A DNA stretch of 50,942 nt from contig JASFYO010000073.1 in assembly GCA_045047305.1 (NCBI GenBank), positions 1 through 50,942 on the forward strand, read 5' to 3'. A model generated the notes under the pieces. The model saw nothing but the letters and a program-made list of their open reading frames with translations. It did not search any database and was not told the DNA's origin. Shown here in pieces: positions 1 through 50,942 of this stretch. The DNA comes from Planctomycetota bacterium (GTDB lineage: Bacteria > Planctomycetota > UBA1135). The stretch's first letter is position 1. Each line of letters begins with the position of its first letter. Both the position numbers and the translations under genes were made by a program.

Positions 1-3000
1 CCGCCATTCTGCATTTTGGATGGATCATCCATCACTTCGATATCCGGGTCGACACCGTGACCCTCAATGCCCCAGGTACCATCGGTATCGTAATAGGCAA
101 AGGTTGGAATGGTGACGGCACCGCCATCGATGAGTTGTGGATTCCCCGAGATGCCGACTAAGCCACCCCAAGTTCTACGTCCGATGAGTTTGCCGAGGCC
201 GGCACGTCGGAAGTAGGCAGGGAAGGCATCGCCGCCAGAACCGGCATCTTCGTTAATCAACATGCACTTCGGGCCTTGATGCGAATCAGGTGGCCAATGC
301 ATATCTTGCCCCCCACGCGTCGCCCAGTAGTTGGTCGCCGGACGATTGAGTAGTTCGATGAAACGGTTTGGAATCTGTCCGCCACCGTTCCAACGTTCAT
401 CGATGATCAGACCATCTTTGAGAATCTGACCGTAGAACTGACGGAACAAATCGTTCTGTCCATTGACGCCGGTGTCTGGAACGTAAATGTAGCCTAGGCG
501 TCCACCACTCTCTTCCTCGACGCGTTTGCGATTGCCCTCAATCCAAGCGCGATAACGCAATCCAGTTTCACTACGGAGGGTCTTGACCAGGACATCCCGT
601 GCCTCTTCATTTTGGATTGGTTCTGCACTCACCGTCAGCATGACTTCTTTATCAGCCAAACCAAGGAAGGCTGCCCATGGATCCAGGGAAGTGTCCACAG
701 TGATTCCGTTCACGGCAAGCAGGTAATCCCCTTCCTGAACATCGACACCAAACACTGCGAGCGGGCTCACGGCATCGGTGTCCCATGCTGCGCCACGCAG
801 GATTTTCTGGATGCGGTAGGCACCGTTTTCTAGCACAAAGTCTACCCCCAACATGCCTACGCCGACACTCGGACCACGCGCAGAACCATCGCCATTACTC
901 GCCAAATAAGCATGCCCGACATTAGCTTCTGCAATCATTTCGCCAATGACATAGGTCACGTCTTCGCGGCTAGCGCAAAACGGAATCATCGCTGCGTAGT
1001 GATCGTGCACCTGCTGCCAATCCACACCGTGCATGTTCGGGTCGTAAAAGTAATCGCGGAACAAACGCCATGCATCGGTAAACAGTTGCGGCCATTCCTC
1101 AGAGGGAATCACCATCACTTGCATGCCCTTGGTTGAAATCGCCTTGGCAACGCTGCCTGCTGAGGCATCTTGAATCGATGCACCAGAGCCGCGCCCAACA
1201 AGCATTTTTTTGCCATCGGCGCTGAGGGTAAAACCAAACCCAGGTCCGACAACCTTTTCAGCCTTGGCATCGTCATCTAGATCGAACAACTTAATGCCAC
1301 TCTCCGCACCATGGCGTGCATAGAGCAGCTGATTCTTGTGGTTAACCGCAAGGGTGCCGAAACTGCCATTCGCTACCGGCAAAGCAATGGCGCGAGCTTC
1401 TAGACCCTCGAAATCGATTAGGACTTCCTCGGCGGCTTCCTCCTCGGCTTCCTCTTCCTGTCCCTCAGAAGAAGCGGCGCTGGCCGTTCGGCTACCCTCA
1501 AAGGTGAACTCAATCCCTTCGCGGACAACGGTACCGCTTCCGGTGATTTTGCCATCCTTGACAACAGCATCGAGGACTGCAGTGCCGCCATCATCGGTGA
1601 GGACATCGAGATGAAGCTTGCCGCTTTGAGAATCGTAGGTGCCCGAAGAAATCGTGGCGCCACCGGTGGGGATTTGCAGGCTACCGGAAACGGAGCCAGC
1701 TTCATCCACGGCAAGAACCATGGTAAGCGGCAACCCTTCTGGAGGAAACATAGAGGCGTGCAAAGTCGCTTCCCAGGTGCCGGAAACGCCGTCATCGGCG
1801 ACCGCGCCCTTAGGATCGCCATCAGCCCCATCTTCGTCCTCGCTGGCAGCCGCATCATCCTCGTCTGCCTCGTCCTCCCCCCAAGTCACTTCATCGTTCT
1901 CAGGGACCCACAAGCGCTCTGCGTCGACTTGTAAGGGAAGGGCTAGAAGGATCTGGCTGTCTTCATAGATAAAGGAAGAATCTACATCGGAGTAGGATGG
2001 AGAGAAACGGCGCGTGCTAGTGAAGAACAGGTACTTACCCAAGCGGTCAAAGGTCGGGTTTGCGTCCTGAAAGAAACCACTAGTGGCTTGATGCTTCACA
2101 CCCTCGGTGGTGTCGTAGATCCAAATCGAGGTTTGTGAGGAGTCTTTGGCAGCGCGCGCGTAAGTGATCCAACGCGAGTCATGGGACCAGGAAATATCGC
2201 TAATCGCACCCAGCCAAAAGCCAAATGGGCTTTCATCCACCAAGGTGGTCGCACCACTTTCCAGTACGTGGTGAAATAAGGTGCCGCCGCAATCGGTGAA
2301 CAACAAACTCTTGGAGTCCGGCGCCCAGGTAATTCCGGTTTTGAAAACGCCACCAGCGCTGGTCAACACACGAGTCTCTCCCTTGCCATCGGATTGAGTG
2401 AGGTGTATTTCGTATTCGCCGCTGACATCGGAGAAGTAGGCAATCCATTGACCATCAGGACTCCAGGCCGGGGAGCGTTCGGCGACACCCGCAGTATGAG
2501 TCAAATTGCGCGGCGCTCCATTTTCGGCAGCGACGGTCCAGATATCGCCGCGAGCTTGAACCGCAACGCGCTTGGCCGAGGGCGAGACATCCATGCCCTG
2601 CAAAAACTTTGCAGCATCCACCATGTGTGGGCGTAGGTTGATACGTTCACCAGGGACCGTAACCTTGACCGACTTTGCTTTCTTCTTCGCAAAATCGTAA
2701 AGCATTAAATCATGCCCAAGTTGAAACACGATTTCACCGCGGCCAGACTTACCCGGACCCATCGAAGGCCATTTGATGTCGTCTTCCGCATAATGCGTAA
2801 TCTGGATATGCCTGCGCCGTTCAGGGTCATACTTCCAGAGGTTCAGTCGTTGTTCGCTTCCGGCGTCGGATAGGTAGTAAAGGACACCGTGGAACCACAT
2901 AGGCTGGGTGTCGGTACCTTCCCAATCGGTGATTTTCTCCGCCGCTAGGGTCTCTAGATTGAACAACCAAATGTCGGTAGCAAGGCCGCCTCGGTAGCGC

Positions 3001-3530
3001 TTCCATGTGCGGGTGTCACGAGTCCGTGGGGTGTAAGCAAGCCACTTGCCATCTTCACTGACACTGCCCATGGTTCCATACGGCACCGGCAATGCGGTGG
3101 GCATTCCACCTGTCACGGGCACGGTAAAAATCTGCGCCTGACGCGCCAAACCAGCGAGACCATTGGCGTAAAACAGCAGGGTGCCATCGGCCTGCCATGC
3201 AAGCAGGTTTTCATGGCTCGGATGGTGCGTGACGCGCTCGGCATAGCCACCATGGATGGAGAGGGTGTATAGGTCGGTGTCGCCGTCGTAGTTACCTACG
3301 AAAGCAACCGACTGACCATCCGGGCTGAACTTGGCAGAACGTTCACCGCCATCGGGACCAGCCAAAGGCGATGCCATCCCCCCTTCCCGCGGGACCAACC
3401 AGAGGTCATTCGCATAGGAAAAGACAATGTGGGAGCTGCTGACGTCCGGATAGCGCAACATTCCAGCGGGAACGGGCTCGGATGGTGTCTGCGCAACTAG
3501 CGGGAGTGCAAGGAGAAGAAGGGGAAGCAT
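1..3530 (-). CDS. Tricorn-type S41 family serine protease (beta-propeller/PD40 repeats, PDZ, S41 catalytic domain); 3' end runs off the window
   Basis: Not in the ORF track because it has no stop inside the window. Manual translation from ATG 3530 gives a signal peptide MLPLLLLALPLVAQ, then MLRYPDVS..IVFSYANDLW..FSPDG..GNYDGDTDLY. Near base 1 it reads INEDAGSGGDAFPAYFRRAGLGKLIGRRTWGGLVGI..IEGHGVDPDIEV, the tricorn catalytic region (GSGGD serine). Confidence 0.93.
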   Translation of the reverse strand, partial: MLPLLLLALPLVAQTPSEPVPAGMLRYPDVSSSHIVFSYANDLWLVPREGGMASPLAGPDGGERSAKFSPDGQSVAFVGNYDGDTDLYTLSIHGGYAERVTHHPSHENLLAWQADGTLLFYANGLAGLARQAQIFTVPVTGGMPTALPVPYGTMGSVSEDGKWLAYTPRTRDTRTWKRYRGGLATDIWLFNLETLAAEKITDWEGTDTQPMWFHGVLYYLSDAGSEQRLNLWKYDPERRRHIQITHYAEDDIKWPSMGPGKSGRGEIVFQLGHDLMLYDFAKKKAKSVKVTVPGERINLRPHMVDAAKFLQGMDVSPSAKRVAVQARGDIWTVAAENGAPRNLTHTAGVAERSPAWSPDGQWIAYFSDVSGEYEIHLTQSDGKGETRVLTSAGGVFKTGITWAPDSKSLLFTDCGGTLFHHVLESGATTLVDESPFGFWLGAISDISWSHDSRWITYARAAKDSSQTSIWIYDTTEGVKHQATSGFFQDANPTFDRLGKYLFFTSTRRFSPSYSDVDSSFIYEDSQILLALPLQVDAERLWVPENDEVTWGEDEADEDDAAASEDEDGADGDPKGAVADDGVSGTWEATLHASMFPPEGLPLTMVLAVDEAGSVSGSLQIPTGGATISSGTYDSQSGKLHLDVLTDDGGTAVLDAVVKDGKITGSGTVVREGIEFTFEGSRTASAASSEGQEEEAEEEAAEEVLIDFEGLEARAIALPVANGSFGTLAVNHKNQLLYARHGAESGIKLFDLDDDAKAEKVVGPGFGFTLSADGKKMLVGRGSGASIQDASAGSVAKAISTKGMQVMVIPSEEWPQLFTDAWRLFRDYFYDPNMHGVDWQQVHDHYAAMIPFCASREDVTYVIGEMIAEANVGHAYLASNGDGSARGPSVGVGMLGVDFVLENGAYRIQKILRGAAWDTDAVSPLAVFGVDVQEGDYLLAVNGITVDTSLDPWAAFLGLADKEVMLTVSAEPIQNEEARDVLVKTLRSETGLRYRAWIEGNRKRVEEESGGRLGYIYVPDTGVNGQNDLFRQFYGQILKDGLIIDERWNGGGQIPNRFIELLNRPATNYWATRGGQDMHWPPDSHQGPKCMLINEDAGSGGDAFPAYFRRAGLGKLIGRRTWGGLVGISGNPQLIDGGAVTIPTFAYYDTDGTWGIEGHGVDPDIEVMDDPSKMQNG

Positions 3531-3683
3531 TAATTTTTTTGGGTCCTGGGGGCTTCAGCCTAACGCGCTACTGGGCTTGCTGTTGGAGCATTGTCGCTTG
3601 AAGAAAGATGTTGCCTCACCCAAATCTCTGGCTTAACGTAAACTCACCTTCTGTGAGTGCGGCCCACGCTGCACCTTGCTGTT

Positions 3684-4502
3684 ATGGAATCCGATGCCTA
3701 CCTACTTGGCACTGCAACCCCCGAATTGCAGCGTCTAAAACTCCAGAATGATTTGTGGTCCGCCTCGACCCAACAACTGTGGGATCGCGCTGGCTTTTCC
3801 GCAGGGCAATCTCTGCTCGAAATGGGCTGTGGACCGGGATTTTCCACCCTGGCCTTGGCGGAACGGGTTGGTATGGCTGGCCAGGTGCTTGGCTGGGATC
3901 GCTCTAGCTCCTTTTTAGAGCACTTAGCTACCTGTGCTGCGAAGAATGGCATGCCGTGGGTTCAAACCCTTCAGGGCGATGTCCTCCCTCAGCTCAAACC
4001 GGAACTGCGCAACTCCTTCGACGGCGTATTTACGCGCTGGCTACTGTGTTGGATGAAACGTCCGCTCGACGCGATCGAAGCTGCCTATCAGGCCTTGCGC
4101 CCTGGCGGGAAATTCGTGGTCATGGATTACTTTCACTACAGCTCGCTGGAACTCCTGCCCCCCACGCCCGCATTTCGACGCGGCATTCAAGCGGTGGAAA
4201 AGGCATGGTATGCCGCAGATGGAAACCCAAGGATAGGGTCCATCCTGCCGCGCTTAATGACGGAGGCTGGCTTTGTAGTGGAACATGTGCATCTCAATAC
4301 GCGCTACGCAACTCCTGGCGACCCATTGTGGCAATGGCCCATGTCCTTCTTCCCTAACTTTATGCGCCAGCTGGCAGAAGACGGATTCCTTGATGCCCAG
4401 GAAGCTGAGGATTTCCTCGCCGCCTTGGTTACGAGAGAATCCCATCAGGATGGTTTATTCCTCGCCCCACCGATGATCGAACTGGTGGCAGTGAAGCCTT
4501 AA
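3684..4502 (+). CDS. Class I SAM-dependent methyltransferase
   Basis: YLLG..ELQRLKLQ N-terminus, LEMGCGPG motif I, FDGVFTRWLL, LRPGGKFVV. ATG 3684 is preferred over GTG 3657. Confidence 0.88.
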   Translation: MESDAYLLGTATPELQRLKLQNDLWSASTQQLWDRAGFSAGQSLLEMGCGPGFSTLALAERVGMAGQVLGWDRSSSFLEHLATCAAKNGMPWVQTLQGDVLPQLKPELRNSFDGVFTRWLLCWMKRPLDAIEAAYQALRPGGKFVVMDYFHYSSLELLPPTPAFRRGIQAVEKAWYAADGNPRIGSILPRLMTEAGFVVEHVHLNTRYATPGDPLWQWPMSFFPNFMRQLAEDGFLDAQEAEDFLAALVTRESHQDGLFLAPPMIELVAVKP

Positions 4503-4509
4503 CTCGCGT

Positions 4510-5847
4510 TTACTTACGCCAGTACTTCACCCATTCGGCTTCAAAACCGGCAAGGTCTACAGTGTAAATTCGACGGATTGCAGCTTCGACTGCATTCACA
4601 TCCCCACGCGGTAAACGGCCCACCGCCTGCAAGAATTCTGGGAACTTCTTTTTGCCAAACTTGCTATAGCGCACGAAGTCAATAATGCTTGCTGCTTGTG
4701 CATAGTGATTGCTTGACTTCTTCTCTCCAGTCGCCGACTTCCCTTGGTCATTTAGAAGGCTTGGAATCACAAAGAACTCACGAAAAGGCGTAAATCGGTC
4801 ATTCCGAGCAGCATTGCGCGCATAACCTTTCCGCTCGTTTTTGCTGGTCGACATCAACTCCGCAACGCCTTCTTGAAACCAAGAGCCGCCCCCGCCCAAG
4901 CGCAGACGATTAGAAAATATCTGATGGGTGGCCTCGTGAACGTGCACTGGATCTACAGGTGAATCGTAATAGGTTGCATAGTAATCTCGCCAAGCATGAC
5001 CTTTACTGTTACGCGCGCGCGCCTTGCTAATACCGGCAATCCCTGCGTAGTAGTCGACGTACTCCTCGCGTGTTCTAAAAAGGAAAACTGGCATAAGTTT
5101 GCGACCTTTCACTTCCGGAAAGGGAAAAGTCTTTTGGATATCGGAATAGCACTCCTCCATCTTCTTAGCGAAGAGCTTGCCACTCGAGGAGTCGGTAAAA
5201 ATTATGTAGTGGTCGGTGCGCACAATCTTCAACTTCCCTGCGAGTTCCAGGGGGCGATCACGCTCCCATCGCACTAATGCCTCTTGCTCACTCCATTCGG
5301 CATTCTCACTCTCACCATAAAACTCTATGCCCGATTTAAGAAACTTCTCTATCGCCTTGCGCGTTTTCTTGTCCGGTGGCGGCGTGCAACCCAGACGAAA
5401 GGTGTAGCCGCGATCGGCGGTTAACCCAGCCAAGACAAACTGGGTCGAAGTGCGTTCCGTGTGATCGTATTCGCCCCAACTGGCGATTACCCCGAAAGGC
5501 ATAGTGCCAAAAGGGCCTGACACGGGATACTCCTCTTCGAAATGGAAATCGCCTTGCCCCTCACGCTCACGGCGATTGAATGCTACGTTCGCAGAAACGT
5601 CGAAGGGATCAAACATGCCCCAAGCCTGTCGCGGAATGAGCCACAGAGACATATCCAGCTGGAAATCACCCATATGGCCCTTCCAGTTGTGCAGGTTCTG
5701 GCTGCCGGAACCCGCATGATTTTCGGTTAGATTCACCGTCTCGGGGACTGAAATGCGCAGGGTGTGGGCTTCGAACTCCCAAACGCCCTTCTCGCCTTGG
5801 GATTGGACCGCAAATAAAATTGGCGCGGCAAGTAGCAGTGCAAACAT
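4510..5847 (-). CDS. Exported DUF1570-like zinc-metallopeptidase-fold protein
   Basis: Signal peptide; RTDHYIIFTD; HEATH zinc motif followed by WFQEGVAE; YAQAASIIDF. Confidence 0.75.
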   Translation of the reverse strand: MFALLLAAPILFAVQSQGEKGVWEFEAHTLRISVPETVNLTENHAGSGSQNLHNWKGHMGDFQLDMSLWLIPRQAWGMFDPFDVSANVAFNRREREGQGDFHFEEEYPVSGPFGTMPFGVIASWGEYDHTERTSTQFVLAGLTADRGYTFRLGCTPPPDKKTRKAIEKFLKSGIEFYGESENAEWSEQEALVRWERDRPLELAGKLKIVRTDHYIIFTDSSSGKLFAKKMEECYSDIQKTFPFPEVKGRKLMPVFLFRTREEYVDYYAGIAGISKARARNSKGHAWRDYYATYYDSPVDPVHVHEATHQIFSNRLRLGGGGSWFQEGVAELMSTSKNERKGYARNAARNDRFTPFREFFVIPSLLNDQGKSATGEKKSSNHYAQAASIIDFVRYSKFGKKKFPEFLQAVGRLPRGDVNAVEAAIRRIYTVDLAGFEAEWVKYWRK

Positions 5848-5909
5848 AAATCTATCCTACCCGCAGCGCAAGATACCGGGCCAGTGAAATAGCCCGGCGA
5901 GAAAACCGC

Positions 5910-7487
5910 CTATTCGTCTTCACTGACAGTGATGATGTCCTCCAAGGAATCCAGCTTACGGCGATTCTCTGGGTCGATATCACCCGCCAGAAACATGAGA
6001 CGCGAACCTTCTTCCTTGTCCCCAAAGCGACGCATAGCCTCGCCGTAAGCGTAGTAAAACTCACCAGTCATGGGCGAAATGGAAATAGCGGTCTTCCAGT
6101 GTTTCTCGGCCAGAGCCCACTGCTCGGCTTTATCTCCTTTGCCGCGCCGAGCTTGGCTCACCAATAGTTTGGCAAAGTGGTGATAGGCCAAGGCACTTGC
6201 CTCCCCGGTCTCAATCGCCTCGGTATACAAACGACGTGCACGAATAGGGCGGTCATAACGCTCGGCATTCTTCGCCGCCTTCTCCTTGCCATGCGAACTC
6301 GTGACCTTTAGCTCGGTCTCAATGTAGGCATACCATTCGCGTTCAAGTTCGAGCAACTGCTCATGGTCTTTAATTTTCATGAAGCGCATAAAGACTTCGA
6401 GAACCTCTTCCTGAGGCACGGTCTTTAAGTTATCGACTCCCATCGAATCCCGCTTTACCTTCTTGTCATTGGCAAGGCCTACATAGAACTTACGGAACTT
6501 TTTCTCGTACCGTTTATCGTTCATCAGAAAGTGCACGAAGGTCCAACCCCAGGTGTAATGCTGATACATGCGTTCGCTCAGCATTTTCTCCAATGACATC
6601 CATTCGTCTTTCGCGATGTCGGTCTGCACTTCTGTCAGGCGGCCTTCCAGAATAAGGCCGGAAGTGAGCTTCTTCTTTACCGGGTCCCACTCGCTTGCAC
6701 CGTAGTACTCGGCAAGAGCTTCACCCGGCCAGTGAGGGTAAGAGAATTCAACATTCACTAACTTCTGCAAATAATGGTTCGCCTCATGAAACATCACCTC
6801 GCGGGAGAGAGATGGATCAAGACGATCGTAATAAATGTCTAGCTCCAGAGGCTTCACAAAGCGGAAGTAGCCGAGCACACCCCGACGCGCACCACTCACT
6901 TGGTGAAAAAGTTCCTCATCGCTGTAAAAGCAAACTAGGAGCCTGGTGTCCTTGGGGTCGAGTGCATATCCCTTTGACGGCTTTACCTTCCATTCTTTGC
7001 AAAACGCGGCAAAGTAGGCTTCCATCTGAGCCGCATAACTATCAAACACATAGGGCGGAATGGTGTGCTCAAAATTGAAGTATTTAGTCTTCACCTTGTA
7101 GCGACTACGCCATTCCGAATGCGCATCGATGTCATCAATCATCGCACGACGGTCTGCAACACGTTTCTGCAGGGTAATCTCGCGCTTACGCGCAGAAACC
7201 CACTTACCTTCGAAAGGCACCAAGCCATCTTCCAATTTTTGCCGTTCTTCCTCATTTTTGGCTTCATAAGGGACTGCTTCCTTCCCGACCAAAAGCACAT
7301 CCTGGATTAAATCCATCGGCACGGTGACCTCACCGTGAGGATAGTGCGCAATAAATCCATCTTCCACTGCCTCAAGATTGAGACCATCAAAAATCTGGCC
7401 ATCCTTGAGCATAAGAATGTCTTGCTGGGCAACTGCTGCGGAAGTTGAAAACGTCAGCAGCAAGAGAGAACAAAGAAAGGTGTGCAT
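5910..7487 (-). CDS. Exported DUF1570-like zinc-metallopeptidase-fold protein with C-terminal TPR-like helices
   Basis: Start MHTFLCSLLLL (ATG 7487); LKDGQIFDG N-terminal module; FHEANHY..WPGEALAEYY; YTWGWTFVHFL; helical TPR-like tail. Confidence 0.75.
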   Translation of the reverse strand: MHTFLCSLLLLTFSTSAAVAQQDILMLKDGQIFDGLNLEAVEDGFIAHYPHGEVTVPMDLIQDVLLVGKEAVPYEAKNEEERQKLEDGLVPFEGKWVSARKREITLQKRVADRRAMIDDIDAHSEWRSRYKVKTKYFNFEHTIPPYVFDSYAAQMEAYFAAFCKEWKVKPSKGYALDPKDTRLLVCFYSDEELFHQVSGARRGVLGYFRFVKPLELDIYYDRLDPSLSREVMFHEANHYLQKLVNVEFSYPHWPGEALAEYYGASEWDPVKKKLTSGLILEGRLTEVQTDIAKDEWMSLEKMLSERMYQHYTWGWTFVHFLMNDKRYEKKFRKFYVGLANDKKVKRDSMGVDNLKTVPQEEVLEVFMRFMKIKDHEQLLELEREWYAYIETELKVTSSHGKEKAAKNAERYDRPIRARRLYTEAIETGEASALAYHHFAKLLVSQARRGKGDKAEQWALAEKHWKTAISISPMTGEFYYAYGEAMRRFGDKEEGSRLMFLAGDIDPENRRKLDSLEDIITVSEDE

Positions 7488-7491
7488 TTGC

Positions 7492-9150
7492 TTACTTAAT
7501 GGTGCGCAGGTAATCCGCATCGAGTTTATCCCAATCCTTTTGCGTCCAGTCGGAGAAGGTCCGTTGGTAAACCTCATTGGCAATCGATTCGGCGCGCTCC
7601 TTCCAAACATTTTGATTGTTCTTGAAAGCCTCATCCTCTTCTTCCTCGGTGGTAGGACCGTCATCCTCCATATCGTCCCCGGCATCACTCAAGGCCTCTT
7701 CCTCGTCCAGGATATCCTTCAGATGTCCCAGATATTCCTCTGCCAAGTTCTTCGTCAGTTTCGATTTTGCACCTTTCCCAACCATGAGATAACGCACAAA
7801 GGCCCCAAACTCACGCCAAATGGTGTCTTTGCCACGAAAGTCAGAACTGGTCATCTTGAACATCTCACTGGGCAAAGTAATCGTTTCATCCTTCAGTGCA
7901 TCGCGCAAACCAGTCTTTGCCCAATTGTCCGGCTCAAAAATCAGCTTGTTCCCTTTCACCTCGGCAGTGTGAAGCATGCTGTCCATGCCGTAACGGAACC
8001 AAGCCGGAATCCGAGAGTACAACTCGCGGTCTCGTTCATAGAACCAATAACGAAAGGAACGGTCATTGACTTGGCCCGAATAATAATCGCCCATCGAGCT
8101 ATTGTCTTTACAGGTGAGGATTTCAATATTGGTAAAGCTCCAACCGCTGCCACTCACAAACATGCCCATTTCTTCCGAGTTCTTACAAATTCGAATGATC
8201 GGTCGGCGCACATATTCGCCTTCTCCAACAAAAGGGAAATTCTCCTCCAGCCAAGCGAACATGAGATCGACTTGCTTTACCACCTGCTTGGTGTCCTTTT
8301 TCTTAACGTGCGAGAGAACTAAAAACCGGCCACTATCATCCGCAGTCCATTCTTCCGGAAGGTTTGCCAAAGCCTTGCGGTGCTGGTCTTGTTCAATCGA
8401 AATCCGTACTTCCCTACGCTCTTCTGGAGTATCCCCAGCATTAAACAACTCACGCAGGCTTTGCGAAGATGCGTCGCTTGCCTTCGTTCTTTCAATCACC
8501 TTGAAAGATCGGAAACGTGCGCTGAACTCTTTCTTCCATTTGTCATAGGCACCCTCCAGGCATTCAAACTGGACCGCGACATCGGCGTGGCCAAGGTGAT
8601 AAACCCAGGTGGTGATGCGTTTCGGGCCAAGCCGCGAGCTCTTCTCCACCTTAATCGAGAAAGCTGTCACCTTGACACCACGAATCTCTAAGCTTTCCTC
8701 ACTGTCCACATACCAACCACCATCACGGTAAGTTTTGCGCAAATACTCCTCGTAATCCTTATATGGGTTTTCCAGACGTAAAGTGGTGGAAATTGTTTTC
8801 CCCTTATCCTTGCCGCCGAGATCCAGATCAATGTCCGTCTTCATGCTTTCTCCAGTGAAAGCAATCATGGTCATCTCGGGCTTGTGGTTGTAAGTCCAAC
8901 CGAAAGTTTCGTCGGTATAGTGGTTCGATTTGTTTGATTGATAGCGCCCCACGATCCAACGCTCATTATTCTGAATCGGAATTTGATTCCACTTCTTTGG
9001 CGTGGTCATTTTGAAACCGAGTTTTTCATCCTCGTGCTGCGCATCATCGCGCGGCCCTATGGCAGTGGTTTCAACGGTCGTAGGCATCGACCCCAAAGTT
9101 GCGCCCGAGAAAACCAGGGCTAGTGGGAAGAAAATAAGGGGGTTGAACAT
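7492..9150 (-). CDS. Exported DUF1570-like paralogue lacking the HExxH motif
   Basis: Signal peptide from ATG 9150; GRFLVLSH, IPAWFRYGM and FVRYLM segments parallel the neighbouring paralogues, but no HExxH is present. Confidence 0.6.
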   Translation of the reverse strand: MFNPLIFFPLALVFSGATLGSMPTTVETTAIGPRDDAQHEDEKLGFKMTTPKKWNQIPIQNNERWIVGRYQSNKSNHYTDETFGWTYNHKPEMTMIAFTGESMKTDIDLDLGGKDKGKTISTTLRLENPYKDYEEYLRKTYRDGGWYVDSEESLEIRGVKVTAFSIKVEKSSRLGPKRITTWVYHLGHADVAVQFECLEGAYDKWKKEFSARFRSFKVIERTKASDASSQSLRELFNAGDTPEERREVRISIEQDQHRKALANLPEEWTADDSGRFLVLSHVKKKDTKQVVKQVDLMFAWLEENFPFVGEGEYVRRPIIRICKNSEEMGMFVSGSGWSFTNIEILTCKDNSSMGDYYSGQVNDRSFRYWFYERDRELYSRIPAWFRYGMDSMLHTAEVKGNKLIFEPDNWAKTGLRDALKDETITLPSEMFKMTSSDFRGKDTIWREFGAFVRYLMVGKGAKSKLTKNLAEEYLGHLKDILDEEEALSDAGDDMEDDGPTTEEEEDEAFKNNQNVWKERAESIANEVYQRTFSDWTQKDWDKLDADYLRTIK

Positions 9151-9327
9151 GATGGTTATTCTAATGGCTAAGGTAATCCTCTCCACCCTGTTGGGGCATT
9201 TCATTGGCAAAGTAACGCAAAAATTTGCCCAACGCTATGAAACCAGCCTTTTTTCGGTCAAAAAGCCTACTTTGAGGCCTTTTTACACCAAATCCTCTCC
9301 CATTTGGAACGAAACGCTACCTTTCCA

Positions 9328-10179
9328 TCAGCCTAAAAGGGAGAACAAGTCGTCAGGGGCGGGCACCTCTAACTCCAATCGCGCCGCCGTAAGAGGATGA
9401 TCGAGGCACAGTTTCCAGGCATGAAGCCCAAGACGCCGATCACGCTGCCCGTAGCGGACATCGCCGACCACGGGATACCCCGCCCAAGAAAGGTGCGCAC
9501 GAATTTGATGCTGACGTCCGGTCTCAATCTGCACATGCAATAAGGAACGGCCCTTGCATGATTTTTCAGTTGAGAAATGAGTCACTGCAGACTTGGCCTC
9601 AGGGTGTAGGCTGACATGAGTGCGGAAGCCTTTGGCATCCATGCGTAAAGCACGATCAATCGTGCCATGCGCAGGCTCAGGGCGTCCTTCCACCACCGCC
9701 AGATAAGTTTTCTCTGCGCTTCCCCACGCCGCCGAGACTGCATCCTTGATGTCGCGCGAGGTAGCAAACAACAGCACCCCCGATGTTTCACGGTCCAAAC
9801 GGTGTACAGGGTAGAGCTCAGCTCCCCCACGCAACTGGGTTAGTTGTTCACGCAATAGACCTAGGGCATGACGCTTCGGTTCCTTTGCAGAAGCCACCGA
9901 CAGCAAGCCAACGGGTTTATCGATTGCAATGAGGGCGCCGTCGTCATAAACAATTTCGAGCGTTCCTGCTTTTTTGCGCATGCCATGCCCCTTTGGCAAA
10001 ATCTCGACCACGTCCTCCGCCTTCAATCGAAATGCATTTTGACGCACCGCAACGCCATTAACTAAAACACATCCGCTCTGCAAACGCTGCTTGATGTTAT
10101 TGCGCGACCAGCCACCTAGCTGCTCAGCCAAAAGCTGCAGCAAACCGGTATCCTGCTTGACCTCAATTCGATTCGACAT
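9328..10179 (-). CDS. RluA/RluD-family RNA pseudouridine synthase with N-terminal S4-like domain
   Basis: IDKPVGL, HRLDRETSG catalytic motif, KTYLAVV, ETGRQHQIRAHL, PVVGDVRYG, LGLHA. Confidence 0.95.
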   Translation of the reverse strand: MSNRIEVKQDTGLLQLLAEQLGGWSRNNIKQRLQSGCVLVNGVAVRQNAFRLKAEDVVEILPKGHGMRKKAGTLEIVYDDGALIAIDKPVGLLSVASAKEPKRHALGLLREQLTQLRGGAELYPVHRLDRETSGVLLFATSRDIKDAVSAAWGSAEKTYLAVVEGRPEPAHGTIDRALRMDAKGFRTHVSLHPEAKSAVTHFSTEKSCKGRSLLHVQIETGRQHQIRAHLSWAGYPVVGDVRYGQRDRRLGLHAWKLCLDHPLTAARLELEVPAPDDLFSLLG

Positions 10180-10181
10180 GG

Positions 10182-11087
10182 CTATTCCTGTTCAGTTTGA
10201 GGGGCCTCAACGACCTTTGCTTGGGGATTAAGCACTTCAAGCCCCAATTCTTTACGGATTGCTTTCTGCAATTCCTTCGGCTTAAACCCACGCGGGCCCC
10301 GTTTACCGGCATAAGCAATTTTCCCATCCTTACCCACCAGGTACATACGATCCGGTTGCGCTTGGTAATTGCGATTCACCTGGTTATCGATGCCGTCGAC
10401 CACCGCCGGCAAACGCTTGAGAGAAAGACTCACCATGCACTTTCCGGCCACGGCAAAGCGCTCTTCAAAAGTGATTGGCTCCTCCACCAACGGTGCATTA
10501 CGCGCAGTGTTTGGCGAAGCGCCATCGAATGCGTGCGCTTCACTGATGTAAACCACTACGAATTGCACCTCCTTACCATATCGATCAAATAATTGATTTA
10601 GCCGACCGGCTGAATTGCGAAAGGGCGGTCAGGTGTACGAGCCAAAAATCAGAGCCACTGGTTTCTTGCCGATAAAGGAGGAGAGGCGAAGCGCTTGCGG
10701 ATGCGCCTGGCCCTTTGCGGCCTCCTTCTTTTCCACATCCACATCCTTAAGGATGAGCAAGCGCAATTCAAAATCCGGCGCGACTTCCCCCACCTTCGGA
10801 GCAAGCACCAAACGGTTACGGATTTTCCGGTCTTTGGGTCTCGGCTTCATGCGGTCGCCCGCCGCCTCGATATCGGCTTGAGTTAGGAAGCCATCTCCAT
10901 CAGTGTCAAGATTTGCGAAAGCATCAGCTCCACGTTTATGCTCCTTGGGCGAAATCTTGCCGTCGTGATTGGCATCGTATTTCTCCTTCAAGATTTCCCA
11001 CACCGGGGGCGGTGCCAAAGAAGAGGACACTGGAGGTTCTTCCTGCTGACACAGCAAGGTGAGCGTGAGTGTGGCGGCGCAAAGCAT
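10182..11087 (-). CDS. Probable selenoprotein: exported EF-hand + iodothyronine deiodinase-like (thioredoxin-fold) protein, Sec at in-frame UGA 10629-10631, ~301 aa
   Basis: Track ORFs 10629..11228 and 10182..10568 are in the same frame and joined by one TGA. Read-through gives KKPVALIFGSYT-U-PPFRNSAGRLNQLFDRYGKEVQFVVVYISEAH...VVDGIDNQVNRNYQAQPDRMYLVGKDGKIAYAGKRGPRGFKP, which matches the deiodinase GSxTUPPF / YIxEAH / PERLY signatures. EF-hand loops DANHDGKISPKE and DTDGDGFLTQAD. Confidence 0.88.
10596..10615 (-). promoter_or_regulatory. Putative bacterial SECIS hairpin
   Basis: mRNA reads UGA-CCGCCCUUUCGCA-AUU C AGCC GGUC GGCU A AAU. The stem has a GGUC apical loop starting 21 nt after the UGA; E. 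coli fdhF has GGUC 18 nt after its UGA. Confidence 0.7.
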
Positions 11088-11197
11088 GGGTGAAAACCCC
11101 AAGATAACACTTTGGGTGCTTAAAACCGCTAAGCCTAGCTCGGATAATGGATGTAGGCAGAGCTTCCACCGCAACATTTGGATAAACTTAGTGCGCC

Positions 11198-11467
11198 ATG
11201 GACATCCGCAACAAGACCCCGCGCCCACTCAAGATTTCGCTGCCTGGTGGCAAGGTTTTGCGCCTTGGACCACGCATGACCGGCCAGATTTCGCCTAAAG
11301 CTGCGGAACATGAGACGTTAAAGAAGCTGCTCGACGAAGGCGTAATTGAGATTCTCGGCGATGGCGGCACCAAGGGAGTTGGCGGCACGGTTACGGATTC
11401 TGGCAACGGGCCTGGCCAAGCTGGTCCAGCTGGAGGCGGCGCGATGCGGCGCAGCGGGGATCGCTAA
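11198..11467 (+). CDS. Small hypothetical protein (89 aa) with Gly-rich tail
   Basis: Protein-like sequence MDIRNKTPRPLKISLPGGKVLRLGP..LKKLLDEGVIEIL; fills the gap divergent from the selenoprotein gene. Confidence 0.65.
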   Translation: MDIRNKTPRPLKISLPGGKVLRLGPRMTGQISPKAAEHETLKKLLDEGVIEILGDGGTKGVGGTVTDSGNGPGQAGPAGGGAMRRSGDR

Positions 11468-11553
11468 GCCTAGAGGCGGATTGCCTCCTGAAATCCAACG
11501 AGCTTTGCCGATAGAGCAAGGATGGGCTGAACTGTGGCCTCATCTAGCTTGGC

Positions 11554-12255
11554 ATGGCCCTAGAACAGCAGACAATACCAACATCCACCCTTGTGCGGAC
11601 CTTATGGATCGCCCAGGTGTCGATCCTGCTCGCAAGTATGGCAGGCCAGGGGTCTCGGTTCTTCTTAGACCATCCGAGTGTGAAGGGCATCGTTCCACTC
11701 TTTTACGTCGACTATGAGCGCAATATTCCGGCCTTCTTTTCGATGTGCCTCCTATTTCTTGCCTCTCTCATTCTGCTTGCCATCACCGTGCAGCAGAAAA
11801 AGCACGGCCTGCAACATGTTTGGAAATGGGCCACTCTTAGCTTCGGCATGCTCTTTATGGCATACGATGAAGGCTTTCAAGTGCATGAGAATCTCACCAT
11901 GCCGGTGCGTGAACTTTTAGGCGGCGACGAATTTGGACTCTTCTACTTCGCCTGGGTGATTCCGGGCCTGATCGTAGTTGCCGCCCTTGGACTATTCTTC
12001 TTACGCTTCCTCATCTGGCTTCCTAGCGTAACTAGAAACCGCTTCCTGCTTGGTGGTGCCTTGTTCGTTGGCGGTTCCTGTTTCGTGGATATCGCTGGAG
12101 GCTACTATGCCGAGAACTGGGGCACCGATCACTGGAACTACAGCCTTCTCGCCACCTTAGAAGAGGGCATGGAAATGGGTGGCATCATCGTTTTTATCCG
12201 GGCGTGCTTACTTTATGCCCGCGAAAGTTTTTCCGAAATCCGCCTCCGCTTTTAG
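11554..12255 (+). CDS. Multi-pass membrane protein of unknown function
   Basis: About 6 hydrophobic helices with charged intramembrane motifs YERNIPAFFS, YDEGFQVHE and LEEGMEMGG. Confidence 0.75.
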   Translation: MALEQQTIPTSTLVRTLWIAQVSILLASMAGQGSRFFLDHPSVKGIVPLFYVDYERNIPAFFSMCLLFLASLILLAITVQQKKHGLQHVWKWATLSFGMLFMAYDEGFQVHENLTMPVRELLGGDEFGLFYFAWVIPGLIVVAALGLFFLRFLIWLPSVTRNRFLLGGALFVGGSCFVDIAGGYYAENWGTDHWNYSLLATLEEGMEMGGIIVFIRACLLYARESFSEIRLRF

Positions 12256-12272
12256 ATTCGTGGGACGAATGC

Positions 12273-12301
12273 AAAACGACCCAGCCCAAAAGCTAGGTCG
12301 T
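12273..12301 (-). terminator. Probable intrinsic terminator between convergent genes
   Basis: Minus strand ACGACCTAGC-TTTTGG-GCTGGGTCGT-TTT: 10-bp stem with one G-U pair and a short U tail. Confidence 0.45.
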
Positions 12302-12355
12302 ACGGATGCGACTGCAAATCAATCCCATAGAAAAGAGACGTGCGGTCCTTTGCGA

Positions 12356-12715
12356 CTAGCTTTGCTCTTTCTTCTTGCGACGACGCGAGAGCGCTCCAGC
12401 GGCAGATGCTCCACCTAGAAGCGCAATCATAGTGATAGGCTCTGGTGAGTTCATCGGCACGCTTCCACCGCCTTCACCACTATGGCCACCACTGCCACCG
12501 TTACCGTGGCCACTATTGTCGCCATCACCGTCGCTGCCGCCACCTTCGCTATTGAGATTTCCAGAACCGCCTCCACCGTGACTACGATCCGTGGGATTTT
12601 GCACATTTAGGCCGTTTGCAGCCATAAATGCACCACTTTCAGGGTGGAGTGTACTGGCTTGAGCACTACTGCCCACAAGGCACACAAGGAATAAGGAGGA
12701 AAGGAGGTATTTCAT
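12356..12715 (-). CDS. PEP-CTERM sorting-domain micro-protein, Gly/Ser/Asn-rich
   Basis: N-terminal signal peptide; C-terminal SPEPITMIALLGGASAAGALSRRRKKK (PEP motif, TM helix, basic tail). Confidence 0.85.
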   Translation of the reverse strand: MKYLLSSLFLVCLVGSSAQASTLHPESGAFMAANGLNVQNPTDRSHGGGGSGNLNSEGGGSDGDGDNSGHGNGGSGGHSGEGGGSVPMNSPEPITMIALLGGASAAGALSRRRKKKEQS

Positions 12716-12901
12716 GGGGATGTTTTGGGGGAGAGGACCAAGGCTGCGCTTGACTCAGAATACTATCCCCTAAAAACAAGGCCATTCTTAGGAAATCGCT
12801 TATTTTTTCCGCCAAGCCGCGAGCCCAAAACCAGCCCTCCAGCCCTTGGTGGCTAGGAGCAGGCGCTCCCAATCAGCTGCGGCGGCGGGTTAAGGTGGCA
12901 A

Positions 12902-15658
12902 GTGATGAGACATCGCATCAAGCCCCCCCACGTATTCCTCATCCTTCTGCTTGCCGCGATAGGCCTCTTTTTACTTTGCAAGCAAGAGGCATCCACTGCG
13001 GATCTGGCGGCCCCCGCGCACCTTGAAACCATGCCAGCCCCCGCCTCCGAACTTGCGGCGGCAGAGCTGGAAGCCGTCAGCAAGGAAGTTGCGGTGAACA
13101 CGCCGTCGGTAGAACGCCTCAACCCCGCGCCTCGCGAAAACGGCAAAACCTGGGTGGTCCATGGTTTTTGTGCCGAACCTCTACCTACCAAGGTCCAGCA
13201 GGCCGAGATCCGTGCCACGCTGCACGCCGGCCACCATGCCGATGCACCCATCCTCGAGGAAGCTGTGCTTAAGGCAAATGCCGAGGGTCAATTCTCCTGG
13301 GCGCTGACTCCCCCAGAACAGACCGTCTATCTCTATGTTCGCCCTAAAAAAACAGAGAAGTTGAGTGGCTATGGCGACGGGCGACGCATCTTGTTGGGCC
13401 AGAGTCCTCCGCAGGATCTTCGCGTGCGTTTCCTGACTTGGGACTTGCCGCTTCACGGCAGTGTTCTGGATATCGATGGAAACCCGATTCCAGATGCGAG
13501 CGTTTCAAGCTTGGGCCGCACCATCCCGATCAACGCACAAGGGCTGTTCTCTGGAATAGCGACCTCGTCGAACGAAAGCGCGGTGGTGACTGCGCGCGCT
13601 CCTGGCTTTGTGCCGCAACAGCAACGCTTCCCCACCGCAGGGCTCGCAGACAAGAACATCGAATTTCAACTTCTGCGCGGTATGAGCCTTGCAGGCTTGG
13701 TGGTCGACATCAATCATGTGCCGATCCAAGGAGTTGAGGTGAAAACCTTTACCCAAAACGCCGAAGCCGTCTATTCCGACGCAGCTGGGCGCTTCCGCCT
13801 CGGAGCTCTTGCCGCTGACAGTGGATCGGTCATGGTCTATGCCCGCAGTGCTGACTATGCCGAGACCATGATTCGCTTAGAGACCAGCGGCGAAGACATG
13901 ACGGACCTAGTTTTGATGATGCATCGCGGCGCCACGGTGCAAGGCAGCGTGATGCTCGAAGACGGCACTCCAGTAAAAGATGCCAATGTCTATCTCGGAT
14001 TTTCACCCTATGCCTACAACCGTGTCGACGCCTACACCGATGCACGAGGAGTCTTCGAGTTTGCTCACGTCGGCGCGGGAAGCAACACCTTGGTGGTCGA
14101 ACAACCCGGATTCTTGCCGCATAAAACCGAGTTCGAAATCCCAGCGGGATATGCCAGCGTAGAACCGCTACAGGTTGTTCTGCAACAAGGACTCAACCTG
14201 ACTGGCCTAGTGGTGGATACCGATGGCAACCCCATGGAAAAGGTCTGGGTTTCGGTTGCCATCGGCAGGTCTGATACCGCGCAACGCCCCAAAACAGATG
14301 CTGAAGGCCGATTCCGTTTGACTGGTTTGCCTGCTGAGAACGTCACCATTTCCCTCTACATGCCAGGGTATGTGCGGCTGGAGCATAAAACGGTTGCGGA
14401 GGATTATCAGAACTCGGATTTGCGTTTGGTGATGCAAAGCAGCAGCGGCATTTCTGGCACTGTGGTCGATGCTGTGACTGGCAAAGCGCTCGACAAATTC
14501 CGCATTCAGTTGTCGCACCCTACGCATCTTCGCGCTGACCAGACCTCGGTTCATTCGTTTTCGGCGAGTTGGAGCGCACCTGGAAAAACCTTCCACCAAG
14601 CGAATGGCAAATGGTCCGCCGTCGGTGAAGGATTCCAACCAGGATCCTGGATCGGCGTGAGCGTCTTCGCGGAAGGCTATGTTTCGCAAAGCATGGATGC
14701 CGTCCTTATCCCCGCAGACCCCGCAGCATCACCGCTTTCATTTGCGCTGCGTAAAGGAGCGGGCATCGAAGGCGTGGTGCTGCCGCAAGCCGGTGGTGCT
14801 CCCATTCACGGCGCTACGGTGACTGCCTTGCGCAAAGACGATTTAGAGACCTGGAGAGATCTGAAACGAAAGGGTTTTCCACAAGCCAAAACCGACAGCG
14901 AGGGGCATTTCCAGATGGACGGCCTCCCCTCCGGTGATCTATGGTTTCGTGTCGAGCATAAATCTTGGCCGAGCCAAACCGTAGGACCGATTTCCATGCC
15001 CGAGTCCGGATCGCCCGCACCATTGACCCTTCTGCTGCATGCTGGTGCAAGCCTCTATGGCAAGGTTCGTGGCCGCGATGGGATGGTGGTTCCAGGTGCC
15101 GAGGTTAGCGTCATGCGTCAGGCGCAAGGAGCATCTCCGCTGCTGATGAAGTCCACCACCACAGATCTGAATGGTGAGTATCGTTTCGAACATTTAGCCG
15201 ACGGAACCTATGACGTCAGCGCAGACCGGGTCCCCAACCTACCGGATTCCATTTCCATGACCTTGCGCACCCTGCTTCAAGATGGGCAAGACGTGCGCAT
15301 GGATTTCGACGCCACCGGCACGGCCTCGGTCAGCGGCGCCATCCTCTGGGACGGCGTGCTACCCAAACGGCTCCAAGTACAACTGTCGCTCCCTTCGCGT
15401 TGGGATGACAGCGCCTCGGCCTTAGTGCCGGGGGCCGCGATTTCCGTGGGCTATTCCACACAGGTGGTGGATGGAAAATTCCGTTTCCCCAACGGTTGGT
15501 TAGACTGCTACATTCGACTCCCCGGAGAAAGGAAGTCACAACCAGTAATCTCGGAGGCAACCTCATCTATGAATTGCCGAGGAGCAATTTTAATAAACTC
15601 CGACACTAACCAGTTATGCCTCCGCTTTAAGTGTTCTCGCAGCGTTAATGGATCGTAA
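12902..15658 (+). CDS. Membrane-anchored protein with repeated carboxypeptidase-regulatory-like (transthyretin-like beta-sandwich) domains; native C-terminus probably lost at ~15493
   Basis: Repeated G.V.D..G.P+..A.V and TD..G.F..L motifs. After DGKFRFPN (15493) the frame continues into AT-richer DNA antisense to the yaaC-like gene. Confidence 0.8.
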   Translation: MMRHRIKPPHVFLILLLAAIGLFLLCKQEASTADLAAPAHLETMPAPASELAAAELEAVSKEVAVNTPSVERLNPAPRENGKTWVVHGFCAEPLPTKVQQAEIRATLHAGHHADAPILEEAVLKANAEGQFSWALTPPEQTVYLYVRPKKTEKLSGYGDGRRILLGQSPPQDLRVRFLTWDLPLHGSVLDIDGNPIPDASVSSLGRTIPINAQGLFSGIATSSNESAVVTARAPGFVPQQQRFPTAGLADKNIEFQLLRGMSLAGLVVDINHVPIQGVEVKTFTQNAEAVYSDAAGRFRLGALAADSGSVMVYARSADYAETMIRLETSGEDMTDLVLMMHRGATVQGSVMLEDGTPVKDANVYLGFSPYAYNRVDAYTDARGVFEFAHVGAGSNTLVVEQPGFLPHKTEFEIPAGYASVEPLQVVLQQGLNLTGLVVDTDGNPMEKVWVSVAIGRSDTAQRPKTDAEGRFRLTGLPAENVTISLYMPGYVRLEHKTVAEDYQNSDLRLVMQSSSGISGTVVDAVTGKALDKFRIQLSHPTHLRADQTSVHSFSASWSAPGKTFHQANGKWSAVGEGFQPGSWIGVSVFAEGYVSQSMDAVLIPADPAASPLSFALRKGAGIEGVVLPQAGGAPIHGATVTALRKDDLETWRDLKRKGFPQAKTDSEGHFQMDGLPSGDLWFRVEHKSWPSQTVGPISMPESGSPAPLTLLLHAGASLYGKVRGRDGMVVPGAEVSVMRQAQGASPLLMKSTTTDLNGEYRFEHLADGTYDVSADRVPNLPDSISMTLRTLLQDGQDVRMDFDATGTASVSGAILWDGVLPKRLQVQLSLPSRWDDSASALVPGAAISVGYSTQVVDGKFRFPNGWLDCYIRLPGERKSQPVISEATSSMNCRGAILINSDTNQLCLRFKCSRSVNGS

Positions 15659-16567
15659 CGACTTAACTCACTCAGGCGGTGCATTGCAGCGAACGTGAGA
15701 CTCATGGGTGATCGGTTTACATAATGCTCTCCAATTTCTCCCCGCTTGATATACCAGAGCCGAGTGACTCCAAAGATATAGCAGATATCCTTGCGAGCTT
15801 TCCGATGATACTGCATGAGCCTTTCCATATTCGCTTTTGAATTTGGGGCCTTTGCATCCCACTTGAACCTCGCTTTCATTCGAATAGTTCCTTTTTCAGA
15901 TACGCCTTCATCGAACTCCCAAGTGGAAGGCAACTTATTAGCGGTATGCCTACTGTTGTACCTCTCCTCAAAATCGGCACACAACCAAGCCTCGGTAGTC
16001 TTGGGGATTCGAACGAATCGCAAGTTCTTAATCGGAATGTAGAGGTCTGTCATCGAAGCAAAGGTCAAAGAATTGGCCCGGTGGATATAGGGTAAGTTGT
16101 ACAGTGCTTGCCGAAGGGAATATTCAATTTTGCTAGTAGGCTCTCCAATAAGGCGGCAGAGACCAGCCAGAACGCCCCCTGACATGAACTTCACCCGCTC
16201 TGAATCCAAGGAAATCCTTGGCCCCTTCTTGCTGCCGCTGACTCCATGATCGGGACTAACATCTTCCCCCCTGACCTTCAGTAAGCATTTCGTGGCATTT
16301 AGGAAACAATAATAGGCTGGGAGAGGAGCGGATGTTGGAGGAAGAGCTCTTGCAGCTTCAGCAAATTCTCTGGCCTGCAACCAATATTCTCGAGCTTTGA
16401 AATGCTTCTTTCGCTTGAGCCACAAGTCTACATAGTCCCATGGATCTTCAACGAGGACTGTTTCAGATGAGAAATCTGGATTCGCAATAGCCTTCCGAGG
16501 CCGCAAAACTCTACTCCGGAATTTAATTTCTTGAAAAACCATAGGACTCACTCACACAAGTCTAACC
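15491..16567 (-). mobile_element. Integron-cassette-like unit carrying the yaaC-like gene (attC truncated)
   Basis: Minus strand: GTTAGAC (GTTRRRY core, 16566-16560) lies 8 nt before the start codon. Its exact complement GTCTAAC (RYYYAAC inverse core, 15505-15499) lies 2 nt after the stop and is followed by a 5-nt spacer and GTT. Confidence 0.5.
15508..16551 (-). CDS. YaaC-family protein, apparently horizontally acquired
   Basis: YaaC-like motifs QAREFAEAA..SAPLPAYYCFLNATKCLL..HGVS and MHRLSELSRYDP; DNA visibly AT-richer than its flanks. Start is GTG 16551 or ATG 16542. Confidence 0.75.
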   Translation of the reverse strand: MSPMVFQEIKFRSRVLRPRKAIANPDFSSETVLVEDPWDYVDLWLKRKKHFKAREYWLQAREFAEAARALPPTSAPLPAYYCFLNATKCLLKVRGEDVSPDHGVSGSKKGPRISLDSERVKFMSGGVLAGLCRLIGEPTSKIEYSLRQALYNLPYIHRANSLTFASMTDLYIPIKNLRFVRIPKTTEAWLCADFEERYNSRHTANKLPSTWEFDEGVSEKGTIRMKARFKWDAKAPNSKANMERLMQYHRKARKDICYIFGVTRLWYIKRGEIGEHYVNRSPMSLTFAAMHRLSELSRYDPLTLREHLKRRHNWLVSEFIKIAPRQFIDEVASEITGCDFLSPGSRM

Positions 16568-16784
16568 GGTAATCCTGCCGAGCTCTATGGAATCGCTTCT
16601 GCTCGCAACTCTAGTCAATATTACACTCTCCGGTTTAGGAGCTAGCCTTCAAAATCAAGGGTCTGGCGGGAAAAGATGAGTGCTCGGCGGACCGATATAT
16701 TCACCCAAGCATAATTCAGGACGCAAGGAGCTCTCAGCACAGGATTCCTGTGTTCATCGCTGATAACATCATGTGGATACAATC

Positions 16785-16827
16785 AAAAAGAGAAGACCTA
16801 GAAATCGCATGATTCCTAGGTCTTCTC
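16785..16827 (-). terminator. Intrinsic terminator after the duplicated tRNA 3' end
   Basis: GAGAAGACCTAGGAATC-ATGC-GATTTCTAGGTCTTCTC-TTTTT: 17-bp stem with one G-U pair plus a U tract. Confidence 0.8.
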
Positions 16828-16833
16828 CGAGAG

Positions 16834-16856
16834 TTGGTAGCGGGGGCAGGATTCGA
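16834..16856 (-). repeat. 23-bp direct repeat of the tRNA-fMet 3' end (att-like)
   Basis: ttggtagcgggggcaggattcga at 16834-16856 is identical to 16973-16995; identity begins in the T-loop. Confidence 0.92.
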
Positions 16857-16930
16857 CGCGAAGCGCGCGGAGAGAGGCGCAGCCGAACGTAGCAACCGTA
16901 GCCAAAGAAGACTGGGCCGCTGGCAAACGC

Positions 16931-16966
16931 AAAAAAGCCGGTCGCGCTTGCGCGAAACCGACTTTT
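16931..16966 (-). terminator. Intrinsic terminator directly after tRNA-fMet
   Basis: AAAAGTCGGT-TT-CGCG-CAAG-CGCG-ACCGGC-TTTTTT hairpin with a U tract. Confidence 0.7.
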
Positions 16967-16973
16967 CTGTGTT

Positions 16974-17049
16974 TGGTAGCGGGGGCAGGATTCGAACCTG
17001 CGACCTCCGGGTTATGAGCCCGACGAGCTGCCAGCTGCTCCACCCCGCG
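16974..17049 (-). tRNA. Initiator tRNA-fMet (CAU)
   Basis: CGCGGGG TG GAGC AGCTGGCA GCTC G TCGGG CTCATAA CCCGG AGGTC GCAGG TTCGAAT CCTGC CCCCGCT A CCA. 76-nt cloverleaf with CAT anticodon, three G-C pairs in the anticodon stem, unpaired C1/U72 and encoded CCA. Confidence 0.97.
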
Positions 17050-17062
17050 ATTCAGGCCGGAG

Positions 17063-17090
17063 ATTTTAACCCCTCTGAGGGGCGAGTCAA
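17063..17090 (-). promoter_or_regulatory. Sigma70-type promoter of tRNA-fMet
   Basis: TTGACT-16 nt-TAAAAT followed by a GC-rich discriminator CTCCGGCC, 13 nt upstream of the tRNA. Confidence 0.7.
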
Positions 17091-17129
17091 GCAAGCTATG
17101 GCTTAATCGACGGAGTATTTAGCCCGGGC

Positions 17130-19403
17130 CTAAAGGGGGTCGGAAACAGCCTTCGGTGAGTCCCCTGCGGCCGGCTCTTGCGCAGGTGTAGAAGTAGGTT
17201 CTTCCTCGCCAGCTCCCTGCTCGGGAAGCTCCTCCACCGCCGGATCTACGCCAGTCCCCTCAGCAGAGTCCACGGCCTCTTCCACCGGCGTTGGAGGAGG
17301 TAAAACCGCCTCTGGCTCCGCTGCCGGAAACTTCTCTCTCACTTGCTCCAGCAAATACCGGTAATCGGCTTCTGGCTCTCCGAGAGCCTCCATCGCGGTC
17401 AACAAGGTCCTCCCCTGCACCCGCAACTCGGGAGTGTCGGCATTGTCGGCGGCGAGCAAAATGGCAAAACCAAGCTCCCATTTCTTTTTCAGGTCGATGC
17501 CAGGGTTTGGCAGTAACTCGGTAAACAGTGGAATGATGGCTCCCACCTCATTGCGTTGTAGCTCAATCTCCACCAAGTAAATCGGCCAAACCAAGGATTC
17601 CGGTTCTTGCACCATCAAGTCGCGCAAACGGGTCACAGCATCTGCCGCATAACTAGCATTGCCGTTGCCTGCCCCTTTAATCATAAGTAAATCCCAAACC
17701 GCAGTCGCATGCTTGCGGTCTAGGTCAAGACGTTGCTCTGGAGTGAGTCCGTCTAGGGGGAAGTTGCGCACCACACGGAACGCGAACTCACGGTCAAAGC
17801 GCTTCACCATGAGAGCCCGCACCTGCTCCATTTGGGCAAAGTCATTCCCAATCTGAACTACCAAAGCTTTGCCATAAGCCTCACGCAAAGTAGGGCCAGG
17901 AATGAAATCCAAGAGGACTTCTAAAACTCCGGGCACTTTGGACTCAGACAAGGAGGCAAGTAAATCCTTCTGCAGGACGACCTCGGTTTCATCGCGCAAG
18001 CGATGCACCATCAAAAGAGATGCGTTGGGCACCTTCAATTTGCGCATGCTGGCAATCGCCTGCTGGCGCACCTGTGCTTGAGGATCCGCGAGTAAAGCGG
18101 GCAGGATTTCCTGCAAAATCGTGATCTCTGGATGACGTTCTGCCACCCCGGTCATAGCCACCAAAACCGCAGCGCGATCGACCTCGGAACCTTCTGCATC
18201 CACCGCCAACGGGCGCAATACCTCGAGAAAGTTCGGCCCGCCAAGGCGTCGGATGGCGGAAAGAATGGATTCACGCACCGAGCGGTCATTCTCCACCGCA
18301 AGCGCAGACTGAATCAAGGCTTCCAACTGTGCTGGGTCCGCAGAGTTCACTTGCTCGGCCAAGCTTGCTAGTCCTGACCACAATGCCTGACGCACCGCAA
18401 CCTTGCCTGCAGGCCCCTCAAGTGCCTTCGGATACACCCCGTTGAGTCCCCGCAACAAGCCTTCCCAGGCGACTTCAACCGGCTGCACCAGCTGCAGATA
18501 GCGCGCAGCTGCAACCCGTTCTTTCTCCACGCCAAATTCCAATGCTCGGAGCAAAGGGTTCAGGGCCTCGCGCGCCTTCAGTACATGCGGAACCAAGGCC
18601 AGTAACGCAATGCGTAAATCGGCATCGCTTTCTTGATTCAGTGCATTACGCAGGGCATCGGCAACTTGTGCATTGGTGTCAGCATCTAAGGATTGAAAGT
18701 CCATGCGGTTCAATGCCTCGTAGGCCAGCACCCGAATCGGTTGGCGTGGATGGGTGACTCCATCGAGGACATCGAAGGAGGCGGCAGCGCCCTGAAGACG
18801 TCGACGCCAATCTTCTAACTCACGAGTTTTTTGAACCTCAATAGCGCGTTCCAGCCAAGCCGCGCGGTCGAGGTCCTTGGCTCCCTTCCACCAAGCAAGA
18901 AACGCAGCTTGGGTACCAAACTCCTTTCCTGTGAGATTCTCTAACGCGACCCGTACTTCACTAGAGAACTTTGGATTCTCTAACAAGGTAGCCAACTGCT
19001 CGAGAAGAAGATGATTCGAAGTGGCCAAACTTCCAGCAGCGTGAATCGCACCAAGCAGCAAGGAATCGTTCTGCCCACTTGGAAGCGCTAAAGTTTCCAA
19101 AATGCGGGCTTCTAGCGCCGGCCACTGTTTGGCAAGCGCACGATATTGCGTGCGCAAATCAAACTGCAGATAACCGTGGCCATCGGCAGCGAGCAAGAAA
19201 GCCCATTGTTCCGAAGGCGCCAACGTAGACAAACTGCTTAAAACTAAATCACTAGCTTGATTGCGTTGCGCAAGTTCCATGTCCGGCGCTTGTAGCGAAG
19301 ACCAAGCTTCCACCACCGCGGGGTCCAGCTTGAGGGCTTCAGGTAACTCCGGCCCTCCAGCTTGGAAGGCAAGTAGCGGGACACAAAGCAGCAGGGCGAA
19401 CAC
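17130..19403 (-). CDS. Exported HEAT-repeat (alpha-solenoid) protein with acidic Pro-rich tail
   Basis: Signal peptide; ALENLTG.EFG..WW motif; LADPQAQVRQQAIASM and similar HEAT-like repeats. Confidence 0.75.
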   Translation of the reverse strand: MFALLLCVPLLAFQAGGPELPEALKLDPAVVEAWSSLQAPDMELAQRNQASDLVLSSLSTLAPSEQWAFLLAADGHGYLQFDLRTQYRALAKQWPALEARILETLALPSGQNDSLLLGAIHAAGSLATSNHLLLEQLATLLENPKFSSEVRVALENLTGKEFGTQAAFLAWWKGAKDLDRAAWLERAIEVQKTRELEDWRRRLQGAAASFDVLDGVTHPRQPIRVLAYEALNRMDFQSLDADTNAQVADALRNALNQESDADLRIALLALVPHVLKAREALNPLLRALEFGVEKERVAAARYLQLVQPVEVAWEGLLRGLNGVYPKALEGPAGKVAVRQALWSGLASLAEQVNSADPAQLEALIQSALAVENDRSVRESILSAIRRLGGPNFLEVLRPLAVDAEGSEVDRAAVLVAMTGVAERHPEITILQEILPALLADPQAQVRQQAIASMRKLKVPNASLLMVHRLRDETEVVLQKDLLASLSESKVPGVLEVLLDFIPGPTLREAYGKALVVQIGNDFAQMEQVRALMVKRFDREFAFRVVRNFPLDGLTPEQRLDLDRKHATAVWDLLMIKGAGNGNASYAADAVTRLRDLMVQEPESLVWPIYLVEIELQRNEVGAIIPLFTELLPNPGIDLKKKWELGFAILLAADNADTPELRVQGRTLLTAMEALGEPEADYRYLLEQVREKFPAAEPEAVLPPPTPVEEAVDSAEGTGVDPAVEELPEQGAGEEEPTSTPAQEPAAGDSPKAVSDPL

Positions 19404-19434
19404 GGATTTAGTCTAACGGAGAAAGCGTTCTGAT

Positions 19435-21372
19435 TTATCGGAATCCGGACACGATTCCCTTCAAATCAAAATGCACAAGTACTTTCTCTACGGCCGATTC
19501 GGGTGTTTCGTTGGAAGAAACCACCAGCGACGACGCCTTGTGATAGGCCGGCGTCCTTTGCGTTAAAAGCTGATTTACCTCCGTACTGAGTTCGAGATCG
19601 GTCAGGGCCGGCCGCGGATCCAGGCGTTGGCGCCGCAGCAACTCCTCCGCCGGACACTCCAACCACACCACCCGGGCGTGGTCTTGCAGCCGTTGCACTG
19701 AGGATGCGCACTCCACCACCCCGCCTCCCGTAGCAACGACGGTAAACGGTTGACTCATCATGTCGCTTAGGACTTGCGCTTCGAGCACGCGGAATCCTTC
19801 CAGGTCGTGCGCAATCCAATCCTCTACGCTGCGACCCGATTGTTGCTCCAACACTTCGTCGGCATCAAGGAAACGCCACTGCAAAGCATGCGCAAGCATA
19901 CGCCCCAAGGTGGACTTCCCGCTTCCACGCGCGCCAATCAACACCAGCGCTTGCCGATCGTGTAAATACTGTTGCAAGCTTCGTTGTAAGTCCGCCGACA
20001 ATGGTTGAGGCTGATCAGGGATGACCGCGCGATACTGGGCAAGCATTTGCAGCAACAACATTTGCGTGCCAGGAATGGGCCGCGCACCGGCAGCCTCGGC
20101 CTGCAGCAACCACTCGGTCTGGAGTGGGTGATACACCATGTCGAGGCTGGGAGTGTTGGGGCTAGGCGGGCGTCCTTCACACAGAATCCCAGGATGTTCC
20201 ACACTGCCAACCGGTGTTGCTTGGATGACAGCTTGAAAGCGAGACGGCTGCACATCTTGCATCTCTAAACGCGTCGCCAATGTGACCCCCCACCCGCGAC
20301 GTTCCGCCTCCACCTTGACTGCACTTGCGGCAGCGCCCGCGCCAAGAATCAGCAGCTGCGACCCTGCTGGTGCATCGGCCACCTGCAGGGCATCCATAGC
20401 TCCAACACCATCACTATTGCCGCAGCACCAAGCGCCGTCTTGAGACAGCAACAAGTTCGCCGCCCGACATGCCTTTGCCGCTTCTCCAAGCGCACCGTCT
20501 AAGGCATGGCCCAGCGCAAAGGACTGTTGTTTATGCGGTGCCGTGACTGAGAAGGCGGTGACGGCATGGCGCTTGGCTCCAAGCAGAAAGGCATCGAGGT
20601 CCTTTACCGGATACGGCAAGTACAAGCCAAATGGTTGACTGCGGTTCAAACGCATGGCTTCGGTCCAAAGATGTGGGCTCAAGCTATGCAGTACCGGGTT
20701 GCCGATTACACCCAGCGCAGGCGTTTCTAAATCTAGTTTCTCTGGCAAGAGGTCCAACAAGGCACACACATCCCATTGACCAGGCGCCGTGTTTTCACCC
20801 GGCCAGCAGCTATAAATCCACGGCGTGCCACAACGCAAGGCCAGAATTCTGGATGCCCCACCGCCTGGCCCTTGAGCAAAGGCAAGCAAGGATGCGGATG
20901 GCATGGACTTGTACAGATCTAAAACTGGCCAAGCTTGTTCCGCAAAGTCTGCCCAAGCGACCACCTTGACGAGGTCATCGCCCGCGGTGCGACTGCGCAA
21001 CTCATCAAGCACCGCGCGCAAATCAACATCTGCGGCTTCCTCTTGATGCCAACTGTGAATCCGCCGCACGCCATGCGGAAGCTTAGGCGGTATGCCTTCT
21101 TCAAAAGGGAAATCTACGGCATCAAATCCGGCTTCGGCGGCGCGCATGAGGCGAGCCAAGCGGGATTCCGTTTGCGGGACCGAGCGGCATGCTGCAATCC
21201 ATTCAAACTGCGGATAATCGCCCTTCAATCGCGCAAGATCCAAATCGTCCGGCATAGCATCGAGACGTAACTCCACTCTGCCAATACGTCCGCGCAGCCA
21301 ATCCAACCGCCTGCGCAATGAGGATTCCTCGCGCGCAAAAAGAGAGACCAGAATTCGCGACGGCTCGTTCAC
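19435..21372 (-). CDS. aroD-aroE-aroK: Trifunctional type I 3-dehydroquinate dehydratase / shikimate dehydrogenase / shikimate kinase fusion
   Basis: AroD: VELRLD, HSWH, VKV, FAQG..SRIL. AroE: GNPVLHSLSP, SVTAPHK, NSDGVG, GAGAAA, ATPVG, DMVY. AroK: GARGSGKST, DAD, ATGGG, RP. Confidence 0.88.
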   Translation of the reverse strand: MNEPSRILVSLFAREESSLRRRLDWLRGRIGRVELRLDAMPDDLDLARLKGDYPQFEWIAACRSVPQTESRLARLMRAAEAGFDAVDFPFEEGIPPKLPHGVRRIHSWHQEEAADVDLRAVLDELRSRTAGDDLVKVVAWADFAEQAWPVLDLYKSMPSASLLAFAQGPGGGASRILALRCGTPWIYSCWPGENTAPGQWDVCALLDLLPEKLDLETPALGVIGNPVLHSLSPHLWTEAMRLNRSQPFGLYLPYPVKDLDAFLLGAKRHAVTAFSVTAPHKQQSFALGHALDGALGEAAKACRAANLLLSQDGAWCCGNSDGVGAMDALQVADAPAGSQLLILGAGAAASAVKVEAERRGWGVTLATRLEMQDVQPSRFQAVIQATPVGSVEHPGILCEGRPPSPNTPSLDMVYHPLQTEWLLQAEAAGARPIPGTQMLLLQMLAQYRAVIPDQPQPLSADLQRSLQQYLHDRQALVLIGARGSGKSTLGRMLAHALQWRFLDADEVLEQQSGRSVEDWIAHDLEGFRVLEAQVLSDMMSQPFTVVATGGGVVECASSVQRLQDHARVVWLECPAEELLRRQRLDPRPALTDLELSTEVNQLLTQRTPAYHKASSLVVSSNETPESAVEKVLVHFDLKGIVSGFR

Positions 21373-21387
21373 GGAAAAGCAGTCCGT

Positions 21388-22242
21388 CTAACGAGCTTCT
21401 TTAGCGATAGCACGCATGCGATCGGCTGTTTCATGCGGCAAACGCTGCCCCTGCTCGGCCAAGTCCACCACCAAATCAAGCAAGCCTGCGTAACGGTGTT
21501 TCTCTTGTTCACTCAAACTTTGCAGGTGGCCCTCAACGGTGGAAATATCTCCTCGCACCACCGCACCAGTCAGGGAACTCGAAGCGCCCTCTTGGTGTGC
21601 CGCATGCAATGCTTGACTAGCCATGCGTTCGACCACACTCCAAGTTTGCTCGCGGAACACCGGTTCCAATAATTCTGCCGACCACGCGCACAAAGCAGTA
21701 ATGTGATTCGAAGCCAGGGCTAAACCCAGGTGATAACGACGGCGATCGACGCCAGCCTTCAAGCGCACAGGTTGTGCCCCCCAGACCTCGGCCACTTCCA
21801 AAACGCCTTCGCGCGCATTGGGGTCCGCCGTTTCCGTCACGAGTGCATGACGCAAAGTTTCTAGGTCACGTTGCGGCTCCACAAACTGCATGACCGGGTG
21901 CATGGCAGCGACAAAACCGCCCTCCAAACTGATCGGCTTCAGTACCTCAATATCGTGTAGGCCACTGGTGTGAATGAAGAGCTTTGAATTACAGGGGTAA
22001 CTCGATGCAAATTTCTGGGCGACCGAAAGAATCAAGCTATCCGGGACACAGAAAATAATGACCTGCGCTTGCTTGGGTGCGCCTGCAGCATCGACCAAGG
22101 TGTGGATTCCATGTTCACTGGCCCAATCCATCCACGGCCCAGCTTCGGTGCCTAGCAAATAGACCTCTTCACCAGCTTGGCGGTGGGCAAGAGCAAGACT
22201 GCGTCCGACGCGTCCAGGGCCAATCAGTAAAGTGGTTTTCAT
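21388..22242 (-). CDS. Rossmann-like + DUF2520 oxidoreductase (PanG-type ketopantoate reductase candidate)
   Basis: IGPGRVG, VPD, HTSG, MHPVMQF, YHLGLALASN, LTGAVVRGD..TVEGHL; in an operon with panC. Confidence 0.82.
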   Translation of the reverse strand: MKTTLLIGPGRVGRSLALAHRQAGEEVYLLGTEAGPWMDWASEHGIHTLVDAAGAPKQAQVIIFCVPDSLILSVAQKFASSYPCNSKLFIHTSGLHDIEVLKPISLEGGFVAAMHPVMQFVEPQRDLETLRHALVTETADPNAREGVLEVAEVWGAQPVRLKAGVDRRRYHLGLALASNHITALCAWSAELLEPVFREQTWSVVERMASQALHAAHQEGASSSLTGAVVRGDISTVEGHLQSLSEQEKHRYAGLLDLVVDLAEQGQRLPHETADRMRAIAKEAR

Positions 22243-22255
22243 GTTTATTCCAGGC

Positions 22256-23107
22256 TTAGATTTCTGCAATTGCCGGGCCCCGTAATAGTGGGACCACACA
22301 GACATGTTGACATAAGCTGTGCACCTTTGCAGCGATTTCCGTCGCCGATTGTGAATCTTCCGCGGTGCAGAAAAAGGTGCCGCCGCTGCCGCTTAGGTGA
22401 AAGCAGGCGACTTTACACAACGCGGCTTCGAATGCCGCCAAGGCCGGAGCCGTGCGCCGAGCTGCACTCAATAAGTCATTGACGCCCGGTTCGCGTGGGA
22501 AGCAAAGTGCCGACGGGGCATTTTCATGTGCCAGGGCATCGAAATCCGGCGCCTGCAGGACGCGGAAGACGTCGGCCGTTGGGACCGGAATGTTCGGAAT
22601 CGCGAGGACTACATAGAGCTCTGGTGCAGTGGCGCTGGCGAGTAGAATTTCGCCTTGGCCCCCCATCAAACAAGCGGATTGCGCTTGCAGGAAAAAGGGA
22701 ACGTCGCTGCCGAGCTCCAGGGCAAGAGATTCAAGACTTTGCTGGGGTTGTTGCGCGGAGATCTTCTGCAACAAAAGAAGTGCAGCAGCCGCATTACCAC
22801 TGCCTCCACCAAGGCCACCTGCGGATGGAATATGTTTGTCTAACTCCCACGCTAAAAAAGGTGCCTGCCCCCCCGCTTTGCGCCACAAAGCATCGGCCTG
22901 CAGCACAAGATTACGCCCGTCCGTAGGAATGTCCTGCGCCATAGGCCCACGGATAGAAAGTGTGGATGCGGTCGCGCAGGGTTGCGCTTGCAGGGTATCG
23001 AACAAGCCGACGGCCACAAACCAGGAACGTAACTCATGCAAGCCATCGGCGCGACGTCCGAGGATCTCAAGGGTCCAGTTCAGTTTCGCGGGGCTTTGGA
23101 TTTGCAT
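22256..23107 (-). CDS. ispE: 4-diphosphocytidyl-2-C-methyl-D-erythritol kinase
   Basis: PAKLNWTLEILGRRADGLHEL, KHIPSAGGLGGGSGNAA, LGSDVPFF, LSGSG. Confidence 0.95.
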   Translation of the reverse strand: MQIQSPAKLNWTLEILGRRADGLHELRSWFVAVGLFDTLQAQPCATASTLSIRGPMAQDIPTDGRNLVLQADALWRKAGGQAPFLAWELDKHIPSAGGLGGGSGNAAAALLLLQKISAQQPQQSLESLALELGSDVPFFLQAQSACLMGGQGEILLASATAPELYVVLAIPNIPVPTADVFRVLQAPDFDALAHENAPSALCFPREPGVNDLLSAARRTAPALAAFEAALCKVACFHLSGSGGTFFCTAEDSQSATEIAAKVHSLCQHVCVVPLLRGPAIAEI

Positions 23108-23962
23108 TTAGACGGAAGGCGCTTGGCCTAACTCTAGATTATCCAATAAATGCACGCCATCCAAACGTGCAGCAATCACCGCGCGCCAGTTGCCAGAAGC
23201 ACCCAGCTGTGCCGATTCGAAATCAGTGTCGGAAATGACATCGGCATAGGCAAGAACGGCAGCTGACTGTTCAAAGCAAGTGCGCATCGATTGCTCCAAG
23301 GCGCGAGGGTCGGTGCATCCGGCGTCAAAAGCAGCTTTGGCGCCAATCAAGGCTCGATGCAGAACAAGGGCTTCTTGGCGTGCGATGTCATCGAGATGAA
23401 CATTGCGGCTCGAAAAAGCGAGGCCATCCTGCTCCCTCCAGGTTGGAGCTGCGTGAATCTGCAGCGGCATGTCTAGATCCTCAACCATGCGACGAACCAG
23501 GAATAGCTGTTGCGCATCCTTTTGCCCAAACACCGCATGCTGTGGACGACAACGCTGGAAAAGTTTGTGCACCACCGTCAACATGCCATCGAAGTGACCG
23601 GGGCGTGCGGCGCCTTCAAAGCACAAAGCCGAAGGCCCTGCTGCAATCCGCACTTGAAATCCATTGGGATACATGGTGCTTGCCGACGGCCGGTAAACCG
23701 CAGCCACTCCCATTTTCTTGAGCATGGCCAAATCAGCGTCCAAGGTTTTGGGATAGGCGAGCAAATCATCCTTGCGCTCGAACTGCAATGGGTTGATGAA
23801 GATTGAGACCATCACAGTGCTTGCACATTCCGCAGCGAACTCCAACAAGCTTCGATGGCCACGATGCAGCGCCCCCATGGTTGGCACTAAAACCACTTCT
23901 TCGGTATCCGGGATGGCATCGCGCCAAGCCTGCAACTGCGCATTGGATTCAAGAATCTTCAT
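23108..23962 (-). CDS. panC: Pantoate--beta-alanine ligase
   Basis: VPTMGALHRGH, SIFINPLQF, RPGHFDG, FGQKDAQQ, REQDGLAFSSRN. Confidence 0.97.
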   Translation of the reverse strand: MKILESNAQLQAWRDAIPDTEEVVLVPTMGALHRGHRSLLEFAAECASTVMVSIFINPLQFERKDDLLAYPKTLDADLAMLKKMGVAAVYRPSASTMYPNGFQVRIAAGPSALCFEGAARPGHFDGMLTVVHKLFQRCRPQHAVFGQKDAQQLFLVRRMVEDLDMPLQIHAAPTWREQDGLAFSSRNVHLDDIARQEALVLHRALIGAKAAFDAGCTDPRALEQSMRTCFEQSAAVLAYADVISDTDFESAQLGASGNWRAVIAARLDGVHLLDNLELGQAPSV

Positions 23963-23966
23963 CTTC

Positions 23967-24422
23967 TCAATTTAGACTTTGCAAACATTCCAAGACCGTG
24001 CGTCCATGCTGCAGAGTCAGACGCGGTGCAAGTTGCACTAAGGGTTCCAGCACAAAACGACGTTGCGCTATGCGCGGATGGGGAAGTTGCAGAGTTTGGG
24101 TTTCATGAAGGACATCGCCATAGAAAAGCAGGTCTAAATCCAAAGTACGTGGCCCATTTTGAACTTCACGTAATCGTCCTTCACGCAACTCCACGTCCAA
24201 AAGCCAACGTAATAGCACCAAGGGATCTAGGTTTGTTTCAAAACGAGCCGCCGCATTGACATAGTCTGGTTGCTCGGGCCCCCCAACTGGATCGGTGCGC
24301 CGAAAATCACTCCAGTGGAGGCGCGACATCGAGGGATGCTGCTGCATGGCGCCTAATGCAGTGCGTAAGTGCTCGGCACGATCTCCAAGGTTCGAACCGA
24401 GACCAACGAACACCAAACTCAT
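23967..24422 (-). CDS. folK: 2-amino-4-hydroxy-6-hydroxymethyldihydropteridine diphosphokinase
   Basis: GLGSNLGDR, QPDYVNAA, GPRTLDLDLL, LPHPRIAQRRFVLEPL; ATG 24422 overlaps the pssA stop (ATGA). Confidence 0.96.
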   Translation of the reverse strand: MSLVFVGLGSNLGDRAEHLRTALGAMQQHPSMSRLHWSDFRRTDPVGGPEQPDYVNAAARFETNLDPLVLLRWLLDVELREGRLREVQNGPRTLDLDLLFYGDVLHETQTLQLPHPRIAQRRFVLEPLVQLAPRLTLQHGRTVLECLQSLN

Positions 24423-25258
24423 CCGGCTTTCTTTTGCAGCATGGGTTTGATGGAGCGAGCCATCGCTGGCAAGTCGCGCAACAGTGGGATAAAAACGTAA
24501 ATCAGGGACATGCCAAGCAGAGCGATTTCGGGCTCCAAAAACAATAAGCCAAACACCACCACGAACTTTGCCAGTGTGCTTACCGGGCGTTTCGAACGCA
24601 TCATCCATGCGAAGAAGTGTGGGTAAGGAACGCGAGCCACCATGAGCAATGCCAGCAACAAAAGCATGACCGGGATGGAATACACAATAATACCATGCAC
24701 CATCCCCACCATGTTTTCGCTCACAGTCATCAGTTGCGTGTCCGAAATACCAAAGTAGAACAACACCAACGCAATAGGAGGACCAGCTGCCCCAGGGCTT
24801 GGCAAGCCAACAAAAGTGGCGTGGTCTTTGCGCAGATCTTCATCCTCGGAGTCGACGTTAAATCGCGCCAAACGCAACACCGCGCAGCAGGAATAAACCA
24901 CGGGGGCAATCACCAGTAGACGTGGGTGGATATTGATGCCGAGGTCCGGGCCAAGCATGCGCACCAAGGTGACGGCCACCACGCCGGGCGCGACTCCGAA
25001 GGTCACTGCATCGGCCAGACTATCTAGCTGGGCACCCAAGGGGCTGGCGGTGCCGGTAATGCGCGCGAGTTTGCCATCGATGGCATCGAGAAAGGTCGCG
25101 AGGACAAGCCACAATGCGCCCTCATACAAGCGATGCGGGTTGTTCTCTACCACAGCATTCACCGCCAAGAGGATGGCGCCAACCCCACAAGCGAGGTTGC
25201 CAAGGGTGACAATATTCTGCGGTGATAAAACCGGCGGTGGGCGTTGCTCCTGTTCCAC
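24419..25258 (-). CDS. pssA: CDP-diacylglycerol--serine O-phosphatidyltransferase (CDP-alcohol phosphatidyltransferase)
   Basis: DAIDGKLAR..SPLGAQLDSLADAVTFGVAP, LRLARFN, FVGLPSP. Confidence 0.9.
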   Translation of the reverse strand: MEQEQRPPPVLSPQNIVTLGNLACGVGAILLAVNAVVENNPHRLYEGALWLVLATFLDAIDGKLARITGTASPLGAQLDSLADAVTFGVAPGVVAVTLVRMLGPDLGINIHPRLLVIAPVVYSCCAVLRLARFNVDSEDEDLRKDHATFVGLPSPGAAGPPIALVLFYFGISDTQLMTVSENMVGMVHGIIVYSIPVMLLLLALLMVARVPYPHFFAWMMRSKRPVSTLAKFVVVFGLLFLEPEIALLGMSLIYVFIPLLRDLPAMARSIKPMLQKKAG

Positions 25259-25303
25259 GGGAAGATTCTATCCTTAAGCGGCCCAGCCCGTACAAATCCT
25301 GTC

Positions 25304-27058
25304 ATGACTCTTAAACACCTCCTTGTTCCCTTCCTTCTAGCGGCCACCCTGCCGCTCAGCACCCTCAGCGCGCAGACGGCTGAAGATGCCAGTCTTTTGC
25401 CCAACACTGGGCTGCCGATGACCGATAGCGTGGTCGACGCGGTCTACGCGATTCCCGATGATGCCATGCAGGTCAGCGATCTTTTGGACCAGCTTTCCAA
25501 CGGTATCGGCCCACGCCTGACCTCCTCCGCGAGCTTAACCGAGGCTTGTGAGTGGGCTGCTGACGAATTCCGCAGTTTTGGCATCGAAAACGTACGCCTC
25601 GAAGAATGGGGTACTTTCCCGGTAGGCTTTGATCGCCACTCCATGAGCGGACGGATGGTTTCGCCACAGAAGCGGGAATTGGTATTTACCACCCGTTCGT
25701 GGACACCTGGCACCGACGGCACTGTCCGTGGCCACGCCCTGCTTGCTCCCAAATCAGAGGAAGAACTAGAGGCCTTGCGCGGTAAACTTGCTGGTGCTTG
25801 GATTATGGCAAGTTCACGCAGCGTTGCTCCCAACTTCCGTGCCCCACGCGATGGCGACGAGGAAAACCTTACTCACCATTTCGCCAAGCTTTGTGATGAC
25901 GAAGGCATCGCCGGCGTCATTAGTCCTGGACGGGGTGAACTGGTAGTCACTAGTGGAAATTATCGTATCGAGTGGGACAACCTCCCCACCCGGACCTCCA
26001 TTATCCTGCGTCGCGACCAGTTTCGCACCATTTTCGAGACCTTGAAGGCCGGCGAAGCTGTGGAGCTCGAGTTCAACATTCAACAAACCTTCCGTGAAGG
26101 TCCAATCCCGCTGTACAACGTCATTGCTGAGATTCCAGGCACGGATCTCGCCAACGAAATGGTCATTTTTGGTGGCCACATCGATTCCTGGGATGGCGCA
26201 CGTGGCGCACAAGATAATGGTACTGGCACTAGCACCACCTTGGAAGCTGCGCGCATTCTCAGCTCCATCCTGAAGGAGCAAGGCCTACAACCACGACGCA
26301 CCATCCGCTTCATGCTGTGGTCTGGCGAGGAGCAAGGCTTGCTCGGATCTCGTGCTTATATCAAGCAGCACCCAGAAGAAATGGACCGCATTTCCTCTGT
26401 CATCGTCCACGACGGCGGAACCAATGCTTGTTCCGGCATCAGCACCACCGCCGACATGATGCCTTTCTTCGAGGAAGTCTTTGCCCCCATCATTAACCAC
26501 ACCGAGAACTTGGCAGATGAGAATCTACACTTTCGCTTGGTGGAGAAACCAACTCTACCACTTGGTGTCGGCAGTGATCACGATGCCTACCTCCGTGGCG
26601 GCGTTCCTGGATTCTTTTGGGAGCAGTTTGGCGAAACCAACTACACCTACATCCATCACACCCAACACGACTTTACGGATGAGGTGCGCCCCGACTATCA
26701 ACGTGCCACGGCGCGCGTGGTGGCAGCGGCAGCATGGCGCTTGGCGAACATGGATCCCATGGTGCCGCGCGACAGCATTACCAAGCCGAAAAAGCGTCAG
26801 CTTTTGGGTGTCTTCTTAGGCGAAAAATCTAGCCTCGATAGTGTCAACGACGGCAGCTTGGCGGCCAAAGCCGGACTCAAAGCCGGCGATGTTTTGGTGT
26901 CGATTGGCGCGACTGAAATCAAGGGTATACGCGACATCCGCAAGGCCATGCAAACCAATGAAGATCGGCGCCTAGTCACCTGGAAGCGCGGCGAAGAAAC
27001 TCACTCCGCATGGTTCGACTGGAAGAATGATTCCGTCGAGATTGTGAAAACCAAGTAG
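25304..27058 (+). CDS. Exported M28 family metallopeptidase with C-terminal PDZ domain
   Basis: Signal peptide; IGPRLTSS, GGHIDSWD, GAQDNGTG, SGEEQGLLGS, GSDH, HHTQHD; PDZ LGVFL..GSLAAKAGLKAGDVLVSI. Confidence 0.92.
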   Translation: MTLKHLLVPFLLAATLPLSTLSAQTAEDASLLPNTGLPMTDSVVDAVYAIPDDAMQVSDLLDQLSNGIGPRLTSSASLTEACEWAADEFRSFGIENVRLEEWGTFPVGFDRHSMSGRMVSPQKRELVFTTRSWTPGTDGTVRGHALLAPKSEEELEALRGKLAGAWIMASSRSVAPNFRAPRDGDEENLTHHFAKLCDDEGIAGVISPGRGELVVTSGNYRIEWDNLPTRTSIILRRDQFRTIFETLKAGEAVELEFNIQQTFREGPIPLYNVIAEIPGTDLANEMVIFGGHIDSWDGARGAQDNGTGTSTTLEAARILSSILKEQGLQPRRTIRFMLWSGEEQGLLGSRAYIKQHPEEMDRISSVIVHDGGTNACSGISTTADMMPFFEEVFAPIINHTENLADENLHFRLVEKPTLPLGVGSDHDAYLRGGVPGFFWEQFGETNYTYIHHTQHDFTDEVRPDYQRATARVVAAAAWRLANMDPMVPRDSITKPKKRQLLGVFLGEKSSLDSVNDGSLAAKAGLKAGDVLVSIGATEIKGIRDIRKAMQTNEDRRLVTWKRGEETHSAWFDWKNDSVEIVKTK

Positions 27059-27059
27059 C

Positions 27060-28679
27060 TTAAGCGCCAGGGCCTGCATGCCCAGTACTGTCGACATAGC
27101 CGGCGTAGCCACCGTAATAAGTGGTTGCGTCGGCATCGTCAATTTCTAGCACATGGGTTGCAAGTGCAGCCAAGAAGTGACGGTCGTGGCTCACAAAGAT
27201 GATGGTGCCTTTGTAAGCCGCCAAGGCATCGAGCAAAGCCTGTTTGGACTCGACATCCAAGTGGTTGGTCGGCTCGTCCAAGACCAAAAAGTTTGGCGGG
27301 TTGTAGAGCATACGCGCCAAGACTAAGCGCGCCTTCTCTCCTCCAGAGAGCACCGCAGTGGGCTTTTCGAGGTCATCGGCATCAAATCCAAAACAGGCTA
27401 AACAGGAGCGCAGGCTGCCAATAGGCTCTCCTGGAAATGCACCCGTCATAATCCGCCCAACGGTTTCTTTGGGGTGCAGAAGCTCAGTGGTGTGCTGCGC
27501 AAAATAGCCAATTGAAAGAGAAGCTCCACGTTTACACACGCCTTCATCGGCCTCCATCTCACCCAGCATGATTTTCAACAGCGTGGACTTTCCAGCACCG
27601 TTAATACCAAGCACCGCCCAACGTTCCTGTCGGCGCAAATGCATGTCTAAATCCATGTAGACAATGTTTTCGCCGAAGCTTTTGCACAAACCTTCTGCGA
27701 CAAAAATATCGTTGCCCGAACGCGGCGGTTCCGGAATGCGGAAGACCAACTTTTTACGCCGACTCCGTGGCGGTGACAAGCGCTCCAACTTATCCAAACG
27801 CTTCAATCGACTTTGCGCCTGGGCCGCAGAGCTTGCCCGCGCACGCGTTTTGTTAATCAACTTCATCTCACGCTCCACGTGGGATTGTTGACGCTCAAAG
27901 GCGGCCATACGTTGCTCATCTTCCAACTCGCGCTGCGCCAAGTACAAGGTGTAATCGCCAGGGAAAATGCGCAACTTGCCTTGGTCAATTTCAACGATGC
28001 GCGTGACCACTTTGTTCATGAACTCATGGTCGTGACAGGTCATGACTACCGTGCCGCGATAATCCCGGATAAAACCCTCCAGCCACATGATGGATTCCAA
28101 ATCCAAGTGGTTGGTCGGCTCGTCGAGCAGGAGAATATCTGGCTGCTGCAGAAGGATGCCGGCAAGCGCAACGCGCATCTTCCAACCTCCAGAAAGCACG
28201 CCGATATCACCGTCCATGCGTGCATCCGAAAAGCCAAGTCCAGACAGGACTTCGCGGGCGCGGGATTCGATGTCGTAGCCGCCCAGAATCTGGAACTCGG
28301 CTTGTAGCTCCGAATACCTAGCCATGATGGATTCCATCTGATCGAGCTTGTCTGGATCCGACAAATCGTGCTCCAGATCAGACAATTCACCACGTAAATC
28401 GGAGACTCGCCCGGCACAGCGCACTGATTGCTCCACCACGTCGCAATCATGCATCTCACCGACCTTCTGATCAAAGTAACCGATGCGGATTCCGTTGGGG
28501 TAGTTGATATCCCCGACATCCGTCTTTTCTTGGCCGGTTAACAGCCGAAAAAGGGTGGTTTTACCGCAACCGTTGGGGCCAATCAGACCTACTTTCCAGC
28601 CACTTTCCACCTTCAAATCCGCTTCTGCGAAGATGATTTGGGATCCGTATGCGTAATCAAGGCCTGTGATGCTGAACAT
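27060..28679 (-). CDS. ABC-F family ATP-binding protein
   Basis: Two ABC cassettes: GPNGCGKT / LSGGWKMR / LLDEPTNHLD and GINGAGKST / LSGGEKAR / VLDEPTNHLD; no TM segments. Confidence 0.95.
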   Translation of the reverse strand: MFSITGLDYAYGSQIIFAEADLKVESGWKVGLIGPNGCGKTTLFRLLTGQEKTDVGDINYPNGIRIGYFDQKVGEMHDCDVVEQSVRCAGRVSDLRGELSDLEHDLSDPDKLDQMESIMARYSELQAEFQILGGYDIESRAREVLSGLGFSDARMDGDIGVLSGGWKMRVALAGILLQQPDILLLDEPTNHLDLESIMWLEGFIRDYRGTVVMTCHDHEFMNKVVTRIVEIDQGKLRIFPGDYTLYLAQRELEDEQRMAAFERQQSHVEREMKLINKTRARASSAAQAQSRLKRLDKLERLSPPRSRRKKLVFRIPEPPRSGNDIFVAEGLCKSFGENIVYMDLDMHLRRQERWAVLGINGAGKSTLLKIMLGEMEADEGVCKRGASLSIGYFAQHTTELLHPKETVGRIMTGAFPGEPIGSLRSCLACFGFDADDLEKPTAVLSGGEKARLVLARMLYNPPNFLVLDEPTNHLDVESKQALLDALAAYKGTIIFVSHDRHFLAALATHVLEIDDADATTYYGGYAGYVDSTGHAGPGA

Positions 28680-28700
28680 GGACCGCGCATTGTAAGATGA

Positions 28701-30269
<1,569 letters not shown>

Positions 30270-30277
<8 letters not shown>

Positions 30278-31307
30278 ACCTAAAACCGATGTCGCATCCG
30301 CCCAGGCTTTCGCCGAGGCCTTTCAAAAGCTTCGCGAACAAATTGGCCGCGTGATCGTGGGCCAAGAGCAAGTGATCGAAGAGCTTTCCATTGCCCTTGC
30401 TGCTCGCGGGCACGCCATCTTGGTGGGCGTTCCTGGATTGGCAAAAACCCTGCTTATCAGCACTTTTTCGCGTGCTTTGGACCTAGATTTCCGCCGCATT
30501 CAGTTCACGCCTGACCTTATGCCGGCCGATATCACCGGGGCAGAAGTACTCCACGCCGACCCTGAAACCGGTGAACGCAGCTTCCGTTTCGTCAACGGCC
30601 CGGTGTTCTCCAACATCGTCCTCGCCGACGAAATCAACCGCACCCCGCCGAAGACTCAGGCTGCGCTGCTGGAAGCCATGCAGGAGCGCCAAGTTTCCTC
30701 CGCCGGAACCACCCGCCCTCTACCCGACCCGTTTTTCGTGCTCGCCACGCAAAACCCGATTGAGCAGGAAGGCACTTATCCCCTTCCCGAAGCCGCACTC
30801 GACCGCTTCCTCTTCCTAATTAAGGTCGATTACCCTTCCGCCGAGGAAGAAGCCGAAATCCTGCGCCGCACCACGGGCTCCCTCGAAAGTGAGGTCGAAA
30901 TCGTTCTCAATGCGGAGCAGTTAGTGCAAATGCAAGGCCTCGTGCGTGAGGTGCCGGTCTCTGATAGCGTGATTGATTACGCAGTACGGATTGCGCGTTC
31001 CTCGCGCCCATCGGATGAAGCACCGGCCTTTATCCGCCAATGGGTCACTTGGGGCGCTGGCCCACGCGCATCACAAAACATGATTTTGGCGGCCAAGGCG
31101 CGCGCGCTCATTCAGGGCCGCTTCCATGCATCGACAGAAGATGTCGACGCCGTGGCACCGTCGGTTTTGCGCCACAGGATTCTCACTAACTTTGCTGCGG
31201 AAGCCGAGAACGTCACCCCCGACGATGTCATCCAGCAGCTCATCCAGGAAACTCAGGCTCACCCGAGCGCTCTTGACGGGGACCGTGCAGCAGGCATCGG
31301 ATCCTAG
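30270..31307 (+). CDS. MoxR-family AAA+ ATPase
   Basis: GVPGLAKT, RIQFTPDLMPADITG, LADEINRTPPKTQAALLEAMQE, ATQNPIEQEGTYPLPEA.LDRF. Confidence 0.96.
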
Positions 31308-32187
31308 GCTACGTGCAAGGCTGCAACGCTTAGAGTTGCGCGCCCGCACTGCGGTGGAAGGCCTCCGCGGTGGACGTCATCAGTCCCCGATTAAGGGGTC
31401 GAGTACTACCTTTGCGCAACATCGTGAGTACGTGGCTGGCGATGACCTACGCCGTCTGGATTGGCGCTTGATGGCGCGGTCCGACCGCAACATTATTCGC
31501 GAGTACGAGGAAGAAACCGATTTGCGCTTGTGGATTGTGCTCGATGCTTCGGCATCCATGCGCTTCACTAGCGGCGAGTGGAGCAAGTTTGAATATGGCA
31601 CATGGTTGGCGGCCGCACTTGCCCGAGTTTCCTGTGATCAAAACGATCAGTTTGGTCTCATGCTCACGCGCGGCGAGAAATTGGAACGCATGTTGCCAGC
31701 TCGCGGTGGCGAGGCGCACTGGAAAACCTTATGCCATCGCTTGGCCGAGGCAGAACCAGAAGGTGCCGGTGACCCAGCTCTAGGTCTACAATTGGCTGCC
31801 AGTCAAATGGACCGACGTGGTCTAGTGGTGTGGATTAGTGACCTACTCGGGACTCCAGAAGCAGCATCGACGGCAGTGAACCTAATTCGACGCAAAGGCC
31901 ACGACATAATTGCTCTACGCACTTTAGATCATGCCGAGGTCGACTTCCCCTTCCTGCGTAATACCCGTTTTGAAGGTTTAGAAAGCGACGCCACCTTGCG
32001 CGCCGACCCCAATACGATTCGCGCAGCCTATCTAGAAGAGTTTGAAAAGCATGGTGCAGAGTTGCGTCGTGGTTTGCGCAGTGCGGGCTGTTCCTTCCGT
32101 CGCATGCCAACGGAAGAACCGCTGGAGGTTGGCCTGGTGGAATTCTTGGCGCAACGCAACGCACAAAAGTTAGGAGGGCGTCGATGA
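31285..32187 (+). CDS. DUF58 (vWA-like) protein
   Basis: GRHQSPIKG.S..FAQHREYVAGDDLRRLDW, IREYEEET, LDASASM, ISDL. Start is approximate (GTG 31285 or TTG 31273). Confidence 0.92.
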   Translation: MQQASDPRLRARLQRLELRARTAVEGLRGGRHQSPIKGSSTTFAQHREYVAGDDLRRLDWRLMARSDRNIIREYEEETDLRLWIVLDASASMRFTSGEWSKFEYGTWLAAALARVSCDQNDQFGLMLTRGEKLERMLPARGGEAHWKTLCHRLAEAEPEGAGDPALGLQLAASQMDRRGLVVWISDLLGTPEAASTAVNLIRRKGHDIIALRTLDHAEVDFPFLRNTRFEGLESDATLRADPNTIRAAYLEEFEKHGAELRRGLRSAGCSFRRMPTEEPLEVGLVEFLAQRNAQKLGGRR

Positions 32188-34355
32188 ACTTCGCAGCTCC
32201 AGCGGTACTGTGGGCCCTACCCCTGGTCTTGGTGCCCATCATCATTCACTTACTGCAGAAGCGTCGCTTCCGCCGGGTGGAGTTTAGTGCGATGGAGTTT
32301 TTGTTTAAAGCTGTGCGGCGCACTCGGCGCAGAGTTTTGCTCGAGGACATCTTGCTGCTCATCTTGCGCACCTTAGCGATTTTACTAATCATCCTTGCGC
32401 TTGCACGCCCCAACAGTGCAGACCTCCCGTTGGTGCTTGGTCGCGATGCCCGCGCGGAAGTCTTGATTCTGGATGCCTCTCTATCCATGAATCATCAAGG
32501 CGAAACTCAAAGCGCCTATGCAAATGCACTTTCGATCGCAGCAAAACGATTGCGCGACCTCGATCCGAAGATGGAAGATCGCGCTGCCGTCATTCGCGCT
32601 GGCCTGCGCGTGGAGCGTGTCGCTTCCGGCGAGCCAGATGAAGTGCGTAGTGTGCTGCAAGAACTAGAGCAAGCCGACCCAGCGCATGGTGACTTGGTCG
32701 GAGCCCTGCATGCTGCCGCTCGCACGGTGGAAAATTTGGGTCCGGATCCGTCGCGCATTATGGTGACGATTTTGACTGACCTACAGGCCAACACATGGAA
32801 TGAGGAAGCTGGCTTAAGCGCCCCGTTTGCGGCATTGGTTGCCCTTGGTTGTGAAGTCCAAATACTCAACTGTGGTGCGGTTGAGCGCGAGAACGTCGGC
32901 GTTACTTCCCTGAGTTTGTCTTCCTCGCGTTTAGTCCGGGGGGATTCGTGTGATGTCCTCGTCACCCTGCGCAACTTTGGCGAACACGAAGCCAAGGTCC
33001 AAGCAACCTTACTCATGGATGGCACCCCCATTGCCAGTAAGAGTTTCGTTCTTGGCGCACGCCAACCAGCGGATTGGAATGTTGCAGTGGCGCCGGTCGA
33101 AAGTGGCGCTCGTGCCTTAGAGGTGCGCTTAGAACACGATGCCCTAGTCGACGATGACACCCGCGCAGGCATCCTTGATGTCGGCGATGGCTATCAAGTG
33201 ATGATTGCCGGGGAGGCCTCGGCGCAACAAGATGCGCCCAATGTCTTCGACGGCATGTGGCGCTACCTTTCTCTAGGCGAATGGGCGCCGCTACGCCCAA
33301 CAGCACTGCCTCTGCCCTTACTCGATGAGGACACTCTCGCCGAGTACGACTTACTCATCCTTGCCGACCCAGGGCGCGTTTCGATCCGTGCCGCAACGGC
33401 GATTCAACAGTTTGTCCGCTCTGGCGGCGGCCTACTACTAGCGTTGGGGCCGAAAACCGGGCAGGAAGAGTTGCTTGAATTATTCCTGCAGTTACAGATG
33501 AATGGCATCAACATTGGCGCACCGATTCATGCTGAAAAAAACCCAGCTCGACTCGACATTGTCGATCCGGAAACGCCAGCATTGCGTTTCTTTAGTGATG
33601 CACGCTGGAAGCCGTTACTCACCGAAGTGCCGCATGCAATTTATCGGCCACTCAATATCGATCCGAATCTTGCGCAGGACTTGCACATCGGCCTACGCTT
33701 CTTGCAACAAGATGAAAACCTAGACACCGGTGCAGCTCTAGTCGACTGGAAGCTTGGAGAAGGCCATATTGCACTACTCTCGAGTGCTCCCCTGCCGCGC
33801 TGGAATCGCATGGAAGAAATCCCAGGCGGCACCTTGCCGCTGATTTACGATTTACTTTTCTCGCTGGCACCAAAGCCTGGATTCCCGGTTTCCTACCCAG
33901 TCGGCGCGGCCTTGCGTTTGCAGTTTGCGCACCCACCCACCGACACACAACTACGCGACCCCGCCGGTTTATTGCTGAACGGACTCGCTGGCCTGGAAAG
34001 TCTGGAGCACGGCCACACCCGCATTGACTTGCTGGAATCAGTTCCACGACCTGGTATTTGGCACCTCGGTGCCCGCCTTCTGCTCCCGGACGGAGAGGAA
34101 ATCGCCGTCGACCAGCCGCTTGCCGTGGTCGTGCCGGTAGAAGAAAGTGATTTACGCGCTGCTGATCCTGCAAGCCTGCGTAAATTTCTACCACCCTCCG
34201 TCGTTATTGGTAATTCCGATGACAACATCGTGCAACTCCAGGCCTTGGGCTCTCCCACACGCGATTTAACCCGCAGCCTACTTTTGCTGGTGTTGGCTTT
34301 TCTAGTGAGTGAAACCTTGTTCGCTTGGTTCCTCGACCGGAGACGAAACCTTTGA
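32184..34355 (+). CDS. BatA-domain / vWA membrane protein with Ig-like and GATase-like domains
   Basis: MNFAAPAVLWAL..VPIIIHLL..F.AMEFL..LLILR..LALARP; MIDAS LDASLSM / LTDLQ; C-terminal TM helix. Confidence 0.88.
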   Translation: MNFAAPAVLWALPLVLVPIIIHLLQKRRFRRVEFSAMEFLFKAVRRTRRRVLLEDILLLILRTLAILLIILALARPNSADLPLVLGRDARAEVLILDASLSMNHQGETQSAYANALSIAAKRLRDLDPKMEDRAAVIRAGLRVERVASGEPDEVRSVLQELEQADPAHGDLVGALHAAARTVENLGPDPSRIMVTILTDLQANTWNEEAGLSAPFAALVALGCEVQILNCGAVERENVGVTSLSLSSSRLVRGDSCDVLVTLRNFGEHEAKVQATLLMDGTPIASKSFVLGARQPADWNVAVAPVESGARALEVRLEHDALVDDDTRAGILDVGDGYQVMIAGEASAQQDAPNVFDGMWRYLSLGEWAPLRPTALPLPLLDEDTLAEYDLLILADPGRVSIRAATAIQQFVRSGGGLLLALGPKTGQEELLELFLQLQMNGINIGAPIHAEKNPARLDIVDPETPALRFFSDARWKPLLTEVPHAIYRPLNIDPNLAQDLHIGLRFLQQDENLDTGAALVDWKLGEGHIALLSSAPLPRWNRMEEIPGGTLPLIYDLLFSLAPKPGFPVSYPVGAALRLQFAHPPTDTQLRDPAGLLLNGLAGLESLEHGHTRIDLLESVPRPGIWHLGARLLLPDGEEIAVDQPLAVVVPVEESDLRAADPASLRKFLPPSVVIGNSDDNIVQLQALGSPTRDLTRSLLLLVLAFLVSETLFAWFLDRRRNL

Positions 34356-36589
34356 ACCACCTCGTTTTTTCGCACTTACCACCGGCCTGGGTTCTGGGAT
34401 TACTCATTGTTCCGATTGCAGTATTCATCGCGGCAATGGCCTACCGCCTGCGCAAACGCTCGCGGACTGCGCGGCGCTTTGCAATGGGATTGCGACTCAT
34501 GCTCTTTGCCACCGTTTTATTCTTAAGCTTCGGCCCTGCCCTACAGCATGACCGAGTGGAATCGGAAGCGGCCCCACTAGCCTTACTTTTGGATGATTCC
34601 GCTTCGATGCGAATGGCCGATCAGCCAGGCGCTCCTTCTCGCCTCACCGAGTTGCAAGCCTTGCTCGCTTCGCCATTACGCGAAGAATTGGAAAGTAAGT
34701 ATCAGCTGCAAGCTTGGCGCTTTGGTGAACGCCTTGCAGCCACCTCCACCCACGGTGACGAACTCACCGGCGCCGGCCAAGCATCTTCACTCGGCAATGC
34801 TTTGGAAGCCCTTCTGGCGGAATACCGCGGGCGCCGCATGCCAGATGTAGTTTTGTTTGGCGATGGACGCACCAATCTTGGTAGTGATCCACTGCAAGCA
34901 GCCGACCGCTTACGAGCCGAAGGCGTGAAGCTTCATATCGTGGCTTTTGGACAAGCAGAACAGGCGCCGGATCTCATCCTCGAACGTATTCAAAGCCCGG
35001 ACTTGGTTTTAGCCGGAGATGTAGGCCTATTTTCGCTTCGCTTGCGTGCAGGTGGCAGCCCTTTGCCAAAGCGCGCAGTTGTGCGTTTGCTCGATGAGTT
35101 GGGCAATGAGCTCGATCGAGCAGAAGTGCAAGACTTAGATGAGAACGGGGTCAACCTGGTACTTTCGGCCCTTCTGCAAACCCCTGGAGAACGACGTTTA
35201 ATTGCCGAAGTCCTGCCCGTTGCTGGCGAGACGGCCACCGATAACAACCGTTTAGAATTAAGCCTCACGGTGAAAGAAGTGAAAGTGCGGGTGCTGTACG
35301 TCGAGGGTAAGCCGCGTTGGGAGTATCGCTTCATTCGCGACCGCCTCATTCGGGCAGAACGCGATGTCGTGGTCAACCTCTGGCTTGCCGACGCCGACCG
35401 CTCCTTTCCGCAAGAGCACTCGCGAGCTACCCGGCCGTTATTGCGCCTACCAGTAGATACCGCCGCTTTGCTGGATAGCTTCGACCTCATCATTCTCGGC
35501 GATGTCGACCCCACGCGACTCACACCTGACCCACTTGATGGCCAGCGCTTCCTTAGTGCCCTTTCCGAGTTCGTGAAAAAGGGTGGCGGACTTCTGATGT
35601 TGGCCGGCCCGATGCACAATCCGCGCGCTTACGTCGGCTCTCCGATTGAAGCCCTACTTCCGATCATCATCGGCAAAGAACCGCTACCGCCCAAAATGCA
35701 GATCACGCCGATGCCGCCAGACATGCAGCGTCCGCACCCGGTAGTCCTGTTTTCGAGCGATCCGATTGAAAACCAAAACTTGTGGGCTACGTCGGCCAAG
35801 TTGGAGTGGTATCAGCCAGTGGAACGGCTTCGGCCTGGCGCCACCGCCTGGCTGGTCAATCCGGATTACTCGAATCAGTATGGGCCACACGTAATTGCGG
35901 CGAGTATTTTCGCTCCAGAAGGTTGGGTTGGATGGATTGGCACCGACGAGACTTGGCGCTGGAGGTTCCCAGGCGGTGAGCGTTACGTCGATCGCTTTTG
36001 GCGGTCCGCCTTACGTCATTTGGCAGCTACGCGATTGCGCGGAGACCATGGGCGCATTCGTCTGGATCTCGACCGTACCGAAGTCGAGCTTGGTGCCTTC
36101 CTACAAGTGGAAGTGCGCCTGCTCGACGACAGTTTTCAACCCGTGGTAGATGAAGAAGGCGTCGCGTTGTTCTTAGAAGGGGCTGGTCGCGCAGCCGATT
36201 TGCGTCCGGTTGCGGATCAACCAGGCATCTATCGCGGACGCCTTCGTGCCTCCACTCCAGGAGCTGCGCGCGTCTACCTCACCGCCGATGGCGACCCCGA
36301 CAGCGAAGCCGTCGCCAGTGCTCGCTTTCATGTCAACCTGCCTTCGCGTGAAATGGCCGACACCTCGCAAGATCGAGCGCTGCTGACAGCCCTGGCTGGA
36401 CGTACCGGCGGCATGCTAGTTGACGCGGCCTCCGCTGATTCTTTACTTGATACTTTGGATGGCCGCGAACGCGTCACGCGCATCCTCAACAGCTCACGCA
36501 AGCCACTAAACCCGTGGCCGTTCTTGACTTTGATTCTACTTTGCGCGGCGGCAGAGTGGATTCTCCGCAAACGCCTCAACCTCTCTTGA
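34352..36589 (+). CDS. Membrane protein with vWA and glutamine-amidotransferase-like domains
   Basis: LDDSASM, FGDGRTN, VLYVEGKPRWEYRF, FDLIILGDV, FVKKGGGLLMLAG, DETWRWR, EWILRKR. Start TTG 34352 overlaps the upstream stop. Confidence 0.85.
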   Translation: MNHLVFSHLPPAWVLGLLIVPIAVFIAAMAYRLRKRSRTARRFAMGLRLMLFATVLFLSFGPALQHDRVESEAAPLALLLDDSASMRMADQPGAPSRLTELQALLASPLREELESKYQLQAWRFGERLAATSTHGDELTGAGQASSLGNALEALLAEYRGRRMPDVVLFGDGRTNLGSDPLQAADRLRAEGVKLHIVAFGQAEQAPDLILERIQSPDLVLAGDVGLFSLRLRAGGSPLPKRAVVRLLDELGNELDRAEVQDLDENGVNLVLSALLQTPGERRLIAEVLPVAGETATDNNRLELSLTVKEVKVRVLYVEGKPRWEYRFIRDRLIRAERDVVVNLWLADADRSFPQEHSRATRPLLRLPVDTAALLDSFDLIILGDVDPTRLTPDPLDGQRFLSALSEFVKKGGGLLMLAGPMHNPRAYVGSPIEALLPIIIGKEPLPPKMQITPMPPDMQRPHPVVLFSSDPIENQNLWATSAKLEWYQPVERLRPGATAWLVNPDYSNQYGPHVIAASIFAPEGWVGWIGTDETWRWRFPGGERYVDRFWRSALRHLAATRLRGDHGRIRLDLDRTEVELGAFLQVEVRLLDDSFQPVVDEEGVALFLEGAGRAADLRPVADQPGIYRGRLRASTPGAARVYLTADGDPDSEAVASARFHVNLPSREMADTSQDRALLTALAGRTGGMLVDAASADSLLDTLDGRERVTRILNSSRKPLNPWPFLTLILLCAAAEWILRKRLNLS

Positions 36590-39500
36590 TTTCACTTCGC
36601 ATTGCTTGCCTTTGCCTGCTCGCCACCTTTGGTGCGCGCGCCGTGGCGCAACAAGAATTGCCAGCGGGGATTTCGTTGCCAGAGGACCGTTCCTTGGCGA
36701 CCAAGCTTTCGGATGCACAAGCCTACTTAGCCGATCAACGCTGGGAAGCTGCGGTCAGTTTGTTGCAAGAGGTGGCCGACGCCAACCCTTCCGCCCTCAT
36801 TGCCGACCGCGACTTCCTCTACGTTGGTGCTGTGCAACGAGCACAGTCTTTGCTCGCAAAACTTCCAGCTCCAGCGGCTTTGGTGCGTGAGCAAATGGTG
36901 CGCACTCGTGCGCAACTTGAATTAGGCGAGGCCATGAGCCCACCCGACATCAACTCGCTGGAACAAATCGCACAGCGTTATGCCGGTTCCGAAGTCGGCC
37001 ACCGCGCCAATGTCTTGCTACAAGACCTATGGTACGACCGAGGCTACCCGGAACTAGCATTAGCCCAAGGTGCCGCCCCTTTAAGCAAGGAGTGGCAAAA
37101 CATGCTTCCTCCGCCTCCGTTGGCCGATGCCCTGACTCCACCAGTGTTTCAAGATCTCGGCGACAGCGATTTGCCGCGTCTACGCCCGGGTGAGTTGAAA
37201 CCGGTATGGCGGTTTTCCTTCGATGACGACGCCCCCACCGCTGACCTTGGCCACCGCATGGCCTTTGGCGACGGACTCGGCTTTGCAACCAACGGACGCG
37301 AAGTCGTCGCTCTAGAACTCGGTAGCGGACAAACCCGCTGGCACTTCCGTGGACCTCCCGGCTGGGCTTCTCTCGGTAATACGCTTCTTAATGAAATCAC
37401 CGACGGAGCTTCGCGCCTCACTTTGTTAGCTCCAGTGCTGGCGGAAGGGGTACTCCTTGCTGTGGTGCAAGAACCGATTGGAATCGGCCGTTCGGACCGC
37501 TACAGCCGCATCCCGATTCGCAAAATGTTGCCCGCGCGCAGGCTTTATGCCTTCAACGCAGCTACCGGCGACATTCTGTGGAAACAAGACGTCAGCTGGA
37601 TGCACCCGCAAAACCGTCAGCCGGAGGAGCTCGCCGCTGGCCCACCAGCCGTTTCGGGCGGACGCGTTTACCTACCGGTTTATACTGCCGCTGGTACCGT
37701 GGATCTTTCCTTGCTGGCCTTGGACCTCCACACTGGCAAGCCCTTGTGGAAACGATTCCTAGTCAGCGGCACCATGGAAACTAACTTGTTCGGCAATGTA
37801 CTTTCCGAACTTGCGGTCCCTCCTCCTGTAGCCGATTTGGAACGGGTTTTTGTATGCACCCACTTCGGGGCAGTGTGTGCCGTCGATGCAGCAACCGGCA
37901 ATGCCTTATGGACCCGCACCTATCCCCGCACCACGGTGCACACACGGCAGAATGGCCAAATTGGAAGCCGTCCGCAGTATTTTCATAACAACCCGCCTTC
38001 CTACGATGGCAAGCGTTTAGTGGTGGCGCCAACCGATAGCTTCTTCGCTATGGCGTTAAATGCAGACAATGGACAGCGCTTAGCCCGTTGGGCTGCAGAA
38101 CCAAACAACAATCGCTATGGCACCTTGAGCAACTTGATCGGAATGGACCAAAAGTATGCGTGGTTCTCCGGCACGCATGTAGTGCGTTTACCCTTAGATG
38201 AGACTGTGACTTCGCGTCCGCGCACCAGTCCAGCGCTGTATGAATACGTCAGCAGTAACGCCAGTAATCTCAACGCGGGTGCAATCATCTACAAGGGTAT
38301 CTTGGCAATGAGCTCCAATGGTGTCGTCGACCTCGACCCGGATTCGCTCGCCATAAGAACCGATGCACTGACCTGGGAAGCGCTGGAAGGTCGCTTCATT
38401 GGCCCAGCCCAAGTGACTCATGGCTTGGTGCTATTGATGACCAGCAAGGGCATTATTGCTTTTGCTAGTCCTGGCGCTTTGCTCGACACTTTAGTTTCGC
38501 ACGACCTCAATCCCAAATTGCTTCGCGAACTATTGCCGCTTTTGGAAGCCGTTCATTATGAGGACGACCCAGGGCTCGGCCGACGCATTGCTCGTACCGC
38601 CAGTGAACTCGCCAAAAGTGATACTTTTACCGCCCAAGCTGAAGAACTTGAATTCCTTGCAGGCCGTAGCTTGCTACTAGTCGGTGAGACTCGCAATGGC
38701 CTGATTGAGCTGAGCTCTCTATTAGAAAGTCACAACGATCGTTTACGCTTGCATGCCGCAGGTTTAATTCTCGATGCCCAGCCGGAGGAAGATGCAACCT
38801 CCGAACGTCTCACCCAAGCGATTGAAGTCTTGGCCAAAGCGCAGCCGGACCGAGTGCTCACCCGCGGCAACCACATGGAACCATGGCAAGCAGCTTTGCT
38901 GCGTGCACAAGCGATGCAAAGCCTCGCGCAGCACGATGGAGAGGCGCAACGCCAGGCTTTGGTCGCAGTTCTGTTGCTGGAAAACCCAGGTAGCTTAGGT
39001 GTTGGGAATTTGGATTTGCATACTTGGGCGCGCGCGCTGCTCGATGCGCTCATCCTCAATCCAAAACTTGGCGCGGCCCATCAAGCTGCAGCCAGCGCTC
39101 ATTTAAAAGCAGAGCTCCCGAACCTGTCTTTTCTGCGCGCCTTTGCCAATACTGAAGCGGCACAAGACTGGATGGAAGCTCAGAGTCGTGTCAAAAGCTT
39201 AGATCCTTCCGCACGCCTAGAGCTTCTCGCTTGGATCTACCGCTTTGGTGCCGACGACCGCGATTGGCCCCTCTTGCCGCAAAAGCTCGAGCAAGTGAAT
39301 GAACTTCCAGCGCTGCCCACAACCTTAACCCCACAAGTCAGTGTCAAACTTGATGGCGCCTTGCCACTGCACATGATGTCGGTGGATGGATCCGCTTATG
39401 TCTTCCTGCAAGATGACAATCTTTGCCGGATTTTGCGCATCACCGAGAACGGTTCCCGCCTGCTGCACACCTTGCCATTCCTGCCAGGATCAAACAGCCT

Positions 39501-40578
39501 CCCAAACCTCGAGAAATTCTGTTTTGGCACCAAAACCGGAATGGCCTTGCTGTACAAGAATCGGTGGATTCACATCGATTACCAGGGCAACCGCAAGGAG
39601 CGTTTGCTCGAATTGCCTTTGATCAGCACCTCGCCGCCCAAACGCATCGGTGACTTCCTTGCGCTATTGCTGCATGGCCCAGGACGTCGGGTCGTGGTCA
39701 ACGTCCTTGATTTAGAAACGGGCGTGCCTTACCTCCAGCAAACCATCGAGGCGACCGCCGACCGCTACCTGCATCTATTGGTGAACCCGCACTACTTGCA
39801 TGTTCTGCAGGACCGTTCCTCCACCGTGTATCGCATAGACCTGCGGCGCGCGAGCCCAGTCACGACCTTTCAACTCCCCTTCGCACCACGCTGGGAAGAA
39901 CTACAAACGGTTGCCTCCTTCGGCGATGGCGTCGCGATTCCAACCGCGCGCACCTCTTCCGATGGCCTGATTCTCATCGTGCGACCAAACCGCCCGACTA
40001 GGAGCGTCTCGCTGGAAGGCGTCGACTTCAACACCTTCCGCTGCGAAGAAGGCATCGGTTGGTGGACACGTCCGCAACGCGTACTGGGCGCAAATCTAGG
40101 TCCACTCACTTTAAATTGGCTGCGCCCTGGCGAACGCCGGATTTGGCAACGCCGTTTCTTGGACCCTGCGGTTCGAGTGCCACAATTCTTAAATCGCCTG
40201 CGCAATCCATCCCTCGCGCATGGCAAGGCTTTCCTCTCCTTCCAACCAGCGGCTAGAGATCAAGTCGAGGTTTTATGCATGGAGATGGGTGCCTTGGAAA
40301 GCACCTGGAGTAGCATCGTGACGGACATTTCGTTTTCACGCATTCAAGAACCAACCCCACGTCCGCAACAGGGCGCCAGCGGCTGGGTGCTACTACTCCG
40401 CGAAGGCGATACAAGACGTGCAAACTCACGTCTCCATATACTCCTGTTTAACAATCAAGGCATTGTGCAAGACAGCCAAACCATCTCGAGTCACGCCCGA
40501 AGCCTGAGCGTAACTTTGTTGCCGGGTATGGTGCTATTGCGCAACGGCGATCTCCTCACTCTGCTTGGAACCAAATGA
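36586..40578 (+). CDS. Large exported PQQ-like beta-propeller repeat protein with TPR-like segments
   Basis: Repeats ALELGSGQTRW, AFNAATGDILWK, ALDLHTGKPLWK, AVDAATGNALWT. Start TTG 36586 overlaps the upstream stop. Confidence 0.82.
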   Translation: MISLRIACLCLLATFGARAVAQQELPAGISLPEDRSLATKLSDAQAYLADQRWEAAVSLLQEVADANPSALIADRDFLYVGAVQRAQSLLAKLPAPAALVREQMVRTRAQLELGEAMSPPDINSLEQIAQRYAGSEVGHRANVLLQDLWYDRGYPELALAQGAAPLSKEWQNMLPPPPLADALTPPVFQDLGDSDLPRLRPGELKPVWRFSFDDDAPTADLGHRMAFGDGLGFATNGREVVALELGSGQTRWHFRGPPGWASLGNTLLNEITDGASRLTLLAPVLAEGVLLAVVQEPIGIGRSDRYSRIPIRKMLPARRLYAFNAATGDILWKQDVSWMHPQNRQPEELAAGPPAVSGGRVYLPVYTAAGTVDLSLLALDLHTGKPLWKRFLVSGTMETNLFGNVLSELAVPPPVADLERVFVCTHFGAVCAVDAATGNALWTRTYPRTTVHTRQNGQIGSRPQYFHNNPPSYDGKRLVVAPTDSFFAMALNADNGQRLARWAAEPNNNRYGTLSNLIGMDQKYAWFSGTHVVRLPLDETVTSRPRTSPALYEYVSSNASNLNAGAIIYKGILAMSSNGVVDLDPDSLAIRTDALTWEALEGRFIGPAQVTHGLVLLMTSKGIIAFASPGALLDTLVSHDLNPKLLRELLPLLEAVHYEDDPGLGRRIARTASELAKSDTFTAQAEELEFLAGRSLLLVGETRNGLIELSSLLESHNDRLRLHAAGLILDAQPEEDATSERLTQAIEVLAKAQPDRVLTRGNHMEPWQAALLRAQAMQSLAQHDGEAQRQALVAVLLLENPGSLGVGNLDLHTWARALLDALILNPKLGAAHQAAASAHLKAELPNLSFLRAFANTEAAQDWMEAQSRVKSLDPSARLELLAWIYRFGADDRDWPLLPQKLEQVNELPALPTTLTPQVSVKLDGALPLHMMSVDGSAYVFLQDDNLCRILRITENGSRLLHTLPFLPGSNSLPNLEKFCFGTKTGMALLYKNRWIHIDYQGNRKERLLELPLISTSPPKRIGDFLALLLHGPGRRVVVNVLDLETGVPYLQQTIEATADRYLHLLVNPHYLHVLQDRSSTVYRIDLRRASPVTTFQLPFAPRWEELQTVASFGDGVAIPTARTSSDGLILIVRPNRPTRSVSLEGVDFNTFRCEEGIGWWTRPQRVLGANLGPLTLNWLRPGERRIWQRRFLDPAVRVPQFLNRLRNPSLAHGKAFLSFQPAARDQVEVLCMEMGALESTWSSIVTDISFSRIQEPTPRPQQGASGWVLLLREGDTRRANSRLHILLFNNQGIVQDSQTISSHARSLSVTLLPGMVLLRNGDLLTLLGTK

Positions 40579-41648
40579 TTCTCTGCTCCCTCCTAATACT
40601 ACTCCAGACTCCGGACCCATTAAGCGGTCTCTCCACCTCGGGCCTTGAGGCCGCAGAGCGTGGTTTGCAGTATCTGGCGGAGCAACAACAAGAGGACGGG
40701 TCCTGGACTGCCGACGTCGGTTATAAGTTAGAGGAAGGCTACCGAGTTTGGAATCACGATGCCGAGCACGTCGGGGTGACCGCTTTGGCAGGCATGGCAT
40801 TCTTGGCGGGAGGACACGTCCCCGGGCGCGGCAAGTATGGGGAGGTCGTGAACAAAACCGTGGACTACCTGCTCAAGCAAGTGCATCAGGATGGCTACAT
40901 CACCTCGAATGAGACGCGGATGTACTCGCATGCATTTTCCACTCTATTCTTAGCGGAAGTCTATGGCATGACTCAACGCAATGATTTACGCCCGGCCTTA
41001 CAGAAGGCAGTCGATTTGATTGTGGCAAGTCAGAACGAGCAGGGCGGCTGGCGCTATCAACCACACGTTGCAGATGCAGATATGTCGGTTGCAGCTTGCC
41101 AAGTCTTGGCATTACGCTCGGCGCGCAACATCGGCATTCAAGTCCCGATCTCCACCATTGATGCTGCGGTAAGTTATGTACGCAAAAGCGCAGTCAGGGA
41201 AGATGATCCAGACTGGAGCATCAATATCGGCGCCAAACCGGGCGAATTTCGTTATCAACCAGACCTGCAATCGCGCGCAACATTCCCACTCACCGCTGCC
41301 GGCATCACCATTTTGCACGGAGCAGGCGTTTACGCCGATGCCGATATCGAGAAAGGCATTAAGCGTTTAGAAAGCCAACTGGGCAGCTTCACCAACCGTT
41401 ACGGGGATCGTGTCGGCGGCCACTACTACTTCTACTATGGACATTACTACGCGGTGCAAGCCTTCCACATTGTAGGAGGAGAAAGTTATCGTAACTATCT
41501 ACGTGTGGTGCAACGAGAATTGCTCAAAATGCAACGCGCAGATGGTTCTTGGCCAAACAGTACTGGCCCGGGCACAAACTACGGCACCGCAACCGCCTGC
41601 CTCATCCTGCAAATCCCGAAGGAGTACCTACCCATCTTTACACGATGA
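40575..41648 (+). CDS. Exported prenyltransferase/squalene-cyclase-repeat (alpha/alpha barrel) protein
   Basis: QW-type repeats YLAEQQQEDGSW, SQNEQGGWRY, MQRADGSW; MYSHAFSTLFLAE; YFYYGHYYAVQA. Confidence 0.88.
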   Translation: MILCSLLILLQTPDPLSGLSTSGLEAAERGLQYLAEQQQEDGSWTADVGYKLEEGYRVWNHDAEHVGVTALAGMAFLAGGHVPGRGKYGEVVNKTVDYLLKQVHQDGYITSNETRMYSHAFSTLFLAEVYGMTQRNDLRPALQKAVDLIVASQNEQGGWRYQPHVADADMSVAACQVLALRSARNIGIQVPISTIDAAVSYVRKSAVREDDPDWSINIGAKPGEFRYQPDLQSRATFPLTAAGITILHGAGVYADADIEKGIKRLESQLGSFTNRYGDRVGGHYYFYYGHYYAVQAFHIVGGESYRNYLRVVQRELLKMQRADGSWPNSTGPGTNYGTATACLILQIPKEYLPIFTR

Positions 41649-43741
41649 GCCGCGCTTCCCTTCCCGCATCACTGCGCCAGATATTGCGCGCATTGGAACG
41701 ACGCCTATTTTTCGTTCTCAGCGTCTATGGCGTGGGCCGCACCATGCTCAACCTTATGGGGTTGCTGCTTGGGCTTTACCTGCTCGACCGTTTTCTCGAT
41801 CCACCAACCATGGTGCGTTTCATTCTGGAGGCGTGCGCATTGGGGGTCTGGCTGTGGCAAATACGCAAAGATCTGTGGCAACCATTACGCCGCCGCCCGG
41901 CAAATCGCGACCTCGCAGCTATCTGGGAGCGCAAAGCTCCAGCCTTTCAGGACCGGCTTTCCACTGCGGTCGAGCTTGCCAACGACCCACGGGAAGCTTC
42001 GGCTGAAATGCTCGAACAAGTCACTCAAGAAGCTGTGGCTTTGTGCGCCGGCCTGGAAGCCAAAACCGTGGTCCCCACTGGCCGCGCACGCCGCAGCTTC
42101 CTCCAGGGTTCTGCCGCCACCGCCGTTTTGCTGATTGGGGTATGGGGCTATCCGCAAGAAGCCGTGATTTTCTTGCAGCGCGCATTGGGTCAAGCCACCG
42201 CATGGCCATCCGACACCCACCTCGTGCTCATGCCGGCCTACCTGGAAGGATTGGCCGAACCAGTAGAATTCGATTTCCGTGGTCATGAGAATTACAGCCT
42301 CGCGGTTGCTCGCGGCTCGGTCATTTCCCTACGCGTACGTGCTGAAGGTTTAGTACCCGACCGTCTGGAAGCCATCAGCAATGGCCAGGCCCGCCCAATG
42401 CACGATTTAGGGGGTGGTAACTTCGTCCTGCGATTACCACCATTGCGCACGGACCAAGACTTTTACTTCCGTGGTGGCGATGACACCGATGGCCTCCCCC
42501 GCCTTTCCATTCGAGCTGGTGATGCACCTGGTATCGGAGATTGGCTAGTGCAAACCACCCCCCCGGCTTACACCCAGCTCGCTGGCGAAAAAGGCCCCTT
42601 CCATGAATTGCGTTTGCTACGCGGATCCACGATCTTGGTCCAGTTCCAGCCTGACCGCCACACCTCCGAAGTGCGGTATAAACTTCTCGACGGTACCCAA
42701 GGGATTTTGGCCCCCGATGAGGAAGGCTACTATGCCATGGAGTTGCCAGTTGCAGGATCCGATGAAGTGTCCTTCGCGCTCACCGGCGTTGATGGTTTCC
42801 GCCAAGAACGCGCTGCAGTATTGAAATGGACGGCAACCCCAGACCGTCGTCCAGAACCGCGCTTTCTGTTCCCGCATGAACGGTGGCTCACCGTTCCCGG
42901 CGGCAAGGTGCCACTCGCATTCGTAGTACAAGATGACTTTGGTTTAGGGGAACTGCAATTACTTGGACGCCACGAGCAAGAAATCGCCCTGAGCTATGCA
43001 CCAGGCACTCGCGAAGTGCGCAAGGTGCTACGCTTGGATGCGGCAGAGAACTTCTCGGTCGAGTCCTATGAGGACAATCGTTACCGCTTCCAGCTCAACG
43101 CCGCCGACCAAGCGAGGCCTGAAAGCCATCATGCAAAATCCGATTCACCTTGGATTGAGATTGTCCCGGCTGGAGTGGAAGAACAGCGCCTTGCCGAGCG
43201 CATCGTGCGCTTGCGCGAACGGATTGAAGGCATGCGCGACCGCACCGCTACCTTTGCCGAGCCCAAGGTAATCCCTTCCTCGCGGCATATTCGACGCCTA
43301 CTAAAGGAGTTGGATGCTGGTCTAGGGAGCGCAGAGTTCTATCTGCTAGAGCGCCTTTATTCTGGCCTCGATCGGCAAACGTCTCCGCTCTACCCAACCG
43401 TCGAAAATCAGCTGCATCACGGCATGCCAGCTCCTGGCCTGATCACCGAGGCCTTGCTTTCAGCTGCCCTTCCAGCCCCCCTGGATCGCTCCGCCATGCT
43501 GCTCGACCTAAGCCGTGCCTTACTTCAAGCGCGCAGTGGCCCAGGTGCTGCACTCTTGGCCGCAGCCAACGAAGACCGCCCGACCCAAGAGTCTGCTGCA
43601 GAATTACGCGCTCAACTCGATGGGATTCTGGAGATTTTGCTTTCTTGGGAAGACTTTAACAGTGCAGTCAACCTGTTACGCTCTCTTTTAGAGCGCCAGC
43701 GCGGACTTTATCTGCGTACTCAAGAAGCATCTGAACGATAG
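41645..43741 (+). CDS. Membrane protein, DUF4175-like N-terminus with Ig-like domains
   Basis: Three TM segments, DRLSTAVEL, PPAYT, DDFGL; ATG 41645 overlaps the upstream stop. Confidence 0.72.
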   Translation: MSRASLPASLRQILRALERRLFFVLSVYGVGRTMLNLMGLLLGLYLLDRFLDPPTMVRFILEACALGVWLWQIRKDLWQPLRRRPANRDLAAIWERKAPAFQDRLSTAVELANDPREASAEMLEQVTQEAVALCAGLEAKTVVPTGRARRSFLQGSAATAVLLIGVWGYPQEAVIFLQRALGQATAWPSDTHLVLMPAYLEGLAEPVEFDFRGHENYSLAVARGSVISLRVRAEGLVPDRLEAISNGQARPMHDLGGGNFVLRLPPLRTDQDFYFRGGDDTDGLPRLSIRAGDAPGIGDWLVQTTPPAYTQLAGEKGPFHELRLLRGSTILVQFQPDRHTSEVRYKLLDGTQGILAPDEEGYYAMELPVAGSDEVSFALTGVDGFRQERAAVLKWTATPDRRPEPRFLFPHERWLTVPGGKVPLAFVVQDDFGLGELQLLGRHEQEIALSYAPGTREVRKVLRLDAAENFSVESYEDNRYRFQLNAADQARPESHHAKSDSPWIEIVPAGVEEQRLAERIVRLRERIEGMRDRTATFAEPKVIPSSRHIRRLLKELDAGLGSAEFYLLERLYSGLDRQTSPLYPTVENQLHHGMPAPGLITEALLSAALPAPLDRSAMLLDLSRALLQARSGPGAALLAAANEDRPTQESAAELRAQLDGILEILLSWEDFNSAVNLLRSLLERQRGLYLRTQEASER

Positions 43742-43755
43742 TCTTAAGAGAAGAA

Positions 43756-45399
43756 ATGATTTGCCTAGTCCTTGCCTCCGTTTTGCACTTTGCGCCCATG
43801 CCCATGGCGCAGGACCCTGTGGAATTTGGCCGCCTGGCAACCGAGCAACGCCAGGTCGCGGAACAAGTGCGCCGCTTGGGCCAATTATTAGAGCTTCTCC
43901 AAAATCGAGATTTAGAAGAAGGGCGTGAAGAACGAGCAGAACTTCTTGGCCGCGCTCGAGAAAAACTGCGTGGCGCTGAAACCGATGGCAACCTCGCTGC
44001 TGCAATTGACGGTGTGGCTCGCGAGCTGAACTCTTTGCATTCTGGTAACGCCCTGGATGGCCAGGCTGAGCTTATCCAGACGCTCCAGGACCTGTTGGAC
44101 TATTTAGTGGAGAGCGAACGTCGCGAGCGAGAGATGGCCCTAGAAAAGGCTATGACCGAGCGAGCGGAGGCGCTTCAAGATTTCTCTAACCGCCAGGAGC
44201 AACTACTGAAGCAAACGCAGGAATTGCAGCAGCAACAAGAACAAAAAGATCAGACTGCTAGCAACGAAGAGGCCTCTGACCCAAGCAGCGCAGCAAAGGA
44301 CTCCACCGAATCCTCTGACCAGCCCGACGAGGAAGCCGCGGCAAAGGAAGATTCCGCAAACGAGTCAGAAGTCGACAAGGCCTCCCAAGAGGACTTGGAT
44401 GCAAAACGCGAAGAGCTCGCTGAGCTACAGAATCGCCTCGCAGAAGAGTTGAAGAAATTCAATCGCGAGCAGGAAGAAGAAACTGGACGCCGCTCACTGC
44501 CGTCGAAGAAAGCTGAAGATGCCACTGAGGAGGCGGCAAAGAAAATGCGTCCGCAATCGGCGGAAACGCAGAAGCAGGACCCGGCCAAGCAACTGGACGA
44601 GGCCATCCAGAAACAGCAAGAGGCGCTCGAAGAACTACACAAAGCGCAAGAGCAAACCGAAAACCAGCAAGACCGATCGGAAGAAGAGAAACGCCGCGAA
44701 GCCTTATTGGATGTGATGCGCCAAGCACAAATCATTCTGGATCGGCATGTTGATTTGGAGCAGGAGATCATCAATATTGTGCTCAACCTTGATGGCGAAC
44801 GCGTACCCCGCAGCACGCGTACGCGTTTGCGGCAGATCTCTTTGGCGCAAAAGGAGTTGTCGGTTGCCGCAGAGAATTTACTCCTCACGATTGACCAGAG
44901 TGGCGCTGATAGTTTCCCACTCTACATTCAAGGCCTGAGCCAAGATCACGGTGCTCTATCCTTGGAACTGGGGCCACCGCGTTACCGCCTGAATCGTCAA
45001 GCCCTACCCCTCGCAGCCTCGATTACGGAAGATTGGCAACAACTCATCGAAATCATTCAGATTGAGCGAGAGCGTATTCGTAAGCGCTTGGACCAACCGG
45101 ATCAAGGCGGCGGAGAGAATCAAGAAGCTCAGGATCAGGAGAAAAGAGATCGTCCCTTGGTCGACTTTGCCATGGAGCTGCACCTGCTGAAACGCATGCA
45201 AGAATCGTTAGCAGAACGTTTGGCCTTGATGGAAAACCGTCAACAAGCCTTTTCCAAAGCGGGAATCCCGTTTGGTCAAGAAGAGGCTCTGGAGTTAGAG
45301 ATGTTGCTGGAGCGCCAGGGTGAATTGCACCTGCAGTTCGAATCCATGGTGAAGCGTTTGCAAAACGTGGACAAAGTCGATCAAGTGGAGGATCTCTAA
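43756..45399 (+). CDS. Exported long coiled-coil (Gln/Glu-rich) protein
   Basis: Signal-like N-terminus; heptad Q/E/L-rich helices; PLVDFAMELHLLKRMQ near the C-terminus. Confidence 0.75.
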   Translation: MICLVLASVLHFAPMPMAQDPVEFGRLATEQRQVAEQVRRLGQLLELLQNRDLEEGREERAELLGRAREKLRGAETDGNLAAAIDGVARELNSLHSGNALDGQAELIQTLQDLLDYLVESERREREMALEKAMTERAEALQDFSNRQEQLLKQTQELQQQQEQKDQTASNEEASDPSSAAKDSTESSDQPDEEAAAKEDSANESEVDKASQEDLDAKREELAELQNRLAEELKKFNREQEEETGRRSLPSKKAEDATEEAAKKMRPQSAETQKQDPAKQLDEAIQKQQEALEELHKAQEQTENQQDRSEEEKRREALLDVMRQAQIILDRHVDLEQEIINIVLNLDGERVPRSTRTRLRQISLAQKELSVAAENLLLTIDQSGADSFPLYIQGLSQDHGALSLELGPPRYRLNRQALPLAASITEDWQQLIEIIQIERERIRKRLDQPDQGGGENQEAQDQEKRDRPLVDFAMELHLLKRMQESLAERLALMENRQQAFSKAGIPFGQEEALELEMLLERQGELHLQFESMVKRLQNVDKVDQVEDL

Positions 45400-46050
45400 A
45401 TGTTACTTAGCCTAATATTATTGGCTCTTCAGGAGCCTGCGCCTCAAGCGGAAGTAAAGCCCAATCCACAGGATGACAGCGTAAGTATGCAAGAAGTGCA
45501 AGCCAAACTTGCCGACGTCGCCACTCACTTTGCCGAGGCCGATGCCCGCTTACGCGAAACGGTTGCGCAGTTTGACGACATCGTCATGGACGCCGCAGTG
45601 GAAATCAAAACGCAGCCAATTTTGTTGCACGATGCCGCAGTCGCCTCGCAGCTTCTCGTCGATGAAATGAATACGCTGCTCGAAATGTTGCCGGCACCAC
45701 CTCCGCCGAAAGGGGGTGGGCAGGGTCAAAATGCCTCATCTGGTCGTGGACAAGGTGATCCGGGAGAAGGTGAGGATGAAGTGGATGGCAATGCTGACAA
45801 ACCGGGCAATAAACCTTCTCAGAGTCGGCCTCAACCCTCCCATCAAGAAAGCAATCAAGGGCAATCCAGCCTGTTAGATCAACCATTGCGCGACTTCTTG
45901 CGCGATCCACGAGATGGGCAATGGGGCAAGTTGCCTCCGCGTTTACAGCAAGCCATCGACACGGCCTCGGCAGAAGAGGTTCCGTTACGTTATCGGCGCT
46001 GGTTGGTGGAATATCACCGCCAAGACCAGACCAAAGCAGACGGTCAATAA
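45400..46050 (+). CDS. Exported hypothetical protein with Gly/Gln/Ser linker and WGxLP C-terminal motif
   Basis: Signal peptide, low-complexity linker, GQWGKLPPR..VPLRYRRWLVEYHR. Confidence 0.75.
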   Translation: MLLSLILLALQEPAPQAEVKPNPQDDSVSMQEVQAKLADVATHFAEADARLRETVAQFDDIVMDAAVEIKTQPILLHDAAVASQLLVDEMNTLLEMLPAPPPPKGGGQGQNASSGRGQGDPGEGEDEVDGNADKPGNKPSQSRPQPSHQESNQGQSSLLDQPLRDFLRDPRDGQWGKLPPRLQQAIDTASAEEVPLRYRRWLVEYHRQDQTKADGQ

Positions 46051-46053
46051 TCT

Positions 46054-46839
46054 TTAAGCCACGCTGCCACTGCGGTATGGCATGACAGCGCAAACAGCGT
46101 AACCAAAGGCTTTGGCCAAAGTGATGAGCTTGGCAAACTCGGTTTGCGCACGGGGATAATCCTCTGCCCCAAACTCAAAGCACATTTGCTCCGGCCCAAG
46201 GTGCCGTGCTCGCAGGATGCGATAGCCGTCACTACGCAGTTGCTGCTCCATGGCCTCAATGCGCTCTAGAGTTTCCAGGTCCACTGGTACTCCAATCGCA
46301 ACTCTAGAAGCTAAGCACGGAGCGGCAGGCTTCTCGGCAACACTAAGCCCGCGCCAAGCAGCATAGGAACGAACATGGACTTTGCGCCAGCCGGCCTCAC
46401 GCAATGGCGCCAGTACCCCACGTTGTTGCGCGCTTGCGGCCCCAGGGCGATGCTCCCCGACATCATCGGCATTCTCGCCATAAGCCAATGCCCAACCGAG
46501 TTCCTCCGCCATTGGCGCAGCAAAGGCAAAAAGTTGCTCCTTACACCAAAAACATCGGTCTCCAGAATTCGCCTGATAGCGCGGATCGGTTAACTCTTGC
46601 GTAGCCAAAATTCGGAGATGCGCACCTAGACTTTGCGCCACTTTTTTCGCCTCGGCCAATTCGGTACGTGCCAAGGAAGGGCTGTCTGCAATTACCGCAA
46701 GCACTTTTTCGCGCCCTAAGGTTGCCAGTGCAACGTCAAGCAACACCGTGGAATCCACTCCGCCGGAAAAGGCCACCACCACCCCTGGCAAGTCGCACAA
46801 TTGCGCTTTCAGGCTCGGCAGATGAAAGGAATCTTGCAT
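46054..46839 (-). CDS. larE: LarE-family ATP-dependent sulfur transferase
   Basis: PP-loop AFSGGVDS, DRCFWCK, GENADD..HRPG, KPAAPCLASR. Confidence 0.9.
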   Translation of the reverse strand: MQDSFHLPSLKAQLCDLPGVVVAFSGGVDSTVLLDVALATLGREKVLAVIADSPSLARTELAEAKKVAQSLGAHLRILATQELTDPRYQANSGDRCFWCKEQLFAFAAPMAEELGWALAYGENADDVGEHRPGAASAQQRGVLAPLREAGWRKVHVRSYAAWRGLSVAEKPAAPCLASRVAIGVPVDLETLERIEAMEQQLRSDGYRILRARHLGPEQMCFEFGAEDYPRAQTEFAKLITLAKAFGYAVCAVMPYRSGSVA

Positions 46840-47363
46840 TAAGCGAGGTAACTTTCTGCGGTCTCGACGTAATGCGGCACCGAGTGCTTCATGAAGGCGA
46901 TTTCCTTATCGCTAATCTCTCGTACCACGCGTGCAGGTACGCCAGCAACCAACGTACGCGCAGGCACCTCATAGTTTTCTTTGACTAAGGCACCGGCTGC
47001 AACCACGGCGCCGTCGCCAATCTTGGAACCGCCGAGCACGGTGGCGCCCATGCCAATCAGGACACCATCACCGATTTGAACTCCATGCAAAATCGCGCCG
47101 TGGCCAATGGTGCAATCCTTCCCAATAACTTGCGCACAACCTGTATCGCAGTGAATCATTGCGCCATCTTGCACATTGGTCCGCGCACCGACGTGGATCG
47201 GAGCATCGTCGCCGCGAATGACACAACCGAACCAAACACTGACATCTTCACCAAGCGTGACATCGCCGGTCACAATCGCACCTTGTGCAACCATCGCACC
47301 ACCAGGGACACGCTTCATGAGGCCTTTACGCTGCATGGGGAAGGTGGATTCAGACTCACTCAT
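46839..47363 (-). CDS. Gamma-class carbonic anhydrase family protein
   Basis: GDVTLG..SVWFGCVIRGD, TNVQDGAMIH, TIGHGAILHG (three Zn-ligand His), GVPA. Confidence 0.92.
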   Translation of the reverse strand: MSESESTFPMQRKGLMKRVPGGAMVAQGAIVTGDVTLGEDVSVWFGCVIRGDDAPIHVGARTNVQDGAMIHCDTGCAQVIGKDCTIGHGAILHGVQIGDGVLIGMGATVLGGSKIGDGAVVAAGALVKENYEVPARTLVAGVPARVVREISDKEIAFMKHSVPHYVETAESYLA

Positions 47364-47411
47364 GGGCAGATTATGCCAGAATGGACGCATCCCCCACAGT
47401 AGGGGCCTAGG

Positions 47412-49466
47412 ATGAATCGCACCGTTACCTTTTTATTACTTAGCGCCGCTCTACTGGTCGCATTGGGCTGGTATTTCGACCGTAAAGGCCCCGCTACAAG
47501 TGCAGTCGGTAATTCTGAAGGCAGCGCAGACGTTGCCGTGGTAGGCGGACCGATTTTTTGGCCGAAGCAGCCATCTGGTCCAGCAGAACCTGCAACGGAA
47601 GGCATGATTGACCTTTATCTGCAAGTCAACAGTGAAGATGGAGCGGAAGTGACTCCCGCAGCGAACCTAGAACTTGAGGTGTTCTTCGAATCAGATCGCA
47701 TGCTCATGCATCTACCTTTTTCCAGCCATGCTTCCTCACTAGGAACCTTTCAAACCGAGGCTGACGGCTCTGCCCACTTCCGCTTAAAGCTGCCGATCTC
47801 TCCGCAGAGCAAGCTACCGCTCGAGGGCGCACTTTTTGTTTGTGCGGCAATGGGTGGTTGGCAAATGCCAGGCCGGGCGTGGTTTCAATGCAGCCCAGAG
47901 ATGGACCGCACCATTACCCAACCCTTAACGCTGAAACGTGGAGCTACCATCCAAGTAAGGCCTATTGGCTATTCTGCGCAAGGCGCCGAGCACGGCTTCC
48001 TTGGACCGCTTCTGTCCATTCAGGCACTTGACTTTGAAGCACCGGAAGAAATGATTCCTTTCTTTCCGGCCGGTCCTGGCGGCAATGGCGTACCTTTGGC
48101 TAACTTGTCTATAACCCGCAAGGGCCACTACCGCTTGTTTGCGCGCAGCCCGGAGGGCGTTGGCTTGGTACCCTCGGTCTTACTTGACCCTGCGGCACCG
48201 CCACAAGAAATCACCATTCTGTTCGAGGAATTTGGCTCCATTGCAGGCAAGGTCAAGCTTCCACCAAACTACTCCACTTCCTTTCCTGTTGTTTTGCGTG
48301 CGGTGGTGGAAACAGAGGCTAACGCAACCTCCCTTGCGTTTGGTAGCGGTTTCGCAAGCCAGGATTATCCATCCACCACTGCGACTGGATTGGTTCAAGA
48401 AGACGGCAGTTTTCGCGTTTCTGGTTTAGCACCAGGCGCCTACCGACTCGGAATCCCTGATTTCGGACCAGCAGGGAGTGGTTTTGGATGGTTTTCGGAA
48501 GCTAGTTTTCGCACCGGCAACAGCAGCGTCGAGCTAGACCTACCGGCTACTTTTCTTGAGCTTGCCTATGTCCGTGGAGAAGAATCAAGCAGTGAGTTAA
48601 AACCCGGCCGGGTAGCGCTTACGCAGTTCTATCCCGCTTCCAGCGCCTATTCCAGCACGATGCTTAACCCTAAACTCGTCGTAGGCCCGGATAGGAAAAT
48701 GGGGTATTACCTACTCCCAGGGGCTGCTCCTAAACTTTTGGTTTACGCTAAGGATTTGCCAGTATTCGAAATCCAATTGCCGGCAACTTTTTCCGCTCCC
48801 ATCCTGGAGTTGGAAATCCCAAACCCAAAACCGGAATCAGGTTTTCTCGCTTGGGAAGGCCCAAGTGAAAATATGAAATATGAGATCCTGAGTCCCGAAT
48901 TTGGTTTGGTGCTCGACACTTGGGATGCAAGCCCAGGCTTCCGCCCGGGGCCCATGCGCCGCGAGCTTCCACCTGGAAAGTATCGGATCCGCGGGTTCGG
49001 CATCAACCGTGCAGAGCATGCGACCGCGGAGCAATGGGCACAAGTCGTCGCGAATGAGACTACGCATGTAGAATTTGACTTCCCACCTGGCGGTTGGCTT
49101 GAAGTCACTTTAACCATGGATAAAGTGCGTAACCAACGCAACTTGATTCCACAATTAAAGTTTGTAGCCGGTATAGAATCACCTCGTTTAGCATATAGCA
49201 ACAGTGGCCCTCCACGCTTGATTATGCGTTCCCGGAACGCAACCAGCCCCATCGGACTCACTTTTTACAGCGAGCTCGAAGGCATGGGAATGTGGCACAC
49301 CGTTGCCATCAATGGCGGTGAAACCAAACTTGCCGGAGAGTGCTTTGCGCCAGGAGTTTATGACTTAGATGTCAGGATCCCGGGCTACAAAACCCAAAGT
49401 GTGGAAGTGATGATCGAGGCAGGACGTCAAACACAAGTCACGATTCCACTCCTTGCGCTTGACTAG
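47412..49466 (+). CDS. Membrane-anchored protein with carboxypeptidase-regulatory-like beta-sandwich domains
   Basis: N-terminal TM; DGSFRVSGLAPGAYRL, LPPGKYRI, APGVYDLDVRIPGY. Confidence 0.72.
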   Translation: MNRTVTFLLLSAALLVALGWYFDRKGPATSAVGNSEGSADVAVVGGPIFWPKQPSGPAEPATEGMIDLYLQVNSEDGAEVTPAANLELEVFFESDRMLMHLPFSSHASSLGTFQTEADGSAHFRLKLPISPQSKLPLEGALFVCAAMGGWQMPGRAWFQCSPEMDRTITQPLTLKRGATIQVRPIGYSAQGAEHGFLGPLLSIQALDFEAPEEMIPFFPAGPGGNGVPLANLSITRKGHYRLFARSPEGVGLVPSVLLDPAAPPQEITILFEEFGSIAGKVKLPPNYSTSFPVVLRAVVETEANATSLAFGSGFASQDYPSTTATGLVQEDGSFRVSGLAPGAYRLGIPDFGPAGSGFGWFSEASFRTGNSSVELDLPATFLELAYVRGEESSSELKPGRVALTQFYPASSAYSSTMLNPKLVVGPDRKMGYYLLPGAAPKLLVYAKDLPVFEIQLPATFSAPILELEIPNPKPESGFLAWEGPSENMKYEILSPEFGLVLDTWDASPGFRPGPMRRELPPGKYRIRGFGINRAEHATAEQWAQVVANETTHVEFDFPPGGWLEVTLTMDKVRNQRNLIPQLKFVAGIESPRLAYSNSGPPRLIMRSRNATSPIGLTFYSELEGMGMWHTVAINGGETKLAGECFAPGVYDLDVRIPGYKTQSVEVMIEAGRQTQVTIPLLALD

Positions 49467-49469
49467 AAC

Positions 49470-50942
49470 TTGCTACCTGCACTCATCCTTTCGCTTTTCA
49501 CATCCGTCCTTTGCCTTGCGATTCCGCAATCGCCAAGCCTAGAAAGATTGCCTGGCCCAGGCCCAGCGACAAAGCAAGTGGAGTTGAGGATTCATCTCCG
49601 CACGGCACACTTTTATCGCGCCCCTGCGGCCGCAAAGATTGAGGTAGAAGTGCGCTTCTCAAACGAGCGGCCTACCACAGAGCAAATCATCCGCCCCGCT
49701 ACCGCCCCCATGACTACGGTGCGCACCGACCAGCATGGCGATGCATCCTGCCTCCTAAGCTTCCCACTCACAGAGAAGGGGAACTTGAAGAACGGTTACC
49801 TCTATTTCAGGCCTATCTCTGCGCAATGGGGCTACATTCCAGACTCTATTCGGCTTCGCCCCGGCAAGTTAAATTCCCAACTCTGTGCAATCGAAGTTTC
49901 TCCAGGAGCTCCCATTGCGATTCAACTCCTAGGTATCCCCGAAGAACTCAAGCGCCGCGATCCTCTGCGCTACGTGGTTACCCTCCAACGTCTGGACAAA
50001 AATTCCGCGCCGATTTTTGGCTACAACTTTCGATTTCAAGAAATCAACCAACCTCCAACCACTTACCTCCAAGTCAAGGAATCCGGAAACTATCGGGTCA
50101 TCGTCCAGGGTCCCGCTGGCGTGGGTTGCTTAGACCGCATCTATATCGATGCCCACGCTCCACCCGAAAAGCTTGAGATCAAGATGCAGTCCCTGGGTAC
50201 GGTTGCCGGGCATATCGACATCCCGGAGGGTTATCCAAAGCAGGGACTGGAGGTCATTGCACTCGCGGATTCCATCCCAGCTCCGCGACTTGTCGCAGAT
50301 GCCTATTCCTCTGCACCCAAGCAAGCCCCATCGCTTTTTGCGCGAGCCGTGGTAAATGATCATGGGGATTTCATGCTCCAAGGCTTAGCGCATACCACTT
50401 ACCGTCTTGGCTATTCCACTGGCATATTCCCAGGTCAGCCGCATGGCTGGTTTGCCAACGAGGCGGTCACCCCGGGTGCAAAAAAAGTTAGCTTGGCGCT
50501 CACGATGACCCAACTCATCTTGAACTTTGAAACCGAGTTCCCCCAAACCGAGGCGATGAGTTGGCGAGAACGTCCAGAGGTGAAGGTGTTGTTGATACAA
50601 GAGGCACAAAAAGATTTTAGTCCCTTTATCAAAATAAAAAGTGTGCGCGGCCCTGATGGAAGGCATGGATATCCGCTTTTGCCGGGCATGCACTACCGCG
50701 TCCTTGTGTCTGGAAAGGGATACCCGGTTTGGGAGCATGATGTAATACCCGTGGGGAATGCTGAATATTTAGAACTACAAGTGCCTTGGCAACCCAGGGA
50801 GACAGGCCTTCTTCTCTGGGATGGCCCAGATTGGACCCTATTCACCCTATTCAGCGACAAATCAAAAACTCCTTTGGATTCTTGGTTTCATCGTATGCAC
50901 AAAAGAGAACCCAGCAAAAAGCTTGCCCCCGGTCGCTATTTT
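49470..50942 (+). CDS. Tandem paralogue of the 47412-49466 protein; runs off the window end
   Basis: Not in the ORF track. Manual translation from TTG 49470 gives a signal peptide LLPALILSLFTSVLCLA, then GDFMLQGLAHTTYRLG, GPDGRHGYPLLPG, LELQVP..ETGLLLWDGP and LAPGRY, colinear with the upstream protein. Confidence 0.8.
   Translation, partial: MLPALILSLFTSVLCLAIPQSPSLERLPGPGPATKQVELRIHLRTAHFYRAPAAAKIEVEVRFSNERPTTEQIIRPATAPMTTVRTDQHGDASCLLSFPLTEKGNLKNGYLYFRPISAQWGYIPDSIRLRPGKLNSQLCAIEVSPGAPIAIQLLGIPEELKRRDPLRYVVTLQRLDKNSAPIFGYNFRFQEINQPPTTYLQVKESGNYRVIVQGPAGVGCLDRIYIDAHAPPEKLEIKMQSLGTVAGHIDIPEGYPKQGLEVIALADSIPAPRLVADAYSSAPKQAPSLFARAVVNDHGDFMLQGLAHTTYRLGYSTGIFPGQPHGWFANEAVTPGAKKVSLALTMTQLILNFETEFPQTEAMSWRERPEVKVLLIQEAQKDFSPFIKIKSVRGPDGRHGYPLLPGMHYRVLVSGKGYPVWEHDVIPVGNAEYLELQVPWQPRETGLLLWDGPDWTLFTLFSDKSKTPLDSWFHRMHKREPSKKLAPGRYF

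Follow-up and report, generated by a model that had tools for sequence, protein, structure and literature searches.

Does a single in-frame TGA on the minus strand of a Planctomycetota contig end a gene, or does it encode selenocysteine (Sec) in a relative of the animal thyroid-hormone deiodinases, and what might such an enzyme do in a bacterium? The codon lies in a window of 50,942 nucleotides (the whole stretch of DNA analysed here), in which a sequence-only reading had proposed a UGA-recoded selenoprotein with a SECIS element, an EF-hand pair and a deiodinase-like domain. The Sec machinery of the host genome and the conservation of the codon support this proposal, and the gene is a real, well-supported hidden selenoprotein whose family and domain fusion are already known. 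This copy itself is not what makes the gene interesting; the substrate question is, together with how widely the family is spread in Planctomycetota.

One reading frame across the UGA

The full coding sequence occupies 10182..11087 (-), running from an ATG at 11087, a start that matches the N-termini of homologues, to a TAG at 10184-10182, and gives 301 residues with a single in-frame TGA. As the sequence-only reading had described, this TGA (10629..10631 (-), predicted Sec153) separates two ORFs of the same frame and sits at the catalytic position of FGSYT-x-PPF, where it aligns with the catalytic Cys/Sec of mouse Dio3 and of Dio2; exactly 20 stop-free codons then lead from PPF to VVVYISEAH. 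The forecast that gene callers would split the gene was also accurate, since a table-11 ORF caller reports two ORFs (10629-11228 and 10182-10568) for the 301-residue frame and 56 of 78 database homologues stop exactly at GSxT. Recognizing the full frame thus corrects a routine mis-annotation, in which the cut at UGA hides a selenoprotein family. Contigs from two sequencing runs each cover the stretch unbroken, in a comparison that stops short of the TGA codon. The nearest named relative is a protein from a Planctomycetota metagenome-assembled genome, at 64% identity.

Selenocysteine machinery and genetic code

The host genome (G000; 2.83 Mb, 88% complete) encodes SelA, SelB, tRNA-Sec (anticodon tca) and SelD, all above curated cut-offs, and its selD carries an in-frame TGA of its own. 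TGA terminates 336 of 1177 long ORFs, including enolase and rluA, and the only Trp tRNA reads cca; therefore a code in which TGA means Trp was rejected, the sole tca tRNA being tRNA-Sec. In the host's own family (f1), selA was found in 44 of 49 genomes; two f7 genomes tested gave no selA match.

G000 appears to be a small genome rich in probable selenoproteins. Besides SelD, the candidates are an FdhA-like protein, an Ogt-like protein (P-U-HRV), an AhpD-like CxxU protein and five TGA-containing redoxin matches; the FdhA-like and Ogt-like names follow from their motifs. The sites are C7:35883(-), C13:929(+), C55:5483(-) and C29:100678(-), with the AhpC/TSA cases on C44, C45, C3 (two) and C82; the genome holds 11 AhpC/TSA matches, of which five contain TGA. 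A genome search found no paralogue of the deiodinase-like gene in G000.

Conservation of the UGA in relatives

A family search matched the protein in 21 of 49 genomes, with 18 matches in the catalytic domain and three weak ones. An internal TGA is present in the catalytic-domain matches of all 18 genomes and is read at the Sec column in 17 of them (the split match of G045 is left out). Of the same 18, 16 have selA, and the two misses are 83% complete. The domain is widespread in Planctomycetota and nearly always carries TGA: among the matches listed in a search with the NF038285 model, 107 of 301 sampled phylum genomes reach E<=1e-10, and at the stricter E<=1e-30 a TGA lies within 110 of 114 matches. 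Relatives were expected to show TGA or Cys at this codon, and 30 fetched phylum loci indeed have 28 TGA and two TGC at the Sec column. The in-frame UGA thus aligns with the Cys of homologues, and its flanks are conserved. Matches without a stop occur in G166 and G118 (both 99% complete), neither of which has a selA match; G283 has the Cys form, yet selA is present.

Two single sequences stand out at this column. Database protein P0004 has Trp there (GSFTWGPF), probably the product of a gene call with TGA as Trp, and locus L055 (G209) has the Sec TGA followed five codons on by a TAG within the SECIS region and is probably a broken copy.

It is almost certain that this UGA encodes selenocysteine and that one protein results. 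There is hardly any probability that the locus is instead a pseudogene, two separate genes, a sequencing error or a case of TGA read as Trp: the raw stop and the weak hairpin of this copy (below) speak for such readings and nothing else does, while the same column is TGA across many genera with intact flanks, Cys homologues exist, and the tRNA and stop-codon evidence above argues against Trp.

The SECIS hairpin

A bacterial SECIS core with a 4-bp stem and a GGUC loop (loop at 10607-10604) was placed at 10600..10611 (-) by folding and conservation; in this copy it reads AGCC-GGUC-GGCU from 10611 to 10600, at -5.0 kcal/mol. Ten of 200 shuffles of the 20-nt hairpin piece were equally stable, longer windows were no better than shuffles, and the copy lacks one pair that is kept in 17 of 19 aligned rows. 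In G000 as a whole, 251 of 13,954 candidate read-through TGAs are followed by a hairpin of this kind with a GG loop. A rule-based genome-wide SECIS scan was too unspecific and missed the hairpins of selD and of the AhpD-like gene. GGUC loops are present in the FdhA-like and Ogt-like TGA genes of G000 too, and are absent from its selD and AhpD-like TGA genes. Because the hairpin is small, matched by shuffles and similar to those after many other TGAs, the SECIS call draws on conservation and not on this copy by itself.

All 19 aligned contexts have the same GGTC loop, whereas beyond the hairpin GGT accounts for just 33 of 202 downstream Gly codons. The consensus stem has 5 bp, and two of its pairs show double changes from C-G to U-A that alter the protein. 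A covariation analysis, proposed along with the hairpin, gave four cells with pairing-preserving double changes (matched by 3 of 500 shuffles) and an overall covariation score matched by 22 of 500 shuffles. When folding was compared with synonymous randomisation, TGA contexts had a mean z of -1.78 (n=55) versus -0.28 (n=9) for TGC contexts; the covariation and Sec-versus-Cys statistics overstate the effect, as kin are not independent. Cys-form homologues are largely without the hairpin. What stands of the proposed GGUC-loop SECIS is thus a hairpin conserved with compensatory pairs; in this copy alone it is weak.

Domain architecture and fold

Residues 1-13 (11049..11087 (-)) form a short hydrophobic N-terminus (Kyte-Doolittle 11-mer peak 2.1) without a basic n-region, likely a signal peptide. 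A hydrophobic start recurs in 50 of 56 homologous N-terminal halves, and the protein is likely exported. Two EF-hand loops follow, at residues 38-49 (10941..10976 (-), D-x-N-x-D-G...E) and 61-72 (10872..10907 (-), D-x-D-x-D-G...D), both canonical 12-residue loops with D/N at positions 1, 3 and 5, G at 6 and E/D at 12; they are also matched by Pfam, and model confidence is high over residues 31-70 (pLDDT 93-97). The fusion of two EF-hands to the catalytic domain is therefore as first read, and the pair likely binds Ca2+. The pTM of the AlphaFold model of the 301-residue protein (0.81; 19-row alignment, pLDDT 85.9) is high for two domains, which hints that the EF-hand pair docks on the catalytic domain. 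An identity of the EF-hands with lanmodulin or XopAW was rejected, as these matches were weak and far below cut-off. The fusion also exists in reverse order, with EF-hands after the deiodinase domain, in P0008, P0011, P0013, P0015, P0016, P0018, P0019 and P0029 (C-terminal halves).

The catalytic domain, of deiodinase-like thioredoxin/peroxiredoxin fold, spans residues of about 96-281 (10245..10802 (-)). It matches PF00837 (T4_deiodinase) at 88 bits against a cut-off of 27, and the model superposes on Dio2 with Z 22.7 (rmsd 2.4 over 175 aligned residues) and on Dio3 with Z 21.2. The next folds are the 1-Cys peroxiredoxin AhpE (Z 18.1) and then DsbE/ResA (about 17). Sequence comparison gives the same order, with E 1e-40 for deiodinases versus 7e-9 for the next family.

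Across 45 aligned domains (eight partial or duplicate loci were dropped), Sec/Cys153, Tyr180, Glu183, His185, Arg210, Pro245 and Arg247 are invariant, and residue 152 is always Thr or Ser. Tyr180, Glu183 and His185 belong to the YISEAH motif (10533..10550 (-)) of the deiodinase hydrogen-bond network, whose Ser, Thr, Tyr, Glu and first His in the animal enzymes are all present in this protein. Cys217 (10437..10439 (-)), Cys in 41 of 45 domains, is a candidate resolving cysteine. Where Dio2 has its relay His182 (His174 in DIO1), 43 of 45 domains carry Pro, which is Pro204 here. The loop Trp (Dio3 Trp207) is missing from all 18 rows of this clade, against 26 of 27 other rows that have it, and all 18 show Tyr or Phe in place of the proximal Cys. 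The Arg275 column is variable among the aligned domains. As judged from these alignments, the clade retains most of the deiodinase hydrogen-bond network, yet has no relay His, loop Trp or proximal Cys.

The peroxiredoxin motif is PxxxT/SxxC plus a catalytic Arg. In the present protein S-x-x-U is found, the upstream Pro is absent, and the invariant Arg247 is offset by about one column; Pro-Asp stands at what we take to be the column of the peroxiredoxin Arg. No PF00578 match for P0001 was among the five families listed.

Clades and AhpD-like fusions

In a quick-version tree of 70 domains, the protein falls in an EF-hand clade of 17 Sec and two Cys forms (SH-aLRT 96), the natural Cys forms being P0002 and P0003. 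A separate GN(F)TCGPF Cys clade (SH-aLRT 99) holds an NF038285 member and proteins named 'deiodinase family proteins' by NCBI. The NF038285 model spans the EF-hand region (positions 39-92) and the catalytic domain (175-340) of this protein; the whole-protein score is 178.5 bits, under the cut-off of 250.

When the best 120 of the 783 longer homologues, of the Cys form, were examined, 10 carried a fused CMD/AhpD-like domain. These fusions belong to the NF038285 sister clade and not to the clade of this protein; CFY is the end of eight of them, CFYCMGHC is read in a ninth, and the tenth is incomplete. A stand-alone AhpD-like homologue (L103:1188-2718) has a lipoprotein-like N-terminus and a TGA after CFY, so the fusions that end at CFY are probably CxxU. 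A TGA in the fusions themselves is deduced from where these proteins end, because a metagenome scan returned no AhpD-fused locus. In the fusions, Sec may thus sit in the AhpD-like partner domain instead of the deiodinase domain. EF-hand/deiodinase-like Cys proteins with a double AhpD-like region were seen in P0095, P0102, P0103, P0116, P0159, P0185, P0187, P0197 and P0168. Within the phylum sample, a protein-level search found the AhpD-like partner in two of 301 genomes. A DNA-level search in the family gave short GC-rich noise only, and a close partner of the fused type was not found in G000, which has only the distant CxxU AhpD-like gene.

Relation to known proteins

Bacterial deiodinase-like selenoproteins with SECIS elements were reported in 2005, with a redox role guessed (PMC1088965), were counted in GOS data (PMC2398784) and, in the accessible text of PMC13188914, are still listed as uncharacterised. 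The bacterial PF00837 selenoproteins of PMC1088965 and PMC13188914 resemble this protein, as far as the available sections describe them, in having Sec at the deiodinase column and a SECIS directly after the UGA. The table in PMC13188914 gives the family motif as UxxC, whereas this clade has S-x-T-U-P-P-F and no nearby Cys; the accessible part of that review does not mention the spread of the family in Planctomycetota ('planctomyc', 0 matches). A deiodinase-like/EF-hand fusion appears among GOS metagenome selenoproteins in Fig. 2B of a 2021 paper, which notes an extra conserved Cys (PMC9402790). The two-domain fusion is the same, compared here through the available text and legend, and membership in one clade is not implied. 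The novelty first attached to an EF-hand deiodinase selenoprotein was therefore overstated, with the fusion in print in the accessible pages of PMC9402790 and the two regions modelled by NF038285. A literature search taking in few subscription journals turned up neither a biochemical study nor a substrate for any deiodinase-like protein of bacteria, and no publication connecting the family with Planctomycetota.

NF038285 (deiodinase_rel) likewise covers the EF-hand region and the catalytic domain, but its members form the separate GN(F)TCGPF branch, keep the loop Trp and are sometimes fused to AhpD. Animal Dio1-3 (PDB 4tr3, 9h48) share the fold with its deiodinase insertion, the Sec position and the Ser/Thr/Tyr/Glu/His network. 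In contrast to them, this protein has EF-hands and a short signal-like N-terminus rather than a membrane anchor, Pro for the relay His, neither loop Trp nor proximal Cys, and a distal Cys at +64 rather than at +69 to +76. AhpE and the AhpC-AhpD pair are alike in the Prx-type fold, the S/T-x-x-C/U site and the AhpD-like partner fused in sister proteins; unlike AhpE, this protein lacks the upstream Pro of PxxxTxxC and carries the deiodinase insertion.

Possible functions

The best explanation, to which we assign a probability of roughly 0.45, is that the protein is an exported peroxiredoxin-like selenol reductase of small oxidants acting outside the cytoplasm. In such a scheme, SelB would bind the GGUC hairpin and insert Sec153, and after export Ca2+ would fill the EF-hands, probably stabilizing the folded protein rather than switching it. 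The Sec153 selenolate would attack an electrophilic O or halogen atom, supplied by a peroxide, a hypohalous acid or a haloamine; as in deiodinases, the residues Thr152, Glu183, His185 and Tyr180 would hold the substrate in place or give a proton to the leaving group. Cys217 could then resolve the oxidised Sec as a selenenylsulfide, and a DsbD-fed periplasmic reductant would restore the enzyme, a part that the fused AhpD-like domain may take in the sister clade. All of these catalytic steps we infer; the frame, motifs, machinery, conserved hairpin and fold come from sequence and comparison.

AhpD serves to reduce the peroxiredoxin AhpC. The redox reading is favoured because AhpE is the next fold after Dio2 and Dio3, because S-x-x-U and Arg247 are kept while residues of the deiodinase substrate site are changed, and because some Cys-form homologues bear a fused AhpD/CMD-like domain and DsbD is present in G000. 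Against it, the AhpD fusions appear to be confined to the sister clade with no close partner found in G000, the closest structures and sequences are clearly deiodinases, Pro-Asp occupies the peroxiredoxin Arg column, and the genome already has 11 AhpC/TSA matches. Of the two roles first suggested, periplasmic dehalogenase or redoxin, the redoxin has somewhat better support than the dehalogenase.

It is somewhat unlikely that the protein is a selenium-dependent reductive dehalogenase that, like the animal deiodinases, removes I or Br from halogenated aromatics outside the cytoplasm, with iodo- or bromotyrosines, bromophenols or hydroxylated PBDEs as candidate substrates. Dio2 and Dio3 are its closest relatives in sequence and fold, the deiodinase-specific Tyr, Glu and His are invariant, and the Thr/Ser before Sec, present in 45 of 45 domains, corresponds to a hydroxyl reported as essential in DIO1, where T125A is dead and H174A is active (PMC9141512, accessible text). 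The missing relay His is thus not fatal, and Pro245 matches the cleft-opening Pro that Dio1 has where Dio2/3 have a shielding Phe (PMC11592359, in the part available); residue losses of this kind therefore leave deiodinase chemistry possible. Fish deiodinases are also reported to debrominate PBDEs (PMC7144113, as far as its available text goes). The changed relay His, loop Trp and proximal Cys columns and the variable Arg275 column weigh against dehalogenation, as do the 20 loci examined, in which no recurring halogen-metabolism neighbours were found, and a broad, multi-copy spread that better fits a general function. The fullest form of the dehalogenase idea makes the protein an overlooked, exported, corrinoid- and flavin-free aryl-halide reductive dehalogenase, a bacterial counterpart of the thyroid-hormone deiodinases acting on natural marine organo-I/Br compounds, tuned by Ca2+ through its docked EF-hands and occurring in about a third of sampled Planctomycetota genomes, often in several copies; taken as a whole, it is unlikely. 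A TlpA/ResA-like monothiol (selenol) reductase of disulfides or sulfenic acids on exported proteins is unlikely too. The best sequence and Foldseek matches after the deiodinases are exported TlpA/ResA/DsbE thioredoxins, the invariant Pro245 lies at or beside the cis-Pro position (3kcm alignment), and likely export and DsbD would suit such a role, but the protein has no CxxC or UxxC, and TlpA/ResA-type enzymes have nothing like the large deiodinase insertion beside the site and the invariant residues that it carries.

If the protein is a selenol reductase of the peroxidase type, it would be one more envelope antioxidant; if a dehalogenase, it would represent a new bacterial dehalogenase class with a bearing on the marine halogen cycle. 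With a small soluble member and the natural Cys forms of its clade, the role of the deiodinase fold before thyroid hormones becomes directly testable.

Genomic neighbourhood

An RluA-family pseudouridine synthase gene (9328..10179 (-), by family match) starts at 10179, 2 nt past the TAG stop, as originally noted. A functional link to rluA found no support, as the adjacency occurs only in two same-genus loci (G011, G014) of the 20 examined. The other neighbours vary by locus and include aconitase, urocanase, GST, FG-GAP proteins and kinases; the survey scanned 106 of 142 picked ORFs, with the target halves and a few others left out. A promoter and terminator scan gave no signal above shuffle level.

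Several neighbours were recorded in passing. In one case only, a Cys-form EF-hand deiodinase-like gene is directly followed by the gene for a membrane-anchored multiheme cytochrome c with TPRs (L097:3360-6344 (-)), a possible electron donor. In two genomes of one genus, the Sec gene has a GST gene tightly coupled to its downstream side (L093:6300-7028, L094:6079-6807). Downstream of rluA in the window, 4510-9210 (-) holds three large ORFs (445, 592 and 572 aa) with no Pfam match; the 445-aa ORF weakly matches an HExxH-protease model, and G014 has an equally long ORF at that place. Further along the window, 30270-45399 (+) carries a MoxR AAA+/DUF58/BatA-vWA/PQQ-propeller/prenyltransferase-repeat operon, presumably a common planctomycete arrangement.
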